A stretch of 64,000 bases of DNA from a bacterium (GTDB taxonomy: Bacteria; Electryoneota; Electryoneia; Electryoneales; Electryoneaceae): assembly GCA_963669175.1 (NCBI GenBank), contig OY769902.1, positions 1,472,001 to 1,536,000 of the forward strand, written 5' to 3'. Below, piece by piece: positions 1 through 64,000 of the stretch; within the stretch, counting starts at the first letter, position 1; each line of letters begins with the position of its first letter. Below the pieces are notes generated by a model. The model had not been told where the DNA came from, did no database searches, and was given only the letters and a program-made list of their open reading frames with translations. The translations under genes and the position numbers were made by a program.

Positions 1-62
1 TATTCAGCTTTTGCATTTACTTTTATAAGAGTAAAAAAATTGTATTGGAAAGGGACGACATT

Positions 63-452
63 ATGTGGAAACGTATTCTGGTTGTAGACGACGAAGAAGG
101 TATTCGTGATATCCTGACCAAGGCTTTTACCCGTGCGGGTTATGAAGTAAAAACAGCAGCTTCCGCTGAAGACGCCCTGGAGATTCTCAACCAGGAGCTT
201 TATCCACTTCAGATTATTGATTTGCAGCTTCCAGAGATGAACGGGATAGAATTATGCCGCCGAGTGCGTCGTGAGAACCCGACGTCGATGCTGGTTGCCA
301 TTACGGGGTATGCCTCAGTGTTTCAAATTGTCGAGGCTCGCGATGCGGGCTTTGATGACTATTTCCTCAAGCCTTTTAAGGTTGAAGATCTTCTCGAGGC
401 AGCGAAAGATTGTTTCAAAAAGCTGGAACGCTGGCGTAAGACAGCCTCCTGA
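63..452 (+). CDS. Single-domain response regulator (receiver)
   Basis: ILVVDDE...IIDLQLPEMNG...ITG...KPF receiver motifs; ATG at 63 follows AGGGA. Confidence 0.92.
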   Translation: MWKRILVVDDEEGIRDILTKAFTRAGYEVKTAASAEDALEILNQELYPLQIIDLQLPEMNGIELCRRVRRENPTSMLVAITGYASVFQIVEARDAGFDDYFLKPFKVEDLLEAAKDCFKKLERWRKTAS

Positions 453-472
453 TCTGAAGGATTATTCCGAAA

Positions 473-510
473 AAAAAAATCGCCCACCGTCTGGTGGGCG
501 TTTTGTATTT
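473..510. terminator. Bidirectional intrinsic terminator
   Basis: CGCCCACC-GTCT-GGTGGGCG hairpin flanked by A and T runs between convergent genes. Confidence 0.8.
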
Positions 511-525
511 TGAAAACAGATGTAT

Positions 526-984
526 TTACCACATCATGAGATTGCGCCATGCCAGGTTGGCTTGCCGCATCTTGGCGGAAATCGTTTTCGCCAAGGCTTT
601 CATCAGGTGATAACCTACCCGTGGTTGTTCTTCCAGAAAAGCATTCAATTCTGCAAAGGGATAGAAATACAATTCCGATTCTTCTTCCGCCTTGACTGTT
701 GCGCTCCGGGGCGAACCATCAACAAAGGAGACCTCACCGATAATATCGCCTGCGTGGACAGTGTCAATGACTTCTTGTCGTCGGCCTTCGAACGGCATGA
801 GCATGCTGACTGAAACGGCGCCCTTGCTCAGGAAATACAGGTCACGTGACCGGGTCATCTCCGGGATAATAATATCACCGCCCTTGTATTTCTGGAGTTG
901 GGCTAAAGCCATCAATTGTTCTGTCTCTTCTTCGTTGATACCGGATAACCAGCCCTGTTTGTCCAGAATTTCACGCAACTCCAT
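526..984 (-). CDS. Cyclic-nucleotide-binding domain protein (Crp-like, no HTH)
   Basis: GDIIGEVSFVDGSPRSATVKA cNMP motif; start MELREIL after GGAGG. Confidence 0.88.
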   Translation of the reverse strand: MELREILDKQGWLSGINEEETEQLMALAQLQKYKGGDIIIPEMTRSRDLYFLSKGAVSVSMLMPFEGRRQEVIDTVHAGDIIGEVSFVDGSPRSATVKAEEESELYFYPFAELNAFLEEQPRVGYHLMKALAKTISAKMRQANLAWRNLMMW

Positions 985-1189
985 GGAAAATCCTCCGCAT
1001 TTGGGGTTTAAATGAATATAGAAAGTGAAGATTAAGACAACAACCTGAAACGTAAACTTCATAATTGATAAACTCTGTCTCCATCACTCTCGGATTCTTT
1101 CCGCTCAGGCTATATACTACACGCAATACAGGGAACTGATGTCGCCATTATGCGTATCTTTACAAACAAGAGACCTGTCGGAAAAAGAC

Positions 1190-2041
1190 ATGCTTAAAAA
1201 CACTTTTCCAGCCATAGTACTGGCCATCCTCTTCTCATTCGCCTGTTTCTCACGCGTGGAAGCGCAGCGTGTGAATGCTGCGGTTACGGCGAACCTGGAA
1301 CGTCTGCCCCAGGAAAACCAGAATAAGCTGATGGGTCTGGACCGGGTGATTGAAAATTACTTGAACCAGACTGACTGGGGGCCGGACGAATATGATTACG
1401 ACTACTACGTTGATATCGAAGTATTCTTTGAAAAGGTGCAACCGGTCAGTTACGAGGACCGGTACACGGCACGCTTTGTGATTTCAAACCGTAATGACGC
1501 CGTATACAATGACAAACGCTGGGATTTTAAACTGGACACCGGATTCCAGCTAAATTACAGCAACCAGTTCGATTCTTTCCGCAGTATGCTTGATTTCTAC
1601 ATGCAAATGATTCTTGGCCACGAGTATGACAAGGTGAAGAAATTCGGCGGTCAGACCCATTTCGAAGAAGCCAGGCAGATTGCACGTAACGCTCGCTTTT
1701 CCAGCCATTTCTTTAACGGGTGGGATAAAAGAGAAAAACTGGTGGAAGATTATATCGCCCCGGAAAACCAGCATTACCGTTATGTGAATTTTCTGTATTA
1801 TACCGGTGAATGGCTCTATTATGAGGAACGGGACCGTGAAAATGCCAAGCAGTATCTGCTCTATGCGATCAAACAATTGGATCGTGTTCCGGAAGAGGAA
1901 CGGGAGCGTTTCTTCAACTTGAATCATTACAATTTTGCGAATGCCCTTGCGGAGTACCAGGAGTTTTCTTCGTTGAGCCGGATTGCAGCCATGGATCCGG
2001 AACACGCGGAGGTCTATCAGCGCTTGCTTGACAAGCGTTGA
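1190..2041 (+). CDS. DUF4835 / PorD-like exported protein
   Basis: Signal peptide; IENYLNQTDW, FYMQMILGHEYDK..FGG..HF resemble the DUF4835 family. Confidence 0.65.
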   Translation: MLKNTFPAIVLAILFSFACFSRVEAQRVNAAVTANLERLPQENQNKLMGLDRVIENYLNQTDWGPDEYDYDYYVDIEVFFEKVQPVSYEDRYTARFVISNRNDAVYNDKRWDFKLDTGFQLNYSNQFDSFRSMLDFYMQMILGHEYDKVKKFGGQTHFEEARQIARNARFSSHFFNGWDKREKLVEDYIAPENQHYRYVNFLYYTGEWLYYEERDRENAKQYLLYAIKQLDRVPEEERERFFNLNHYNFANALAEYQEFSSLSRIAAMDPEHAEVYQRLLDKR

Positions 2042-2125
2042 TTGGCTATTCTCCAACAACTGGTGGATCGATTTATATGATTCGATCCATCGGAGCCAAC
2101 CAGAAAGTCACAGGGAGAACGATTG

Positions 2126-2581
2126 ATGCAGGCGTTTGAAACCTTGGATGATGTCCTGGCTTTTGCGATAGAACGCGAAGAAGAGGCCGCTCAGTTTTAC
2201 ATGGACATGGCGGATAAATCCGACAACCAGCAGATGAAAGATGTGTTTACTTCATTTGCACGTGAAGAAAAGGCTCACAAGGCGAAGTTGCAGAATGTGC
2301 AGAAAGGAGAAAACCTGACCTCTGCAAGAGAAAAGATTCTGGATCTGAAGATTGCGGATTACCTGGCCGACGTGAACCCGAATGAAGAGCTGACTTATAA
2401 CAAAGCGATCGTTCTTGCCATGAAACGTGAAAAGGCTGCTTTCAAGCTTTACATGATCCTGGCCGAACGTGTGGATGATCCGGAAGTGCAGGTCTTGTTC
2501 CTGGAATTAGCCCAGGAAGAAGCAAAGCATAAACTGCGCTTCGAGCTTGAGTACGACGACCACATCATGCAGGAGAATTAG
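2126..2581 (+). CDS. Rubrerythrin/ferritin-like diiron protein
   Basis: AIEREEEAAQFY, EEKAH, AMKREKAAFKLY, EEAKH diiron motifs. Confidence 0.9.
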   Translation: MQAFETLDDVLAFAIEREEEAAQFYMDMADKSDNQQMKDVFTSFAREEKAHKAKLQNVQKGENLTSAREKILDLKIADYLADVNPNEELTYNKAIVLAMKREKAAFKLYMILAERVDDPEVQVLFLELAQEEAKHKLRFELEYDDHIMQEN

Positions 2582-2613
2582 GCTGCTCCTGCCTGACAGA
2601 TGGATATTTCTAT

Positions 2614-2648
2614 ACACCCTCCCGGGAAAGCCGGGAGGGTGTTTTTCT
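2614..2648. terminator. Intrinsic terminator
   Basis: ACACCCTCCCGG-GAAAG-CCGGGAGGGTGT followed by a T run. Confidence 0.8.
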
Positions 2649-2654
2649 TCCAAG

Positions 2655-5600
2655 TCACTCGTCTGTCTGTAAAAACTGTTCTAAGGATCTCAGGTCGTTT
2701 TTAAACAGATTCGTTTCATCTTGAAGTTCCTCGATCAGGGTGTCCAGACCAGCAGTGTCATGTCGATAGCATTGATCAGAGATTTTCTTTGCAATGGCGG
2801 CAAGGCGTCGCAACTGTAAAAACGCGGCAGAACTTTTGATCCCATGCACTTCAGTGCGCAATACAGCCAGATCCCTGTTCTTAAACGCCTCGATCATTCG
2901 TTCCATCTGCTGTTCCAGTTGCTCGGACTGGATTTGTAACAGATTCAGATAGCCCTCTTGAAAATCCTTTTCCAGTTCTTGAATGCTGAATGTTGAATAG
3001 GTAAGCTTGGCCGCGTTTTTGATATTCGGAGCATGTTTTTCTTTAGAAGCGGCGTGTCCATTGGTCCATTTCTCAATCGTTTTGACCAGGGTGTCACGGC
3101 TGATAGGTTTAGGCACAACATCATTCATGCCAATTGTCATGCACTTGTCAAGTTCTTCGAGATATGTCGTTGCGGTCAGTGCAAGAATAGGCGTTCGCTG
3201 GTTGATATTCGTCGTAGTACGAATCAGGTTGGTCGCTTCAAGGCCATCCATTTCCGGCATCATGACGTCCATCAGAATGATATCATACTTTGTTTCTTTT
3301 GCTGTATCGACAGCCTGCTTTCCGGTTTCGGCCACATCAACTTTGTATCCGGCGGCCATCAGGTGGGTCATCAGGATTTGCTGATTGGGACGATAGTCCT
3401 CAACAAGAAGGATACTGAAAGCATCACTCCGTTTTTTCCGAGTTTTCTTTCCTACCTGGTCAGACTCATCTTCCAATCTGAGAATCTCTGCGCTGTCAGG
3501 TAAATCCAGGGGCATAGTGAACCAGAAAGTACTTCCTTTTCCGATTTCACTTTCCAGGCCCATTTCACCACCCATCTTCTCAACCAGGGATTTGGCGATT
3601 GTCAAACCAAGCCCCGTGCCGCCATGTATCCGTGTCCTGCTTCCTTCAACCTGGAAAAAACTTTCAAACACATCTTGAATTTTATCCTTCGGGATGCCAA
3701 TTCCAGTGTCGGTGACAGACATTTTCAGTGTAGCTTTGCGTTTGCTTATCTTTTTCGCCTGAACATGCAAGGTGACTGATCCTGTTTTGGTGAACTTCAT
3801 GCCATTCCAGATCAAATTGTACAATATCTGCTTGATACGGACAGGATCGCCAACAACCCATTCCGGAACATTGTTGTCTGTAATACAGATAAATTCGAGC
3901 TTGTTCTTCTTGAATTGTGGAGTTAAGACAAGGTTCAACCCCGCGAACAATCGTTTCATGGATATCGTTTTGTAGTTTAATCGTATACTTCCTTCTTTCA
4001 GTTGGATGTGATCTAAAATATCATTTATAATCACAAGAAGATTTTCTGATTCAGAGATTGTTTGTTGTACCATATTCCTGATTTCACTACTCACATTATT
4101 GTCAAGAATGAGTTCTGACAACCCTATGATCGCGGTAAGAGGTGTTCGCAATTCATGGGTTGTGTTTGACAGGAATATCTCTTTTGCTTTATTCGCATCT
4201 TCTGCTTTTTGTTTTGCGTTAATCAAGGCGATTTCTGCCTTTTTCTGCAATGTGGTGTCTCGTCCTACCCCAAGAATATTGACAACCTGGTCAGCGATAA
4301 CAATGCTGGTTAAATTCCATGACATCCAGATCCATTCGCTTTGTGAAAGAACTCTGATTTCAAACGTAACAGACTGTGTTCCTGATACAACCTGCTGAAA
4401 AGCTTCTAAAAACCTGCCACGGTCTTCCGTATAAATAATGGACTCAAACCTGGAGCCGATAGCTTTCTCGGCATTTCCACCAACGGTAGAAATATAGGAA
4501 GGACTGGCAAATCGGATAAGTCCCTTATTATCCAGCGATATAATTATGTCTGTCATGTTTTCGACCAACAAACGGTATTTTTCTTCACTCTCCCGTAATT
4601 TTTTCTCCATCTTAACACGTTCAGTTATATCACGGGTCAACACTCCCAATACATAGCCTTTATCTGTTTTTATAGAAAATGTGGATTGCATTAAAGTTTT
4701 GATGCTGCCGTCTTTGTGAATGATTTGTCCTTCCAGCGCAGGGGTCAGCAGGTCGCCAGTTCCTGTAACAAGAAGTCTTTTCAACTTGACCTTGTGCTCT
4801 TCCAGCCAATCGGAATTTTTCTCTGTTCTGAATTTGGCTGAAATATCCTGAATGTCCCAAAGTTTTTTTCCAAGTACATCTGACCGTTTAACTCCGGAAA
4901 CTCGTTCCTGTGCATCGTTCCACTCGATAATGTTGCCTGTTTCATCGGCCATCATGATGCCTTCAGAGGTCATCTCAATGAATTTTCTGCTCAGTGATTC
5001 ACTTTCCAGTTGCATTAATTCAGCTTTCTTCCGTTCAGTAATATCCGTGATAGTCCCTGCGACAAGCCGTCTCCCTGTATTTTCTTCAGGGATTTTACGA
5101 CCGCGCAACAATACCCACTTGGGTTCAGCAGTGCCGTCCTTAATTCTAAATTCCAGGTTGATTTCGATGATACGTTTATCCTCAAACTGCCTCATCTGTA
5201 GAAGGACAGATTTCCGGTCTTTCTTGAAGATATATCTTTTTAAATCTTTGAAATCTATATAATTGTTCGGCACATTGAAACTAACCAGCTTACACGATTG
5301 ATCATCAATATAGAACTCGCTCGTTCCCAGGTTGACTTCCCAAATGCCTGTTTTTCCTGCTTCAGCGGCCAATGAGTATCGCTTCTGACTTCTCTCGAGA
5401 CGCTTCGTCATTTTTGCTGCTTCTGTGACATCTCGGTTAATACTGACAATGCCACGTATTTTCTTGTCAAAGATCAATGGCTGCATAATGGATTCAAGGC
5501 TTATCAGCTCGCCATATAGTGTCATGAGTCGAAACTCAAAAGGTTCACTTGTTATACCATTCAGGCAGTTAGTGATCTTCTCTTGAACAAGCTCCCGGTC

Positions 5601-6593
5601 TGGCGCATAGATAAGCGGCACCCACTTTTTTCCGATCCATTCTTCCGGAAGGAAAGAGGTTAACCGCTGGAAAGCAGGGCTGATCGAGATGAAGCGGCCT
5701 TCTGTGTCGTTGATGCATATGATATCATTGGCGTTCTCAACAATATTGCGATGCAGCTCTTCACTCTCTTTCAAGGCTTGTTCTGTTTCTTTGCGTTTTG
5801 TGATATCGAGAATAACTCCAACTACCGCTTCATTCTTACCAGATTCGTCGGCCAGTATCGCAGACCAGATACTCAACCATTGGTAGTTTCCGCCTGGACA
5901 TTGCCAACGAAGGTCAAAATGGATTTCTTTTCTGTTTTGATCATGCGCTGCATCTACGATGCTAATGATCTGGTCACGGTCATCTGGATGCACTTTATTC
6001 AGAATATCTGTAACTGTAAAGGAATGCGCTTCTTCCAAGCTGGTGCCAAGGACATGTTGAACAGAGTCGGAAACATAATCAAAACAGTTGGTTGTCAGGT
6101 TAAAACGGAATATGATCTGGGGAGAAGAGGACAGGACTTCGTTGAAGCGTTGTTCAGATTTTCTCTGGTTTACCAGCGCGTTTCGCTGTGCTGTGATATC
6201 ACGTGAGATGCCAGCGACACGATACAGCTTCCCATTCTTGTCAAGGTATGGTTTAACGCGGTCTTCAACGCAGATATAGGAACCATCAGGTTTGCGTATA
6301 CGGAAGGAGGCAGTGGCAATGTTTCCGCTTCTCAGTTCATCCTGGTGATGCTGAATCACGAATCGTTCTTCAGGATGAACCAGGGCTTCCAAAAGGTCAA
6401 ATACATTGTCATTTTTTTTATAGCCGATCAGCTCGAGAAAATTCTGCGATGCCCATTCAAGCTTTAAAATTCCCGTATCCTCAACCTTACACACATAGGA
6501 GTAATCGGCAGAGAGATCCAGCAAATCATGAAGCTGATCCAACGATGATGCTTCCGGATGAATTGAAACAGGCGCCGTGGTTCTTTCTGTCAT
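2655..6593 (-). CDS. Hybrid sensor histidine kinase (about 6 PAS/PAC, HisKA, HATPase, REC, Hpt)
   Basis: Repeated RDIT/DITER PAC ends; THELRTPL H-box; DTGIG, GGTGLGL; ILLVED..DVMMPEMDG receiver; VHGIKSSA Hpt. Confidence 0.95.
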   Translation of the reverse strand: MTERTTAPVSIHPEASSLDQLHDLLDLSADYSYVCKVEDTGILKLEWASQNFLELIGYKKNDNVFDLLEALVHPEERFVIQHHQDELRSGNIATASFRIRKPDGSYICVEDRVKPYLDKNGKLYRVAGISRDITAQRNALVNQRKSEQRFNEVLSSSPQIIFRFNLTTNCFDYVSDSVQHVLGTSLEEAHSFTVTDILNKVHPDDRDQIISIVDAAHDQNRKEIHFDLRWQCPGGNYQWLSIWSAILADESGKNEAVVGVILDITKRKETEQALKESEELHRNIVENANDIICINDTEGRFISISPAFQRLTSFLPEEWIGKKWVPLIYAPDRELVQEKITNCLNGITSEPFEFRLMTLYGELISLESIMQPLIFDKKIRGIVSINRDVTEAAKMTKRLERSQKRYSLAAEAGKTGIWEVNLGTSEFYIDDQSCKLVSFNVPNNYIDFKDLKRYIFKKDRKSVLLQMRQFEDKRIIEINLEFRIKDGTAEPKWVLLRGRKIPEENTGRRLVAGTITDITERKKAELMQLESESLSRKFIEMTSEGIMMADETGNIIEWNDAQERVSGVKRSDVLGKKLWDIQDISAKFRTEKNSDWLEEHKVKLKRLLVTGTGDLLTPALEGQIIHKDGSIKTLMQSTFSIKTDKGYVLGVLTRDITERVKMEKKLRESEEKYRLLVENMTDIIISLDNKGLIRFASPSYISTVGGNAEKAIGSRFESIIYTEDRGRFLEAFQQVVSGTQSVTFEIRVLSQSEWIWMSWNLTSIVIADQVVNILGVGRDTTLQKKAEIALINAKQKAEDANKAKEIFLSNTTHELRTPLTAIIGLSELILDNNVSSEIRNMVQQTISESENLLVIINDILDHIQLKEGSIRLNYKTISMKRLFAGLNLVLTPQFKKNKLEFICITDNNVPEWVVGDPVRIKQILYNLIWNGMKFTKTGSVTLHVQAKKISKRKATLKMSVTDTGIGIPKDKIQDVFESFFQVEGSRTRIHGGTGLGLTIAKSLVEKMGGEMGLESEIGKGSTFWFTMPLDLPDSAEILRLEDESDQVGKKTRKKRSDAFSILLVEDYRPNQQILMTHLMAAGYKVDVAETGKQAVDTAKETKYDIILMDVMMPEMDGLEATNLIRTTTNINQRTPILALTATTYLEELDKCMTIGMNDVVPKPISRDTLVKTIEKWTNGHAASKEKHAPNIKNAAKLTYSTFSIQELEKDFQEGYLNLLQIQSEQLEQQMERMIEAFKNRDLAVLRTEVHGIKSSAAFLQLRRLAAIAKKISDQCYRHDTAGLDTLIEELQDETNLFKNDLRSLEQFLQTDE

Positions 6594-6825
6594 GGCTTAT
6601 ATTCTCCCCACAATTACCACATCTATCGCAATAGGTCTGGAATTTACCTTGGCAATCAATATAACAACAACAGCTCATCAACGCTGCAACAGAAAGCATC
6701 GCAACTCAAAAAATAACATAGCATTAGTAATTTCAAAATATTGGCTCTGAAATATGCTCGTAATCCTCATCTATTGAATATAATGTTGCCAGTTTTATAT
6801 ACATCGTCCTGCTACTTTGTTAAGC

Positions 6826-6868
6826 AAAAAAAAACGTCACCCAATCAACTTACTGATTGAGTGACGAG
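6826..6868 (-). terminator. Terminator after acnA
   Basis: CGTCACCCAATCA...TGATTGAGTGACG hairpin preceded by an A run (U-tract on minus strand). Confidence 0.7.
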
Positions 6869-6891
6869 AAATAAACTGCAAGATCAGAGTC

Positions 6892-9597
6892 TTACATTAG
6901 TTTCCGCAGCACCGTATGCAGAATGCCACCGTTCCGGTAGTACTCCACTTCGACCGGCGTATCGACACGTGCGATCACCGGGATGACCACTTCGGAGCCG
7001 TCCGCCTTGATCACGACCAGTTCGACTTCCTGCAGTGGTTTGAGGTCGTTGGACAAGCCACGCACCGCATAAACTTCCTTGCCGGTGATGCCGTACTTCT
7101 CATAGCTGTCGCCCGGTTTGAACTGCAGGGGCAGCACACCCATGAAGACCAGGTTGGAACGGTGGATACGTTCGAACGATTCCGCAACGACAGCACGAAT
7201 GCCCAGCAGGAAAGTACCCTTGGCTGCCCAGTCACGTGATGAACCGGTGCCATATTCTTTTCCGGCGAAAACGACCAGCGGCACAGCTTCTTCCTTGTAC
7301 TTCATTGCCGCGTCATAGATACTCATCTCTTCGTCGGTGGGCTGGTGACGTGTGTAGCCGCCTTCCGTACCGGGTGCCAGCAAGTTGCGCAAGCGAATAT
7401 TGGCAAAGGTTCCGCGTACCATGACACGGTCATTCCCTCTACGGCTGCCGTAGCTGTTGAACTGTACCGGTTCAACGCCATTTTCAACCAGGTATTTTGC
7501 GGCCGGGCTGTTTTTGCTGATAACACCTGCCGGGCTGATATGGTCGGTCGTAATGGTATCGCCGAGCAAGGCCATGCAACGAGCGTTCTCGATGTCCGCG
7601 ATATCCGGTACGTTCTTGGTCATGCCGACGAAGAACGGCGGTTCCTGGATGTAGGTGGATTCTGCATCCCATGCGTAGATATCGCCACCGGTGACTTCGA
7701 TCCGGTTCCACATCTCGTTGCCGTCCCAGACGTTTCCGTAGCGTTCGCGGAACATGTCCGGATCGAGGAAATCGTTAATCGCCTGGTTGATCTCTGCGTT
7801 GGTCGGCCAGATATCCTTGAGAAACACCTTGTTGCCTTGCGGATCTTGACCGATGGGATCGTTGACCAGGTCAATATCGACAGTGCCGGCCAGGGCGTAC
7901 GCCACAACCAACGGCGGGCTGGCAAGGTAATTACCTTTTGTATGCGGACTGACACGTCCTTCGAAGTTCCGGTTTCCGGAAAGTACGCTGGTCGCGATCA
8001 GGTCGCCATCCTGGATGGCCGCGACTACTTCATCCGGCAGCGGACCACTGTTACCGATGCAGGTCGTGCAACCATACCCTACCACATGGAAACCGAGCTT
8101 CTCCAGGTCACCGATCAATTTGGACTTTTCCAGGTACTCAGTGACAACCTGGCTGCCGGGAGCGAGGGAGGTTTTCACGTATGGTTTAACCGTCAAGCCC
8201 TTCGCCACAGCCTTCCGTGCAACCAGCCCCGCGCCGATCAGTACGCTGGGGTTAGACGTGTTGGTACAACTGGTGATCGCGGCAATGACCACATCGCCGT
8301 GCTTCATGTCCAGCTCGATATCGCCCTTCTTGTATCGTCCGGTGTTGTTCAGCTTCTCAGAGGGATACTCGAAGCCCATTTCCTTTGCCGGTTTGGTTTT
8401 GTCGATGTTGAACTGCTTCTGCATATCGGCAAGGGTGATCCGGTCGGCTGGACGTTTTGGCCCGGCGAGGCTGGGTTGTACGGTACTCAGATCCAGCTCG
8501 AGAACAGCCGTGTATTCCGGTTCCGGCAGGGAGGGGTTGAAGTAGAGCCAGTTGGCCTTTACGTATTGTTCCAGACGCGCGACTTCCTCTTCGTCACGCC
8601 CACTGAAGCGCATATAATCAAATGTCTTCTCATCCATCGGGCAGAAGCCCATGGTCGCGCCGTATTCCGGGGCCATGTTTGCGAGGGTGGCACGGTCCGC
8701 CAGTGTCATCGTTGCGTATCCGGGCCCGAAGTATTCGACGAACTTTCCGACCACGCCATGCTGGCGCAGCATCTGGGTGGCGGTCAGGGTCATGTCGGTG
8801 GCTGTGGCGCCGTCGGGCAGACGTCCGATCAAGCGCATGCCGACCACATCCGGGGTAAGCATGTAAATCGGCTGGCCCAGCATAACCGCTTCCGCTTCAA
8901 TTCCGCCAACACCCCAGCCCAACACGCCGAGGCCGTTGATCATGGTGGAATGGCTGTCAGTGCCGACCAGGGAATCCGGAACCATGACTTTTTCGCCGTC
9001 GATCTCACGCACAAAAACGCCCTTGGCCAGGTATTCCAGGTTTACCTGATGTACAATGCCTGTTGCCGGTGGTACGGCACGGAAATTATCAAACGCCTGG
9101 CCACCCCAACGCAGGAACTCATAGCGTTCGCGGTTGCGTTCAAACTCCTTTTCCGCGTTCTTCTTCAACGCTTCCGGGGAACCGAAGAAGTCTACCTGAA
9201 CCGAGTGGTCGATAACCAGGTCAACCGGAACCTGCGGGTTGATATTTTTAGGATCACCGCCGAGACGGTCCATTGCGCTACGCAGGGCCGCGAGGTCCAC
9301 GACAGCCGGAACGCCGGTGAAGTCCTGCAGAATCACCCGTGCGGGCATGAAGGGGATCTCATCGTGCTGGTCGCCCTTGGCGCTCCAGTTGGCCAGCAGT
9401 TTGACATGATCCTCCGTTACGATGTAATTATCCACATTCCGCAACAACGCCTCAAGCAGCACACGAATAGAATAGGGCAATCGCGCGATTTTACCGACGC
9501 CTTTCTCTTCCAGCGCGTCGAGACGATAGTAGGTTACGGTTCCTTCTGGAATGGTGAGTTGGGATTTTGCTCCGAACACGTCTTGAGTGGCAGCCAT
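6892..9597 (-). CDS. acnA: Aconitate hydratase A
   Basis: [53 protein letters not shown]. Confidence 0.98.
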
Positions 9598-9941
9598 ACG
9601 TTGCTCCCCGAGGTTGGATGGATGAAGCAATCTTTATCTGCGCACGTGTGGTGCGCGATATCCCGCAACAGCGGGATGAATCAGGTCCAATATAGGTTGT
9701 ATCCTGTTCTTCAAAGCCGCGAACTCCGGAAAGAAAAGATAAGCTCAGCCGGGGGGATGGACAAGGTGAGGTATCTCTAAACTGGATGCGGAAAAAGGAT
9801 GCGGAGCAGTCAGGCAATGGTCCACTAGATTCATCGTGCCGTACTGATGGCTTGAATATCCTCACCTGAATACCGCTATCATCCTGTTCATTGAGGAATC
9901 GTTATTGAGGAATCGTTTGCGAGAATACTACAACTCAAGGT

Positions 9942-10032
9942 GTGTGGCCCGGTGTGCTTGCACCCGGGCGGTTGTAAGCAGATCATTCTGAAAGGCATTA
10001 CAAAGCCCGGGTGCAAGCACACCGGGCCACAC
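9942..10032. repeat. REP doublet (REPIN) of GTRG-type palindromes
   Basis: GTGTGGCCCGGTGTGCTTGCACCCGGGC and its exact inverse 35 nt downstream; another copy at 35593-35619. Confidence 0.85.
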
Positions 10033-10081
10033 GTCTGTGAATGCAGAAGAATGAACCAAATTCTGAAAAATGTTTATGTCC

Positions 10082-10738
10082 CTACACAAACTCCAGTTCA
10101 ATCTCCTGTTTTCCGGCCTGGAACAGGATCAGGGCCTGGAAAATATCAGCCACCATTATGACCAACCCACCCAACGGCGCGAGTATAACCGTACACATCA
10201 GGCTGGCTCCGACAATCGTAGTATAAGCCATCACTTTTTTGTATCCGTTCAACTCGTCAGGAATGCGCAGAAGACGTACGCCAAACATGATACTCAAAAC
10301 ACCGGCAGGGATTACCAACATGAACAGGATAGCAAGGATGGGAAGCATAAAGCTGATCGCTTCCTTCTTTGACAGATGATCAAAATCAACTACAGTCTGT
10401 ACCCCGGCCATGACGATGCCGAATACGCTTGCGGCAACAAACATGACAATGATCGCTGTAATCAGGACATCCACATCATGGAAATCAAACAGATCATGTA
10501 ACATACGCTTGAACCAGAGGATGCCATATATCGTACACCAAACCTGGGCAATGGCAAGTAACAGCAGGAGAGGAAGGAGGAACATGCTTTCCTGCATCCC
10601 GGCAAGGTTGGCAAACACTCTTAACCCGGTAAACACTGCTGTCAGGATCACAGAAATAATGGTCGCCCACCCGGCTTTCTCGTATTGTGCAGCATGCATA
10701 GTTTTTCCTCCTCCATCTGTTCCTTGTGGCTCGGACAT
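10082..10738 (-). CDS. Integral membrane protein (about 5-6 TM), co-transcribed with Xre regulator
   Basis: Hydrophobic segments; 29 nt downstream of the HTH gene. Confidence 0.8.
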   Translation of the reverse strand: MSEPQGTDGGGKTMHAAQYEKAGWATIISVILTAVFTGLRVFANLAGMQESMFLLPLLLLLAIAQVWCTIYGILWFKRMLHDLFDFHDVDVLITAIIVMFVAASVFGIVMAGVQTVVDFDHLSKKEAISFMLPILAILFMLVIPAGVLSIMFGVRLLRIPDELNGYKKVMAYTTIVGASLMCTVILAPLGGLVIMVADIFQALILFQAGKQEIELEFV

Positions 10739-10767
10739 GATGGTTCCCCCTCGTTCTGACTGATCAC

Positions 10768-10980
10768 TCAGACAAAATCAGGCACGTATTCCAGGAGGTC
10801 GCCCGGCTGACACTCCAGCTCACGGCAAATCCCTTCCAGGGTGCTGAAACGGATGCCCTTGACCCGTCCTGTCTTCAACAACGACAGGTTGGTCACCGAT
10901 ATGCCGACACGCTCGGACAATTCAGTCAGGGTCATCTTCCGTTGGACCAGGATCAGGTCCAGTTTTACCTCGATAGCCAT
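10768..10980 (-). CDS. Cro/C1-type HTH regulator (YozG/HTH_26)
   Basis: MTLTELSERVGISVTNLSLLKTGRVKGIRFSTLEGICRELECQPGDLLEY. Confidence 0.93.
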   Translation of the reverse strand: MAIEVKLDLILVQRKMTLTELSERVGISVTNLSLLKTGRVKGIRFSTLEGICRELECQPGDLLEYVPDFV

Positions 10981-10985
10981 GGTTC

Positions 10986-11041
10986 AAGATAGCTCGTGTT
11001 TTTACGAAAGTCAAGGATTTTTTTATGTAAAACATAAAAAC
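10986..11041 (-). promoter_or_regulatory. sigma70 promoter (probably leaderless) with palindromic operator
   Basis: TTGACT-17 nt-TATCTT, 5 nt before ATG; palindrome TTTTTATG-N5-CATAAAAA just upstream. Confidence 0.6.
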
Positions 11042-11181
11042 TTTTACCTCTGGCATGGTAAGAAGAATTGTAAAGGAATACAAAACTTCGAGATTCTGGC
11101 GTAGTGAAAATGTGATGCAGCTCTCATGGACCCACCCTGCATTCAGGGGTATCTTGTTTGCACACCTACTGGGGAGGTCTC

Positions 11182-12468
11182 ATGGAATATGCTCGTATTG
11201 TTGCAGCCCTTCTGTTATGTCTCGCACTTGCTTCCTTCGCTTATTCTCAAGATTCCACATCTGCTGCCAACGATCCTGCACTTGTCGATGGGGTCCGTAT
11301 AATCCCGCTCGCAGAGGATCACTATCTTTTGCATGTGGAGGAGGGCAACACTTATAACATTCTCGCGGTCACCGCCCCGGATGGCGTGCTTCTGGTGGAT
11401 ACGGGATTGCCGAACCTGGCGGAACGTGTGCAGCACGCTCTCGAGAGCATCACGGATCAGCCGGTACGGATCGTGATCCTGACTCATGGCCATGGCGACC
11501 ATGTTGGCGGTCTGCCGGTATTGGGGCCGGATGCTGTGATACTTGCGCATCAGAACGCCCTGATGGATGTTTTCTTCAGCCTGGAAGCGTTACCACGGAT
11601 TCAAGGCAATGTGGTCCTGGTGGAGGATACCCTGGAAGTGATGTTCAATGATGAGCGGATACGTATTGAATATGTGCCGAATGCTCACACAACCAGCGAC
11701 CTGATCGTTCATTTTACCGACGCGAACCTGGTTGCCGTGGGTGACCTGGCGTTTCCGTTCAAGTATCCTTATGTCGATTACAGCTATGGCGGTGTTTTCA
11801 TTACTTATATGGCGAATATTCTTCGTATGGCGGACGATTTTGATCCCGGGGCGACCGTTGTTTGCGGGCATGGGGTACCTTGTAGCTGCGAGGATCTTGT
11901 CGCCTACCATATGCAGTTGGAGAAAAATGTCGGGTTGCTCAAGCTGAGTTTGGATCGTGCGGAGACCTACCAGCAGATTGAAAAGAGCGGTATTCTGGCT
12001 GAATGGGACGATTACGCTTCCGGGTTCATCGATCAGGAATTCTGGATTCGACAGGTGCATCTCGGTCTGGGACAGGCGGATCAGCTTGATTTATGGGGAG
12101 AACAGAAGCCGACAACCATCCATGAGCTGGCGACAGAAGCGTTCATGCAGACCGGGCCGGATCACATGGAACGAGTTATTCGCAAAACCTTCGCGGAAGA
12201 GAACTCTCCCATCGAAACGTCATCCAATGACCTGGTAATCCTTGGCTATAAGCTGCTGCAACGTGAACATGTCGAGGCCAGCCACCGTGTATTCCGCATC
12301 CTTGCCGATGAATATCCCGATTACTGGAATGCGTGGGATTGCCTTGGCGAAGTTGAGCTGATCATGGGGGATACAACGAATGCCGTGGAGCACTACAACA
12401 AATCCCTGGAGTTGAACCCGGATAATACCAACGCTGTTCAAGTGCTGGAAGGATTGAAAACCGAGTAG
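11182..12468 (+). CDS. Exported MBL-fold metallohydrolase with C-terminal TPR
   Basis: Signal peptide; THGHGDH, AHT, GD, GHG; C-terminal WDCLGE...YNKSLELNPDN TPR. Confidence 0.9.
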   Translation: MEYARIVAALLLCLALASFAYSQDSTSAANDPALVDGVRIIPLAEDHYLLHVEEGNTYNILAVTAPDGVLLVDTGLPNLAERVQHALESITDQPVRIVILTHGHGDHVGGLPVLGPDAVILAHQNALMDVFFSLEALPRIQGNVVLVEDTLEVMFNDERIRIEYVPNAHTTSDLIVHFTDANLVAVGDLAFPFKYPYVDYSYGGVFITYMANILRMADDFDPGATVVCGHGVPCSCEDLVAYHMQLEKNVGLLKLSLDRAETYQQIEKSGILAEWDDYASGFIDQEFWIRQVHLGLGQADQLDLWGEQKPTTIHELATEAFMQTGPDHMERVIRKTFAEENSPIETSSNDLVILGYKLLQREHVEASHRVFRILADEYPDYWNAWDCLGEVELIMGDTTNAVEHYNKSLELNPDNTNAVQVLEGLKTE

Positions 12469-12555
12469 CGGAGAAAAATGGGACTTCTACCTTTTCATCT
12501 TTATCAAATCAGGGCTTTGAATCAAGAGTTTCCGAAAAGGTAGCTGTACCAGATT

Positions 12556-12889
12556 GGGCTGCTCACAAGAATTTGTGCATATTATCGACGAGCACATTTC
12601 GTCAGGTCTTGACGTGATGCCTTTTTCTTGTTCTTCTCCGCAATTTCAGACACCTGTCCGACTTCACAGCTGCTATTTCGCATGATAGATCGTCATCAGG
12701 CATCACATTGTGACCTGACGACAGCGAGAGCGCTGATACCGGTGGCAGGTCACAACGCGACAATAACAGGACGAGAGGTGGTTTCAGTATCATGTGCATT
12801 CAGAAATATATTGCGAAAGCCGAAAACGGAATGTCGCGTCAAGACCTGCCACAACTTTGCCCGGATGCACAAATTCTTGTGAGGAACCC
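12556..12889. mobile_element. MITE (334 bp) with 25-bp TIRs and 6-bp target duplication CAGATT
   Basis: GGGCTGCTCACAAGAATTTGTGCAT...ATGCACAAATTCTTGTGAGGAACCC; CAGATT at 12550-12555 and 12890-12895. Confidence 0.85.
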
Positions 12890-13060
12890 CAGATTTTTCG
12901 CCAGCTTTATTACGAGATCAGCCGGAAAATCCTGGGATAACTATCTTTTCTACTATTTGTTTACATTTTAAGGTCGGTATTCATCTGTACGACCCATCAT
13001 TAACCTTGTGTTCAAATATTGTCTCTTGCAGAAAAGTGTAGCAGTCCCGATTTCCCTTTT

Positions 13061-13122
13061 TGGCCCCGCCGGCTAGAAACACGCCGTAGCTTGCGAAGGC
13101 GGTTGCCCGGCGTTGGTCTATT
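13061..13122 (+). repeat. Dispersed ~60-bp structured repeat
   Basis: TGGCCCCGYCGGCT..AAC..GCCG.AGCTTGCGAAGGCGGTTGYCCGGCG; copies near 33490-33550(-), 33797-33859(-), 35209-35268(+), degenerate 40531-40595. Confidence 0.8.
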
Positions 13123-13219
13123 TTAAATTATTTTAAGAAGTTAGTCCACTTGTTGTTTGTTATGTATTTATTAAACTGACCAGGTAATCGCTGCCGGGGT
13201 TGATCATGCGGAGGATGGT

Positions 13220-14098
13220 TCACTTCCTCAACCGCTTCAACCACCTCGCCAACAGGCCGGTTGCTGTGGCGACGCCGACCAGCACAATCGCAGTCCCACC
13301 GATCAGCGGTAGGTCTACCGGTTCATCGACCAGCCACCACGCGCCAAACGCGGCAACAATCGGAACCAGGTAGATAAACGAGCCCGCTTTCGCCGCAGGC
13401 AGACGTTTCAAAACCCATGCCCACAAGGTGAAACCGTAAACCGTACAGCCAATCGCAAGGAAGAGAAACGCCACTGTCAGGTCTATCGGGGAATGAGTGA
13501 CCTCGGTGACCAGGTCGCTGTTAATGGTGAACAGCAGTGGTAATGAACCGAGGGTCATGGAGGTTGCAGTTGTCTGCGCAGCTCCGAGCCGTTGGGAATA
13601 ATGACGCAGGCCGGTGGTGAAGATACCCCATGACAGAGGCGCTCCGAGGGTGATCAGCACGCCAAGCAGGGTGCTCATGCGCAGTTCCGGGGCGCTGTTA
13701 CGTCCCAGGACCACGATTGCAATCCCGCTCAAGCCGATAACCAGGCCGATCCAGGTACGCAGCGGCGGGATTTCTTTCAGGGACAAGGCTGCGACCAGTG
13801 CGATTGAGGTTGGGTTCAACGCAATCACCAACGCCGCCAGTGAAGCCGGGATCAGGCTTTGCCCCGTATTCAATGCGAAGTTGTAGCCAAGGGTGCCAAC
13901 CAGCCCCATCAGCAGCAGCATGCTGAAATCACGCCAGGGATGCAAAAAAGCCGGGTTATTCCATAGCCGCGTCAGTGTAACTACAGCGATAGGCAGGAAA
14001 ATGGGCAGGACAGGCAGGAAACGCAGTGTGACCAGTTGGGCCGGGGAGACATGTCTCAGCCCGACCTTAATTGCAATAAAAGAAAAGCCCCACATCAC
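13220..14098 (-). CDS. DMT/EamA family transporter
   Basis: WGFSFIAIK, two EamA repeats, YLVPIVAA; true start may be CTG at 14158. Confidence 0.9.
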   Translation of the reverse strand: MMWGFSFIAIKVGLRHVSPAQLVTLRFLPVLPIFLPIAVVTLTRLWNNPAFLHPWRDFSMLLLMGLVGTLGYNFALNTGQSLIPASLAALVIALNPTSIALVAALSLKEIPPLRTWIGLVIGLSGIAIVVLGRNSAPELRMSTLLGVLITLGAPLSWGIFTTGLRHYSQRLGAAQTTATSMTLGSLPLLFTINSDLVTEVTHSPIDLTVAFLFLAIGCTVYGFTLWAWVLKRLPAAKAGSFIYLVPIVAAFGAWWLVDEPVDLPLIGGTAIVLVGVATATGLLARWLKRLRK

Positions 14099-14154
14099 GA
14101 TAACACTTAGAGCGACTAACGTGATGGGGGCATCCAGTTCACGGTTGCTGTCGC

Positions 14155-14481
14155 TCAGTCGACCACCTTCTCCAGCATGGCAACCAAACGCTGCTTCGGT
14201 ACTGCACCCACTACACGCTCAGCTTCCTGCCCGTTCTTGAAAAGAATCAGGGTAGGAATGCCTCTGATGCCGAGTTGAGTGGCACGGTTCGGATTGTCAT
14301 CCGTATTGACCTTGGCAACTTTGAGCTTGCCATTGTAATCTTCTGCGATCTCTTCAACTACCGGCGCAACAATGCGGCACGGGTGGCACCAGGGCGCCCA
14401 GAAATCCACGAGTACCGGAAGGTCAGCGTGTAACACTTCCTGGTCAAAGGTCGAATCGGATACTTCCGTATACTTGCCCAT
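14155..14481 (-). CDS. trxA: Thioredoxin
   Basis: [20 protein letters not shown]. Confidence 0.96.
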
Positions 14482-14558
14482 CTTTTTCTCCTGTATTTCA
14501 ATGACAGTCTTTTGACACGTTTGATGTGTACAAGCCCGTCATGATACTCCCCATTCCG

Positions 14559-14789
14559 CTATTTGTCTCCCTTGCTCCTGTTGCAAAGGCTCCAACTGAA
14601 AAGCGGACCGCCGTTCCCGGTGCTCTTTCCGTTGAAAACATACGCCGGGCAGAAACCAGCAAATCCTGTCAGGAGAGGGATCGCGCCAAAGGCTCCCCAC
14701 CACTTTTTAAAGCGGATTCCCAGAACGATTACAGTAAGCCCAACAAGGATTCGCAAGATGCGATCAAAACCACCAACATTGCATGTCAT
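14559..14789 (-). CDS. DUF2892 (YgaP-like) small membrane protein
   Basis: CNVGGFDRILR...PLLTGFAGFCPAY. Confidence 0.85.
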   Translation of the reverse strand: MTCNVGGFDRILRILVGLTVIVLGIRFKKWWGAFGAIPLLTGFAGFCPAYVFNGKSTGNGGPLFSWSLCNRSKGDK

Positions 14790-15033
14790 GACCAACTCCT
14801 TTCGTTATCAGGTGTAAATTATCCCAGAAAGTAAGGTTTCCCAAAACACCAGACAACCGCATTTGAGACGCAGATGCACGGTTGCGGAGCGAATCAGTCT
14901 GTCCGCTTGACGAGACGAAAGCCAGAGAGCTACCTTCCGAATCCATAAAAAGGGTTACAACCTGCCTCCATCCGAACATGCGTATGGAAAGCAGATTGCC
15001 TACCTTTCAGCAGATTGGACCGGGACAAAAAGC

Positions 15034-16383
15034 ATGGCGAAGATAAAACCGAGAACCTTTAAGGGAACAAGAGATTTTACCCCTGCCGAGATGATACCAA
15101 GGGAACGCCTGATCAATACGATCAAGCGTGTATTTCAGACCTTTGGTTTCAGCCCCCTGGAGACTCCTGCACTTGAGATGCTGGAGGTTCTGGCCGGGAA
15201 ATACGGTGAAGAGGGCGATAAACTTCTCTATAAGCTGGATTACAAAAATGATCGTCCCGGGGATCGTGTCGCTCTTCGCTATGATCTTACCGTACCGTTA
15301 GCCCGTCTGGTCGCTTCTCACCCTGAATGGCCGCTTCCTTTTAAGCGGTACCAGGTTCAACCTGTCTGGCGTGGGGATAAACCCCAGATCCGCCAGGGAC
15401 GCTTCCGTGAATTCTACCAGTGTGACATCGACACCATCGGCGCGGACGAGGGATTTGCCGATGCGGAAATCATCGCGCTGACTGTGGCCATGCTGGATGA
15501 ACTGGGATTCAACGAGGGAGACCGTGAAGCGGTTGTTCTTCTCAATCACCGGAAAATCCTTGAGGGGCTGACCACCTTCGCCGGGCTGCCTGTCGAAAAG
15601 ATGCCCGATTTCTGCCGGATTCTCGACAAACTGGATAAAATTGGCAAAGAAGCGGTCTTTACTGAACTGGGCAACATCGGTGTTTCGACCGCATCACTGG
15701 ACCAGCTTGACACTGTATTCAATACAACCGGAAATAACCAGGAACGCCTGGAAGCGTTGACGTCGCAGTTGGCCGATTCGCCTGCAGCTTTGCAGGGAAT
15801 CGAAGGACTGCAAACAATACTGAATTTGCTCGATTCCATGCAGATCAACCCGGAGCGGGTCAAGTTTGAAGCACGGTTGGCGCGTGGGCTTGATTATTAT
15901 ACCGGGGCAGTCTGGGAAGCGATATTACCGAAGCAGCCGCATATTGGCAGTCTGAGCGGTGGCGGCCGTTATGATGAGCTGATAGGATTGTACAGCGGGC
16001 GTGATCTTCCGGCCGTAGGCGCGACCATCGGCCTGGACCGTATGTTTGCCGCGATGGAACAGCTCGACATGGTCGAAAAGCTGGGTGGTACGGTTACCAG
16101 GATTCTTTTGACTGTTTTCAGCCCGGAGGAACGTGCTGTAGCGATCAGGATGCTGGCCGAGTTCCGTAAAGCCGGTATTCCTTCGGACCTGTTCCCGCAA
16201 GGCGGCAAGATGAAGAAAGCATTCTCTTATGCAGATAAACTGGGAATTCCCTTTGTAGGTGTCCTTGGGCCGGATGAAGCGAAGATGGATCCGCCCAGGC
16301 TAACATTGAAGGACCTGTCGGATGGGTCACAGGAAACTGTCAGGGTTGAAGAAGCGATTCAACGGATACGTGGGGTGCTATGA
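15034..16383 (+). CDS. hisS: Histidyl-tRNA synthetase
   Basis: KGTRDF, LRYDLT, GRFREFYQCDID, RGLDYYTG, GGGRYD. Confidence 0.98.
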   Translation: MAKIKPRTFKGTRDFTPAEMIPRERLINTIKRVFQTFGFSPLETPALEMLEVLAGKYGEEGDKLLYKLDYKNDRPGDRVALRYDLTVPLARLVASHPEWPLPFKRYQVQPVWRGDKPQIRQGRFREFYQCDIDTIGADEGFADAEIIALTVAMLDELGFNEGDREAVVLLNHRKILEGLTTFAGLPVEKMPDFCRILDKLDKIGKEAVFTELGNIGVSTASLDQLDTVFNTTGNNQERLEALTSQLADSPAALQGIEGLQTILNLLDSMQINPERVKFEARLARGLDYYTGAVWEAILPKQPHIGSLSGGGRYDELIGLYSGRDLPAVGATIGLDRMFAAMEQLDMVEKLGGTVTRILLTVFSPEERAVAIRMLAEFRKAGIPSDLFPQGGKMKKAFSYADKLGIPFVGVLGPDEAKMDPPRLTLKDLSDGSQETVRVEEAIQRIRGVL

Positions 16384-17363
16384 GTAAGGTTCTTGTTCTT
16401 GGTGGGGCCGGGTTTATCGGCCATCATGTTGTCCGCGAATTGCTTAAAAAGGGCTACGAGGTTCGTGTACTGGTAAAACCGACCTCGGACACATCACTTC
16501 TCAAAGACCTTCAAGTCGAGATGATCAGTGGTGATTTCGAGGAAAAAGGCAAACTGGCTGAGGCTCTGGAAGGGTGTGAGTACCTGATCCACAGCGCCGG
16601 GCATTACCCGGTGTATTCCCTGCAACCGGCAGAAGATGTCCGGCGGGGGCTGAACCAGATCGCACGTATTCATCATGTCCTGTCCAAGGTGAAGGTGAAG
16701 CGATTCCTGTTTGTATCCTCTTTGACAGCTATCGGCAAATACCCGGATGGACGTCCGGAAGACGAAAACGCTCCCTATCCTGTACAGCGTGACCGTAGCG
16801 CCTATTGCCGTGCCAAACGAGCCATGCAGCAGATGGTGCTGGCGCGCGCCCAGTCATTCAACACCGTTGTCGTAGCGCCAACAGCCGTGTTGGGTGAAGG
16901 TGATCTGAAGGCCTCAACCGGACGTTTGCTGGTTGACGTTGCCAAGAAGAATGTGAAAGCGGCCGTCTCGGGCAAAACGAACGCTGTCGATGTGCATGAT
17001 GTGGCGAAAGGGATTGTGCTTGCGCTGGAAAAAGGCCAGACCGGGCGTGTATATGTCCTTGGCGGGGAAAACATGACCACCCCCGAACTGATACGTCGTA
17101 TCGCAAAACAGGCAGGCGTACCGGAACCCAGGACGGTAATCTATCCCTGGTTGTTGATTCCCATCGCCTGGTTGTCAGAAGTTCTTGGACGGACCTTTCG
17201 GCAGAAGAAACCGATTCTTCCCCAGGTTGGGCTGCATTTCTCATTGTTTGGCGAGGAGCTTTCCAGCGCCATCGCAGAACGTGAATTGGATTACACAACC
17301 GGCCCGGTCGATGCAGCGATCAAACGCGGCCTGAAATGGTATAGGGATAACGGATTCCTTTAG
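16380..17363 (+). CDS. NAD-dependent epimerase/dehydratase (HpnA/DFR-like)
   Basis: GGAGFIG, YCRAK, VDVHDVAKG; ATGA overlap with hisS. Confidence 0.9.
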   Translation: MSKVLVLGGAGFIGHHVVRELLKKGYEVRVLVKPTSDTSLLKDLQVEMISGDFEEKGKLAEALEGCEYLIHSAGHYPVYSLQPAEDVRRGLNQIARIHHVLSKVKVKRFLFVSSLTAIGKYPDGRPEDENAPYPVQRDRSAYCRAKRAMQQMVLARAQSFNTVVVAPTAVLGEGDLKASTGRLLVDVAKKNVKAAVSGKTNAVDVHDVAKGIVLALEKGQTGRVYVLGGENMTTPELIRRIAKQAGVPEPRTVIYPWLLIPIAWLSEVLGRTFRQKKPILPQVGLHFSLFGEELSSAIAERELDYTTGPVDAAIKRGLKWYRDNGFL

Positions 17364-17390
17364 ACAAAAAACAAGTTCTCTGATCAATAG

Positions 17391-17428
17391 AAACCGGGAT
17401 TGACCAAAAATGGTCAGTCCCGGTTTTG
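17391..17428 (+). terminator. Intrinsic terminator
   Basis: AAACCGGGATTGACCA-AAAA-TGGTCAGTCCCGGTTT. Confidence 0.8.
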
Positions 17429-17584
17429 TGTTTCAACGCTGATACATTCTGTTTTGTTCACGGCTGAGCTTCGCACCCCGTAAACTTCGCTACGGTTCGT
17501 TGAGGATGACAGAATGTGACATTGTTTTCGAAGATTGCTTTTGCATCCGCAAGAACGTAGCATTCAGCTGGGGATGAGCGTTAT

Positions 17585-17798
17585 CCACCTCGAAGAGGTG
17601 ACACATGAATAGCGCGGGCCGTCAGCCCCGGGAGAAATGTATCTGCACCAGCAATTGTCCCCGAAGGGTACACACATCATTTTCGTTTACAATGATCGCC
17701 GGAGTGTTGTGCGATCCCTTCGGGATCGAAATGGGAGGTGGTTGAGGTTATCCCGGCGCTTACGAGCCGCGCTATTCAAGTGGCCCACCTTCGGTGGA
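17585..17798. repeat. Nested multi-hairpin REP doublet
   Basis: CACCTCGAAGAGGTG..GAATAGCGCGG..CCCGAAGGG..CCCTTCGGG..CCGCGCTATTC..CCACCTTCGGTGG mirror arrangement. Confidence 0.7.
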
Positions 17799-17931
17799 CT
17801 TTAATTTTCAGCCAGTCAGCCACTAGATAGTCAACCCTTGGCCGGTCAGATCATCAACCCGTCAGTGGACAGTTGGCGAGAGGATAGTTTTTGTGGGTTG
17901 CATGAATATTGTTGCATGGACAGCAAAACAT

Positions 17932-17987
17932 CGAGATCCCCGGTTGATCCCCGACTACAACATTCGGGGAGGGGGGGGATGACATGA
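17932..17987. repeat. CATGTCATCCCC...GGGGATCTCG palindromic repeat family
   Basis: Near-identical inverse at 40459-40510; relatives at 23894-23942, 35305-35337 and 35474-35504. Confidence 0.8.
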
Positions 17988-18176
17988 TGCGACATTCTTT
18001 CCGAGTACCACTAGCCCGAATATTTCATGAACGGAACATGGATATTCATCTTAACACAGTTCATATCAACACAATACAACTGATTCATACAGCATTTTTC
18101 AGGGGACAGTTTGCTCCGGTATCCCTTTGCGTGTCTATTCCCTGTTTCGCTGGCAAAATAGGCTGAGAATCGGCAA

Positions 18177-18424
18177 CCGCCCCGGCAGGGGCAACCTGTA
18201 TTAGCCCCGGGCAGCCGCCGTCAGTTTGGCGGCTACCCGGGGAGATAATGCGCATCATATATTTACTCCGGAAGGAGTAACCTGATAATTATCAAAAGTA
18301 TACAGTGGAAATATTCAGGCAACCCGCTGCCGGGGTTGGCAAGTAGCGTACATCCTATTCCCACCGTGAGCGCCAAACAGACGGCGCTGGACGGTGGGCT
18401 AATACAGAGAACCACTGCCGTGGT
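18177..18424. repeat. Nested multi-hairpin REP doublet
   Basis: GCCGTCAGTTTGGCG / CGCCAAACAGACGGC inverted pair plus TGTATTAGCCC/GGGCTAATACA; same family at 30602-30903. Confidence 0.75.
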
Positions 18425-18514
18425 TCTTGTACTGGCCATTCCATCAAATACCAAATTTGAAATTGCATTGGTGAAATATTCGGGCTAGTGGATAGCGAAC
18501 CTGCACTCTCATTA

Positions 18515-19054
18515 TTACAGGTTTCGTGATTGCTGACGTAACGCTTCAGCAATCTCCGGATGCAGTTTCCACCGCCCATCAACACATACATGCTTGTCCC
18601 AGGGAAAGATGACCAGGGCATCGATTCGCAAGGCCACGTGATGCGGTGTGGGATTGGCCCAACTATGGCTGATCAGGCAGGCAGTGACCACTCTCTCGGC
18701 GCCGAGTTCCTGCACCCGTTTGGCAACCAGGGCAAGGGTTTCACCTGTGTCGGCAATCTCGTCCACGACCACAACAGCTTTTCCGGCTACCTCTTCTGAA
18801 ACATCCACTTTCCAGACAGGGTGATCAAACACAACGGTATCGTTTTCACGTCGCGTAATACGGACCGGGTACATCTCTTTTCGGAGCGCACAGGCAATGG
18901 CGGTGGCAGGAATCAACCCGGCACGAGCGATACCTACAACAGCATCGATCTGCATGGAGGAAAGTGTCTCGGTCAGTTTCCCGGCAAGCTCGGCAAACCG
19001 TTCCCAGGTAATTTCTTCTACACCCTCACGGTTCGCATAGTCATAGCTCTGCAT
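18515..19054 (-). CDS. Type I phosphoribosyltransferase
   Basis: GIARAGLIPA; VVVVDEIADTGETL PRPP loop; VIFPW. Confidence 0.9.
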   Translation of the reverse strand: MQSYDYANREGVEEITWERFAELAGKLTETLSSMQIDAVVGIARAGLIPATAIACALRKEMYPVRITRRENDTVVFDHPVWKVDVSEEVAGKAVVVVDEIADTGETLALVAKRVQELGAERVVTACLISHSWANPTPHHVALRIDALVIFPWDKHVCVDGRWKLHPEIAEALRQQSRNL

Positions 19055-19097
19055 TCCTCTATCTCTTTCAGATAACGAGGGTCGCAATGCCAGTTCA

Positions 19098-20321
19098 TCA
19101 ATCCAGCTTGATCAAGCCATGTTCCATCGGTGTAACGATTTCGGCGCCGCCCGGTTTCACAATGACGGTATTTTCAAGGCCGACTCCGCCGTGGTAATAG
19201 ATCACCTTCGGTTCAATTGCGACGACCATGTTTTCTTCGAGGGGTGTGCTGAAGCGTTTAGCCAGAACAGGCCACTCATCCAATTCCAGCCCGACACCAT
19301 GTCCTACAAATCGCACTTTGTTGGTATCACGGTTCATGTAGAATTCACCCAGACCGAGTAATTCCGCCTGTTCCAGTGTCCACATGTACAAGGCTTCCGG
19401 ATCGGCGCCGGGAACCATACGTTTTGCCAGTTCTTCAATGATTCTAACGCAAAAATCATGCGCTGCGATAAAATGTTTGTCCAGTTTCCCGAAGTAATAG
19501 GTCCGGGTCATATCGGTCAGGTAACCATCAACGCCGGCGGTGATATCCACCAGGATCGGTTTATTTTCGACAATCAACCCATCTCCGGCGCCTGCTGGAG
19601 CCAGACGATTGCGTCCTGGTTGTGCAATTGGACCGTCAAATGCGCTGTGTGCATTTACCGAATCCCCACAGGCAACAACCCCCGCCGCTTCTGAGTTGAA
19701 CCCACGAGTGCGTCCGAGGGCCTGATCTCCGGCGCGTCGCAGGGCGACTTCCATCTGCGCCTGCACTTCGTATTCATACATGCCGGGCTTGATGATGCTT
19801 GTGAGTGCTTCGAAACCCTTCACCAGGACTTGCCCACTTCTACGGATAATAGCCAGTTCCGCTTCAGATTTTACACTGCGCTGGGTTCGAATCAGGGGAG
19901 AGATGTCTGTATATTTTTCTGCGTCCGGCCAGACTTTAGAGCACATACGTTTCCAGTTGGAAACGGGAAGCACATCCTCTTCAAATCCAATGCTTTTCCA
20001 GGAATGAAAGCCATCCTCTATGAGTTCACTATGAAGCCGCCCAAAACTCGGAATAGGTTGTATATCCCAGGGACAGTTACTCGCAATCAGTCCCTGGCCG
20101 CGCCAGACATACAAAACCGGTTCGCCATCAACAGGCACGGCAAGCGCCCCCTGAAAAACCGAACCAGTATAATAAATCATATCTGCGCGTTGAAGAAGCA
20201 GAGCGCCATCAAGACCAAGTCCTGAAATATTTTCCTGAAACTTGTGCAAACGGGATTGAATCTCTGAGGAAGGAATGTTCTCTGCCATTAAAAACTGCCT
20301 TTCGTTCGAGGCTGCAAACAT
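19098..20321 (-). CDS. Xaa-Pro peptidase family (M24)
   Basis: RSVKSEAE, D..GYLTDMTRT, GHGVGLELDE, IEP, GLEN. Confidence 0.93.
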   Translation of the reverse strand: MFAASNERQFLMAENIPSSEIQSRLHKFQENISGLGLDGALLLQRADMIYYTGSVFQGALAVPVDGEPVLYVWRGQGLIASNCPWDIQPIPSFGRLHSELIEDGFHSWKSIGFEEDVLPVSNWKRMCSKVWPDAEKYTDISPLIRTQRSVKSEAELAIIRRSGQVLVKGFEALTSIIKPGMYEYEVQAQMEVALRRAGDQALGRTRGFNSEAAGVVACGDSVNAHSAFDGPIAQPGRNRLAPAGAGDGLIVENKPILVDITAGVDGYLTDMTRTYYFGKLDKHFIAAHDFCVRIIEELAKRMVPGADPEALYMWTLEQAELLGLGEFYMNRDTNKVRFVGHGVGLELDEWPVLAKRFSTPLEENMVVAIEPKVIYYHGGVGLENTVIVKPGGAEIVTPMEHGLIKLD

Positions 20322-20385
20322 GTTTGTTAAACCGTCTTGCTCTCGAAGAATATAATGATATCCTCATTTGTTACAAACGCATTAT

Positions 20386-22662
20386 CTACAATCCCGCTCT
20401 ACTACCAACCTGGTAAATAAGAACTGCGATACCCCACGCGAATGCGAATGTATAGGATGCCAGGAATATCGGCCACTTCCATGATCCCAGTTCCTTTTTT
20501 ACTACCGCCAGCGTGGCCAGGCAGGGCACATAAATCAGGACAAAGAACATCATCGCCAATGCCATGGATGCGCTGTATTCCGGATTGGACGCAAATTCCC
20601 GTTGCAGGGTGGCGCTCACCCCCTCTTCCTCGCTGTCGCCAAGACCATGTACGATGCCCAGGGTTGAAATGATCACTTCCTTGGCGGTTAATCCACCGAG
20701 TAACCCGATTGAAATGCGCCAGTCAAATCCCGCCGGTTTGAAAACCGGTTCCATGGCGATACCGATCCGTCCCAGGAAACTGTGTTCGATAGCATCTCGC
20801 GCGGCCTCATTTTCCAGCAGGGCAACACGTTCATCCAATTGAGTCAGTTCTGCTTCTGTTGGCGGCACACTGGCCGTCAGCTTCCACTCATTGAAAGCCT
20901 GCTGGCGACTGTTGTCCAGGTCAGCTTCATAGTTCGGGGGTTTCGGGTAATACAACAGGAACCAGATCACGATGCTGAGACCGAGAATGATGGTTCCGGC
21001 CTTGCGGACATACATGTAACTCCGATCCCACATGTGCATCAGGATTGCGCGGGGGGTAGGCATACGGTATGGTGGCAGTTCCATGACAAAAGGCGACACT
21101 TCACCGCGAAACAGGGTTTTACGGAAAACCCAGGCGACGGTGAAAGAAATCAACCAGCCGGCCAGCCAGACCAGCCAGAAAACGGTCCCGGCTTTTTCTT
21201 CGAAAAACGCGGAAGCGAGCATGGCGACAACCGGCACCTTCGCGCCACACATCATGATCGGAGTTACCAGGACAGTAATGATGCGGTCTCGAGGATTCAC
21301 CAGAGTGCGAGCGCTCATTACTGCCGGAACAGCACATCCGGTTGCAATCATAAAGGGGATAAAGCTGCGGCCGTGCATACCGAACAGATGAAAAAACTTG
21401 TCCATCACAAAGGCAGCGCGGGCCATGTATCCGCTGTCTTCCAGGAATGACAAACCAAGGAACAGCAGGACAACCAACGGGAGAAACTCAATCACACCGC
21501 CAACACCGCCGATGATGCCGTCTACAAGAAGATCACGGAGCGCAGTGTCCGGCATGGTCGATGTCAGGAATTCACCCAACTTTCCAAAACCGATTCCAAT
21601 CCACTCGCCCAGCGGGTTTCCAAGCATAAAGGTGAACTGGTAAATCCCGAACATCACGATAAAGAACAGAACAAAGCCGAAGTAACGGTTCAATACTATC
21701 TTGTCGACTTTGTTTGTGAAAGAATCCGCCTTAACCGGATGTGTACGTTTTACCGATTCACGCACGGCGCCGTGGATATACGCATAGCGTTGTTCACCAA
21801 CAACCTGTACGCTCTCGTCTTTATAATGCTTGTACAACCACTTTCGGGATTGAGCAGCTCGATCCAGGACGATAAAAGCATCCTGATGGCCCTGCTCTAC
21901 CTTTTCGGTAGCATGCTTATCCTCTTCAAGCAGTTTTATCGCGATCCAACGGGCAGGATATTTCTCCGCAAATTCACGATCCGAATTCAAGATTGGAAGA
22001 AGCTTCTCAATTTCCCCTTCGATTTCGCGACCGTAATTGATGCTGCGTCCAAGTAATCCGCGATTGCCTTCATAGATATCAACAATAAGGTCAAGCAGGG
22101 CGCCGATTCCACGTCCGCTGCGGCCTACAGTCTTTACCAGGGGAACATCCAGAATGTCGCCAAGATGCTTCTCATTGATATCAATGCCGTTCATCTCGGC
22201 TTCATCACTCATGTTCAACGCGCCGACAACCGGAAGACCCAATTCCTGGAATTGAAGGCACAGGTAAAGGTTGCGCTCAAGGTTGGTCGAGTCAAGGACA
22301 TCCACGATCAGGTTGGGACGATCTTTCAGAACATATTCACGAGTGACAATTTCTTCCGGAGAATACGCAGTCAGACTGTACGTGCCCGGTAGATCAACAA
22401 ATTCGATCCTGTATTTTCCGTGGTGACGATACCCGATTTTCTTCTCAACCGTAACGCCGGAATAATTACCGACATGCTGGTTTTGTCCTGTCAAATAGTT
22501 AAACAGGCTGGTCTTGCCGGAATTTGGGTTGCCTGCCAGTGCAACACGAATGGTGTTGTCAGTCTCATTACTGTCGCCATTTTGCGCCGGGAACAGCGGG
22601 AATCGGCGCCATCCGTGCCGTTGTCGTCTACGTTCATGAATCTCTGGCATCCATAACCTCAA
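20386..22662 (-). CDS. feoB: Ferrous iron transporter B
   Basis: GNPNSGKT, VGNYSGVTVE, DLPGTYSL, LEDSGYMAR, MELPPY. Confidence 0.97.
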   Translation of the reverse strand: MRLWMPEIHERRRQRHGWRRFPLFPAQNGDSNETDNTIRVALAGNPNSGKTSLFNYLTGQNQHVGNYSGVTVEKKIGYRHHGKYRIEFVDLPGTYSLTAYSPEEIVTREYVLKDRPNLIVDVLDSTNLERNLYLCLQFQELGLPVVGALNMSDEAEMNGIDINEKHLGDILDVPLVKTVGRSGRGIGALLDLIVDIYEGNRGLLGRSINYGREIEGEIEKLLPILNSDREFAEKYPARWIAIKLLEEDKHATEKVEQGHQDAFIVLDRAAQSRKWLYKHYKDESVQVVGEQRYAYIHGAVRESVKRTHPVKADSFTNKVDKIVLNRYFGFVLFFIVMFGIYQFTFMLGNPLGEWIGIGFGKLGEFLTSTMPDTALRDLLVDGIIGGVGGVIEFLPLVVLLFLGLSFLEDSGYMARAAFVMDKFFHLFGMHGRSFIPFMIATGCAVPAVMSARTLVNPRDRIITVLVTPIMMCGAKVPVVAMLASAFFEEKAGTVFWLVWLAGWLISFTVAWVFRKTLFRGEVSPFVMELPPYRMPTPRAILMHMWDRSYMYVRKAGTIILGLSIVIWFLLYYPKPPNYEADLDNSRQQAFNEWKLTASVPPTEAELTQLDERVALLENEAARDAIEHSFLGRIGIAMEPVFKPAGFDWRISIGLLGGLTAKEVIISTLGIVHGLGDSEEEGVSATLQREFASNPEYSASMALAMMFFVLIYVPCLATLAVVKKELGSWKWPIFLASYTFAFAWGIAVLIYQVGSRAGL

Positions 22663-23662
22663 TCACTACATCTTTTGCTTCTGCACGGCGAAGCGATAAC
22701 AGGTAACCGTACAGCTCAATCTCAATCGGGTCACGAAGCAATGCTTCACGTATCACAGAACCTTTTGCGCCACGGATAAATCCCATGTCGATCAGGCGTT
22801 GACGGATTTCGCCTTTCGCTTTCAGGCGTTGCACGGTAAACGCACTTCCCGGGGGGATATCCGCAAGGGACAATTGGACTCTTTTCTCCGGTTCTGCTTT
22901 GACTAGTTCTTCAAGGGGACGCTTTACCCAGAGAAAGACAGTTTCGGCCTGCTCCGCATTCAGGGTTTTATCTTCGCCGGCAACATGTAAATGTACTCTG
23001 CCATTCTGCCTGCCAATGAACCGGATGGTCGATCCGGGCAACAGTCCCATACGAATCAACTCGCGACGGGCGACTTCACTGCCCAAGAGGCGAGTAATGT
23101 AGCCTTCCTGTCCTGCTTCCAGATCGGCCAGGCTGCGAATCCCAAGATTCTCAGCCAGCCGTTTCTGCTCCTGCCAGATACCGCATTCAGACAGTTCATG
23201 GACATGATCACATTCATGGTCCATTCGGTTCAACCAGTTGTCACGGAAATGGATGACCAGGTCATGGTCCACTTTCGGGCAATAGGTGATGAATTCCGTA
23301 AACGCGGCGAGCCGTTCCATGGTGGACAGGCTCAGGGCGTGCTCCAGGGAGCAGGCGTCTTTCTCTGCCGTTTCCGGGTCTACCTGCAGCAGGTCAGAGA
23401 GGAATGTTTTGAGGAAATGATGCCGCTGATCGATACTGAACGCGAGCTCACGTCCCTCTTCGGTGAGGTCTACATACTCGCGCGCCTGGTACTCAACGAG
23501 TCCCTCTTTGGCGAGTCGCTGCAATGCGGATACCACGCTGGAAGTCTTGACATCCTTGGCTTTCGCGATATCTCGCACACGTGCGAATCTATGTTCCTGA
23601 ACCAGCCGGAAGATGATTTCGAGATAATCTTCAAGGCTTTCTGTTAATGCACCAACCTGCAT
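22634..23662 (-). CDS. DtxR/MntR family metal-dependent regulator fused to two FeoA domains
   Basis: EDYLEIIF, DACSLEHALS; two FeoA repeats (RRELIRMGLLPG; RQRLIDMGF..DPIEI..LSLRRAEA). Confidence 0.9.
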   Translation of the reverse strand: MQVGALTESLEDYLEIIFRLVQEHRFARVRDIAKAKDVKTSSVVSALQRLAKEGLVEYQAREYVDLTEEGRELAFSIDQRHHFLKTFLSDLLQVDPETAEKDACSLEHALSLSTMERLAAFTEFITYCPKVDHDLVIHFRDNWLNRMDHECDHVHELSECGIWQEQKRLAENLGIRSLADLEAGQEGYITRLLGSEVARRELIRMGLLPGSTIRFIGRQNGRVHLHVAGEDKTLNAEQAETVFLWVKRPLEELVKAEPEKRVQLSLADIPPGSAFTVQRLKAKGEIRQRLIDMGFIRGAKGSVIREALLRDPIEIELYGYLLSLRRAEAKDVVIEVMDARDS

Positions 23663-23734
23663 GCCGTCCTCTGGTAGACATTCCTAACAAAGATAGAACT
23701 TCTTGAGTATCAAGCACAAGATGAAGCTCGAAGA

Positions 23735-23750
23735 GTAGGGATGCCTAATT
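23735..23750 (-). promoter_or_regulatory. Possible DtxR-type operator
   Basis: AATTAGGCATCCCTAC imperfect palindrome ~75 nt upstream of dtxR-feoB. Confidence 0.3.
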
Positions 23751-23995
23751 TAAGCTCTCAAGTACACAAAAGCTAGTTGTTTATCGGCTGGTGTTCTGGC
23801 TATGGAATATTTGCTGAAAAACCGGAATTGACCCTTGTCGGTCAGTCCCGGCTTGTTGTTTTGCTATCTATAGTGTTGTTAAAAATGTCCCATCATGTCA
23901 TCCCCGGCCTTGTACGCCGAGGCGTATTGACCGGGGATCTCGCAGTTATTCTATTCATGGGACAATACTTAGGCAACCTGCTATATCTTACCTGG

Positions 23996-24202
23996 TCACG
24001 CCGCCAGTTCGTCATTCACTTCCTGGATAATCTCATCGACGTTTTCGAATCCTGCGTCACGAATCGCTTCGGCAACAGTTTTCCATAACGGTGTGCCGCA
24101 CTGGATGCAGATGATGTTCCTGCGGGTCAGCAGGCCGATCGCCTTTGGTACCGCCGCCGCCACATCTTCCAGGTCCATATCGCCAGTAATCTTGCTGCTC
24201 AT
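23996..24202 (-). CDS. DUF1858-like small protein
   Basis: ICIQCG..KTVAEA..VDEIIQEVN. Confidence 0.75.
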   Translation of the reverse strand: MSSKITGDMDLEDVAAAVPKAIGLLTRRNIICIQCGTPLWKTVAEAIRDAGFENVDEIIQEVNDELAA

Positions 24203-24465
24203 GGTATCCTCACTGTTGGTTGTTTATCCTGTTGGATGCATAAGGTAGGGGAAAGGTGCGTGAGTGGAAAACAGGGGGTCGCAATTCGTGTTTGTCATCT
24301 CACCAAATACAAATGTCATTGCTGACGGATTTTACTCAGGGTAGAACTTCAATCCATGAATACGCTCCAAGAGCGCATGCCAATTCGAAGCAGTCAGGGA
24401 GCGATAAGTAAATAGATAAATTCAATTAATGTATTAAATATAATAATATAATTATTTAGGTCATA

Positions 24466-24502
24466 ATATATATATATATATATATGTGTGTGTGTATGTG
24501 TG
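24466..24502. repeat. (AT)10-(GT)n microsatellite in very AT-rich upstream region
   Basis: ATATATATATATATATATATGTGTGTGTGTATGTGTG. Confidence 0.9.
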
Positions 24503-24819
24503 ACTATTGCTAATCTTATAACATATTTTAACTATTATATATATTACTGTTATACAGTTGATATTTCTATATTTTTTAAAAAAAACACTTGATATCCATC
24601 GCACAGGATGAATAGTTTATATTATAGAGTATAGAGACTCTTCTAGTTGTGTATGAGAAGATCGTACGCATGCATAATTGTCTATCATTATTAAAATTAT
24701 AGATTTACAAACCTGAAACAATATGTAAAAAAACATCTTCTTTATAGATTTTATGGTCAGTATTAATTATGTTCTCATGGGGGGAACATGAATACTGACA
24801 TGTATTGAAAGGGGGCATC

Positions 24820-25314
24820 ATGCGAGCCACATCAACAACCAAAGCGTTAGTGTTACTGGCAGCCTTATTGGTGGCCACTGCGTCAGTTGCAGCGCCACCT
24901 ACGTACCATTGGGGCTACAGTATGAGTAGTTTGGGATTTAACGAAAGCGACAATCATTACATCCAGAATGCTGTATTACTTGGCGATCATTGTACTGTCA
25001 CAACTACAGTATCGGTTGCACTAGAAGGTAATCCAGACAACATTCCCACAGATGGCTTTTCTGAATATGCAAAAGCATGGTGTGGGCCATCAGTGGGAAT
25101 TCAATATGCGTCAGCGTGTGTTGATGAAACAGAAATGCGTCTGCTAACTACATCTGAGATTGATACTGATGAAAATGTTCCCGTAGCTACAAATGTAGCT
25201 TCATACCGTGTCCGATGGGAATCCAGTGACTACCCTCCGTATTATCCAACTGGCGCAGTAATGGCTTATTGGGGATTCAATATGAGTTTTGTGAATCCTT
25301 ATGGTGAACAATAA
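24820..25314 (+). CDS. Secreted hypothetical protein
   Basis: Signal peptide MRATSTTKALVLLAALLVATASVA; SD GGGGG; no recognised family. Confidence 0.75.
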   Translation: MRATSTTKALVLLAALLVATASVAAPPTYHWGYSMSSLGFNESDNHYIQNAVLLGDHCTVTTTVSVALEGNPDNIPTDGFSEYAKAWCGPSVGIQYASACVDETEMRLLTTSEIDTDENVPVATNVASYRVRWESSDYPPYYPTGAVMAYWGFNMSFVNPYGEQ

Positions 25315-25338
25315 TAGTTAATCATTTTTCTGGCGATA

Positions 25339-25370
25339 CCAATACCCCTGTCATATGACAGGGGTATTGG
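25339..25370. promoter_or_regulatory. Perfect 32-bp palindrome abutting the SD of the next gene
   Basis: CCAATACCCCTGTCATATGACAGGGGTATTGG. Confidence 0.75.
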
Positions 25371-25380
25371 GGGAGGCAAC

Positions 25381-27723
25381 ATGCGAAAAAGAGATATTGA
25401 TATACTATACACATTATGTAATATATTAATAATATTAATATTAATATCACTACATAAAATAGCACAAGCACAATGGAATACAATAGATTATGGTGTACCA
25501 GTGATGAACTCAATTGCAGTCAGCGATGAAGAAAATGATATAGTTGTTGCTATTAGGACGAAAGGTTATTGGAGATCTTATAATAGAGGTCTAGAATGGG
25601 AATTTATAAATGATAATATATTAAATGGATATACTTTATATCCAAGAGATATATGGAGTAACTCTAGTAGTATTGATACGTTAATATTAAAAAATATCAT
25701 ACATGATCGAAGTGAATTACTGATATTTACTTATACTTATACATTAGATGGAGGTGAAACTTGGGAATTTATCAATGATACGACTATTGCCAGAGCTACA
25801 TTTGACAAATGTATAATCACAAATCGTCCCGAGCCAAGCCTTTTATATTTAAGTGGTTCCAGGTTCAATCGAATGACATTACCAGATGGAGACTGGGTGA
25901 CCACGCTCGCTGATTCTTTTTCACATGAAAAGAACTTCCTTTACCAGGATCCCTTTGATGACAGCACCCTTTACTTCGGCAACTGGTTTCAACATGCGGA
26001 GGGGTATGGTTCTTTCAGTGGATTGAATGTATCAACCGATTTTGGCGCGACATGGAATATGGTAATTGATCTGTATGCGATATTCGGGGTTCAACATGCA
26101 GAAGTCAATGGTTTCTGCCATATGCCCAATGGTGACATGATTGCCCTGGTAACAGTCCGTAATTCCGGGGATAATGAATACTGGTACAATGGCAGTTTTG
26201 TGAAGAAACAACAAGGTGACACCACCTGGTACCGTACCGGTTTTGAATTACCTTATCAACACTATCCCTATGCCCTGAAAGAAGATAAAACGCTGGAGGG
26301 GCGTCTGTATACCTGGATGGATGCAGGTGGATTTGGGTTGTGGTGTTCTGATGATTATGGTGAGTCCTGGTCACGCATGCAGGGTGGATTGCCCCAATGT
26401 TATTTCCATCCCCTCGACCTTTTTCAGAACAGCTCTTCAGGCACTCTCTACCTGTTGGGTGAAGGATATGAAATCCTCGCCAGCCAGGATCATGGAGAAT
26501 CATGGTATCCAATCCCGTCACCTGATATTGGTGTCAGTGGCTGGATCAGCATTTTACCGGAGGCGGTCCATTATGTGACCCAGGGTATCAGGTGCTTTTA
26601 CCTGGATGATGTCAACTCCGGCTGGGAGGAGCTTCATTTCGCAAAACCGGAAGACAGAACCGCCATTATAGATCCGGTATGCTATGATTCCGGCGATACT
26701 TTGATTGCACCTGCATTTACCTATCCGGATATGGAAGGGTACCTAGACCTGAATTATTGCATGGCGTTGAGCTATGATGGTGGCGAAACCTGGGACTACG
26801 GTGAACGCATTTACGAGGGACGTGGATGGATGCATCATTTTCAGGATAGTTCTATAGTCCGCATGCTCACTGTTATTGCGATTGATTCCATGGCAATCAG
26901 TACAGATCTCGGGCAGACCTGGACTCACTATCCTCAACCTTCAGATGCGAATTACCTGTATCGGTTGCAGAACCGTGATTTTCTCTACGTAGCAACAGAT
27001 ACCGATGTATACAGGTTTACTTTTGCAACAGCCGAATGGGTTAACACCGGGTATTCAGGACGGGAACTTGACTTTCATGCTTTGCTCTGCCTGCATGAGG
27101 GCAGGCCGTTTATCAAGGATGAACATGCCAACCTGTGGTACTGGAACCAGGATGAAACCTGGGAATTTGTTTGTGCTTTGCCCTTTGATATGGATGGTAT
27201 GACGTTGATACCCAGTGATCCGGCAATTCTCTGCGCAGGATGCAAATCGTCCGGTGATATCTACTATTCAACCAATCTTGGTGCAAGCTGGAGCCTACTG
27301 GATGCAGCCTATCCTGACCAGTTGCTGGAATTTGTGAATTGGGTTGAAGTTCTTTATGATCCCTATCGCGACCTGGTCTGGCTTGATACCAACATCGGCC
27401 TGTTTTATATGTCGGCTGAGGAATTCAGATATCTTGAGACGCCAGTCCGCGTTCAGAATGCTGATTTTCATGAGATCAGTGTATTCCCCAACCCCAGTAA
27501 CCACATGGTTTCCATTAATTATACCATCTCACAACCGAACCATGTCGCGATTGATATCTACAATATTGAAGGGCGTTTGGTGGAACACCTCTATGATGGG
27601 TACAGAGAGCAGGGCAGGTATGCCATTTCATGGCAGGCGGATAATGTGAGCTCGGGAACCTATTTTGTTAAAGTGAACCACGCTGAAAAAACGCTGGTTC
27701 GAAAAGTAGAGATTATCAAGTGA
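25381..27723 (+). CDS. Secreted BNR/Asp-box beta-propeller protein with T9SS type-A sorting domain
   Basis: Several S.D.G.TW repeats; C-terminal VFPNPSN..IYNIEGRLV..VSSGTYF..KVEIIK. Confidence 0.88.
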   Translation: MRKRDIDILYTLCNILIILILISLHKIAQAQWNTIDYGVPVMNSIAVSDEENDIVVAIRTKGYWRSYNRGLEWEFINDNILNGYTLYPRDIWSNSSSIDTLILKNIIHDRSELLIFTYTYTLDGGETWEFINDTTIARATFDKCIITNRPEPSLLYLSGSRFNRMTLPDGDWVTTLADSFSHEKNFLYQDPFDDSTLYFGNWFQHAEGYGSFSGLNVSTDFGATWNMVIDLYAIFGVQHAEVNGFCHMPNGDMIALVTVRNSGDNEYWYNGSFVKKQQGDTTWYRTGFELPYQHYPYALKEDKTLEGRLYTWMDAGGFGLWCSDDYGESWSRMQGGLPQCYFHPLDLFQNSSSGTLYLLGEGYEILASQDHGESWYPIPSPDIGVSGWISILPEAVHYVTQGIRCFYLDDVNSGWEELHFAKPEDRTAIIDPVCYDSGDTLIAPAFTYPDMEGYLDLNYCMALSYDGGETWDYGERIYEGRGWMHHFQDSSIVRMLTVIAIDSMAISTDLGQTWTHYPQPSDANYLYRLQNRDFLYVATDTDVYRFTFATAEWVNTGYSGRELDFHALLCLHEGRPFIKDEHANLWYWNQDETWEFVCALPFDMDGMTLIPSDPAILCAGCKSSGDIYYSTNLGASWSLLDAAYPDQLLEFVNWVEVLYDPYRDLVWLDTNIGLFYMSAEEFRYLETPVRVQNADFHEISVFPNPSNHMVSINYTISQPNHVAIDIYNIEGRLVEHLYDGYREQGRYAISWQADNVSSGTYFVKVNHAEKTLVRKVEIIK

Positions 27724-27818
27724 GTTCTGAAGTTGGAAAGTTACAAAGTTATTTTAGGCGAATATTGGGGATTGACCCATTGGCGTCTGTCCCTGTTTTT
27801 CGTGTACAAGGAATATAA

Positions 27819-28745
27819 TTACGGCCGGATACCATTCCGGTCGATAGCCAGTGAGGTACGTCGTCCTTCGATGCCGGGGGTGCCCAGTTCACGGCCGTCC
27901 AGTTGAAGCGTAATCCCGCCGCCGTTGCCTACCACCATGTTGAACAGGGAGTCGGCACGATACACAGCGGTTTCACCCGGCTGGAGCAAGGCTTCCTTGG
28001 GGGAGGCTTCTTTCTTGTCCATGATCACCTGGAACCAGCATTCGGACTTGGCGGTCACGGTAAGCGACAGGCGTCCCGATCCTGCAATGGACCGTGGGCG
28101 TTGGTTTGGCGCGGGTTGAGGTTGCGCCTGTTCCTGTTTCGTGGCGGGTTCTATAGCGGGTGTTGCCTCGTTCCCCTGGGCAAGGCTGTCTCCGGTTACC
28201 TGTTCAGCAGGAGTGTCGAGATCTTCAACACGAAACTCGTTTTCGACTGGTTCACTGCGCGGCATGAAAAAGATCACAGCCAGAACGGCAACGACAATTA
28301 CTACGCCCACCAGCCAGTAAACAGCAGGGGGCTTGGCCAGGTTGCCGAAGGTTTCGCCCAGGTTCACATTGGAGCCGGGTTCATCTTCAACCAGTTCACC
28401 TGACGGAATTTTCGGTGGCGGCAGTTTCTTGCGTTTTTTCTCGACACGGTCGTATTGACCACCGGTAAGATCGACTGGAACCGGGGGGATTCCGGTAATG
28501 GTGTCGTACTGGTTCAGGACTTCCTCAACATCCATGCTGAGGATTCGTGCATAAGTGCGGAGGAAGGAACGGATGTAGGGGGTGGGCAGGAATTCCCAGT
28601 CACCCTCCTCGAGTTTCTCGAGGTATTGCACGCTGATCTTGCTGCGCTCCGCGATACGTCCCAATTCCAGGTTCTGGTATTCACGGGCAGCCTTCAGCTC
28701 GTCGCAAAACTCCTTTATCCTTTTTTCCGGAGCCATATCCCTCAA
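27819..28745 (-). CDS. rodZ: RodZ-like (HTH + TM + DUF4115)
   Basis: LKAARE..YLEKLEEG..YIRSFLRTYARIL; TM; VGNGGG C-domain. Confidence 0.88.
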   Translation of the reverse strand: MRDMAPEKRIKEFCDELKAAREYQNLELGRIAERSKISVQYLEKLEEGDWEFLPTPYIRSFLRTYARILSMDVEEVLNQYDTITGIPPVPVDLTGGQYDRVEKKRKKLPPPKIPSGELVEDEPGSNVNLGETFGNLAKPPAVYWLVGVVIVVAVLAVIFFMPRSEPVENEFRVEDLDTPAEQVTGDSLAQGNEATPAIEPATKQEQAQPQPAPNQRPRSIAGSGRLSLTVTAKSECWFQVIMDKKEASPKEALLQPGETAVYRADSLFNMVVGNGGGITLQLDGRELGTPGIEGRRTSLAIDRNGIRP

Positions 28746-29347
28746 TCTGTCCTGTTAGAAGTGTACAGACGATCTGCTTCCTGCATGACCCGTGCAAGCG
28801 GCAAACCGACTACATTGAAATAGCATCCTTCTAACCGATCCACAAACATGCCAGCCCGTTCCTGGATGCCATACCCGCCCGCTTTGTCAAACGGACGGCA
28901 TTCTTGAATGTACTCACTGATTTCACGTGAATGAAGAGCACGAAAGCGAACTCTTGTTTTTTCTACTCCTTCCGTAACTCTCCACCCGGCGCCGTGTTTT
29001 TCCTCTCGAAACGCCAGCACAAACCCGGTTACAACTTCATGCCATGTCCCGGCCAAGCGAGTCAGCATGGCCTGCGCTTCCTGCTCGTTTGCCGGTTTCC
29101 CGACAGGTGTGCCGTCGATTACAACTTCGGTATCCGCTGCCAGTACGAACCCCGCGCTAACTTTTTCACAGACGACCCGGCTTTTCCGACGGGCGTTTTC
29201 CAGTACTGTCGCCTCCGGGTCACCATTGTTCAGCTCGTCCACATCGGCCGGGCAGACCTCAGGTTCGATACCGGCTTGACGTAATAACGCGAGCCTGCGT
29301 GGAGAAGCGGATGCCAGTGTCCATTTTACGTCGCGTAGTGAGGTCAC
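28742..29347 (-). CDS. maf: Maf nucleoside triphosphate pyrophosphatase
   Basis: LASASPRR, AADT, GKP, DKAGGYGIQ, NVVGLP; GTG start overlapping upstream TGA. Confidence 0.93.
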   Translation of the reverse strand: MTSLRDVKWTLASASPRRLALLRQAGIEPEVCPADVDELNNGDPEATVLENARRKSRVVCEKVSAGFVLAADTEVVIDGTPVGKPANEQEAQAMLTRLAGTWHEVVTGFVLAFREEKHGAGWRVTEGVEKTRVRFRALHSREISEYIQECRPFDKAGGYGIQERAGMFVDRLEGCYFNVVGLPLARVMQEADRLYTSNRTD

Positions 29348-30255
29348 CAGTTCCACACTCCCGCCAGTATTGCCGCCATGCCGGGCAACATCACCCATTT
29401 TACCAGTTGCTGGGTACGTCGAATATTGACCCGTTCCGGGTAAACAAACGCTCCCCCGGCGAGGAAAGCAAGGGGTAACGCGGTCAACGGCCCGGCAATT
29501 ACCAGGTACACCCAGTTCAACCACCCTGTAAAATGGGGAACAGGAATCCACGCTGCTGTAACCAGCATCACAAGGCCGGCGGTTCTCACTGTGACCCGGC
29601 TCCCCTTGATCATGGCTAATGTGTGATGTCCCGCGGCACGGTCGCCGGTTTCATCTTCGGCGTCTTTGAGCAGCTCACGTGCGAAATGAACCGGAACCGC
29701 CAATGCGAAAGGAAGCAATCCGGAGTTGATGTCTCCTGCTGCCAGCGCTCCGAAAAGGAAAGGTGCTGAAGCAATAATCGCTACGAGTCCATTCCCGACA
29801 ACCGGCCACCCCTTCGCCGCGCCGATGTACAGGTACAGCACAATCGCGGTTCCTAATGCGAATAGCAGACAGGGAATGTTGATCAGGAATGATACTACAA
29901 TTCCGACCACGATCAGGTTGAGCCCGAACAAACGCGCGAAGCCGGGAGTTAATTGTCCTGATGAAACCGGACGGTCGGGTCGGTTGATTTTGTCCTCGGT
30001 GATATCCATGCCATCATTGAGCGCGAATCCACCTGCGGCTATGGCAACGGAAGAGAATATAGCGTAGGTCAACGCTGAAGCATCTACCTGGCCCAGTTTG
30101 ATCCCCACCAGCATACCACCCAGGCTGGTACCCAATAGGGTGAATACGAGGTTTAAAGGGCGGAGTAATCTGAAAATAGAAACTATTTGCAAGGATATCT
30201 CAGCGTTTTTGGAAACCTGTACTTTATGAAAATACAATGAGTGTTTTGCCTGCAT
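29344..30255 (-). CDS. UbiA prenyltransferase, DGGGP synthase-like
   Basis: LRPLN, NDGMDITEDKINRPDRPVSSG, RELLKDAEDETGD. Confidence 0.85.
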   Translation of the reverse strand: MQAKHSLYFHKVQVSKNAEISLQIVSIFRLLRPLNLVFTLLGTSLGGMLVGIKLGQVDASALTYAIFSSVAIAAGGFALNDGMDITEDKINRPDRPVSSGQLTPGFARLFGLNLIVVGIVVSFLINIPCLLFALGTAIVLYLYIGAAKGWPVVGNGLVAIIASAPFLFGALAAGDINSGLLPFALAVPVHFARELLKDAEDETGDRAAGHHTLAMIKGSRVTVRTAGLVMLVTAAWIPVPHFTGWLNWVYLVIAGPLTALPLAFLAGGAFVYPERVNIRRTQQLVKWVMLPGMAAILAGVWNW

Positions 30256-30364
30256 TAATATCGGGCTGATTTGTAACGAAATGAAAAATCAGAATAAGGA
30301 GGCAAAAAACCATAATCTGGTTCAACCTACTCTAATATTGTTATTTCAAAAGCCAAACCAGACT

Positions 30365-30495
30365 GAGATACTGGTTTCTAAGAGATACGGCGTCAAAGAG
30401 ATACTGGTGTCTATGAGATACGGTGTCAAAGAGATACAGCGTCTAAGAGATACGGTGTCAAAGAGATACAGCGTCAAAGAGATACTGGTCTCAAA
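30365..30495 (+). repeat. Tandem array of 8 x 16/17-bp units
   Basis: GAGATAC(T)GGTGTCAAA consensus; units start at 30365, 30382, 30398, 30415, 30431, 30447, 30463, 30479. Confidence 0.9.
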
Positions 30496-30571
30496 GAGAA
30501 GCTGACTACAATAAGCTAATGGCTTTACTTAGCAGGCTTTAGCCTGCTCTTCTTAGCACCCGGCTTTAGCC

Positions 30572-30967
30572 CTGTCTCTTGCTCACATCTTCGTGTTTCT
30601 GCCACCCCAGAGGGGGTGGTATATTTTAGCGTAGGGTTGACGCTGTCTGTTTAGCGTCTACCCTACGAAAAAGATCAAACCTTATCTCAACCCTGGAAGG
30701 GTTGCATAACGTATAATTTACACCCAATTGGTTTGTATAGAATATAAAATGCGTTATTTCCTGTATTTATTGAACGTACTAATATGAATCGCGTATTATG
30801 CAACCCTTCCAGGGTTGATTATTCGTTAGAATACCTGACATAGTGTACAGGCCAAACAGACGGCCTGTACACTATGCTAAAATAGGGAATCCCGCCGGGA
30901 TTCTAAAAATGCTATGTCCACAACTCTTTTACTGATACAGCTTTCAGAAGATGTGGGTAAGAGACAG
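30572..30967. mobile_element. IS50/Tn5-like (IS4 family) non-autonomous element, 396 bp, 10-bp TSD GGCTTTAGCC
   Basis: Ends CTGTCTCTTGCTCACATCT / AGATGTGGGTAAGAGACAG; GGCTTTAGCC at 30562-30571 and 30968-30977. Confidence 0.85.
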
Positions 30968-31038
30968 GGCTTTAGCCGGGGTGGAAAAGGATGCCCACTC
31001 AGATGAGCGCGCTTTAGCGTGCTTTCCGGTTCAAGGCC

Positions 31039-31470
31039 CTACATCTGCCCGGAATTTTCCAGAATCTCTCTTAGCGTCTTTGTGCGGTGGTGTTCTTTTT
31101 GATTGTGAACATATTCTAAAATAAAATCAAGGTGTTTCTCGGCAAAACTAACCACACCAAATCCACGTTGCCACCTCAATGTGTTTTGGCCAAATCTTTT
31201 ATTTAGTGAGTGCGCTGAAGCCCCTTTCAGTTTCCCTACAAAAGTACTGATCTCAACATGTGGCTCAAGTTGTATCACAAGATGTATATGAGTCGATGTC
31301 CCACCTAATCCCTTGAAATGAACCCCCTTGTTCATTACACAATGGTCTTTAAGGAATTCAAACAAAGGTTCCTCGATTGAAGATGTGATGCATGGCTCGT
31401 CTGCCAGACAATGCCATGTGATATGGAGAAAGATGCGATTGTAAACGTGACTTTGCCCTTTATCTGACAT
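31039..31470 (-). CDS. tnpA: IS200/IS605-family Y1 (HUH) transposase, RAYT-like
   Basis: LHITW, THIHLV (HUH), KLKGAS, WQRGFG..S, YVHNQKEHH catalytic Tyr. Confidence 0.92.
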   Translation of the reverse strand: MSDKGQSHVYNRIFLHITWHCLADEPCITSSIEEPLFEFLKDHCVMNKGVHFKGLGGTSTHIHLVIQLEPHVEISTFVGKLKGASAHSLNKRFGQNTLRWQRGFGVVSFAEKHLDFILEYVHNQKEHHRTKTLREILENSGQM

Positions 31471-31594
31471 TGGGTATTCTCCCCGGAAAGCACACTAAAG
31501 CGCGCTGATTATTGTTTTCCATACCCTGACACCCCGGCTAAAGCCAGGTGCTAAAAAGAGCCTGCTGAAGCAGGCTAATCCTCCGCAAGGAGAG

Positions 31595-31845
31595 GATTTA
31601 TCAGTGGTTCTTGTTGTGCTACTCTCAACTACATGATTTATAAGTGGTCTCTATTTGGCTACTCCAACTCAACTACATGATTTATCAGTGGTCTCTATTT
31701 GGCTACTCCAACCAACTACATGATTTATAAGTGGTCCTGATTTAGCTACTCCAACCAACTACATGATTTATCAGTGGTCTCTATTTGGCTACTCCAACCA
31801 ACTACATGATTTATCAGTGGTCTCTATTTGGCTACTCCAACTTAA
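31595..31845 (+). repeat. Tandem array of 6 x ~43-bp units
   Basis: GATTTATCAGTGGTCTCTATTTGGCTACTCCAACCAACTACAT; no unique spacers. Confidence 0.9.
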
Positions 31846-31971
31846 ATGCAGGATTGGTCAGCAATATGTGTCTGGCTAGTCCCATCACAAGAACAGAAAT
31901 AACAGCAGTCTGAACTGCTAATTCGGGCTAAAACTCGGACCCATTATTATCAAGAAATTGACAAAGGTTCC

Positions 31972-33072
31972 TTACCTCGTCAGCACAATCTTTCCCGAGG
32001 ACAACCCGGTAACCTGCCAGGTATTTTTTCCGGACGTGAACCCGTCCAGCGCTTCCGCGAGGATTTCCGCTCGTCCTTCCACATCTACGATACAGGTAAA
32101 GGTGCCGTCCATCAACCCCTGCTCGGTGACACCCTTTACGAAGGACTGTTCCTCAAGAAAGGTCATCAACACTTTCCGGTCCTTGAAGGTCGCATCGTTC
32201 ATGACCACTTCCACCGGTAGCGTGTTGCTTTGTTGCAGGGACCATGTCTGCACGACATCGTTCACCAGTGACTGTACCGCCTTCTGCGCTGCCTGCTCCA
32301 GGGCGTTGGCGCCCGCTACGGAAGCGTTGATGTGATACGAAGATCCGATCTCGTGATGAGAAGCCAGCACCGCACGAGTATCCGCTCGATAGACCCGCAC
32401 CTCCGCCACTGCCTGCACCGACGTCATGTTCGCCGCAGTAAGCGCGCTGGGAGCGCTGGCTTCTTCTGCAATCGCTGATCCGGCGAAAATCAGATCCGCA
32501 CCGGAAGCATCAAAGGAACCGTCATCCCCGGATAACGCGCCCAGCACACTCTCGGTGCCGCCTGCGTCTTTTCCCTGGATCACGTTGAACCCCAGCTCCA
32601 GCAACTCCTCGGTCACGGTGTTTTCCACGATACGTGAACCGCTTTCGCCAAGGCTTTCCTCGTTGATCGCCACCAGCACTCGTGGTTTGCTCATCCAGGA
32701 CAGCAGCAATTCCATGGCCATACGGTCACGCAGGACTTCATCGAGAATGTCACCTACAATCGCACGAATCCGAATGCCGACCATGCCTTCCGCTGGGTGC
32801 GTCTCCTGCACCACGTCATACGACTGGACATACCCCATGGAACGAGTCAGGATAACATCGGAAAACAAGGCGTAGTTCTTGACCACAGTTTCACTGGCGA
32901 TGACCAGCCCGACAGCACGTTCTACGGCATCCCGTTTCGCAGCTTCGACAGCCAGCTCTTTGGTCTCGCCATAGCCCATCCCTTCAACGGTTTGAAGGTC
33001 AGCCAAGGCCAATGAGGAAAGAATACAAAGGGCCAAAACAGCCCCAAGTACATGAATATATGTACGGATCAT
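31972..33072 (-). CDS. Exported protein with FlgT-N/LPP20-like N-terminal domain
   Basis: Signal peptide; AVEAAKRDAVERAVGLVIASETVV..GYVQSYDVV. Confidence 0.7.
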   Translation of the reverse strand: MIRTYIHVLGAVLALCILSSLALADLQTVEGMGYGETKELAVEAAKRDAVERAVGLVIASETVVKNYALFSDVILTRSMGYVQSYDVVQETHPAEGMVGIRIRAIVGDILDEVLRDRMAMELLLSWMSKPRVLVAINEESLGESGSRIVENTVTEELLELGFNVIQGKDAGGTESVLGALSGDDGSFDASGADLIFAGSAIAEEASAPSALTAANMTSVQAVAEVRVYRADTRAVLASHHEIGSSYHINASVAGANALEQAAQKAVQSLVNDVVQTWSLQQSNTLPVEVVMNDATFKDRKVLMTFLEEQSFVKGVTEQGLMDGTFTCIVDVEGRAEILAEALDGFTSGKNTWQVTGLSSGKIVLTR

Positions 33073-33253
33073 GGTTACTCCCCGAATTGGGCGCCCACCC
33101 TTCTACGGGATTGTGAGGATACTATAGCGAAATATGGGCTCATTCTCATAGGTAATACAAGGGGGTTATTCTCGCGGAAACCTTTTTACACGAGTATTTA
33201 TGATCGTGTGGCCCAACGCTCGCTGTCGGGATTTCCAACCCGGCCAGGCCGCC

Positions 33254-33892
33254 TGGCCCGACTGCTTGCTGTCGGGATCTCCGCTTCCGTCTAATTGCAG
33301 ACGAGATTTCGCTACTTGTGATGAAAGATCGAGCGGTTTTCACTGGAATGCATGGCCCGATTTGCCGGTGGGTGATTCGGAGTTCGTAGAAAACCTTCTA
33401 TGAGTGAGAGTTATGCGTTACATGTGAGCTTTATGAGCAAGTCGGGCAAGATGAATCAAAACGACATGCGGACTTACTTCTCGTTTTAGAATAGACCACC
33501 GCCGGACAACCGCCTTCGCAAGCTACGGCGGTTTCAAGCCGTCGGGGCCAATAGTGTCGCGTGGCCCGACTGCTTGCTGTCGGGATCTCCGCTTCCGTCT
33601 AATTGCAGACGAGATTCCGCTACTTGTGATGAAAGATCGAGCGGTTTTCACTGGAATGCATGGCCCGATTTGCCGGTGGGTGATTCGGAGTTCGTAGAAA
33701 ACCTTCTATGAGTGAGAGTTATGCGTTACATGTGAGCTTTATGAGCAAGTCGGGCAAGATGAATCAAAACGACATGCGGACTTACTTCTCGTTTTAGAAT
33801 AGACCACCGCCGGACAACCGCCTTCGCAAGCTACGGCGGTTTCAAGCCGGCGGGGCCAATTGATCGTTTGGCCCGACTGCTTGCTGTCGGGA
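33254..33892 (+). repeat. ~308-bp direct tandem duplication delimited by TGGCCCGACTGCTTGCTGTCGGGA palindromes
   Basis: 33254-33561 nearly identical to 33562-33868; third palindrome at 33869; inverse copy at ~40634-40658. Confidence 0.92.
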
Positions 33893-34012
33893 ACTGGACA
33901 GGAAATCGCGTGGCCCGACTCCCCGCGAAGGCGGGGATCACTGTCGGGTTTCATAAAAATTTGTCTCTCACGGGAGTAGTATTCCGTGAAAAAGGATACG
34001 TATCTTTCAATG

Positions 34013-34029
34013 CCTACTAAAATAGTAGG
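34013..34029. promoter_or_regulatory. Rrf2-type operator palindrome
   Basis: CCTACTA-AAA-TAGTAGG, 23 nt upstream of the Rrf2 ATG. Confidence 0.65.
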
Positions 34030-34052
34030 GTTTGAACGGGAAAGGGTGTCGC

Positions 34053-35147
34053 ATGATTACCAGCAGAGCACGATACGCGTTGAAAACCATGCTTCATCTC
34101 GCACGAGCGGATTCGGGGCAACTGGTGCAGGCCAACGATATCGCGGACGAGGAGCATATCCCAATCAAGTTTCTCGAGCAGATCCTGATTGATTTGCGTC
34201 GGGCGGGATTGGTCAGCAGTACACGTGGACGTTATGGCGGATACCAGCTTGCTGCACCTGCGAAGGATATTTTGCTGCTTCGTATTCTGCGAGCAATAGA
34301 CGGCCCGGTAGCGCCGTTGTCCTGCTTGAGTCAGACGGCATATGTAGCCTGTACGGATTGTGACGACGAAGAGCTGTGCGGAGTGCGTAATCTCATGGAG
34401 GGCGCGTACAAAGCCAGTATACGATACATGGAGAATACCACACTTGCGGATGGTATTGTCGGAAGGGGCAGAAAGATGAGTACAAACAACGATGGTGAAG
34501 CGTTTGGCTGGAAGCTTGATGATTGGGGATTCCTGGAGAACTTCAACCACTGGGATCGTGATTTTGCCCAGGCGATGGCGGAACGTATCGGCATGCCGGA
34601 CAAGTTGAGCGATAAGCAGTGGGGGGTACTGGAGTATATCCGGTCGTTTTTCCGTTCCAACGGGCAGTGTCCGTTGGTCTTTCAAACCTGTCGTGCAAAC
34701 AAACTGCGGTTACGTGAATTTAACCAGTTGTTCCCATCCGGGTATTTACGCGGGGCATGCAGGCTTGCCGGGTTGACCTATACGGCTGGGTATCCCACGT
34801 ACGCGATCCTGACCCAATATGTGGATGGCCCGGAAGAAGCGGATGACATTCTGGCGCAGTTCAAGCTGGACGACTACGGTTTTCTGCTTGATGCGGAGTC
34901 ATGGAATCGCAGCTTCGCTACAGCCATGACCACGCGACAGGGCGGCAAGGTTCCGTTGACGGATGCGCAGTGGCGAGTATTGGAGTATATGCGGGAAAAG
35001 TATACGGCGAACGCTGTTGTGCCGACGGTAATTCAGACCTGTGAAGATCTGGAGCTTGAGCTGGATGATCTGGAAGATCTGTTCCCTGCGGGCTATAACC
35101 GTGGCGCGGTACGTTGTGCCGGACTCAGACCCGCGACGGGAGGATGA
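34053..35147 (+). CDS. Rrf2 family regulator fused to two TusE/DsrC-like domains
   Basis: RYALKTMLHLA..FLEQIL..STRGRYGGYQLA..IDG + C-x8-C-x2-C-x5-C; two LDDxGFL...W..LEYxR...LFPxGY.RGA.R.AGL repeats. Confidence 0.85.
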   Translation: MITSRARYALKTMLHLARADSGQLVQANDIADEEHIPIKFLEQILIDLRRAGLVSSTRGRYGGYQLAAPAKDILLLRILRAIDGPVAPLSCLSQTAYVACTDCDDEELCGVRNLMEGAYKASIRYMENTTLADGIVGRGRKMSTNNDGEAFGWKLDDWGFLENFNHWDRDFAQAMAERIGMPDKLSDKQWGVLEYIRSFFRSNGQCPLVFQTCRANKLRLREFNQLFPSGYLRGACRLAGLTYTAGYPTYAILTQYVDGPEEADDILAQFKLDDYGFLLDAESWNRSFATAMTTRQGGKVPLTDAQWRVLEYMREKYTANAVVPTVIQTCEDLELELDDLEDLFPAGYNRGAVRCAGLRPATGG

Positions 35148-35489
35148 GTCATTAAAAGCTTTTTTATTGGCCTCACTGGCTTGAGACTGCTGCAGCCTAC
35201 GACACTGTTGGCCCCGTCGGCTTGAAACCGCCGAAGCTTGCGAAGGCGGTTGTCCGGCGGTGGTCCACTAGTTATGTAGCGATACTCTAAAAAAAATGTC
35301 GCATCATGTCATCCCCGAGCTTGACCGGGGATCTCGAAGTTTTGCTGTCCTATGCAACATCATTTAAGCAACCCACTATAAGTCGAACCTTCAGTAGTCT
35401 TCTTTCAGGAAACCCGACAGTGATCCCCGCCTTCGCGGGGAGTCGGGCCTGGCGGCTTTTGTGCTTCGAACCTCGAGATCCCCGATCAA

Positions 35490-35586
35490 GTCGGGGATGA
35501 CATGAGTGAGTCGGGGATGAAATGAGTGAGTCGGGGATGACATGAGTGAGTCGGGGATGAAATGAGTGAGTCGGGGATGAAATGAG
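35490..35586 (+). repeat. Tandem array of 5 x 20-bp units growing out of a REP end
   Basis: GTCGGGGATGA(C/A)ATGAGTGA. Confidence 0.9.
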
Positions 35587-35642
35587 AGTGGCGTGTAGCC
35601 CGGTGTGCTTGCACCCGGGATTTGCTTTAGTGTCATGCAAGA

Positions 35643-35673
35643 AAAAGCCGATCCACATTCATGGATCGGCTTT
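35643..35673 (-). terminator. Terminator after apgM
   Basis: AAAGCCGATCCA-CATTCA-TGGATCGGCTTT. Confidence 0.75.
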
Positions 35674-35700
35674 GAATTTCTCAATCCAAAATAAATACTC

Positions 35701-36903
35701 TTACGCCCCGAACTTGGTCAGCTTGTCCGCGTGGGCCAGGGCGATGGGCAGCATGTGCATCATGGGCATACGTCCAAGGCCACCGGTAATGCAGGCGGTC
35801 TCGCCGAATTCGGTCGCCGTATCAGTGCGGACATTGTTCCCCCAGATCAGCACCGGGACCGGATGCCAGGAATGGCCCGCCATCGTAGCCGGGGTGGAAT
35901 GATCACCGGTAATGATCAGCACATCTGGTTTGGACTCCAGAATCGCCGGAACTGCGGCGTCAAATTCTTCCACTGCCTCCACCTTCGCATCGAAGTTACC
36001 ATCTTCGCCACGTGCATCGGTGTACTTGTAGTGGACGTAAAAGAAGTCATAATTCTCACGGTTCTCGCCGACCGCTTTGCAACGATTGACCAGGCTTGGA
36101 TCCTGGTTGATCACGCTCATGCCAACAAGCTTGGCCAGCCCACGATACATCGGGTAGTCGGCCAAAGCCGCCGCCTTCAGGCCGAAACGGTCCGCCATGG
36201 AAGGAATCGGCGCCTTGGAGGCAAACCCACGCAACAATACGCCATTGGCTTTGGCCTGTTCGGCCAGGATATGCTTGGCCTGTGCGGAGAAATCATCCAT
36301 CAGGCGCGCGGTACGTGCCGCATTTTCCGCCAATGGCTTGCATTTGAGCGGGGGAACGCCTGTCTTCTGCGGGTCAGTGTCCATCAGCTTGGCATCGAGC
36401 TTCTCGCCACGCATGACGATCAGGAAACGGTGATCCTTCACCGAACGCACGAACACCTGGACATCACCTAGGTTGATCTGTTCTTCCAGCAGTTTACACA
36501 GGGGTTCGGATTCTGAGGTCGGGATACGTTGGGCACGGCGGTCGGTCACATTGCCATCAGCGTCCAGCGTACAGAAGTTGCCACGAGCTGCGACATCGCC
36601 TTCCCGGATATCAAACCCGGTTCCCAGGGCTGCCAGGAGCCCACGTCCCACATTGTTCTCTATCGGGTCGTAGCCGAACAGCGCCAGGTGCGCCGGACCG
36701 CTGCCGGGAGTGATGCCGGGGCCGATTGGGTCCAACAAGCCCAGGGCGCCTTCTTTCGCCAGTTTGTCCAGGTTCGGGGTTTTGGCGGTTTCGAGTTCCG
36801 TCTTTCCGCCCGGGGTCTGGGGCAACCCACCCAAGCCATCGGCGATCATTAAAACAATTCGCTTGTCAGAGCTGACAATCTGGTTTTCTGTAATCAGACG
36901 CAT
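35701..36903 (-). CDS. apgM: 2,3-bisphosphoglycerate-independent phosphoglycerate mutase (ApgM type)
   Basis: DGLGG, TPNLD, PGSGPAHLALFGYDP, DARGEDG, TGDHSTP, HSWHPVP. Confidence 0.93.
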   Translation of the reverse strand: MRLITENQIVSSDKRIVLMIADGLGGLPQTPGGKTELETAKTPNLDKLAKEGALGLLDPIGPGITPGSGPAHLALFGYDPIENNVGRGLLAALGTGFDIREGDVAARGNFCTLDADGNVTDRRAQRIPTSESEPLCKLLEEQINLGDVQVFVRSVKDHRFLIVMRGEKLDAKLMDTDPQKTGVPPLKCKPLAENAARTARLMDDFSAQAKHILAEQAKANGVLLRGFASKAPIPSMADRFGLKAAALADYPMYRGLAKLVGMSVINQDPSLVNRCKAVGENRENYDFFYVHYKYTDARGEDGNFDAKVEAVEEFDAAVPAILESKPDVLIITGDHSTPATMAGHSWHPVPVLIWGNNVRTDTATEFGETACITGGLGRMPMMHMLPIALAHADKLTKFGA

Positions 36904-36936
36904 AGTGTATCTCCTTCATCCGGTTCTGCCGGAATA

Positions 36937-38535
36937 TCACCGCTTTTTACGGTTCTTCTTTTTGTCGGACTTCGGTTTGACCTTGCTCAACTCATCACCG
37001 AACAAATCGCCTAAAGTTCCCTTTTTCGGCTGCTCTTTCAGGTTACGGCGATGATTGAAGCAGTTCGACAGTCTCAGCGAGTAAAACACGCAGCTTTTGT
37101 CCAGGCATTTGTCGTCCGGACAATAGGGTTCTGGGAGCTTCTTCTCCGGTTGAACGGCACAGGAGACGATCTCGATCAGTTCCGGGTACGTGAAGGCAGT
37201 ACGCGCCACATCCGGCGCTTTCTGGCTGCCACGGTTGAGCAGTTGCAGTGATGGATGCAGGAACCAGCCGCCAACCATACCGACTCCGTCCACATTATCC
37301 AGCTTGGGCCGTTTGCCGCGCTTGATCAGCTCTGCCAGCCGCAATGTTGCCGCGACCTGCTTCAGGTCGAGGCGTGGATTGCCATCCGGCTTCAGTCCGG
37401 CCTGTACGGTTACATTGCCAGTACCGGGATCAAAATAGAGGACTGCATGATTGCCACGGCGATAACGCGCCGCCTTGATCACCAGGCCATTACGGCTGGC
37501 GATGGCAAGCAGTGTCCCGCCACGTCCACGAATAACACGTGCGCTACGCTTGACTTCATCCAGTGCGCCGAACCAGTCAGCTTCACGCTGGACGGCAGCT
37601 TTTATCAAGGTGAACGCTGCCTGACGGAACTCGTCGCTGTCTTCGCCATACAGCAGGCTCAAGCCATGCAGAGCGGCAGGAAGGAGGACACGCTGCTCGT
37701 CTTCCTTCTCCGGTAGTGACAGGTAATCGCCGGCCAACAAGCGGGCATCGGTACGAAGCAGCTTCTCAAGCTCACGCTTCCGTTCCCAGCCATTCGCCCG
37801 TGCGTTGGTATGCGCCACGCCTTCCGTGGGCCAGGTATCGGTCTCCTGGCGGTCATACTCACTCAACGGCTGATAATCGCCATCGAAGAAAGCCGCAAGG
37901 GTACGGTCAAACAGCCCGGCATAGGCCTGCAAGTCGATGTTATCACCCTCGGCATGTTTCGCCAAGCCATCGATCAGCGGAACCAGGGCGTTGATGACTT
38001 TCTCATCATCCTCGAGCAAACGATGCAGGCCATCTAGCAGGCTGTGCGGCGCCAACAGGTGATGAGTCGCATCCTTGCTGGTCAGCGATCGCCCCTGGGT
38101 GTCCTGGTAGAGGGTAAACGGCAGGATGAACCGGTACCGGTTGTCCTCGTTTACCGTCAGTGCCTTGGCTACCATCTCGGCGGCGCAGGTGTCCCATTTC
38201 TCTTCGTTCAATTCACCTTGAACCGGGTGGTTATCAAAACGGCCGCCACCGGTATCAACAGCCAACAAACCTTCTTTCTCCAATTCATCGGCAGTTTTAC
38301 CGCGTGGAAGGGTATTGGCGGAAACGAACTCAAGTTTCGCGTCCGTGACACCGGGGAAATGGGTTTCACCGTGCTTACGTAACAAATAAACGCTCAACCC
38401 CGCATCGAGGTCGGGATGTGCGTGCGTCAACAACGTGTTGACTTCTATCGGGTTCTGGGGTGCAGTTGTCATGCCGAGTAAGCTAGCGAAGTGAGTCGAT
38501 AAACGCAATGACTCCCCCGGCTTGCCGGACAACAT
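36937..38535 (-). CDS. Hypothetical protein, possible DHH/MYG1-like phosphoesterase fold
   Basis: THAHPDLD, VDTGGGRFDNH, CAAEMV; C-terminal Cys cluster; start uncertain (38472 possible). Confidence 0.55.
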   Translation of the reverse strand: MLSGKPGESLRLSTHFASLLGMTTAPQNPIEVNTLLTHAHPDLDAGLSVYLLRKHGETHFPGVTDAKLEFVSANTLPRGKTADELEKEGLLAVDTGGGRFDNHPVQGELNEEKWDTCAAEMVAKALTVNEDNRYRFILPFTLYQDTQGRSLTSKDATHHLLAPHSLLDGLHRLLEDDEKVINALVPLIDGLAKHAEGDNIDLQAYAGLFDRTLAAFFDGDYQPLSEYDRQETDTWPTEGVAHTNARANGWERKRELEKLLRTDARLLAGDYLSLPEKEDEQRVLLPAALHGLSLLYGEDSDEFRQAAFTLIKAAVQREADWFGALDEVKRSARVIRGRGGTLLAIASRNGLVIKAARYRRGNHAVLYFDPGTGNVTVQAGLKPDGNPRLDLKQVAATLRLAELIKRGKRPKLDNVDGVGMVGGWFLHPSLQLLNRGSQKAPDVARTAFTYPELIEIVSCAVQPEKKLPEPYCPDDKCLDKSCVFYSLRLSNCFNHRRNLKEQPKKGTLGDLFGDELSKVKPKSDKKKNRKKR

Positions 38536-38694
38536 CGAGACTTACACTGATTGGCTGAATCTCGGGAGAATGTAGTTGGGAAAAGGGAAACCCGAATGTT
38601 ATATTTTCCTAATTTTTCTAATCCCTATTATCACGTCGTGTGCTGAAGTATATTGTCACCTTACAGGTGCGGAGAACCGGCAACGGAGCTACTC

Positions 38695-40401
38695 ATGGCA
38701 GATGAACAGCAGCAGAACCCCATACAGTTCAGTGAGAATCCCCAGGTCCACCGTCTGATCAAGGGTATCGTTGAGGATTTGAAGGATTTTACTGAATCCC
38801 AGGCAGCCCATCTGAACGAATTAGCCCAGATTGGTCGTGCGTTGAGCGCACAACGTGACCCGGATGTCATCCTGGAAATGATTGTGCAACAGGCGCGCCG
38901 GTTCACGCACGCGGATGGCGGCACTGTTTACCTGATGACCGATGACGAGAAGGAACTGGCCTTTCATGTTGTCCAGACTGAATCTCTGAACATCGCCATG
39001 GGTGGCATGAGCGGGAACCCGGTCACCATACCCAATGTTCAGCTTTGTTGTACGGATGGCAGCTCCAATCATGCCAATGTTTCAGCCTATGTTGCGACTA
39101 CAGGCGAAGTGGTCAATATTCCCGATGTGTATGAAGCGGAAGGTTTTAATTTCGAAGGCACCAAGAAGTTTGACGCCGCCCTGAACTATCGCAGCATGTC
39201 CATGCTGGTTATGCCGTTACGTGACCACGAAGACGAAATCATCGGTGTGCTGCAACTCATCAACGCCCGTGACAAGTCCGGTAAGACAATCCCTTTCAGC
39301 ACGGAACTTGTCGATATGACGCTGGCGTTAGCCAGCCAGGCCGCTGTGGTGATCACGCAGCACCGGTTGATCAGCGACCTGAAAAACTTGTTCGAAAGTT
39401 TTATCAAGGCGATTGCTGCAGCGATTGAAGAAAAGTCGAAATACACCGGTGGTCATATCCAGCGTGTCGCTGAACTGACCATGCGCATCGCCGAGCAGAT
39501 CAATGGACAGACTGAAGGGCCATTCGCGGATGTTCAGTTTAATGCGGATGAGATGGACGAACTCAGGATCGCGGCCTGGATGCACGATACCGGAAAAATC
39601 ACTACGCCTGAATATGTTGTGGACAAATGCAACAAACTGGAAACGATTTTTGACCGGATTGATCTTGTCGGCACACGTTGGCAGGCAATTAAACTGCACC
39701 GTGAACTCGAGGCAGAAAAAGAGAAAGTCCGCATTCTTACCGAAGGGAAATCGGACGAACGTCTCAAGGAAATCGAAGAATCCTGCAAGGCGGATCTGGA
39801 GCAACTCGATGACGACCTGAAGTTCCTGCGTTCGAGTAACACCGGCGGGGAATTTATGGCGGATGACAAGATCGAACGCTTGCAGAACCTGGCGAAACAG
39901 ACGTACGGATCCAACGGTGATCAACACCGTTTCCTGAGCGACGAAGAACTTTACAATCTCTCAATTCGCAAGGGAACGCTGAACAACGAAGAACGCCAGA
40001 AGATGAATGACCATGCCACCATGACCATCAAGATTCTCAATCAGCTTCCCTGGCCCAAGAAGTTGCGAAATGTTCCCCAGATCGCCGGAGCGCACCACGA
40101 GAAACTGGATGGCACCGGTTATCCCAGCGGCCTCAAGGGCGACGAGATCGGCCTGGGCGCACGCATCATGGCGGTCGCGGACATTTTCGAAGCGCTTTCC
40201 GCCTCGGACCGTCCCTACAAAAAACCGATGCCGCTTTCCCAGACAATCAAGATTCTCGGATTCATGGTTAAGGATCAGCATATAGACGGACGTATCGTGG
40301 ATATGTTTGTCAATGACGGACTGCATCTTGAATATGCGAAGGAGAATCTCAAGCCGGAACAGATCGATATTGACCTGGAATCTGGCGAGAAGAAGGATTA
40401 G
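38695..40401 (+). CDS. GAF + HD-GYP cyclic-dinucleotide phosphodiesterase
   Basis: YTGGHIQRV, MHDTGK, HHEKLDGTGYP, VADIFEAL..DRPYK. Confidence 0.93.
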   Translation: MADEQQQNPIQFSENPQVHRLIKGIVEDLKDFTESQAAHLNELAQIGRALSAQRDPDVILEMIVQQARRFTHADGGTVYLMTDDEKELAFHVVQTESLNIAMGGMSGNPVTIPNVQLCCTDGSSNHANVSAYVATTGEVVNIPDVYEAEGFNFEGTKKFDAALNYRSMSMLVMPLRDHEDEIIGVLQLINARDKSGKTIPFSTELVDMTLALASQAAVVITQHRLISDLKNLFESFIKAIAAAIEEKSKYTGGHIQRVAELTMRIAEQINGQTEGPFADVQFNADEMDELRIAAWMHDTGKITTPEYVVDKCNKLETIFDRIDLVGTRWQAIKLHRELEAEKEKVRILTEGKSDERLKEIEESCKADLEQLDDDLKFLRSSNTGGEFMADDKIERLQNLAKQTYGSNGDQHRFLSDEELYNLSIRKGTLNNEERQKMNDHATMTIKILNQLPWPKKLRNVPQIAGAHHEKLDGTGYPSGLKGDEIGLGARIMAVADIFEALSASDRPYKKPMPLSQTIKILGFMVKDQHIDGRIVDMFVNDGLHLEYAKENLKPEQIDIDLESGEKKD

Positions 40402-40817
40402 TGGGTCGATTTTGTATTAGCCTCGCCGACTTGAAGCGCCAAGTCTTGCCGCAAGCCCATGTCATCCCCTCCCCGAATGTTGTAGTCGGGGATCAACCGG
40501 GGATCTCGAGATTCGATGGGAGTATACAATTGGTCCCGACGGCTTGAAGCACGCTGTAGCGAAGCGGAAGAGGCTGCCCGGCGGGGTTTATTCTACTTGA
40601 AGAGCGTCTCACCTTCTGTCGTTTTCCTCTTGAATCCCGACAGCAAGCAGTCGGGCCAAACGGCCTTGATAGTTATTCGCTAGTAACGCAAGGATAACGA
40701 GCAGGCAGCTCGTGTAGTCCGGATCGCCCTCGGTCTGGGGCAAAGCGACATCTTTCGAGAGTTACTGATAGCAAGGCAGCAAATCAGCAAAGTCGTCGAT
40801 CAGGCAGAAAACGCAAC

Positions 40818-41201
40818 TCAATCCTGTTTGGCTGCCAGGAAGGTGCGGAGGTTATGGGACAGGTTTTCCAGGCTGTAAGGCTTGAATATGACACCTATAA
40901 CGCCTGTAGGCAGGGGTTCTTCTTCCATCAGTTCGCCGGACACCACCGCGATTGGGCCATCATAGCCGGTAGCACGGATTTGCTCCAGCAGTTCATTCCC
41001 ATGCAGTTCGGGCATCATCCAATCGGTGAGCATCAGGTCAATTTCACTGCCATGTTCGTGGATTTCTATCAGGGCGGATTCTCCAGACTCTGCAAGGTGT
41101 ACCGTGTACCCCAGTTTGCGCAACATACTGCCGGCTACTTTCAGTACAGCTTCTTCATCGTCGACAAGAAGGATTGTTTCTGTGCCACGAGCAATGGCCA
41201 T
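40818..41201 (-). CDS. Single-domain response regulator
   Basis: ETILLVDDE, LTDWMMP, KPY. Confidence 0.9.
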   Translation of the reverse strand: MAIARGTETILLVDDEEAVLKVAGSMLRKLGYTVHLAESGESALIEIHEHGSEIDLMLTDWMMPELHGNELLEQIRATGYDGPIAVVSGELMEEEPLPTGVIGVIFKPYSLENLSHNLRTFLAAKQD

Positions 41202-41400
41202 TTTGGTACCTTATGGTCTTGTTCACACCCCCGCCGGCGGTTTTTGCATTCAGTTTATTATTCCCGTGCCAACTGGCGACATCCCTTACCCTACAATAAA
41301 ATGCGGAAAGGAACCCGTAAGCAAGAACTCCGTTAAAATAGCAATATTTTAGAAGAGTGGAGAGAATTCCTGCTTTCTCAAGGTAAAAGTTTGATTGTAT

Positions 41401-43731
41401 TTATTTTACGAGGATTGCTTTCCTCAACACCCGCTCCTCTCCGGCTTGGACCCTGACGATATAGACTCCGGAAGCCATGCGGTTCATGGGTAACATGAGC
41501 TGATGTCTGCCACGTTCCAGCGAACGTCTGACCGGTTCCATCACACGCTGTCCGGTGATAGCAAAGACACTGATCTCCACATCACCCGCACGAGGCAATT
41601 CAACGCTCACGGTTGTGACCTGGTTAAACGGGTTCGGGTATAACTCAGCAACAAGATGCGAGGTCGGAAGCTCGGAGTTGCTTTCTTCGTTATCCGGGGT
41701 ATGCAGTTGATCATAATAGAACGCGCCGATGTCGGCGACTGTACCGTCCGAATCGAGTTCAGTCGCAGGATTTCCGGCGTCTATCAGCGGTGAACCTTCT
41801 TGCAGGTGAAAATCCCCGGCATCAGGATCGACGAAGAGGGGATCGATGTTGCTGAAAATGGTGTTTCCGGTTTCTATGTTTGCGCCAAAGGGATGCTCCG
41901 TATCAGGGAAATAACCGGAATAATCTATGACAGAAGCTGTTCCTGAGACAAGTGTGTCCTCAAACCCATAAAAGAAGCTGTTCAGGATTTCCGCCTGTTC
42001 CTCGCCATAATTGGTTACAGCCGTTCCTTCAGCGTCATTATTCACAAAGGTGCAACGGTCAAGCTGTCTGAACCTGTTGGTCAGTTTGCCTTCTACAAGG
42101 GTGCGTTTCATCAGCTCAAACCGGGTTGTGCCGTACTTGCAGACAATGGAATCCTGCACCGCAAGGCGGGAATCCCGTATCACTGAATTTCCCTGCAACG
42201 ACCAGTTACCTTCATCTGTGATCGCATTCAGGGTGAGATTTCCTGCCTGGATGTCCGCATGTTCGAGGACGTACGGCAAATCAAGAATGAAATTATCAGC
42301 AATGATGTTCAGTCCGGTCCAGGTTGAGTCTGCACGCAGAAACCGGAATGGACCGTAGGTGTATTCCCGGGTATTGCAGTCGAACACCATATTCGGCATC
42401 ATACTCACGGTTTGCCCGGCGCTTTCCACTTCAATAATGACAGGATTCTCCGGTGTGCCGTTGATGTACAACTCGCTGAAAGGAGAGAAGAGATTACCGG
42501 ATAGCAGATCAGTGAAATTGGCGATAATATGCGCCCCCGGCCCCAGCACCAATTCGTCTGCAACGGTGATTGGTTCAGTGATGACAACGGTGGTGTCTTC
42601 GAGATGGTTGAAATAGCTGCGTTCGGGTCTGAGTCCGTCGGTACGCGGGAACCCGGGGGGAGGCGCCCAGGCGAGACGTTGGTCATACTGGGCGTCCATT
42701 TTATACCCGGTGCCGTTACAATTGGAGGTATGCCAGTACCCGCGCTGACGTTGTGCCAGCGAGCCACGAAGGTAAATGTTGCCTCGTTCGTCGCGTTCAT
42801 CCGCGTGGGGACCGTCCGGATCACACCAGATATAGTCATCTTCGGGATTGTTCTGGTGCTCGAATGTAAAAGAACCGTTCGCTGCCATCAAAGCAGCCAT
42901 GATGATCACATGTGAACTGTCGTGGTTGCCATTTGCCCGGTATAATCCATTCCCGCGTCCATTGGCCCAGGTGTCGGCGATGATAATGTCGTTCTGCGCA
43001 ACAATGCCCAGTCTATTACAATGCTCTTCCGGAACGACCTGCGGAAAATTGTTCACAGTAAAAGGGGCATGCATAATATTGTCGAGGAGGTAAATATCGC
43101 CTGAAGAGGCCAGTGTGGTTTGCCCATTGAACACACCATGTCCATCATCTTCATCGCATCCCTGTATTTCCAGTCTGCCCTCGACAAACACGCATGTGTT
43201 GCTGCCGTACATAACTATCGTTCTATTCAACATATTGGCTGGGTCATAAGGTAAATCACTACTCCACTGCTCAAGAAAAAAACTTCCAGTTCTTGAAGTG
43301 AGACGTGATTGCCATGCGCCGCTGTTATTGGAGTAATATTGCCCCTGTTCCGAAGCTATTTCGCGCAGGTACTGCAGGCTGTCGGGGAAGTAGACGGAAT
43401 CCGCATCGAAAGTCAGCCCACTAACGAACTCACCGCCAACCGCGAAGGAAGGTTGCGCGCAGGTGACCGGGAGCAGAAAGGTGACTGAATCCGCACGAAA
43501 CACCGAATTGAAATGGAACGGGCCTATGAATCGTGTTTCGTTGACGTATTCCGGATGTGGCGTCCAACCCAGTGTATCCCCTTGAGGTGTGATCTCGGAA
43601 TTGGAGATGTAGAGGTAATTGCAGAAACGTGGCAAGGATTCAGCCTGGACACTTGTTGCCAGCAGTATCAAACAGGCGGTTGCCTGCATCACGATGAGGG
43701 GAAAGCGTTGCAGATCAGTTCGATTTCTCAT
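41401..43731 (-). CDS. Paralog 1: secreted PilX/ComZ-like domain + beta-helix + T9SS type-A sorting domain
   Basis: Signal peptide; WCDP..DERG..GSLAQRQRG..GTGY..YDQRL..PPP; DPLF..SPLIDAG..DIGAFY; YPNPFN..ASGVY..ILVK. Confidence 0.85.
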   Translation of the reverse strand: MRNRTDLQRFPLIVMQATACLILLATSVQAESLPRFCNYLYISNSEITPQGDTLGWTPHPEYVNETRFIGPFHFNSVFRADSVTFLLPVTCAQPSFAVGGEFVSGLTFDADSVYFPDSLQYLREIASEQGQYYSNNSGAWQSRLTSRTGSFFLEQWSSDLPYDPANMLNRTIVMYGSNTCVFVEGRLEIQGCDEDDGHGVFNGQTTLASSGDIYLLDNIMHAPFTVNNFPQVVPEEHCNRLGIVAQNDIIIADTWANGRGNGLYRANGNHDSSHVIIMAALMAANGSFTFEHQNNPEDDYIWCDPDGPHADERDERGNIYLRGSLAQRQRGYWHTSNCNGTGYKMDAQYDQRLAWAPPPGFPRTDGLRPERSYFNHLEDTTVVITEPITVADELVLGPGAHIIANFTDLLSGNLFSPFSELYINGTPENPVIIEVESAGQTVSMMPNMVFDCNTREYTYGPFRFLRADSTWTGLNIIADNFILDLPYVLEHADIQAGNLTLNAITDEGNWSLQGNSVIRDSRLAVQDSIVCKYGTTRFELMKRTLVEGKLTNRFRQLDRCTFVNNDAEGTAVTNYGEEQAEILNSFFYGFEDTLVSGTASVIDYSGYFPDTEHPFGANIETGNTIFSNIDPLFVDPDAGDFHLQEGSPLIDAGNPATELDSDGTVADIGAFYYDQLHTPDNEESNSELPTSHLVAELYPNPFNQVTTVSVELPRAGDVEISVFAITGQRVMEPVRRSLERGRHQLMLPMNRMASGVYIVRVQAGEERVLRKAILVK

Positions 43732-43810
43732 CTGTCAGTCTCCTGGTATAACCATAGTCACGTGTCGGGAAACACGATTCAACATCTCAATGCGGTAACT
43801 ATAAAAACTC

Positions 43811-44046
43811 GTTTCACGCAAAGACGCAAAGGCGCAAAGAAAAGATTAAAAACATTTTAAGATAAAATATAAACTAATCTATCCTTAATTATAAAAATAC
43901 AAATAATATATTATTATGATTATTATGATTAATATTTAGTTGTAAATTCTTATTGGCATTTTTAAATTGTTTTATAAAATTTATATATTATTCAAATTAT
44001 TTCTTTATCTTTTCTTTTATCTTTTCTTTGCGCCTTTGCGTGAAAC
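43811..44046. repeat. IR-bounded AT-rich element A (orientation 1)
   Basis: GTTTCACGCAAAGACGCAAAGGCGCAAAGAAAAG...CTTTTCTTTGCGCCTTTGCGTGAAAC. Confidence 0.9.
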
Positions 44047-44060
44047 ATGTAGTGAAATGT

Positions 44061-46535
44061 TTACTTCAACAGTAAAATTTTCCTGACATCCATCCCCTGT
44101 TGTCCTGAGGCACGCAGGAAATAGGTGCCTGATGCCAGCGAGGCGCCGTTAATGGTCATAGTCTGCATTCCCGCCAGCATGAGACCGTCATGGATAGCCG
44201 CAACCGAACGTCCCAGGATATCCACCAGCTCGACCCGGACAACACCGGAACGGGGCAGCGCAAGCGTAACCTCTGCCACCGGGTTGAACGGGTTGGGATA
44301 AACGCTTTCAATTCGGAAGGCGGTTGGAAGACTCTCGGTACTGGTCAGGTCATCCGGGACATCGGTGGGATCGCACCAATAGGCTCCGATATCGGCGATG
44401 GAACGGTCCGGGTCACGTGGGCTGTCAGGTGATCCCGCATCAATCAACGGGCTTCCGGGGAGCAGGTAATAGTTCATCGAATCGGGCTCAACGAACATCG
44501 GGTCGACATTCGCCAGGATATTTTCGCCCACTTCCATTGGGTTCCAGAAAGGATAACCGTTGGGGAACTGGTCGTAGGCGCAATAGTCCAGTTGTCCTCC
44601 GCTACCACGTACCAGCGCGGCCTCGTATCCCTGGAAAAAACAACTGCGGATAACAACATCACGGTTCAGATCATTGGTTATCGCACAACGTGCATTGCCT
44701 GGATCAATGAAGGTGCAACGGTCAATGGTGCTGAACTTGTTAAACAGAGAACCGATCACAAGGTTGGATGTGAAGTTGTCATATTCATTCTGTTCTGTTG
44801 AACAGAGTATTGTGTCAGCAATCAGGGTGGAGCGATTAATAGAGTGTGAACTACTCAGCCCCCTGAGCTCAATATGATTGGCAACAAATTCAGATTTGGT
44901 CAACCTGTCCGGAATATTGAGAGTGAGGCGGTTACCATAAATGTGTAAACCTGACCATTCACGATCGTCAGAGTAATCTTCATTAGCAGTACACACGATA
45001 GTATCTGCTATCAAGGTGGAATTAGATATAGAATACGGGCAGCTATCATACTCTTCACATAGTCCCCGCAACTCAATATGATTAGCTTCAAATCTTGCAT
45101 CGGTCAGCATTTCGGGCATATTGACAAGCAGGCGGTTGCCATAGATATGCAAACCAGACCATTCGTGGTTTCCAAAGTAGCTTTGCAACTCGCGCATTGG
45201 CAACCCTTCACTTGTATTGTATACAAGTGAACTTTGATATTCCCCTGCATCTGTGAAGTGAATACTAACGGGATTGTCCGCTTCACCTTCAACACGAAGA
45301 TCACCGTATCTGAACTGGAAAAGCGGTTTCCCGCCCAGGTCCGCATGGATGGTTGTGCCAGGGCCGAGTGTTAAACTCATAAATACTAGAATCGGTTGAG
45401 TGACATACACAGTAGTATCTTGCCATGTGGTACCTTCTCTATTCCAAATGACAATCTGGTCTTCTTCCGGGCTGATAGAGGGGATACCGTTCGGTGGGTA
45501 GACTGCCAACCTTTCATCATAATAGAAGTCCAGATTATAGCCAGTGCCGCCACAGTTGGAGTTGTGCAGTTGCCCACGCTGCTGTTGTGCCAATGAGCCA
45601 CGCAGGAAGATCGTGCCACGTTCGTCGGTCTGGTCAGGATGCGCGCCATTGGGATCACACCAGATATAGGCATCATCAGGATTGTTCTGGTTCTCAATGG
45701 TGAGTTGGCCCAACGTCACCAGGGCGGCAGTGATCACAACGTGTGCCCGGTCATGGGAACCGTTGCCCTCGTGGAATCCATTACCGCGACCATTGGCGCT
45801 CGTGTTTCCAATAAGGATATTCTGTTCGGAAAGCAATGCCAGTCGGCTGTAAGTAATATCAGGGATTACAAAGGGGAAGTTCTCGTTTGTATAGGGATCA
45901 ATGATGATGTCGTTCATCAATGTCATATTGCCACTGCACCCGATAGAAACCTGACCATTTATCGAAGGAGAATTGCGACGGGGAGATAAAACCTGAAGCT
46001 CACCTTCGACAAATATGCTCGTACCACTACCGCACCATATTGATTCGTGATTCACAAGGCTACATGAATCATAAGGCGCACCCATCTCCCATTGTTCAAG
46101 ATATGCTCGCGTACCTACTAATTTGATTCGTGTTTGCCAACTTCCACGATGGTTGGAATAAAACAGTCCACTCCAATCCGCAAGTTCACGTAGCGCATGC
46201 AGCGAATCAGAAAACGCGATTGAGTCAGCATTAAAAGTCAGGCCGCCCAGGTATTGGCCGCCCACATTGAAGCGTGGTTGGGCGCAGAAAACCGGGTCGG
46301 TGAAGATCGCGGCATCGGCTTTGAACACGGAATTGAAGTGGAAGGGGCCGTAGAAAGCGCTGCCGGTCCAGCCTAATGTATCGCCGTCAAGCGTGATCTC
46401 AGTGCCGGAGATGTAAGCGTAGTCGGTGAAACGTGTGTACTGTTGGGCGTGTACCGACGCAATAACGCCGGAAAGCAGGTACAGTACCAGTACGTTCAGG
46501 AACAGTCGTCTCCCGATCAAAGTAAGCTTCTTCAT
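44061..46535 (-). CDS. Paralog 2 (with internal ~68-aa duplication)
   Basis: Same architecture; EWSGLHIYGNRL..ANHIELRG occurs twice. Confidence 0.85.
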   Translation of the reverse strand: MKKLTLIGRRLFLNVLVLYLLSGVIASVHAQQYTRFTDYAYISGTEITLDGDTLGWTGSAFYGPFHFNSVFKADAAIFTDPVFCAQPRFNVGGQYLGGLTFNADSIAFSDSLHALRELADWSGLFYSNHRGSWQTRIKLVGTRAYLEQWEMGAPYDSCSLVNHESIWCGSGTSIFVEGELQVLSPRRNSPSINGQVSIGCSGNMTLMNDIIIDPYTNENFPFVIPDITYSRLALLSEQNILIGNTSANGRGNGFHEGNGSHDRAHVVITAALVTLGQLTIENQNNPDDAYIWCDPNGAHPDQTDERGTIFLRGSLAQQQRGQLHNSNCGGTGYNLDFYYDERLAVYPPNGIPSISPEEDQIVIWNREGTTWQDTTVYVTQPILVFMSLTLGPGTTIHADLGGKPLFQFRYGDLRVEGEADNPVSIHFTDAGEYQSSLVYNTSEGLPMRELQSYFGNHEWSGLHIYGNRLLVNMPEMLTDARFEANHIELRGLCEEYDSCPYSISNSTLIADTIVCTANEDYSDDREWSGLHIYGNRLTLNIPDRLTKSEFVANHIELRGLSSSHSINRSTLIADTILCSTEQNEYDNFTSNLVIGSLFNKFSTIDRCTFIDPGNARCAITNDLNRDVVIRSCFFQGYEAALVRGSGGQLDYCAYDQFPNGYPFWNPMEVGENILANVDPMFVEPDSMNYYLLPGSPLIDAGSPDSPRDPDRSIADIGAYWCDPTDVPDDLTSTESLPTAFRIESVYPNPFNPVAEVTLALPRSGVVRVELVDILGRSVAAIHDGLMLAGMQTMTINGASLASGTYFLRASGQQGMDVRKILLLK

Positions 46536-46549
46536 GGTTCTGTCTCCTG

Positions 46550-48823
46550 TTATTTCAGCAATACGATTTTTTGTGTCAGTGTTTCTCGCTCAAACCTCAC
46601 GCGCAGGAAATAGGTGCCTGATGCCAGCGAAGCGCCGTTAATGGTCATGGTCTGCATTCCCGCCAGCATGAGACCGTCATGGACAACTGCTACCGAACGT
46701 CCCAGGATATCCACCAGCTCGACCCTTACATCACCGGAACGGGGCAGCGCCAGCGAAACCTCAGTCACCGGGTTGAACGGGTTGGGATAAACGCTCGCAA
46801 TCCGGAACGCGGTTGGAAGACTCTCGGTTCTGGTTAGGTCATCCGGGACATCGGTGGGGTCGCACCAATAGGCTCCGATATCTGCGATGGAACGGTCCGG
46901 GTCACGTGGGCTGTCAGGTGATCCGGCATCGATCAACGGGCTTCCGGGGAGCAGGTAATAGTTCATGGAATCGGGCTCAACGAACATCGGGTCGACATTG
47001 GCCAGGATATTTTCGCCCACCTCCATCGGGTTCCAGAAAGGATAACCGTTGGGGAACTGGTCGTAGGCGCAGTAGTCCAGTTGTCCTCCGCTACCACGCA
47101 CCAGCGCAGCCTCATATCCCTGGAAAAAACAACTCCTGACAGTTACATAACGATCTTGGTCGTTGGTTATCGCACAACGAGCGTTTCCCGGATCAATAAA
47201 AGTGCAACGGTCAATGGTGCTGAACTTGTTGAACAGAGAACCGATCACGAGGTTGGATTCAAAGTCCACGAATCTATTTGTTTGTGTCGTACACAGAATC
47301 GTGTCAGCGATCAGGATCGAGTTGGTAATTGTGTGTTCCAAATCTTCTTCACTGACAGAGTTTAATTCGATATGATCAGCAACAAGTTTAGAGTCGGTCA
47401 GAGATATAGGAACATTGAAAAGAAGACGGTCTGCATATACATGTAAACCTGACCACTCGTTATCTGCATAATAATTCCATTCATCCCAGAATTGGATTTC
47501 GCCATTATTATATACTAGCGTACTAGGATGTTCACCTGAATCTGTGAATACTATTGTTACAGGATTTTCTGCTTCGCCATTAACAAAAAGGCGGTTCCAG
47601 AACTGGAAAAGTGGTCGCTCACCGAGGTTTGCATAGATAGTCGTTCCCGGGCCAAGTGTCAAAGGGGCGTACAAGTAAATAGGTTGTGTAACATGTATGG
47701 TCGTGTCTTGCCAAGTACATACATCCCGAATAACAATCTGTTCTTCTTCAGGGCCGATAATGGGGATGCCATTCGGTGGGTAAGTAGCCATTCTTTCATC
47801 ATAGTAGAAATCCAGATCGTAGCCAGTACCACCACAGTTTGAGTTGTGCAGTTTCCCACGCTGTCGTTGTGCCAGCGAGCCACGCAGGAAAATTGTTCCA
47901 CGTTCGTCAGTCACATCCGGATGTGGACCATTGGGATCGCACCAGATATAGGCATCATCCGGATTGTTCTGATCTTCGATGGTAAACTGACCAAGGGTTA
48001 TCAGGGAGGCAGTGATGACAATATGCGCTCGGTCATGGGAACCATTGCCCATGTGGAATCCGTTACCACGTCCGTTTGCATTGGTATTCCCTATAAGAAT
48101 ATCCCCCTCGGCCAATAGCGCCAATCGGCTGTATGTGTCTTCAGGGATAACATAGGGGAAATCCTCGTTGGTATACGGGTCAATAAGCACATCATCCATC
48201 AGCTTCATTTTGCCGCTGCAACCTATGGACATTTGACCATTAATCGGGACGGGATTATGCAAGCGCGAAGCGATTTGAAGATCACCTTCGATGAACACGC
48301 ACACATTGCTTCCATAAGAGATAGCCATATGATCCACCAGGCTTGTTGAATCATAAGGCGCTCCGGATTCCCATTGTTCAAACAAAAAGCATCCATTGTG
48401 TACGTTTATTCTTGATTGCCAGCGTCCACCATGATTGCTAAAATAATTGCCACTCATGCTTGCGATTTCACGTACCCGGTGAAGCGTATCGGGGAACGCG
48501 ATGGAGTCAGCATTAAAAGTCAGGCCGTTCAGGTATTGGCCGCCCACATTGAAGCGTGGTTGGGCGCAGAAAACCGGGTCGGTGAAGATGGCCGCATCGG
48601 CTTTGAACACGGAATTGAAGTGAAAAGGGCCGTAGAAAGCGCTGCCGGTCCAGTCCAGTGTGTCGCCGTTAAGAGTGATCTCCGTGCCGGAGATGTAGGC
48701 GTAGTCGGTGAAACGTGTGTACTGTTGGGCAAAAACGCTGGATGGTAGAGTGTAAAAAAGGAAAAATACCATCACGGACAGGATTAACTGCCTTGTAAGA
48801 CGATAGATAGCTGGATTTCTCAT
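46550..48823 (-). CDS. Paralog 3
   Basis: Same architecture; start MRNPA after GGGG; 14 nt upstream of paralog 2 (operon). Confidence 0.85.
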   Translation of the reverse strand: MRNPAIYRLTRQLILSVMVFFLFYTLPSSVFAQQYTRFTDYAYISGTEITLNGDTLDWTGSAFYGPFHFNSVFKADAAIFTDPVFCAQPRFNVGGQYLNGLTFNADSIAFPDTLHRVREIASMSGNYFSNHGGRWQSRINVHNGCFLFEQWESGAPYDSTSLVDHMAISYGSNVCVFIEGDLQIASRLHNPVPINGQMSIGCSGKMKLMDDVLIDPYTNEDFPYVIPEDTYSRLALLAEGDILIGNTNANGRGNGFHMGNGSHDRAHIVITASLITLGQFTIEDQNNPDDAYIWCDPNGPHPDVTDERGTIFLRGSLAQRQRGKLHNSNCGGTGYDLDFYYDERMATYPPNGIPIIGPEEEQIVIRDVCTWQDTTIHVTQPIYLYAPLTLGPGTTIYANLGERPLFQFWNRLFVNGEAENPVTIVFTDSGEHPSTLVYNNGEIQFWDEWNYYADNEWSGLHVYADRLLFNVPISLTDSKLVADHIELNSVSEEDLEHTITNSILIADTILCTTQTNRFVDFESNLVIGSLFNKFSTIDRCTFIDPGNARCAITNDQDRYVTVRSCFFQGYEAALVRGSGGQLDYCAYDQFPNGYPFWNPMEVGENILANVDPMFVEPDSMNYYLLPGSPLIDAGSPDSPRDPDRSIADIGAYWCDPTDVPDDLTRTESLPTAFRIASVYPNPFNPVTEVSLALPRSGDVRVELVDILGRSVAVVHDGLMLAGMQTMTINGASLASGTYFLRVRFERETLTQKIVLLK

Positions 48824-48971
48824 GTCGGCCCCCACGTGCAGAGTTGTATCTTCTTCATGAAACGGGGGATGCAATTCAAGAACTACAGGAAGGTGGCCTT
48901 TTTAGCGGGTGAATCTTTACTAAAGATACTCATATCAGCTCAAAGATACAAGAGGTAAAGACAAAAAACTC

Positions 48972-49215
48972 GTTTCACGCAAAGACGCAAAGGCGCAAAG
49001 AAAAGAAAAAGAAAAGAACTGATTTACTTATTTATTTATTACGTCTCTTTTTTTTATGTAAAAAATATTAATGTATTTGCAAAATATGATCTTATATAGC
49101 GATAAAAATTGAATAGTATATATAAAAAATGAATTATATAATTGTATTGGTTTTCTTTTTAACATTAAGATTTTGTTTTTTCTTTTCTTTGCGTCTTTGC
49201 GTCTTTGCGTGAAAC
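48972..49215. repeat. IR-bounded AT-rich element B (interior in orientation 2)
   Basis: Same outer flanks as A (AAAACTC|GTTTCAC...GTGAAAC|ATGTAGT); interior starts AAAGAACTGATTT like element C. Confidence 0.88.
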
Positions 49216-49229
49216 ATGTAGTCGAATCA

Positions 49230-51476
49230 TTACTTCAGCAGGAGGATTTTCCTGATATCCATCCCCTGCGGGCTTTTGGCCTGCACAAAATACGTCCCGG
49301 AAGCCAGCGCTGTCCCATCCAGGGTGAAGCAGTGCATGCCTGCCGCGAGATTCGCGTGAGCTAGCTGCTGTACTTCTCGTCCCAGCACGTCATACACCGT
49401 AACCGTAAGCAATCCAGTTTGTGGCAAGGCGATGCGGATTTCTGTGGACGGGTTGAACGGATTCGGGTAAACGCTTTCAATATGAAAAGCATCGGGTAGA
49501 GAAGTGCCGGGATCGGGATGATCGACAGACGTATAATCAAAACAATACGCGCCGATATCGGTACGTGAGCCATCAGGATCAGCGGGTGACAATGGATCGC
49601 CTGCATCGATCAGGGGACTGCCGGGTTGCAGGTGGAAATTGAAGGAGGCTGGATCGATAAATTCCGGGTCTGTGTACTCGAGTACATAATGGCCATAGGT
49701 AATATCGCCCTGCATGGCCGGAACAGCATCGGTCAGGTAAGCACAATGATCCATTTCTACCGGGTACATGGACGACAGCAGCGTGGTAGTTCCGGTGAAG
49801 CAGGTGTTGTTTATCACCAATCCATCACCGGATTGGAAGTTCTGCAGACGTTCGAAACCGTCGAACGCGAAGGTGCAGTGATCAATCGAGTTAAAATAGC
49901 TATATAACCAGCCGGTCACCTCGCTGTACTCGAGATTACGGTAACGGTCTTCCTCGGGCGAATCTGTATGCGTATAGAGCTGGTTGACACGGAAGACGGA
50001 GCTGTCGATGTCGATCGAGGCGCTTGTGTCATTGAGGAGCGACACGGGTTGGATCAGGGTAAGCTGTTCGGCGAGCACATTGATTCCAGTAATCTTGCCC
50101 GGGATTTTCAGGGCGACATTATCGCCGGAAACCTGGAGGTTGCGCCATTCGTCTGCGCCATGCAAATTCTCAAAATCACCATCGAAAGGAATGATGGAAT
50201 CGCCAGTTGTCTGGATATTGATATGAACCGGATTCTCTGCTGTGCCGTTGATCTTGACCGCTGCACTAAAAAGCTCGAGAGGTGGATCGCTGGCGCCATC
50301 CTCGATGATCAGGGTGGTGCCCGGCCCCAGTTCCAAATCACCGAATATCATCAGTGAATCACCGTTACTGATCGTTACCGTGGTGTCGTGCCAAACTCCC
50401 TTCTGGACCAGATCATCCCGGTGTTGCCATTCGATTTCCGGGGAACCGGTCGGCCAGGCATGTGCCAGGCGGGTATCATAAACATATTCACGTGTGTATC
50501 CGGTGCCGCCGCAGGTAGAACGATGCAGGTAGCCCATACGGTAAAAGGCTGCCGACCCACGGAGGTAGATGTCGCCACGTTCATCTGTTTCACCGGAATG
50601 CACACCCGCCGGATCACACCAGTAATAATCATCGTCCGGGTCATTCTGGTCTTCGAAGGAGATTTCTTCGTTCAGGGCCAGCAGGGACGCCATGATAATG
50701 ATATGAGCATTATCGTGATTACCGGCGTTGTGGTATAACCCATTGCCCCTGCCGTTGGGACAGGTATTGCCGATCAGGATATTCGCTTCCGAAGCGAGGC
50801 CCAGCATATGGGGATTGTCTTCCGGGATAAGATCGGTGAAATCGTCTACGGTGAACGGGGTCAACAGCAGGTTATCGACAAGACGCATATTGCCTGATGC
50901 GCCTATCGTTGTACTTCCCTGGATACCATCGCCGAAAATGTCAAGATGACCATCGAAAAACAGGACACTTTCACCGAACGCAACCGTTCCTTCAGACGTC
51001 ACCTGCGTACTGTCCCAAGGCTGATCCGCCGGCCAGGCCCACCATTGCCAGCCGTCCTCGGAGGTTGTACAACGGAATTGCAGGGAGTTGTCTGGATTGT
51101 CAAAGAAGTTTCCCTGCGTGGTGGCCAGTTCACGAAGGCTGTGAAGAGTGTCCGGGAATAGTACCTGGGGAAAACGAAACTGTGGCTCTGTCGGATACCA
51201 GGGCGAAGCGCCGCCGCCAAGGTTGAACTCATTGGCTGAACTGAAGATTAGTCCGTAAAACTGCGGTGAATAACGAATACCGATTTGGGTGTTGCAATGG
51301 ATAGCACCGTAAATCGTATCCGGTGTCCAGAACCAGATTACCTCATTAAAAGTGCTTTCCTGGGTGTGGTAAATATACATGTAGTCGCTGAACCTGGTGA
51401 ACAGGGCAGCCTGGGAAGCGGGAAGCACGCCAAGGAGAAGCAGAATCAGGCTCAGTGTCACGTATGTGCGCTTCAT
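49230..51476 (-). CDS. Paralog 4
   Basis: Start MKRTYV after GGGAGG; IWFWTPD, WCDP..DERG, YPNPFNP..KILLLK. Confidence 0.85.
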   Translation of the reverse strand: MKRTYVTLSLILLLLGVLPASQAALFTRFSDYMYIYHTQESTFNEVIWFWTPDTIYGAIHCNTQIGIRYSPQFYGLIFSSANEFNLGGGASPWYPTEPQFRFPQVLFPDTLHSLRELATTQGNFFDNPDNSLQFRCTTSEDGWQWWAWPADQPWDSTQVTSEGTVAFGESVLFFDGHLDIFGDGIQGSTTIGASGNMRLVDNLLLTPFTVDDFTDLIPEDNPHMLGLASEANILIGNTCPNGRGNGLYHNAGNHDNAHIIIMASLLALNEEISFEDQNDPDDDYYWCDPAGVHSGETDERGDIYLRGSAAFYRMGYLHRSTCGGTGYTREYVYDTRLAHAWPTGSPEIEWQHRDDLVQKGVWHDTTVTISNGDSLMIFGDLELGPGTTLIIEDGASDPPLELFSAAVKINGTAENPVHINIQTTGDSIIPFDGDFENLHGADEWRNLQVSGDNVALKIPGKITGINVLAEQLTLIQPVSLLNDTSASIDIDSSVFRVNQLYTHTDSPEEDRYRNLEYSEVTGWLYSYFNSIDHCTFAFDGFERLQNFQSGDGLVINNTCFTGTTTLLSSMYPVEMDHCAYLTDAVPAMQGDITYGHYVLEYTDPEFIDPASFNFHLQPGSPLIDAGDPLSPADPDGSRTDIGAYCFDYTSVDHPDPGTSLPDAFHIESVYPNPFNPSTEIRIALPQTGLLTVTVYDVLGREVQQLAHANLAAGMHCFTLDGTALASGTYFVQAKSPQGMDIRKILLLK

Positions 51477-51517
51477 TCTTCCTCCCAGGGGTAGATCGTA
51501 TCCACTGAAAACTACTC

Positions 51518-51752
51518 GTCTCACGCAAAGGCGCAAAGGCGCAAAGAAAAGATAAAAGAAAAGACAAAGAACTGATTTAAATGATAAATAAATTATTATA
51601 ATACTATTTAATAATGCCAATAAGAATATATAGCTAAGTATTAATCGCGACAATTATAATAATATATTATTTATATTTTTAATTAAGAATAGGTTAGTTT
51701 ATGTTTTGCCTTAAAATGTTTTTAATCTTTTCTTTGCGTCTTTGCGTGAAAC
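51518..51752. repeat. IR-bounded AT-rich element C (reverse-complement homolog of A)
   Basis: ATGCCAATAAGAAT, ATAATAATATATTATTT, CTTAAAATGTTTTTAATC align to the reverse complement of A. Confidence 0.9.
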
Positions 51753-51765
51753 GATCAGTTAAGGT

Positions 51766-53997
51766 CTACTTCAGCAGGAGGATTTTACTCACATCCTGTC
51801 CCTGCCGTCCGGCCACACGCACAAAGTAAGTCCCGGATGCCAGAGCTGCTCCGTTAAACGTCAGCGAGTGAGTTCCGGCCTGCACTAATCCGTCCTGAAG
51901 CAGCGCCACACGCCGTCCCAGGATATCCAGCACTTCAACCGTGATCCTGTCCGCTTGCGGAAGTGCAATGTTTACCTGCGTCACCGGGTTGAAGGGGTTC
52001 GGGAAGACAGACGCGATACCGAAGCTTTCGGGAATCGTTTTCTGCGGATAGACAGGATCATTTATCCCAAGCTGATCAAAATAGTACGCCCCGATATCGG
52101 CGACCGTTGAATCCGGGTCAAATTCCCACGAAGGATCGCCGGCATCAATCAGCGGGCTTCCGGCGCTCAGGTGGAAGTAGCTGTCCGCGAATAACGGATC
52201 CACTTCACCCAGCATGTCATCGCCGACGCTGATGGCTTGTGAAAATGGTGTATCGCCTTCAAAGCCATACCATGCAGAAAAATCAATGAAAGCGGAGAGG
52301 CCATTTACCAGCCACTCCGGGGAGCCGTCAAAGAAGGTATTCACGATATACGCGCTAGTAACCTGGTTCGAAAGCGCGACATGGGCATCACTGCTGAAAG
52401 TGATACGATCCAGCTCGGAGAACCGGCTGATCGTGGTGCCATGCATCTCGGAACGTTTTAACACGACAAACTGGTCATCCTCGTTTTCAAGTTCAAACTG
52501 GTCGCCGAGGAACACAACCTTTTCCAGCACCATCGGGTTTGCAGGGCTGGTTTCCAGGTCTTCATGCGGAACGACTGTCATATTTCCAACTTCGAAACGG
52601 GCGTTGTACAGGTTCTGCGGGATCACGCTCCGAACATTGTATCCCTTGATGACAAAGTCATTCCAGGTGGTATCAGCAAGGATTGCCTGATCGCCGGTCC
52701 TCTCATCCCAGCCAACCAGGTTTGCAGTTTCATCTTCCCCGCCTTCGATCATGATCACAACGGGATTGTCCGGGGTGCCATCGATACGGAACTGCGCCCC
52801 GGCATAGAAGAAGAAAACACCTTCCGGGTCAGGATCGACAACATGGATTTCCGTACCCGGTCCAAGTGTCAGGTTGTTCCTGCGGAAATTGAAACGTGAT
52901 TGTACCGTAACCATGGTATCGGCCCAGACCTGGTCACCGTAACGGAAATCATCCGGGTACATGTGAGGCGGCGGGTTGTTCCTGAAACGATCATCATAAT
53001 AATACTGCTTGGCATACCCGGTGCCGCCACAGTTGGAACGGTGCATGTAGCCTCGCCGTTGCTGGACGATCGAACCAATTACACGGAAAACACCACGTTC
53101 ATCGGTTTCGCCAACATGATCACCCTGCGGATCGCACCAGAAATAATCATCCCAGGTATCATTCTGGTGCTCAAAGGTGATGCTTTCATCCAGTGCGACC
53201 AGCGCCGCGGTCACTACCAGGCTGGAACTGTCCGGCATCCAGCCGTGGTACACATATCCATTGCCTTGCCCATTGGCAGGGGTATCCGCGATATAGATGT
53301 TACGCAGGCCGATGATACCGACACGGGAGGAAACGGTATCGCTGAGCGTTTCCGGCCAGGAGTCGGGATCGACCCCTTCGTAAACAAGATTGTCAATCAA
53401 GTACACATCTCCGGCAACCCCGATCCCGGTGCCACCCAGGACATGATCCCCTTCGATCATCAGGTCGCCGTTGAAGTAAAGCGCCCGGTCGGCATCATAG
53501 GGGAAGGTTCCCTCTTCGGTGATCGGGCCATCACCATAAGGCACGCCGGCCTCCCAGCTCCGTACTAGCCATCCGAGTGAGGTTGCCCGGCAGATGTACT
53601 GCAGTGAATCAACAACACCTGAAAAATACGTTCCCTGTTCAGTAGCGGCCTCTTCCAGCCAGGTAATGGTTGAAGGGAGGATGACTTCTGGGGCGTTAAA
53701 AATTGGATCGTAAGGAGATATAAAATAAGCTCCTCCGCCATGAATAAAATCCTCTTCAGTTGTGCTTACATATCCAAAGCAAACCGGGTACATTTTTACG
53801 CCAATACCATCGTTCGAATGGATGTCGCCGTAGAGACTATCCGGCGTCCAGAACCAGATGATCTCGTTGAACTCGGTAACCTCGATATCACTCATGTAAA
53901 CATAATCGAGAAAAGCGGACAGTTGGGCAAACGAGCGAACAGGAAGAGACAGTAACCCAATGGCCACTGCCAGGATAGCAATTCGCAGAGCTTTCAT
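51766..53997 (-). CDS. Paralog 5
   Basis: Same architecture; IIWFWTPDSLYGDIHSN. Confidence 0.85.
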   Translation of the reverse strand: MKALRIAILAVAIGLLSLPVRSFAQLSAFLDYVYMSDIEVTEFNEIIWFWTPDSLYGDIHSNDGIGVKMYPVCFGYVSTTEEDFIHGGGAYFISPYDPIFNAPEVILPSTITWLEEAATEQGTYFSGVVDSLQYICRATSLGWLVRSWEAGVPYGDGPITEEGTFPYDADRALYFNGDLMIEGDHVLGGTGIGVAGDVYLIDNLVYEGVDPDSWPETLSDTVSSRVGIIGLRNIYIADTPANGQGNGYVYHGWMPDSSSLVVTAALVALDESITFEHQNDTWDDYFWCDPQGDHVGETDERGVFRVIGSIVQQRRGYMHRSNCGGTGYAKQYYYDDRFRNNPPPHMYPDDFRYGDQVWADTMVTVQSRFNFRRNNLTLGPGTEIHVVDPDPEGVFFFYAGAQFRIDGTPDNPVVIMIEGGEDETANLVGWDERTGDQAILADTTWNDFVIKGYNVRSVIPQNLYNARFEVGNMTVVPHEDLETSPANPMVLEKVVFLGDQFELENEDDQFVVLKRSEMHGTTISRFSELDRITFSSDAHVALSNQVTSAYIVNTFFDGSPEWLVNGLSAFIDFSAWYGFEGDTPFSQAISVGDDMLGEVDPLFADSYFHLSAGSPLIDAGDPSWEFDPDSTVADIGAYYFDQLGINDPVYPQKTIPESFGIASVFPNPFNPVTQVNIALPQADRITVEVLDILGRRVALLQDGLVQAGTHSLTFNGAALASGTYFVRVAGRQGQDVSKILLLK

Positions 53998-54146
53998 GGT
54001 CACCCCCCCTAAGGGCTCATCCAGCAGTTCACGCGGGGATGCGTTCCGGCTGCAACTTCTTTTATGGTGGCCAGATAATCTTTAACTAAAATATGTGCGG
54101 TCTCTTTCGAGATGCAAGCGCCTCGGAAACATTGGAAAAAAAACTC

Positions 54147-54387
54147 GTCTCACGCAAAGACGCAAAGGCGCAAAGGCGCAAAGGCGCAAAGGCGCAAAGG
54201 CGCAAAGGCGCAAAGACACAAAGAAAAGATTAAAAACATATTTTAAGGTGAAAGAATAAACAATTTTATGTATATAAACAGAATGTAAGTACTTTTAATA
54301 TTACAATACTTACAATTAAAGTATAACTACTAAATCTCATGAGCGTTTATAAAATTGTTAGAAATAAATAATATAGTAGTTAAATTA
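54147..54387. repeat. Element D: expanded left repeat (9 x 8 bp), orientation 1 interior, right IR missing
   Basis: (RCGCAAAG)8-ACACAAAG at 54152-54223 then AAAAGATTAAAAACATATTTTAAG; no CTTTGCG arm. Confidence 0.85.
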
Positions 54388-56634
54388 TTACTTCAGCAGG
54401 AGGATTTTACTGACATCTGTCGCTTGATGCCCGGAGAGGCGCACGAAGTATGTCCCGGAGGCCAGCTCAGCCCCATTAAACGTCAGCGAGTGGGTTCCGG
54501 CCTGCATCAAACCGTCCTGAAGCAACGCCACACGCCGTCCCAGGATATCCAGCACTTCCACCATGACATGATCCGCTTGCGGAAGTGAAATATCCACCTG
54601 CGTCACCGGGTTAAAGGGGTTCGGGAAGACAGACGCGATACCGAAGGATGATGGGATAGCCTGCTGCGGTGCATCGTGATCATCCACCGCCAACTGGTCG
54701 AAGTAGTACGCCCCGATATCGGCGATGGAACCGTCCGGGTCACGCGCACTTCCCGGATCACCGGCATCGATCAGGGGACTGTTTCCGTGCAGATGGTAAT
54801 CGCCGTTCTCGGGATCGACGAATCGTGGCTCAACATCCTCCAGCATATGCTCGCCGACCGCAATCTGCTGCCAGAAAGGATTATGCCCGCTGAATCCATG
54901 ATAACCGGAATAGTCTATGCTTCCACTCGACTGAGAGATCAGCGCTTCTTCATAACCCTGGAAGAAGGTATTTAGCACGGTCAGGTCTGGATTGAGATTC
55001 TGGATCGCGAAATCGGATGTGCCGATAAAGGTGGCCCGTTCGATACGCTGGCAGGAATTTCGCAGGGTGCCATGTATCTCGGCGTTTTTCAATTCAAGGT
55101 TATGGCCGCCGGGATTGAAAACCTCCAGGATAGTGCCAGTGAACATAAAACCATTGATCAGCATGGGATTCAGAGTGTCGATTTCGAGGGCTTCGTGTGG
55201 CTGCATGGTCACACGCGGAGCATTGATCTGAACATCTTGCAAGGTGTGCGGTATTTTCAGATTAATCCAGGTATTTCCGCTACTTTCGATGACCAGTCCG
55301 GACCATGTTGAATCGCTGATAACCCCGTGACCGTCAGTGCCCAGACTTTCCTCATACAAGGTGAATTCCGGCAGGGATTCCTCGTCCAGAAAGATACGAA
55401 CCGGGTTGTCCGAAGTACCGTTGATAAACAGCTTCATGCTGTCTGAAAGGGCACAGAGACTTCTCAAATCTCCCGAAACATGGATTTCGGTGCCGGGGCC
55501 TAAAATAAGGGTATTCCTGAAATACAACTGGTTGGACAGGAACAGGGTCGTATCGGTTAATGTGTGCTCTCGTCCCCAGAATGTGTTGGGGTACATGTGC
55601 GGCGGAGGGTTGGTAAGAAACCGCGCATCGTACTGGTATCTCGTGGCATAGCCCGTCCCGCCACAGGTGGAGCGATGGGTATATCCCCGCCGCATCTGGA
55701 CCAGGTTACCGATCAGGTTAATTGTCCCACGTTCGTCGCTCTGGCCGGGGTGCATTCCCTGAGGATCGCACCAGCGATAGGATTCCCAGGTGTCATTATG
55801 ATGTTCAAAGGTGAAGCTTTCCCCAAGAGCTACCAGCGCTGATGTTACGATGACATGTGAACTGTCGAAGTTGCCCCCGGATCGGTACAGCCCATTCCCG
55901 CGACCATTGGCCCAGGTATCGGCAATCCGGATGTCCCCGGCCGCGATGATGCCAAGGCGTGAAGTGATGGTATCGGAAAGGTTGTTTTGAAATCCGTTTG
56001 TGGGAACACCATCATACACAAGATTGTCGGTGATAAAGACATCCCTGTAAGTGTGGATTCCCGTTCCGCCGAGGATATGTTCCCCTTCGATGTAAAGATC
56101 GCCTTCAAAACTCAGCGCCACGTTTGGCGAGTAAGGAACCCAGTCCTCCAGCTCCATATTTGCGCTGTCAGGGGGCGTACCCAGCGGGTAACCTGTGATA
56201 TGCCAGCCATCCATGGTGGCTTTGCATTGGTATTGACGCAGCAGGCCGTCATCAGCGCTGTAATGGTGCCCTTGTGCCTGCGCTGCTATAATCATCCAGT
56301 CATGGATAGTCGGGAAATAGACTTCCGGTGCATTAAACTGGGGGGGGTAGGCAAACCAGGGCGAATACCCGGCGCCATGAACGAAATCGTCTTCTGTCGT
56401 GCTGACGTGACCGTGGAATTGAGGGGCGTACTTTATCCCAATGGCACTGTTGGAATGCACATTACCATAAACTGTATCCGGTGTCCAGAACCAGATAATA
56501 TACCCGAACATTGTATGTTCGTCATTCGTCAGGTACATGTAGTCCAGGTAATTGGACAGTTGTGCGGATGCTGCTGGTGGCAGTAGAGAGAGTATGCCCA
56601 GAAAAGCAGTGGTGATTACTAACGATTTCTTCAT
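54388..56634 (-). CDS. Paralog 6
   Basis: Same architecture; IIWFWTPDTVYGNVHSN; C-terminus close to paralog 5. Confidence 0.85.
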   Translation of the reverse strand: MKKSLVITTAFLGILSLLPPAASAQLSNYLDYMYLTNDEHTMFGYIIWFWTPDTVYGNVHSNSAIGIKYAPQFHGHVSTTEDDFVHGAGYSPWFAYPPQFNAPEVYFPTIHDWMIIAAQAQGHHYSADDGLLRQYQCKATMDGWHITGYPLGTPPDSANMELEDWVPYSPNVALSFEGDLYIEGEHILGGTGIHTYRDVFITDNLVYDGVPTNGFQNNLSDTITSRLGIIAAGDIRIADTWANGRGNGLYRSGGNFDSSHVIVTSALVALGESFTFEHHNDTWESYRWCDPQGMHPGQSDERGTINLIGNLVQMRRGYTHRSTCGGTGYATRYQYDARFLTNPPPHMYPNTFWGREHTLTDTTLFLSNQLYFRNTLILGPGTEIHVSGDLRSLCALSDSMKLFINGTSDNPVRIFLDEESLPEFTLYEESLGTDGHGVISDSTWSGLVIESSGNTWINLKIPHTLQDVQINAPRVTMQPHEALEIDTLNPMLINGFMFTGTILEVFNPGGHNLELKNAEIHGTLRNSCQRIERATFIGTSDFAIQNLNPDLTVLNTFFQGYEEALISQSSGSIDYSGYHGFSGHNPFWQQIAVGEHMLEDVEPRFVDPENGDYHLHGNSPLIDAGDPGSARDPDGSIADIGAYYFDQLAVDDHDAPQQAIPSSFGIASVFPNPFNPVTQVDISLPQADHVMVEVLDILGRRVALLQDGLMQAGTHSLTFNGAELASGTYFVRLSGHQATDVSKILLLK

Positions 56635-56973
56635 GTTGCCCCCTGGGCAGTGCCCGGTGTCCGTTTGCGGGGATGCGTACGGATCAAGGATTACAATAAA
56701 ATACGTTGTCTTGCATGGATTCTCAACATTTACATTAGAATCCGGTCGTTATTTATTCAGCAACCCTTCAATAAAAAAGAAGCAAGGTTCTTGTTACACA
56801 AAAGAGGGCGAAACAAATAGAAAGTCCGGATCAAGGTATTTGCCAATGTTCACTAAAGTTACCGAATCCGGTTGATGCACGATTCCTGTCAGAATTCCAG
56901 AATACTGATTGCATGAGAATCAACAGATAAGTACCTTCTTTTAGAAGATTGTTCTGGATGGGAGAGTCTGCCG

Positions 56974-57822
56974 ATGGATGAAGGTCTGGGTTTAGGCTAC
57001 AAGTTGGCGCATGGCACCGATGAGCTTCCCAGTCTCACTCCGGTTGTGAGTGAGGTACTGCGTTTGTCATCGGACTCCCGGACCTCCGCACGGCAACTGG
57101 CCAATGTGATCGGGCGCGACGTAGGCCTGTCCAGCCGTGTGTTGAGGCTTTCCAATTCGGCTTATTACGCGCACAGCCGTGAAGTTGAGAACCTCGAACA
57201 GGCAATTGTCATCCTGGGCCATAATGAGGTCCGTAACCTTGTCCTGGTTGCGGGCGCCTATGCTGCGTTCAAGAATGGATTGGACGATGAATTGTTCAAC
57301 CGCTTGTGGGAGCATATGCTTCTGACCGCATTTGCCGCAGACCGGATCAGCCAGCAAATCAGCCCGAGTGACCATCAGCTTGCCTATATCGCCGGATTGT
57401 TGCACGATGTCGGGAAAATGGTAATCGGTCTGTATTTCCCTCAGGAATACAAACGGCACCTGGATGAGCTGAGTTCAACTCCCTGCCGAATTACCTATCG
57501 TGAACGCAAAGTGTTCGGTATTGACCACCAGGATGTCGGCGGCATGTTGCTGGACCGGTGGCAATTCCCGAAAAGCCTGGTTGATGTGGCTGCGAGGCAT
57601 CATGGTACGGATATGAAGAGACCGCTGGTCAGTTCGTTAAACCGCCTGGTTGAACTGGCAGACTGGGTTGCCTATGCCGCCCAGGGAAATGAACCCCCGG
57701 ATGATCCCGTTACCAGGATTCTGGGCGCGTTGTCAGACCAGGAAATCGAATGGCGCGACTGGATCGACCAGGTGCGTGACCGGTTTGAACGTGAAGCGAT
57801 AACCTACCTAAGGCTTGGATGA
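56974..57822 (+). CDS. HDOD domain protein
   Basis: LPSL..RVLRLSNSAYY..AGLLHDVGK..DHQDVG..WQFP..HH. Confidence 0.9.
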   Translation: MDEGLGLGYKLAHGTDELPSLTPVVSEVLRLSSDSRTSARQLANVIGRDVGLSSRVLRLSNSAYYAHSREVENLEQAIVILGHNEVRNLVLVAGAYAAFKNGLDDELFNRLWEHMLLTAFAADRISQQISPSDHQLAYIAGLLHDVGKMVIGLYFPQEYKRHLDELSSTPCRITYRERKVFGIDHQDVGGMLLDRWQFPKSLVDVAARHHGTDMKRPLVSSLNRLVELADWVAYAAQGNEPPDDPVTRILGALSDQEIEWRDWIDQVRDRFEREAITYLRLG

Positions 57823-59324
57823 GCAGCCACAAACGTAAGACCATGTATCTGGATCGTTTGAAGGAGGTCCAGGATCTTGTTGCCTATTCGCCCATCCTAT
57901 TACGTATCCGGGAAGTCGCAAACAACCCGAAAGCGTCTGCCGCAGATCTCGCCAATGTGATTCTGCATGACCATGCGTTAAGTACACGAGTGCTGAAACT
58001 TGCCAACTCTACCTATTATTACCATTACCATAAAAAGATATCCACACTTACCCATGCAGTCGTGGTGCTTGGTTTTAACACGATCAAGAATCTGGCGCTT
58101 TCAGTAAGCTTCTACGAATATTTCCGCCAGAAAGGCGCCGGCGCCCGGATTGACATGAACATGTTCTGGGTTCACAGTATCACTACCGCCATGTGCGCTC
58201 ATATTCTCGCCGGAAAAACAGGGTACAGGTCACGCGAGGAAGCGTTTGTTGCCGGATTTCTCCATGATCTGGGCAAGCTGATTATCGCTACATTCACCCC
58301 GGATGACTGGGATGCCATCGAAACCAAAATCAGCCAGGGATACAATCCACTCCAAGCGGAGTTTTACCGGATCGGAACATACCATACTGTGGTAGGTGAA
58401 TTTGTCGCACGGCAATGGCACTTCCCCGATGTGCTGCTTAATTCAATGTTGAATCATCACCGACTGGGGTTCCAGGACAACACCAGAAGCAAAGAGCCCA
58501 TGGTGGATATCGTGTTTCTTGCCAATGTCATTGCCAACCAGCTTTTCCCGGTACTGGGCGCGCGTCGCTTGAATATGCGCATCCTTCGGAAACAGACCTC
58601 GCAACTTTTCGATATCAAGAGTGACGAACTGGACAGCCTGATCCAGGAAGTGCATAAAGCTGTTGAAGAAACAGCCGAAGACCTCGCCGTACCCATGGTT
58701 CATCCCAAGTTGCTCGATAGTTCCGGCAAACGTGCGGAAGAATACATCGTGGAAGTGGAAGAAGAACCGGTTGTGTCCACGGTACATGATCCGATCAGGG
58801 AAACGTATGTCCGTAAAGCACAGGAGCTCAGCTTCTCGCAGGAATTTATCCAGTCGGTAGTGCTAGCGGAAACCGAAGATGATATCCTTACCATGTTGAC
58901 TGAGGGATTGGTGCGCTGGCAGTTGTTTGATCGTGTCTTTGTCTTTCGCGTGAACCGCAGAAAGAAGGTTCTTGATGGGAAAATGGCCTATGGTGTCGAT
59001 TCCCAGGATTGGCTGAAAGAACTCTCAATCAAGCTGATTCCCGGGGAAGGATTATTCGCGGACGCCCTGCTGAATAACCGACCTGTGCTGGTGGCGGATG
59101 TGAAGCACTATCCGGACAAGGACGCTCTGGATACCCGTTTTATTCAATTCTCGGACACACGTTCCTTCGCTTGTGTACCGCTTCAATTGTGGGGAACCCC
59201 GGAAGCGCTTGTGGTGTTTGATAATGCCCGCTCAGACGCAGTGTTGACCGACGATCAGCTTAACTCGGTGAAGATGTATGCGCTTCAGGCGGCAATGGCG
59301 ATGGAAAGATTACAAAGGAGATAA
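57819..59324 (+). CDS. HDOD + GAF domain protein
   Basis: RVLKLANS, AGFLHDLGK, WHFP; C-terminal GAF (SFACVPL..FDN); ATGA overlap. Confidence 0.9.
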   Translation: MSSHKRKTMYLDRLKEVQDLVAYSPILLRIREVANNPKASAADLANVILHDHALSTRVLKLANSTYYYHYHKKISTLTHAVVVLGFNTIKNLALSVSFYEYFRQKGAGARIDMNMFWVHSITTAMCAHILAGKTGYRSREEAFVAGFLHDLGKLIIATFTPDDWDAIETKISQGYNPLQAEFYRIGTYHTVVGEFVARQWHFPDVLLNSMLNHHRLGFQDNTRSKEPMVDIVFLANVIANQLFPVLGARRLNMRILRKQTSQLFDIKSDELDSLIQEVHKAVEETAEDLAVPMVHPKLLDSSGKRAEEYIVEVEEEPVVSTVHDPIRETYVRKAQELSFSQEFIQSVVLAETEDDILTMLTEGLVRWQLFDRVFVFRVNRRKKVLDGKMAYGVDSQDWLKELSIKLIPGEGLFADALLNNRPVLVADVKHYPDKDALDTRFIQFSDTRSFACVPLQLWGTPEALVVFDNARSDAVLTDDQLNSVKMYALQAAMAMERLQRR

Positions 59325-59333
59325 GACAAGATT

Positions 59334-60281
59334 TCAGCTTCTCCGCCTTTTCTTTTTCTTCTTCCGGTCACGTTTCCGTGTAGGCCAGTCGAGGGGTGGT
59401 TCAAAAGGCAGGTCATTTCTCCAGTTCAGCAATTCCACGAGTTGTTCATCCAACATCCCCGGCAGGCTTACATTTTCTGGTAAAGGAATGGTTTCGTGCT
59501 CTCCTCCCTTATCCTTTACGTCGGATAACACCGGCAACCGATAATGCTGTGCCGCCCTGAACAATATCTGCTGTTGTGATACCTCCATGCTTTGTGGCGC
59601 ATCCGGTATTTCCGCTGTCTTACCCAGCTTGAAACGGACTAATTGGACTATCCATTCCGTTGCATCACGCAAGTGAAGGAGGTTTGCTGTGTCAGGTTCA
59701 GGAGTGACCAGCGGTAACCTGCCCACCAGCCTGCGGATCTGGAACAACGGAAACTGATAGGGTGATTGTCCTGTTCCCCACAGGTCGGGCAGTGGGGCGA
59801 ATGTGATGCGCTTGCTATTGTCCAGGTTCTCAATTAGATCCTGTTCCGCCCGGAACAGTGAATCAGATAGGCATGCATTCTGTTCATGAGTAACGATGAT
59901 CCAGGGACAGGAGGTGCCTGATACAAGTTGTTTCGTTGCCACGAAAAACTGCTCAAGCTGCTTGTTGTACACAGCGGGGATAAATAGTCCGGTCGCAGCG
60001 GGGTACATCGTTGCTGCATGAATCCACAGGTCAATCCCTTCCCGGCCAAGCAGGTCGCGTGCTTCATTGCTTCTAATGTCGATTGGTTGCCAATTGAAGC
60101 CGGGATTTTGCGACAACAGTTCCAAACGGTGCTTGAAATACGGTTCCGGCGCTGATGCCGGCGCCATGACATCCAGCCCGGTGACGGTCCAGCCGCTTTG
60201 CAGGAAACTGAGGGTAAGGGATGAACCCAGTCCGCCCAGTGCGCCAGTTATTCCAATGTGTGGAAATTGATTGTCAGTCAC
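59334..60281 (-). CDS. Divergent NAD-dependent epimerase/dehydratase-fold protein
   Basis: [15 protein letters not shown] Rossmann start; no clear YxxxK; basic C-tail. Confidence 0.65.
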
Positions 60282-61119
60282 GATAGAGGCTCTCCTGCAG
60301 ACGTTGTGTGACTGCGTGCAGTTCCAGCCAATAAGGAAGATGGGTTTGCAGGATTTCCGGTGTAATCATATTGGCTGCATCGGAAGGGCTGCTGTCCGGA
60401 TCGGTATGAACTTCCAGGAACAGGCCATTGACTCCGGCAGCGATGGCTCCACGTACAAGGACAGGAACCATGTCACGGTTGCCGGAAGTAAAACCACCAC
60501 CGCCACCTGGCTGCTGGACGGAATGAGTACCGTCAAAGACAACTGGAGCGTACTCACGCATGATGGCAAGGGAACGGAGGTCCACGACCAGATCACGGTA
60601 TCCGAATGAAGAACCTCGTTCGGTAATAGTCACCGGAACCTCGCCTCCCTGCAGCACTTTGTCACGGGCAAATTTCATATCTTCCGGTGCGAGGAACTGG
60701 CCTTTCTTTACATTGACTGGTTTCCCGGTAGCCCCGGCGGCAACAAGTAAGTCGGTTTGTCTGCACAGAAAGGCGGGAATCTGAAGCATATCAACGGCTT
60801 CAGCTACTGTTGACGCCTGGTGCGATTCATGGATATCGGTGATGACCGGGAGTCCGGTTTTCTCACGTATGGCCTGGAGAATAGACAGACCTTCAGCCTG
60901 ACCGGGGCCACGTTTTGAACTTCCGGAGGTCCGGTTTGCTTTATCGAAAGAAGACTTGAAAATCAGAGGGATTTTGTAGATGGAACAGATATTCTGTAAC
61001 GCTTCGGCGATACGCAAGGCGATGTCCTCAGACTGCAAGACACAGGGACCGGCTATGAGAAAAAACTGGCCGTTTTTGGACTCGCCTATAAAATTCAAGT
61101 GGTTAGCTTTGTCTGTCAT
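60274..61119 (-). CDS. kdsA: KDO-8-phosphate synthase
   Basis: [40 protein letters not shown]. Confidence 0.97.
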
Positions 61120-61338
61120 GGAGTACTCCTGTTCGCTTGCTATGTCAATGTGATCCAGGTCTCATTAATTTCTACACTCTGTGTCTATTTTCAAGACTTG
61201 ATCTTGGAATATTCGGTTTTTCTCGGTTAGAAATACGTCCCTTCTCGGGAGGGAATGTACACTAAAATTTATCGCAGGGACAGGCATTGCTTGCGATTCT
61301 TGTGTACCTTGAATACTTGTCGGTTCGGTGAATTTCGC

Positions 61339-61367
61339 TTGACATGCTGAATAGGGACGGTTAGATT
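61339..61367 (+). promoter_or_regulatory. sigma70 promoter
   Basis: TTGACA-17 nt-TAGATT. Confidence 0.6.
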
Positions 61368-61442
61368 CACTTTACTCCGGCAGTGAACTATGGACCGTCT
61401 TTAGTGGGAGAGAGCGGGATTCCGACCAGTCTCGGAGTTTTA

Positions 61443-64000
61443 ATGAGTCGGCAATTGTTTTTTAGTACGATAGCTGACAGTTTTTACAATGCATTTCGCA
61501 GGCCGTGGCGATTGGTGCTGGCGGCCCCAATCATTCTCTGTCTTCTTTTTTCACCTTCTTTTGCCATCCAGAGTGCTTCGATTCTAATTGCCCCGGATCC
61601 TGACGTTCTCCTGAGGGGACAGGCTGAGGCTCAGCAACTCACCCCGGAACAGCTTTCCGCACAAGCCACGCGCCTGATGTATGAGAGCTTCAGGGATTAC
61701 TACTATTTCAGGAAACAGATTCAACTGGATGTGGAAATGCTGCTGCGGGAAACCTACCTGCACGGCGTCTATATCAGTGTGAACCAGGAGTTGACGAAAC
61801 GAGATCCTTCTTCGCGATTCTTTGAAACGGGATTAGTTGAGGAGGATACGGATTCCTACGGGGAAGATCCGCGGCCGGATTTAGCCGATACGATTTCCAT
61901 TCGTGAAGAATACTTGAAGACAAACGATTTCATCAGGGCGGAATATCATCACAAACTGATTTATGTTGAAGCGCTCAAGGCCAAATTGGTAACAGAAGGT
62001 ACATCGGATGAAGTCAAGCGCATGTTTGACTATGACTTGCGGTTGGCTTACGATGCCTACGATGTTGGTTCGGATGCGTTTTATGATAAGGACGCTGAGG
62101 ATCGTCTGCTCGGGTTCCCGTTAGCCATTTTACGGCTGAACCACATTCTTGAGTTGTATCCGTATTCCAATATGGATGACATCCTGTTTTATCGCGGTGA
62201 AGCGGAATACGGCTCAGATTATTTCAATACAGCAGCCCAGACATTTGAAAAGCTGATCAGCGAATATCCCGGAAGTGATTATTATATCGATGCCTTGGCG
62301 CGTTTGTTTTTCTTGCATCAGAGGTTGGAACATTACATGCATCTCGGCGAGATGTGGACCGAGTATGGTAGCATTGATTTCGGTTTTGATGCGATTGTCG
62401 AGTTCGACCGTCGATGGGATGAAATCAGTGATTCCCTCGAGATGGAAGATCTGGAACGTGCTGTAGTCAAACAGTTGGATCGTGAACTTGATCAACTGGA
62501 CCGGGACAAGCCTTTTACACGTGAAGATGTGGAGAAATCATCCAAGCTTTATTATGCGGCCGGGATGGGCTTGTATCTGTCCGGTGTTAGTTTCGCGAAG
62601 AAAGATCCGCCAACCGCGCGTTCCATGTTTTTCATGGCACAGGATGCGTTGGGGCGTGTGCCAAACTTTACGGATAACAAGTTCAAGGCCGCCTACCTTG
62701 AGGGACAGGCTTTGACCCGGCTGGGCAAATACGAAGAGGCGATAGAGCCGTACACCCTCATCGCAGAGGAACGATTCAAGGAGTCCAAGAATCCTTCCGA
62801 GTTTGTTTTATCCAATGATGCACGGGTGAAACTTGGTTATTGCTATTCCCTGATCAACAATTATGATCAGAGTATTTTCTGGTTCAGCCAGGTTGATGAC
62901 GAGACAGAAAGCTACAAGAATGCTTTACTCGGGATGGCCTGGACCAATTATCGTTGGGATAAATACGCTCTTGTAGACAGTTTGACTCAATTGATCATAG
63001 ACCGTTATCCCAATGATCCGCAGTTCTATGAAGCCGTTACCCTGGCCGGGTATAACCGTGAAATGATCGGTCAGCATGATCGTGCAATGACAGCGTACGA
63101 AGCGATGATCAGTCGTTTGGACAACATCACGGATATCGGGGTGTATATCCAGGAGCGTCGGACAATCGCGGAACGTATCCAGGAAGCACGTTCACTTGAG
63201 CCGATGATTGTTGAAAGTGATGACCCGGATTTGTTCTCGGAGTACCTTGAAGTCACCCAGGACCTGGACCGGTTATACAAACGGGTAAAGCTTGCAGAGA
63301 TCGTAACATTGAACCCGGTCATGGAAGAATTCCTGCATGAACGGGATTCAATACGTGTTGTATTTGATTCCCTGGTTGCCTTACAGGATTCTATTTTCGG
63401 CTCGGATCGTCACAGGTCATTGCGCGGGTCGTACGAACGTCTCGCCAACCGTTTGCAGAAGCTGGCAAAGACGATCCAGATGGGTGGCTATACCATTATT
63501 CACCAGGATATGTCGGTAAGCCAGCAAATGGCCGAGATCAGGTATCACAACCAGATCACGAACGACATGATTGACAAGGCGGATGACGAGCGTACAGAAG
63601 TGGATGCGGCTCTTGCAGAAATGCGACGTGTGCGTGAACTGCTTTCACAGACGGGCAACCTGGATCAATGGATTGAACTGGAAATGGCCGAAAATGATCT
63701 ATTAAACGCGCGAAATTCCTTTGAAGAGCAGATAGTCTCTCTGTCGGAGGGACGAATGGCGGAGATCACTGTCGATATAGAAAGTTGGCGTGATTTCGCG
63801 TTCCGTCGTTACGCATTGCAGGGACTTGATTTTGATTCTCTGATTGAGCAGATGCAAATGCTGGATGACTTGAATGACCGTATCTCGGCCATTCAGACCA
63901 TTATTGAGGAGAAGGCCGGCGACGATGAAGACACTCGCCGTCCACCAACACTTGAGGAAACTGGCGCAGATGGGGAGAGTGGATCTGGGGGAGATGCGCC
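61443..64000 (+). CDS. Large exported TPR protein, runs off the window end (not in ORF track)
   Basis: Frame from ATG 61443 reads MSRQLFF..PIILCLLFSPSFA signal-like region, then DDILFYRGEAEY..FEKLISEYPGS TPR motifs; no stop noticed in the stretches translated. Confidence 0.8.
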   Translation, partial: MSRQLFFSTIADSFYNAFRRPWRLVLAAPIILCLLFSPSFAIQSASILIAPDPDVLLRGQAEAQQLTPEQLSAQATRLMYESFRDYYYFRKQIQLDVEMLLRETYLHGVYISVNQELTKRDPSSRFFETGLVEEDTDSYGEDPRPDLADTISIREEYLKTNDFIRAEYHHKLIYVEALKAKLVTEGTSDEVKRMFDYDLRLAYDAYDVGSDAFYDKDAEDRLLGFPLAILRLNHILELYPYSNMDDILFYRGEAEYGSDYFNTAAQTFEKLISEYPGSDYYIDALARLFFLHQRLEHYMHLGEMWTEYGSIDFGFDAIVEFDRRWDEISDSLEMEDLERAVVKQLDRELDQLDRDKPFTREDVEKSSKLYYAAGMGLYLSGVSFAKKDPPTARSMFFMAQDALGRVPNFTDNKFKAAYLEGQALTRLGKYEEAIEPYTLIAEERFKESKNPSEFVLSNDARVKLGYCYSLINNYDQSIFWFSQVDDETESYKNALLGMAWTNYRWDKYALVDSLTQLIIDRYPNDPQFYEAVTLAGYNREMIGQHDRAMTAYEAMISRLDNITDIGVYIQERRTIAERIQEARSLEPMIVESDDPDLFSEYLEVTQDLDRLYKRVKLAEIVTLNPVMEEFLHERDSIRVVFDSLVALQDSIFGSDRHRSLRGSYERLANRLQKLAKTIQMGGYTIIHQDMSVSQQMAEIRYHNQITNDMIDKADDERTEVDAALAEMRRVRELLSQTGNLDQWIELEMAENDLLNARNSFEEQIVSLSEGRMAEITVDIESWRDFAFRRYALQGLDFDSLIEQMQMLDDLNDRISAIQTIIEEKAGDDEDTRRPPTLEETGADGESGSGGDA

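Follow-up and report, generated by a model that had tools for sequence, protein, structure and literature searches.

The array studied here raises the question of what the AT-rich segments between its genes are, and whether they act as switches. It lies in the window, a 64,000-nucleotide stretch of a bacterial genome (genome positions 1472001-1536000). The initial annotation proposed that the segments flip inside their inverted repeats and so turn each surface-protein gene on or off independently. Our analysis puts about even confidence in another reading, in which the four segments, A-D, are MITE/REP-like palindromic elements that form long RNA hairpins and are possibly terminators.

The array consists of six paralogs, all encoded on the minus strand. 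Their listed open reading frames span 745-824 aa, or 748-824 aa once ribosome-binding sites and signal peptides at the N terminus had been used to correct the starts of genes 3, 4 and 5. A profile search matched every one of them to Por_Secre_tail PF18962 (E 2e-10 to 3e-7), TIGR04183 is also matched (3 of 6 tested), and all six carry a T9SS C-terminal sorting domain (CTD). The genes are as follows.

41401..43731, minus strand: paralog 1, a T9SS-sorted secreted protein of 776 aa with a signal peptide
44061..46535, minus strand: paralog 2, 824 aa
46550..48823, minus strand: paralog 3, start moved to the ATG at 48823; leader with GCATCCCCC and GGGGG-N5-ATG
49230..51476, minus strand: paralog 4, start moved to 51476
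51766..53997, minus strand: paralog 5, start moved to 53997; leader with ACGCATCCCCGC and GGGGGG
54388..56634, minus strand: paralog 6, 748 aa

Protein 1 is 35-45% identical to each of the other five, and profile matching of its body gave no known family. Paralogs 2 and 3 probably form one operon, since paralog 2 begins 14 nt downstream of paralog 3. The longer open reading frame listed for paralog 4 is spurious and reads through element C.

The four AT-rich segments between the paralogs have a GC content of 12-25%. In 200-nt windows, GC drops to 0.175-0.28 at about 43800-44050, 48900-49200, 51500-51750 and 54150-54390 and is about 0.50 elsewhere. Inverted GTYTCAC(GCAAAGRC)n arms, 21-29 bp long, bound A, B and C at each end, and D has the left arm only. 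The arm pattern CACGCAAAGRCGCAAAG, with at most one mismatch, has 11 matches in the window, and all 11 fall within the four segments; the chance expectation is 0 (100 shuffles). The genes and segments were found where the initial annotation had placed them.

43811..44046, no strand: element A; left arm 43811-43839 (3 cores), interior 43840-44025 (186 nt, GC 0.12), right arm 44026-44046 (2 cores)
48972..49215, no strand: element B; left arm 48972-49000, interior 49001-49186 (186 nt, GC 0.16), right arm 49187-49215
51518..51752, no strand: element C; left arm 51518-51546, interior 51547-51731 (185 nt, GC 0.17), right arm 51732-51752
54147..54375, no strand: element D; expanded left arm 54147-54223, AT-rich body to about 54375, no right arm

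Right arms begin 13-14 nt after the upstream stop codon. Element A lies 14 nt past the paralog 2 stop and 79 nt ahead of the paralog 1 ATG, 148 nt separate element B from the downstream paralog 3 ATG, and element C lies 41 nt ahead of the paralog 4 ATG. The left arm of D holds eight in-register GCAAAG cores and a degenerate ninth (ACAAAG). A-D are non-coding, with no conserved open reading frame in interiors of 12-17% GC.

Orientation is the property that first suggests a switch. The interior of C was described at the outset as a reverse-complement homolog of A, and it is: 160 of 184 interior bases are identical between A and the reverse complement of C (score 263; shuffles averaged 69, sd 9.5), and BLAST gives 87.2% identity over 218 nt. 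When the four elements were aligned, the opposed orientation of A and C was clear, their inward-reading ends being alike at z = 12 and z = 9.7. The assignments of D and B were weaker. The left end of D resembles that of A at z = 3.3. B was said to begin like C inside the outer flanks of A; the shared flanks are present, and the C-like start can be assigned only weakly because both ends of B resemble the left end of C (left z = 3.2, right z = 2.8). Since A and C are reverse complements among co-oriented genes, element orientation must have differed at least once historically. If D is like A and B perhaps like C, there would have been at least two orientation changes among the four.

A programmed invertible switch would account for these orientations. 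A recombinase acting in trans would flip the roughly 186-nt interior and turn an outward promoter toward or away from the paralog, giving phase-variable, combinatorial T9SS cargo. Invertible promoters (invertons) of this kind are known from Bacteroides capsule and fimbrial loci and from E. coli fimS, and they share with the array inverted repeats bounding a few-hundred-bp segment upstream of surface or secreted protein genes and homologous copies in two orientations. The inverted arms do bound segments that adjoin paralogs 1, 3 and 4 on the upstream side. In addition, A and C share a conserved TTGGCA-N16/17-(T/A)A(A/T)AAT site, which faces away from gene 1 in A and toward gene 4 in C.

43953..43980, plus strand: promoter-like TTGGCA-N16-TAAAAT in A, a consensus match only, reading into the 3' end of paralog 2, away from paralog 1
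51592..51620, minus strand: promoter-like TTGGCA-N17-AATAAT in C, a consensus match only, the positional homolog of the A site, facing paralog 4

With only 41 nt between C and the gene 4 ATG, the gene 4 promoter would lie inside or upstream of C. The genome also holds ten tyrosine recombinase (Phage_integrase) matches and one serine recombinase (Resolvase) match. Even so, we consider a programmed switch unlikely, and the context of the elements, as read from sequence, argues against a dedicated one for several reasons.

First, the flanks do not establish a flip within the repeats. The left flank AAAAACTC is common to A, B and D, and the right flank ATGTAGT is common to A and B. By hand count, the left flank of C read in the same direction as that of A agrees with it at 6 of 8 bases, and at 4 of 8 when inverted; its right flank agrees at 7 of 14 inverted and at 5 of 14 direct. 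For C the evidence for unflipped flanks is ambiguous, and for B it is weak; flanks this short do not decide between the flip concluded earlier and independent insertion. Among Logan k=31 contigs no within-element opposite-strand joint was listed; the arm and shared tails exceed 31 nt, so flank-orientation links are unreadable at that k.

Secondly, the arm is a dispersed repeat and not a locus-specific recombination site. The genome has 72 arm copies (37 forward, 35 reverse), mostly solo. Copies with 1, 2, 3, 4, 5 and 8 octamer cores number 28, 14, 24, 4, 1 and 1, respectively. The dispersed part is the arm with an A-rich tail of about 40 nt. Only eight facing pairs occur within 2.5 kb genome-wide, with spacers of 186, 186, 185, 288, 358, 303, 762 and 1356 nt. 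An 18-base arm was found in 6 of 41 related genomes (41, 39, 13, 8, 8 and 3 copies), where the reversed-pattern control gave 0. A 26-base arm occurs at no fewer than 125 genome_contigs loci and at 28 viral_contigs loci. Among the matches listed, record titles place its hosts in about nine phyla, the taxa being Cyanobacteria, Acidobacteriota, Planctomycetota, Verrucomicrobiota, Alpha- and Gammaproteobacteria, Desulfobacterota, Bacteroidota, Chloroflexota and Spirochaetota. Facing pairs were present at 35 of the 125 genome_contigs loci among the matches listed, with spacers of at most 164 nt in 32 of 37. Most copies are solo or have a spacer too short for a promoter. The terminal inverted repeats of A-D appear to be copies of this modular repeat, which consists of a TYTCAC heptamer, 1-8 tandem GCAAAGRC octamers and an A-rich tail.

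Third, elements of this kind are not tied to surface genes, and others in the genome have housekeeping neighbours. An arm-bounded AT-rich element also lies between Epimerase-family and Aminotran_1_2 genes, and another facing pair separates a PG_binding_1 gene from a convergent DeoC (aldolase) gene. Fifteen arms lie within 60 nt after a stop codon; four of these follow CTD genes, three of the four in the array. In a different genus, a solo arm lies about 10 nt past the stop of a paralog, in a spacer of 80 nt with no AT island.

Fourth, no linked recombinase was found. The statement that the window encodes none held for Phage_integrase and Resolvase, which have no match there; the window does hold one Y1_Tnp match at 31099-31437. 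Genome-wide, none of the Phage_integrase or Resolvase matches lies beside an element. No small Hin-type invertase was seen in the genome, as the sole serine recombinase match sits in a 516-aa open frame. D, lacking a second arm, would be unable to flip. The array differs from known invertons in these respects: its arms are a mostly solo repeat dispersed over many phyla, one element is single-armed, and no invertase was found linked to it.

Fifth, the candidate promoters of several paralogs lie outside the elements. For genes 3 and 5, both the promoter-like TTGYAT-N17/18-TATYTT sites and a GCATCCCC...GGGGG leader fall outside B and D. The region upstream of paralog 6 (56635-56973) has no element and carries the same leader motif with a similar promoter-like site, TTGAGA-N17-TATTTT. 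The leader and promoter likeness among genes 3, 5 and 6 has z = 3.4-3.7 over short blocks only. Promoter-like matches in the region are no commoner than in shuffles (21 versus 19.8 expected).

Lastly, a close relative appears to lack element A. Run X3 comes from a related marine metagenome organism whose pieces are mostly 90-95% identical. One of its contigs (depth 10) has a 30-letter loose end immediately ahead of window position 44062, and by hand comparison the first 17 letters of this end match window 43768-43784 at 16 of 17. In this one contig from one run, the left flank of A thus appears to abut the paralog 2 stop. In addition, the A and C interiors, at 87% identity against 35-45% for the proteins, diverged far more recently than the flanking genes, and the non-element spacers of the array scarcely align.

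These observations led us to the MITE/REP-like reading. The elements would have arrived in, or been copied between, the spacers long after gene duplication, with insertion, or else arm-templated recombination or conversion, as the route. Either orientation would be possible on arrival since the arms are symmetric, and the elements would then be static on a physiological time scale. In the array RNA, the arms would pair into a duplex of about 21-29 bp closing a largely self-paired AU-rich body. Predicted folds are consistent with this. Sense-strand RNA has a folding energy of -67 kcal/mol (z -8.8) for A and -59.7 kcal/mol (z -5.1) for C; for each, 0 of 200 shuffles were as stable and the arms pair. 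Beyond the arm duplex, A, B and D carry GAG and T5-T8, so a U run (GAG then U5-U8) would stand on the transcription-downstream side. Given the duplex and the U run, the most likely effect would be to terminate or insulate transcription between adjacent paralogs, not to switch it. In a consensus scan, the outer hairpin of the D arm with T8 scored as terminator-like (minus strand, 54162..54146), terminator-like sites in the region numbering 11 versus 15.4 expected. A loop of about 190 nt sets the elements apart from canonical terminators.

The same duplex could act at the RNA level in another way. A perfect duplex of at least 21 bp in a polycistronic RNA may be an RNase III substrate, as in rRNA intervening sequences, and DNA orientation would then be irrelevant. 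Such a processing cassette, which would uncouple neighbouring cistrons or remove the insert, we regard as quite unlikely. The pairing of the arms in the minimum-free-energy folds of A and C fits it, and so do cassettes elsewhere in the genome. Inverted arrays of other short tandem units flank its one PDDEXK_3 (GxxExxY) gene and two of its three PF05635 (23S_rRNA_IVP) genes; around the third PF05635 gene the arrays are near-direct. Those with inverted arrays are inserted between operon genes whose products were read by eye as NuoH/NuoI and riboflavin enzymes. Also, the PDDEXK_3 gene flank begins with the same GTCTCAC as the arm, and PDDEXK_3 accounts for 4 of 60 open reading frames adjoining the arm in other phyla, a GCAAAG-type arm preceding the gene at each of these four loci. 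Against this, RNase III cleavage is suggested by duplex length alone, and the solo arms, which are the majority, would form no duplex. The array elements hold no small open reading frame of the PF05635 or PDDEXK_3 type between their arms; the genome's four such genes lie elsewhere, and these cassettes use other unit sequences.

A further alternative, which we judge very unlikely, is that the AT-rich segments belong natively to this genome as regulatory or promoter islands, with the arms as incidental neighbours. The genome has 117 AT islands (GC below 0.25 over 150 nt), of which 106 have no arm within 120 nt, and many adjoin CTD genes. Yet 11 of the 117 have an arm and five have both, which by our estimate is far above chance for 72 arms in 5.4 Mb. 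The three array interiors are also near-equal in length and abut the arms exactly, and the relative in run X3 appears to lack A.

The MITE/REP-like reading thus draws on arm dispersal, the housekeeping contexts, the recent relatedness of A and C, the putative empty site and the hairpin folds, together with the promoter-like sites of genes 3 and 5 outside the elements and the solo arm in a different genus. The elements have terminal inverted repeats, small size, no coding capacity and, from the single X3 contig, presence/absence polymorphism between close relatives. Several observations count against it. The genome search for other copies recovered the arms, and the A/C interior was found only in the array, with no other copy in the genome or in five arm-bearing relatives; an ordinary MITE family would have more. 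By eye, no target-site duplication was seen at A, B, C or an element at genome position 3842453. No cognate transposase was found; by coordinate comparison across the genome, no listed Y1_Tnp match adjoins a listed arm. The flanks shared by A, B and D on the left and by A and B on the right, with a possibly reversed B interior, are what an in-place flip predicts, and the interior lengths (186, 186 and 185 nt) point to constraint. The terminator role comes from folding and a consensus scan alone, and the empty site from one contig.

Other dispersed repeats offer comparisons. In heterocystous cyanobacteria, STRR sequences and small dispersed repeats are intergenic tandem units of 7-8 nt in dispersed modules. 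They resemble the array arm as dispersed intergenic short tandem units, and the arm is frequent in Nostocaceae records among the matches listed; known STRR unit sequences differ from it. STRR repeats are not known to form inverted pairs with cargo. Neisseria Correia repeat-enclosed elements, pneumococcal BOX and RUP and enterobacterial REP/BIME are small non-coding palindromic intergenic repeats. Unlike these, the array arm consists of a TYTCAC heptamer and then tandem octamers, with exact 26-base identity across phyla, and the AT-rich core is unique to the locus, with no target duplication seen. Like them, A-D have terminal inverted repeats, are intergenic and often lie just past stop codons, and may form long RNA hairpins open to termination or processing. 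Like BOX, they are also modular, with a variable number of internal units.

The six open reading frames of the array are co-oriented on the minus strand, and the AT-rich segments, termed elements A to D, lie between them:

41401-56634, minus strand, six tandem genes (paralogs 1-6) for T9SS-sorted secreted proteins
43811-44046, element A, with left arm and inverted right arm
48972-49215, element B, with left arm and inverted right arm
51518-51752, element C, with left arm and inverted right arm
54147-54375, element D, with left arm only

PF18962 was matched at the C-terminus of all six paralogs (E 2e-10 to 3e-7), and the three paralogs checked all matched TIGR04183, the T9SS type A sorting domain. 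This C-terminal sorting domain (CTD) is the only part of the proteins to which a name could be given: the body of about 650 residues matched no Pfam or NCBIfam family above cut-off, a PDB sequence search with paralog 1 returned no solved structure below E 0.19, and no relatives were found for paralog 1 in the genome contigs of a species-representative collection or for paralog 3 in metagenome contigs. Signal peptides and ribosome-binding sites place the true starts of genes 3, 4 and 5 at 48823, 51476 and 53997, respectively; the long listed reading frame of gene 4, which passes through element C, was rejected as spurious. Gene 1 is 35-45% identical in protein sequence to the other five paralogs. 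Paralogs 2 and 3 (44061-48823) have long identical stretches at both protein ends, with gene 1 reaching only about 45%, which points to a recent event, either duplication or gene conversion between the two.

The anatomy of the elements is real and far beyond chance. The four segments fall to 0.175-0.28 GC in 200-nt windows, compared with 0.50 for the genome. The arm, which consists of TYTCAC followed by tandem GCAAAGRC octamers (one octamer unit is termed a core), was matched 11 times in the 64-kb window, always within the four AT-rich segments and never in shuffled sequence. Elements A, B and C each contain a left arm, an interior of 186, 186 and 185 nt, respectively (GC 0.12-0.17), and an inverted right arm, while D has an expanded left arm of eight cores plus a degenerate ninth and lacks the right arm. 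The sequence confirms the arrangement described in the initial annotation, in which AT-rich segments separate co-oriented paralogs and three of the four are bounded by inverted arms. The D arm (54154-54223) carries 8-9 cores, compared with 2-3 in A to C and a genome-wide range of 1-8, and this spread in octamer number suggests slippage in the tandem octamers.

The initial annotation also proposed that interiors had flipped between arms while their flanks stayed in place. Its claim that the interior of C is a reverse-complement homologue of A is borne out: 160 of 184 interior bases are identical between A and the reverse complement of C (score 263, compared with a shuffle mean of 69, sd 9.5), BLAST gives 87% identity across 218 nt, and the inward-reading ends of the two match crosswise (z 12 and 9.7). 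The left end of D resembles that of A (z 3.3). The interior of B does begin like that of C (z 3.2), but the right end of B also resembles the left end of C (z 2.8), so the orientation of B is weakly assigned. As for the flanks, A, B and D are identical immediately to the left, and the right flank is common to A and B, but the flanks of C do not decide: by the author's count, its left flank matches that of A at 6 of 8 positions in the same orientation and 4 of 8 inverted, and its right flank at 7 of 14 inverted and 5 of 14 direct. Thus, an in-place flip between the arms is possible rather than demonstrated.

Four sequencing runs (X1 to X4), all available as Logan k=31 contigs, were searched. 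X1 and X2 are from one sample, probably the source of the assembly. Since the arm plus the tails shared between copies exceeds 31 nt, the contigs of both runs break at every arm, and flank and orientation cannot be tied together, which makes the runs neutral on whether a flip occurred. In X2, a contig of 552 nt (depth 30.4) links the C interior with the A right flank, on opposite strands, via a shared 33-mer. This joint would be the junction of a 7.5-kb inversion between the A right arm and the C left arm, and is equally a path of the assembly graph across a repeat that slightly exceeds k; its counterpart contig in X1 ends at the arm, and no conclusion is based on the joint. X4 contributed 151-nt pieces only. 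The statement that no recombinase is encoded in the window holds for Phage_integrase and Resolvase, neither of which was matched within the 64 kb; genome-wide there are 10 Phage_integrase matches and one Resolvase match, the latter in a 516-aa open frame. The window does contain one Y1_Tnp (IS200/RAYT-type) match at 31099-31437 (minus strand, E 2.6e-18), in an open frame of 151 aa that lies some 10 kb from the array. A programmed inversion switch is considered unlikely. If it were true, inverton-type phase variation would come to include a T9SS cargo family, from a lineage that has received little study.

The age of the interiors bears on how they came to lie in both orientations. The A and C interiors are 87% identical, whereas the genes are 35-45% identical in protein and the non-element spacers barely align, so copying or homogenisation of the interiors would postdate the gene duplications by a long time. 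The symmetry of the arms would let copying through them place a core in either orientation. In X3, a marine metagenome by its label, pieces are mostly 90-95% identical to the window. In one X3 contig (depth 10), a loose end directly precedes window position 44062, and the first 17 letters of that end correspond to 43768-43784 at 16 of 17. This suggests, from one contig in one run, that in the X3 organism the left flank of A adjoins the stop of paralog 2 without the element.

The search of the genome for other copies called for by the initial annotation gave different results for arm and interior. With a regular expression of TYTCAC, octamers and GCAAAG, 72 arms of 1-8 cores each were identified in the 5.45-Mb genome, the majority of them solo, and an A-rich tail of about 40 nt inside the arm is also common to arm copies. 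The A/C interior has no further copy in this genome or in five arm-bearing relatives. Facing arm pairs no more than 2.5 kb apart number eight, including A, B and C. Two others enclose AT-rich cores, of 288 nt (GC 0.25) and 358 nt (GC 0.19), and lie in housekeeping contexts, one in each of an Epimerase-family/Aminotran_1_2 gap and a PG_binding_1/convergent DeoC gap. The genome contains 117 islands below 0.25 GC, with an arm within 120 nt at 11 and both arms at five; that A to D are native AT-rich regulatory islands is the least probable reading. Counted on crude ORF calls (longest non-overlapping ORFs of at least 90 aa), fifteen arms lie no more than 60 nt downstream of a stop codon; the stop is that of a CTD gene in four cases, three of them in this array.

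Beyond this genome, an 18-base arm was found in 6 of 41 related genomes, from three families of the phylum, with none for a reversed-pattern control. A 26-base arm was present at no fewer than 125 loci in a species-representative genome collection and at 28 further loci in IMG/VR. The matches listed include Cyanobacteria, Acidobacteriota, Planctomycetota, Verrucomicrobiota, Alpha- and Gammaproteobacteria, Desulfobacterota, Bacteroidota, Chloroflexota and Spirochaetota (about nine phyla, as taken from record titles). Facing pairs occur at 35 of the 125 loci among the matches listed; 32 of 37 spacers are no longer than 164 nt, so those pairs are plain hairpins. To judge from this distribution, the arm is not a recombination site private to the array. 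An Rfam scan of window 41000-57500 gave nothing reaching E 1 except a chance-level DUF2693-FD match (E 0.42), and a full-text search by arm strings and cargo-family names, at the level of listings, found no published description of the arm. Two other candidates were rejected. First, the arms are not taken to be RAYT-associated REPs: Y1_Tnp occurs in 38 of the 41 relatives, with or without the arm, and none of the 10 matches in this genome lies beside an arm. Secondly, a small ORF starting from the ATG just before the arm would be shifted in frame by the octamer number of 1-8.

The systems with which A to D can be compared are the Correia, BOX, REP and STRR elements. The favoured reading, to which roughly even odds are given, is that a modular repeat of pan-bacterial distribution underlies A to D, which would be palindromic and MITE/REP-like elements. 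They would have been inserted or copied into the array spacers in both orientations, and their long RNA hairpins may terminate or insulate transcription. The sense-strand RNA of A is predicted to fold into a long hairpin with the arms paired (-67 kcal/mol, z -8.8), as is that of C (-59.7 kcal/mol, z -5.1). After the duplex come GAG and a run of five to eight U in A, B and D, and the D arm hairpin with T8 was called terminator-like by prediction. The same predicted duplexes could serve RNase III-type processing, which is judged a rather improbable role.

A common leader precedes genes 3, 5 and 6: GCATCCCC occurs 32-49 nt upstream of the ATG, and GGGGG, a ribosome-binding stretch, 5 nt upstream. 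Pairing between these two motifs could mask the ribosome-binding site. The same arrangement precedes a paralog in G001, a genome of the same genus (locus L015):

48860-48875, leader of paralog 3
54040-54060, leader of paralog 5
56670-56690, leader of paralog 6
L015, about 2130-2245, leader of the G001 paralog

Promoter-like sequences lie upstream of the leader and outside B and D at gene 3 (TTGTAT-N17-TATCTT) and gene 5 (TTGCAT-N18-TATTTT), and gene 6, which has no element, has TTGAGA-N17-TATTTT. Alignment of these upstream regions gives z 3.4 and 3.7 over short blocks and 0.3 for gene 3 with gene 6, so their homology is weak, a hint. The arm lies 79 nt from the ATG of gene 1 and 41 nt from that of gene 4, and the promoters of both genes must lie within their elements or upstream of them. 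Of the promoter-like sites in A and C, the best conserved one faces gene 4 in C and is directed away from gene 1 in A; promoter-like matches in the region number 21, compared with 19.8 expected, which is no excess.

A broader alternative, thought doubtful, is that the arms are the ends of an undescribed pan-bacterial cassette class, recruited here to promote or terminate transcription of T9SS cargo genes according to orientation. The ends would be TYTCAC and tandem octamers in inverted pairs, and the cargo nothing, small PD-(D/E)XK or four-helix-bundle genes, or AT-rich cores as here. Such cassettes would move from phylum to phylum, inserting directly after stop codons, and in this array the symmetric arms of a co-opted mobile hairpin element would allow reversal of the core. 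Among 60 ORFs starting no more than 200 nt inside an arm in other phyla, PDDEXK_3 (GxxExxY) accounts for four, KGK for two and ordinary genes (UDG, flavoprotein, L7/L12 and cupredoxin) for four, and 50 have no family at E 1e-5. In the present genome (G000), the single PDDEXK_3 gene and three PF05635 genes each lie between arrays of other short tandem units. These arrays are near-direct at one PF05635 gene, near 899100, and inverted at the other two and at the PDDEXK_3 gene, where the units are AGGATA-type, GGTAAA/GTGAAA-type and AATTAA-type. The three loci with inverted arrays are:

G000:C1:3093150-3093660
G000:C1:896650-897200
G000:C1:5095560-5096090

One of these flanks begins with GTCTCAC, as the arm does. 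With products read by eye, the genes sit between NuoH/NuoI and riboflavin-pathway enzymes; all the cassettes lie between apparent operon neighbours. The paralog spacers of G001 (L015 4530-4710 and 6960-7210) contain no GCAAAG arm and consist of similar tandem 7-8-nt modules of other sequence, of GTTNNAAA-type, ATTCTTA-type and ATCCT-type. In the paralog array of G003, a genus-level relative, one stop codon is followed at about 10 nt by a solo arm, in an 80-nt spacer lacking an AT island. From this dispersal and the kindred arrays, the arm belongs to a broader class of modular repeats made of tandem units.

Firmer than the switch, and perhaps more general, is the apparent presence of a 26-base tandem-octamer repeat at exact identity across about nine phyla, which forms hairpin elements and sometimes flanks small PD-(D/E)XK genes. 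Once its mover or maintainer and its role in termination or processing are known, a common source of spurious small ORFs and a recurrent intergenic DNA feature of many phyla would be explained.

Several further observations were made. A profile derived from the paralog CTDs matched 332 of 3764 crude ORF calls in this genome (about 9%), and its T9SS cargo set appears unusually large, on ORF calls and a profile that were both home-made. At G000:C1:2296094-2296943, four tandem units of about 270 nt each contain one reverse arm, after which come a GC-rich hairpin and a T run. Lastly, an unrelated second dispersed repeat of at least 70 nt, which begins AAACAGGGAATAGACACGCAAAGGGATACCGG, has a copy in the window at about 18133 (minus strand) and dozens of near-identical copies in the genome.
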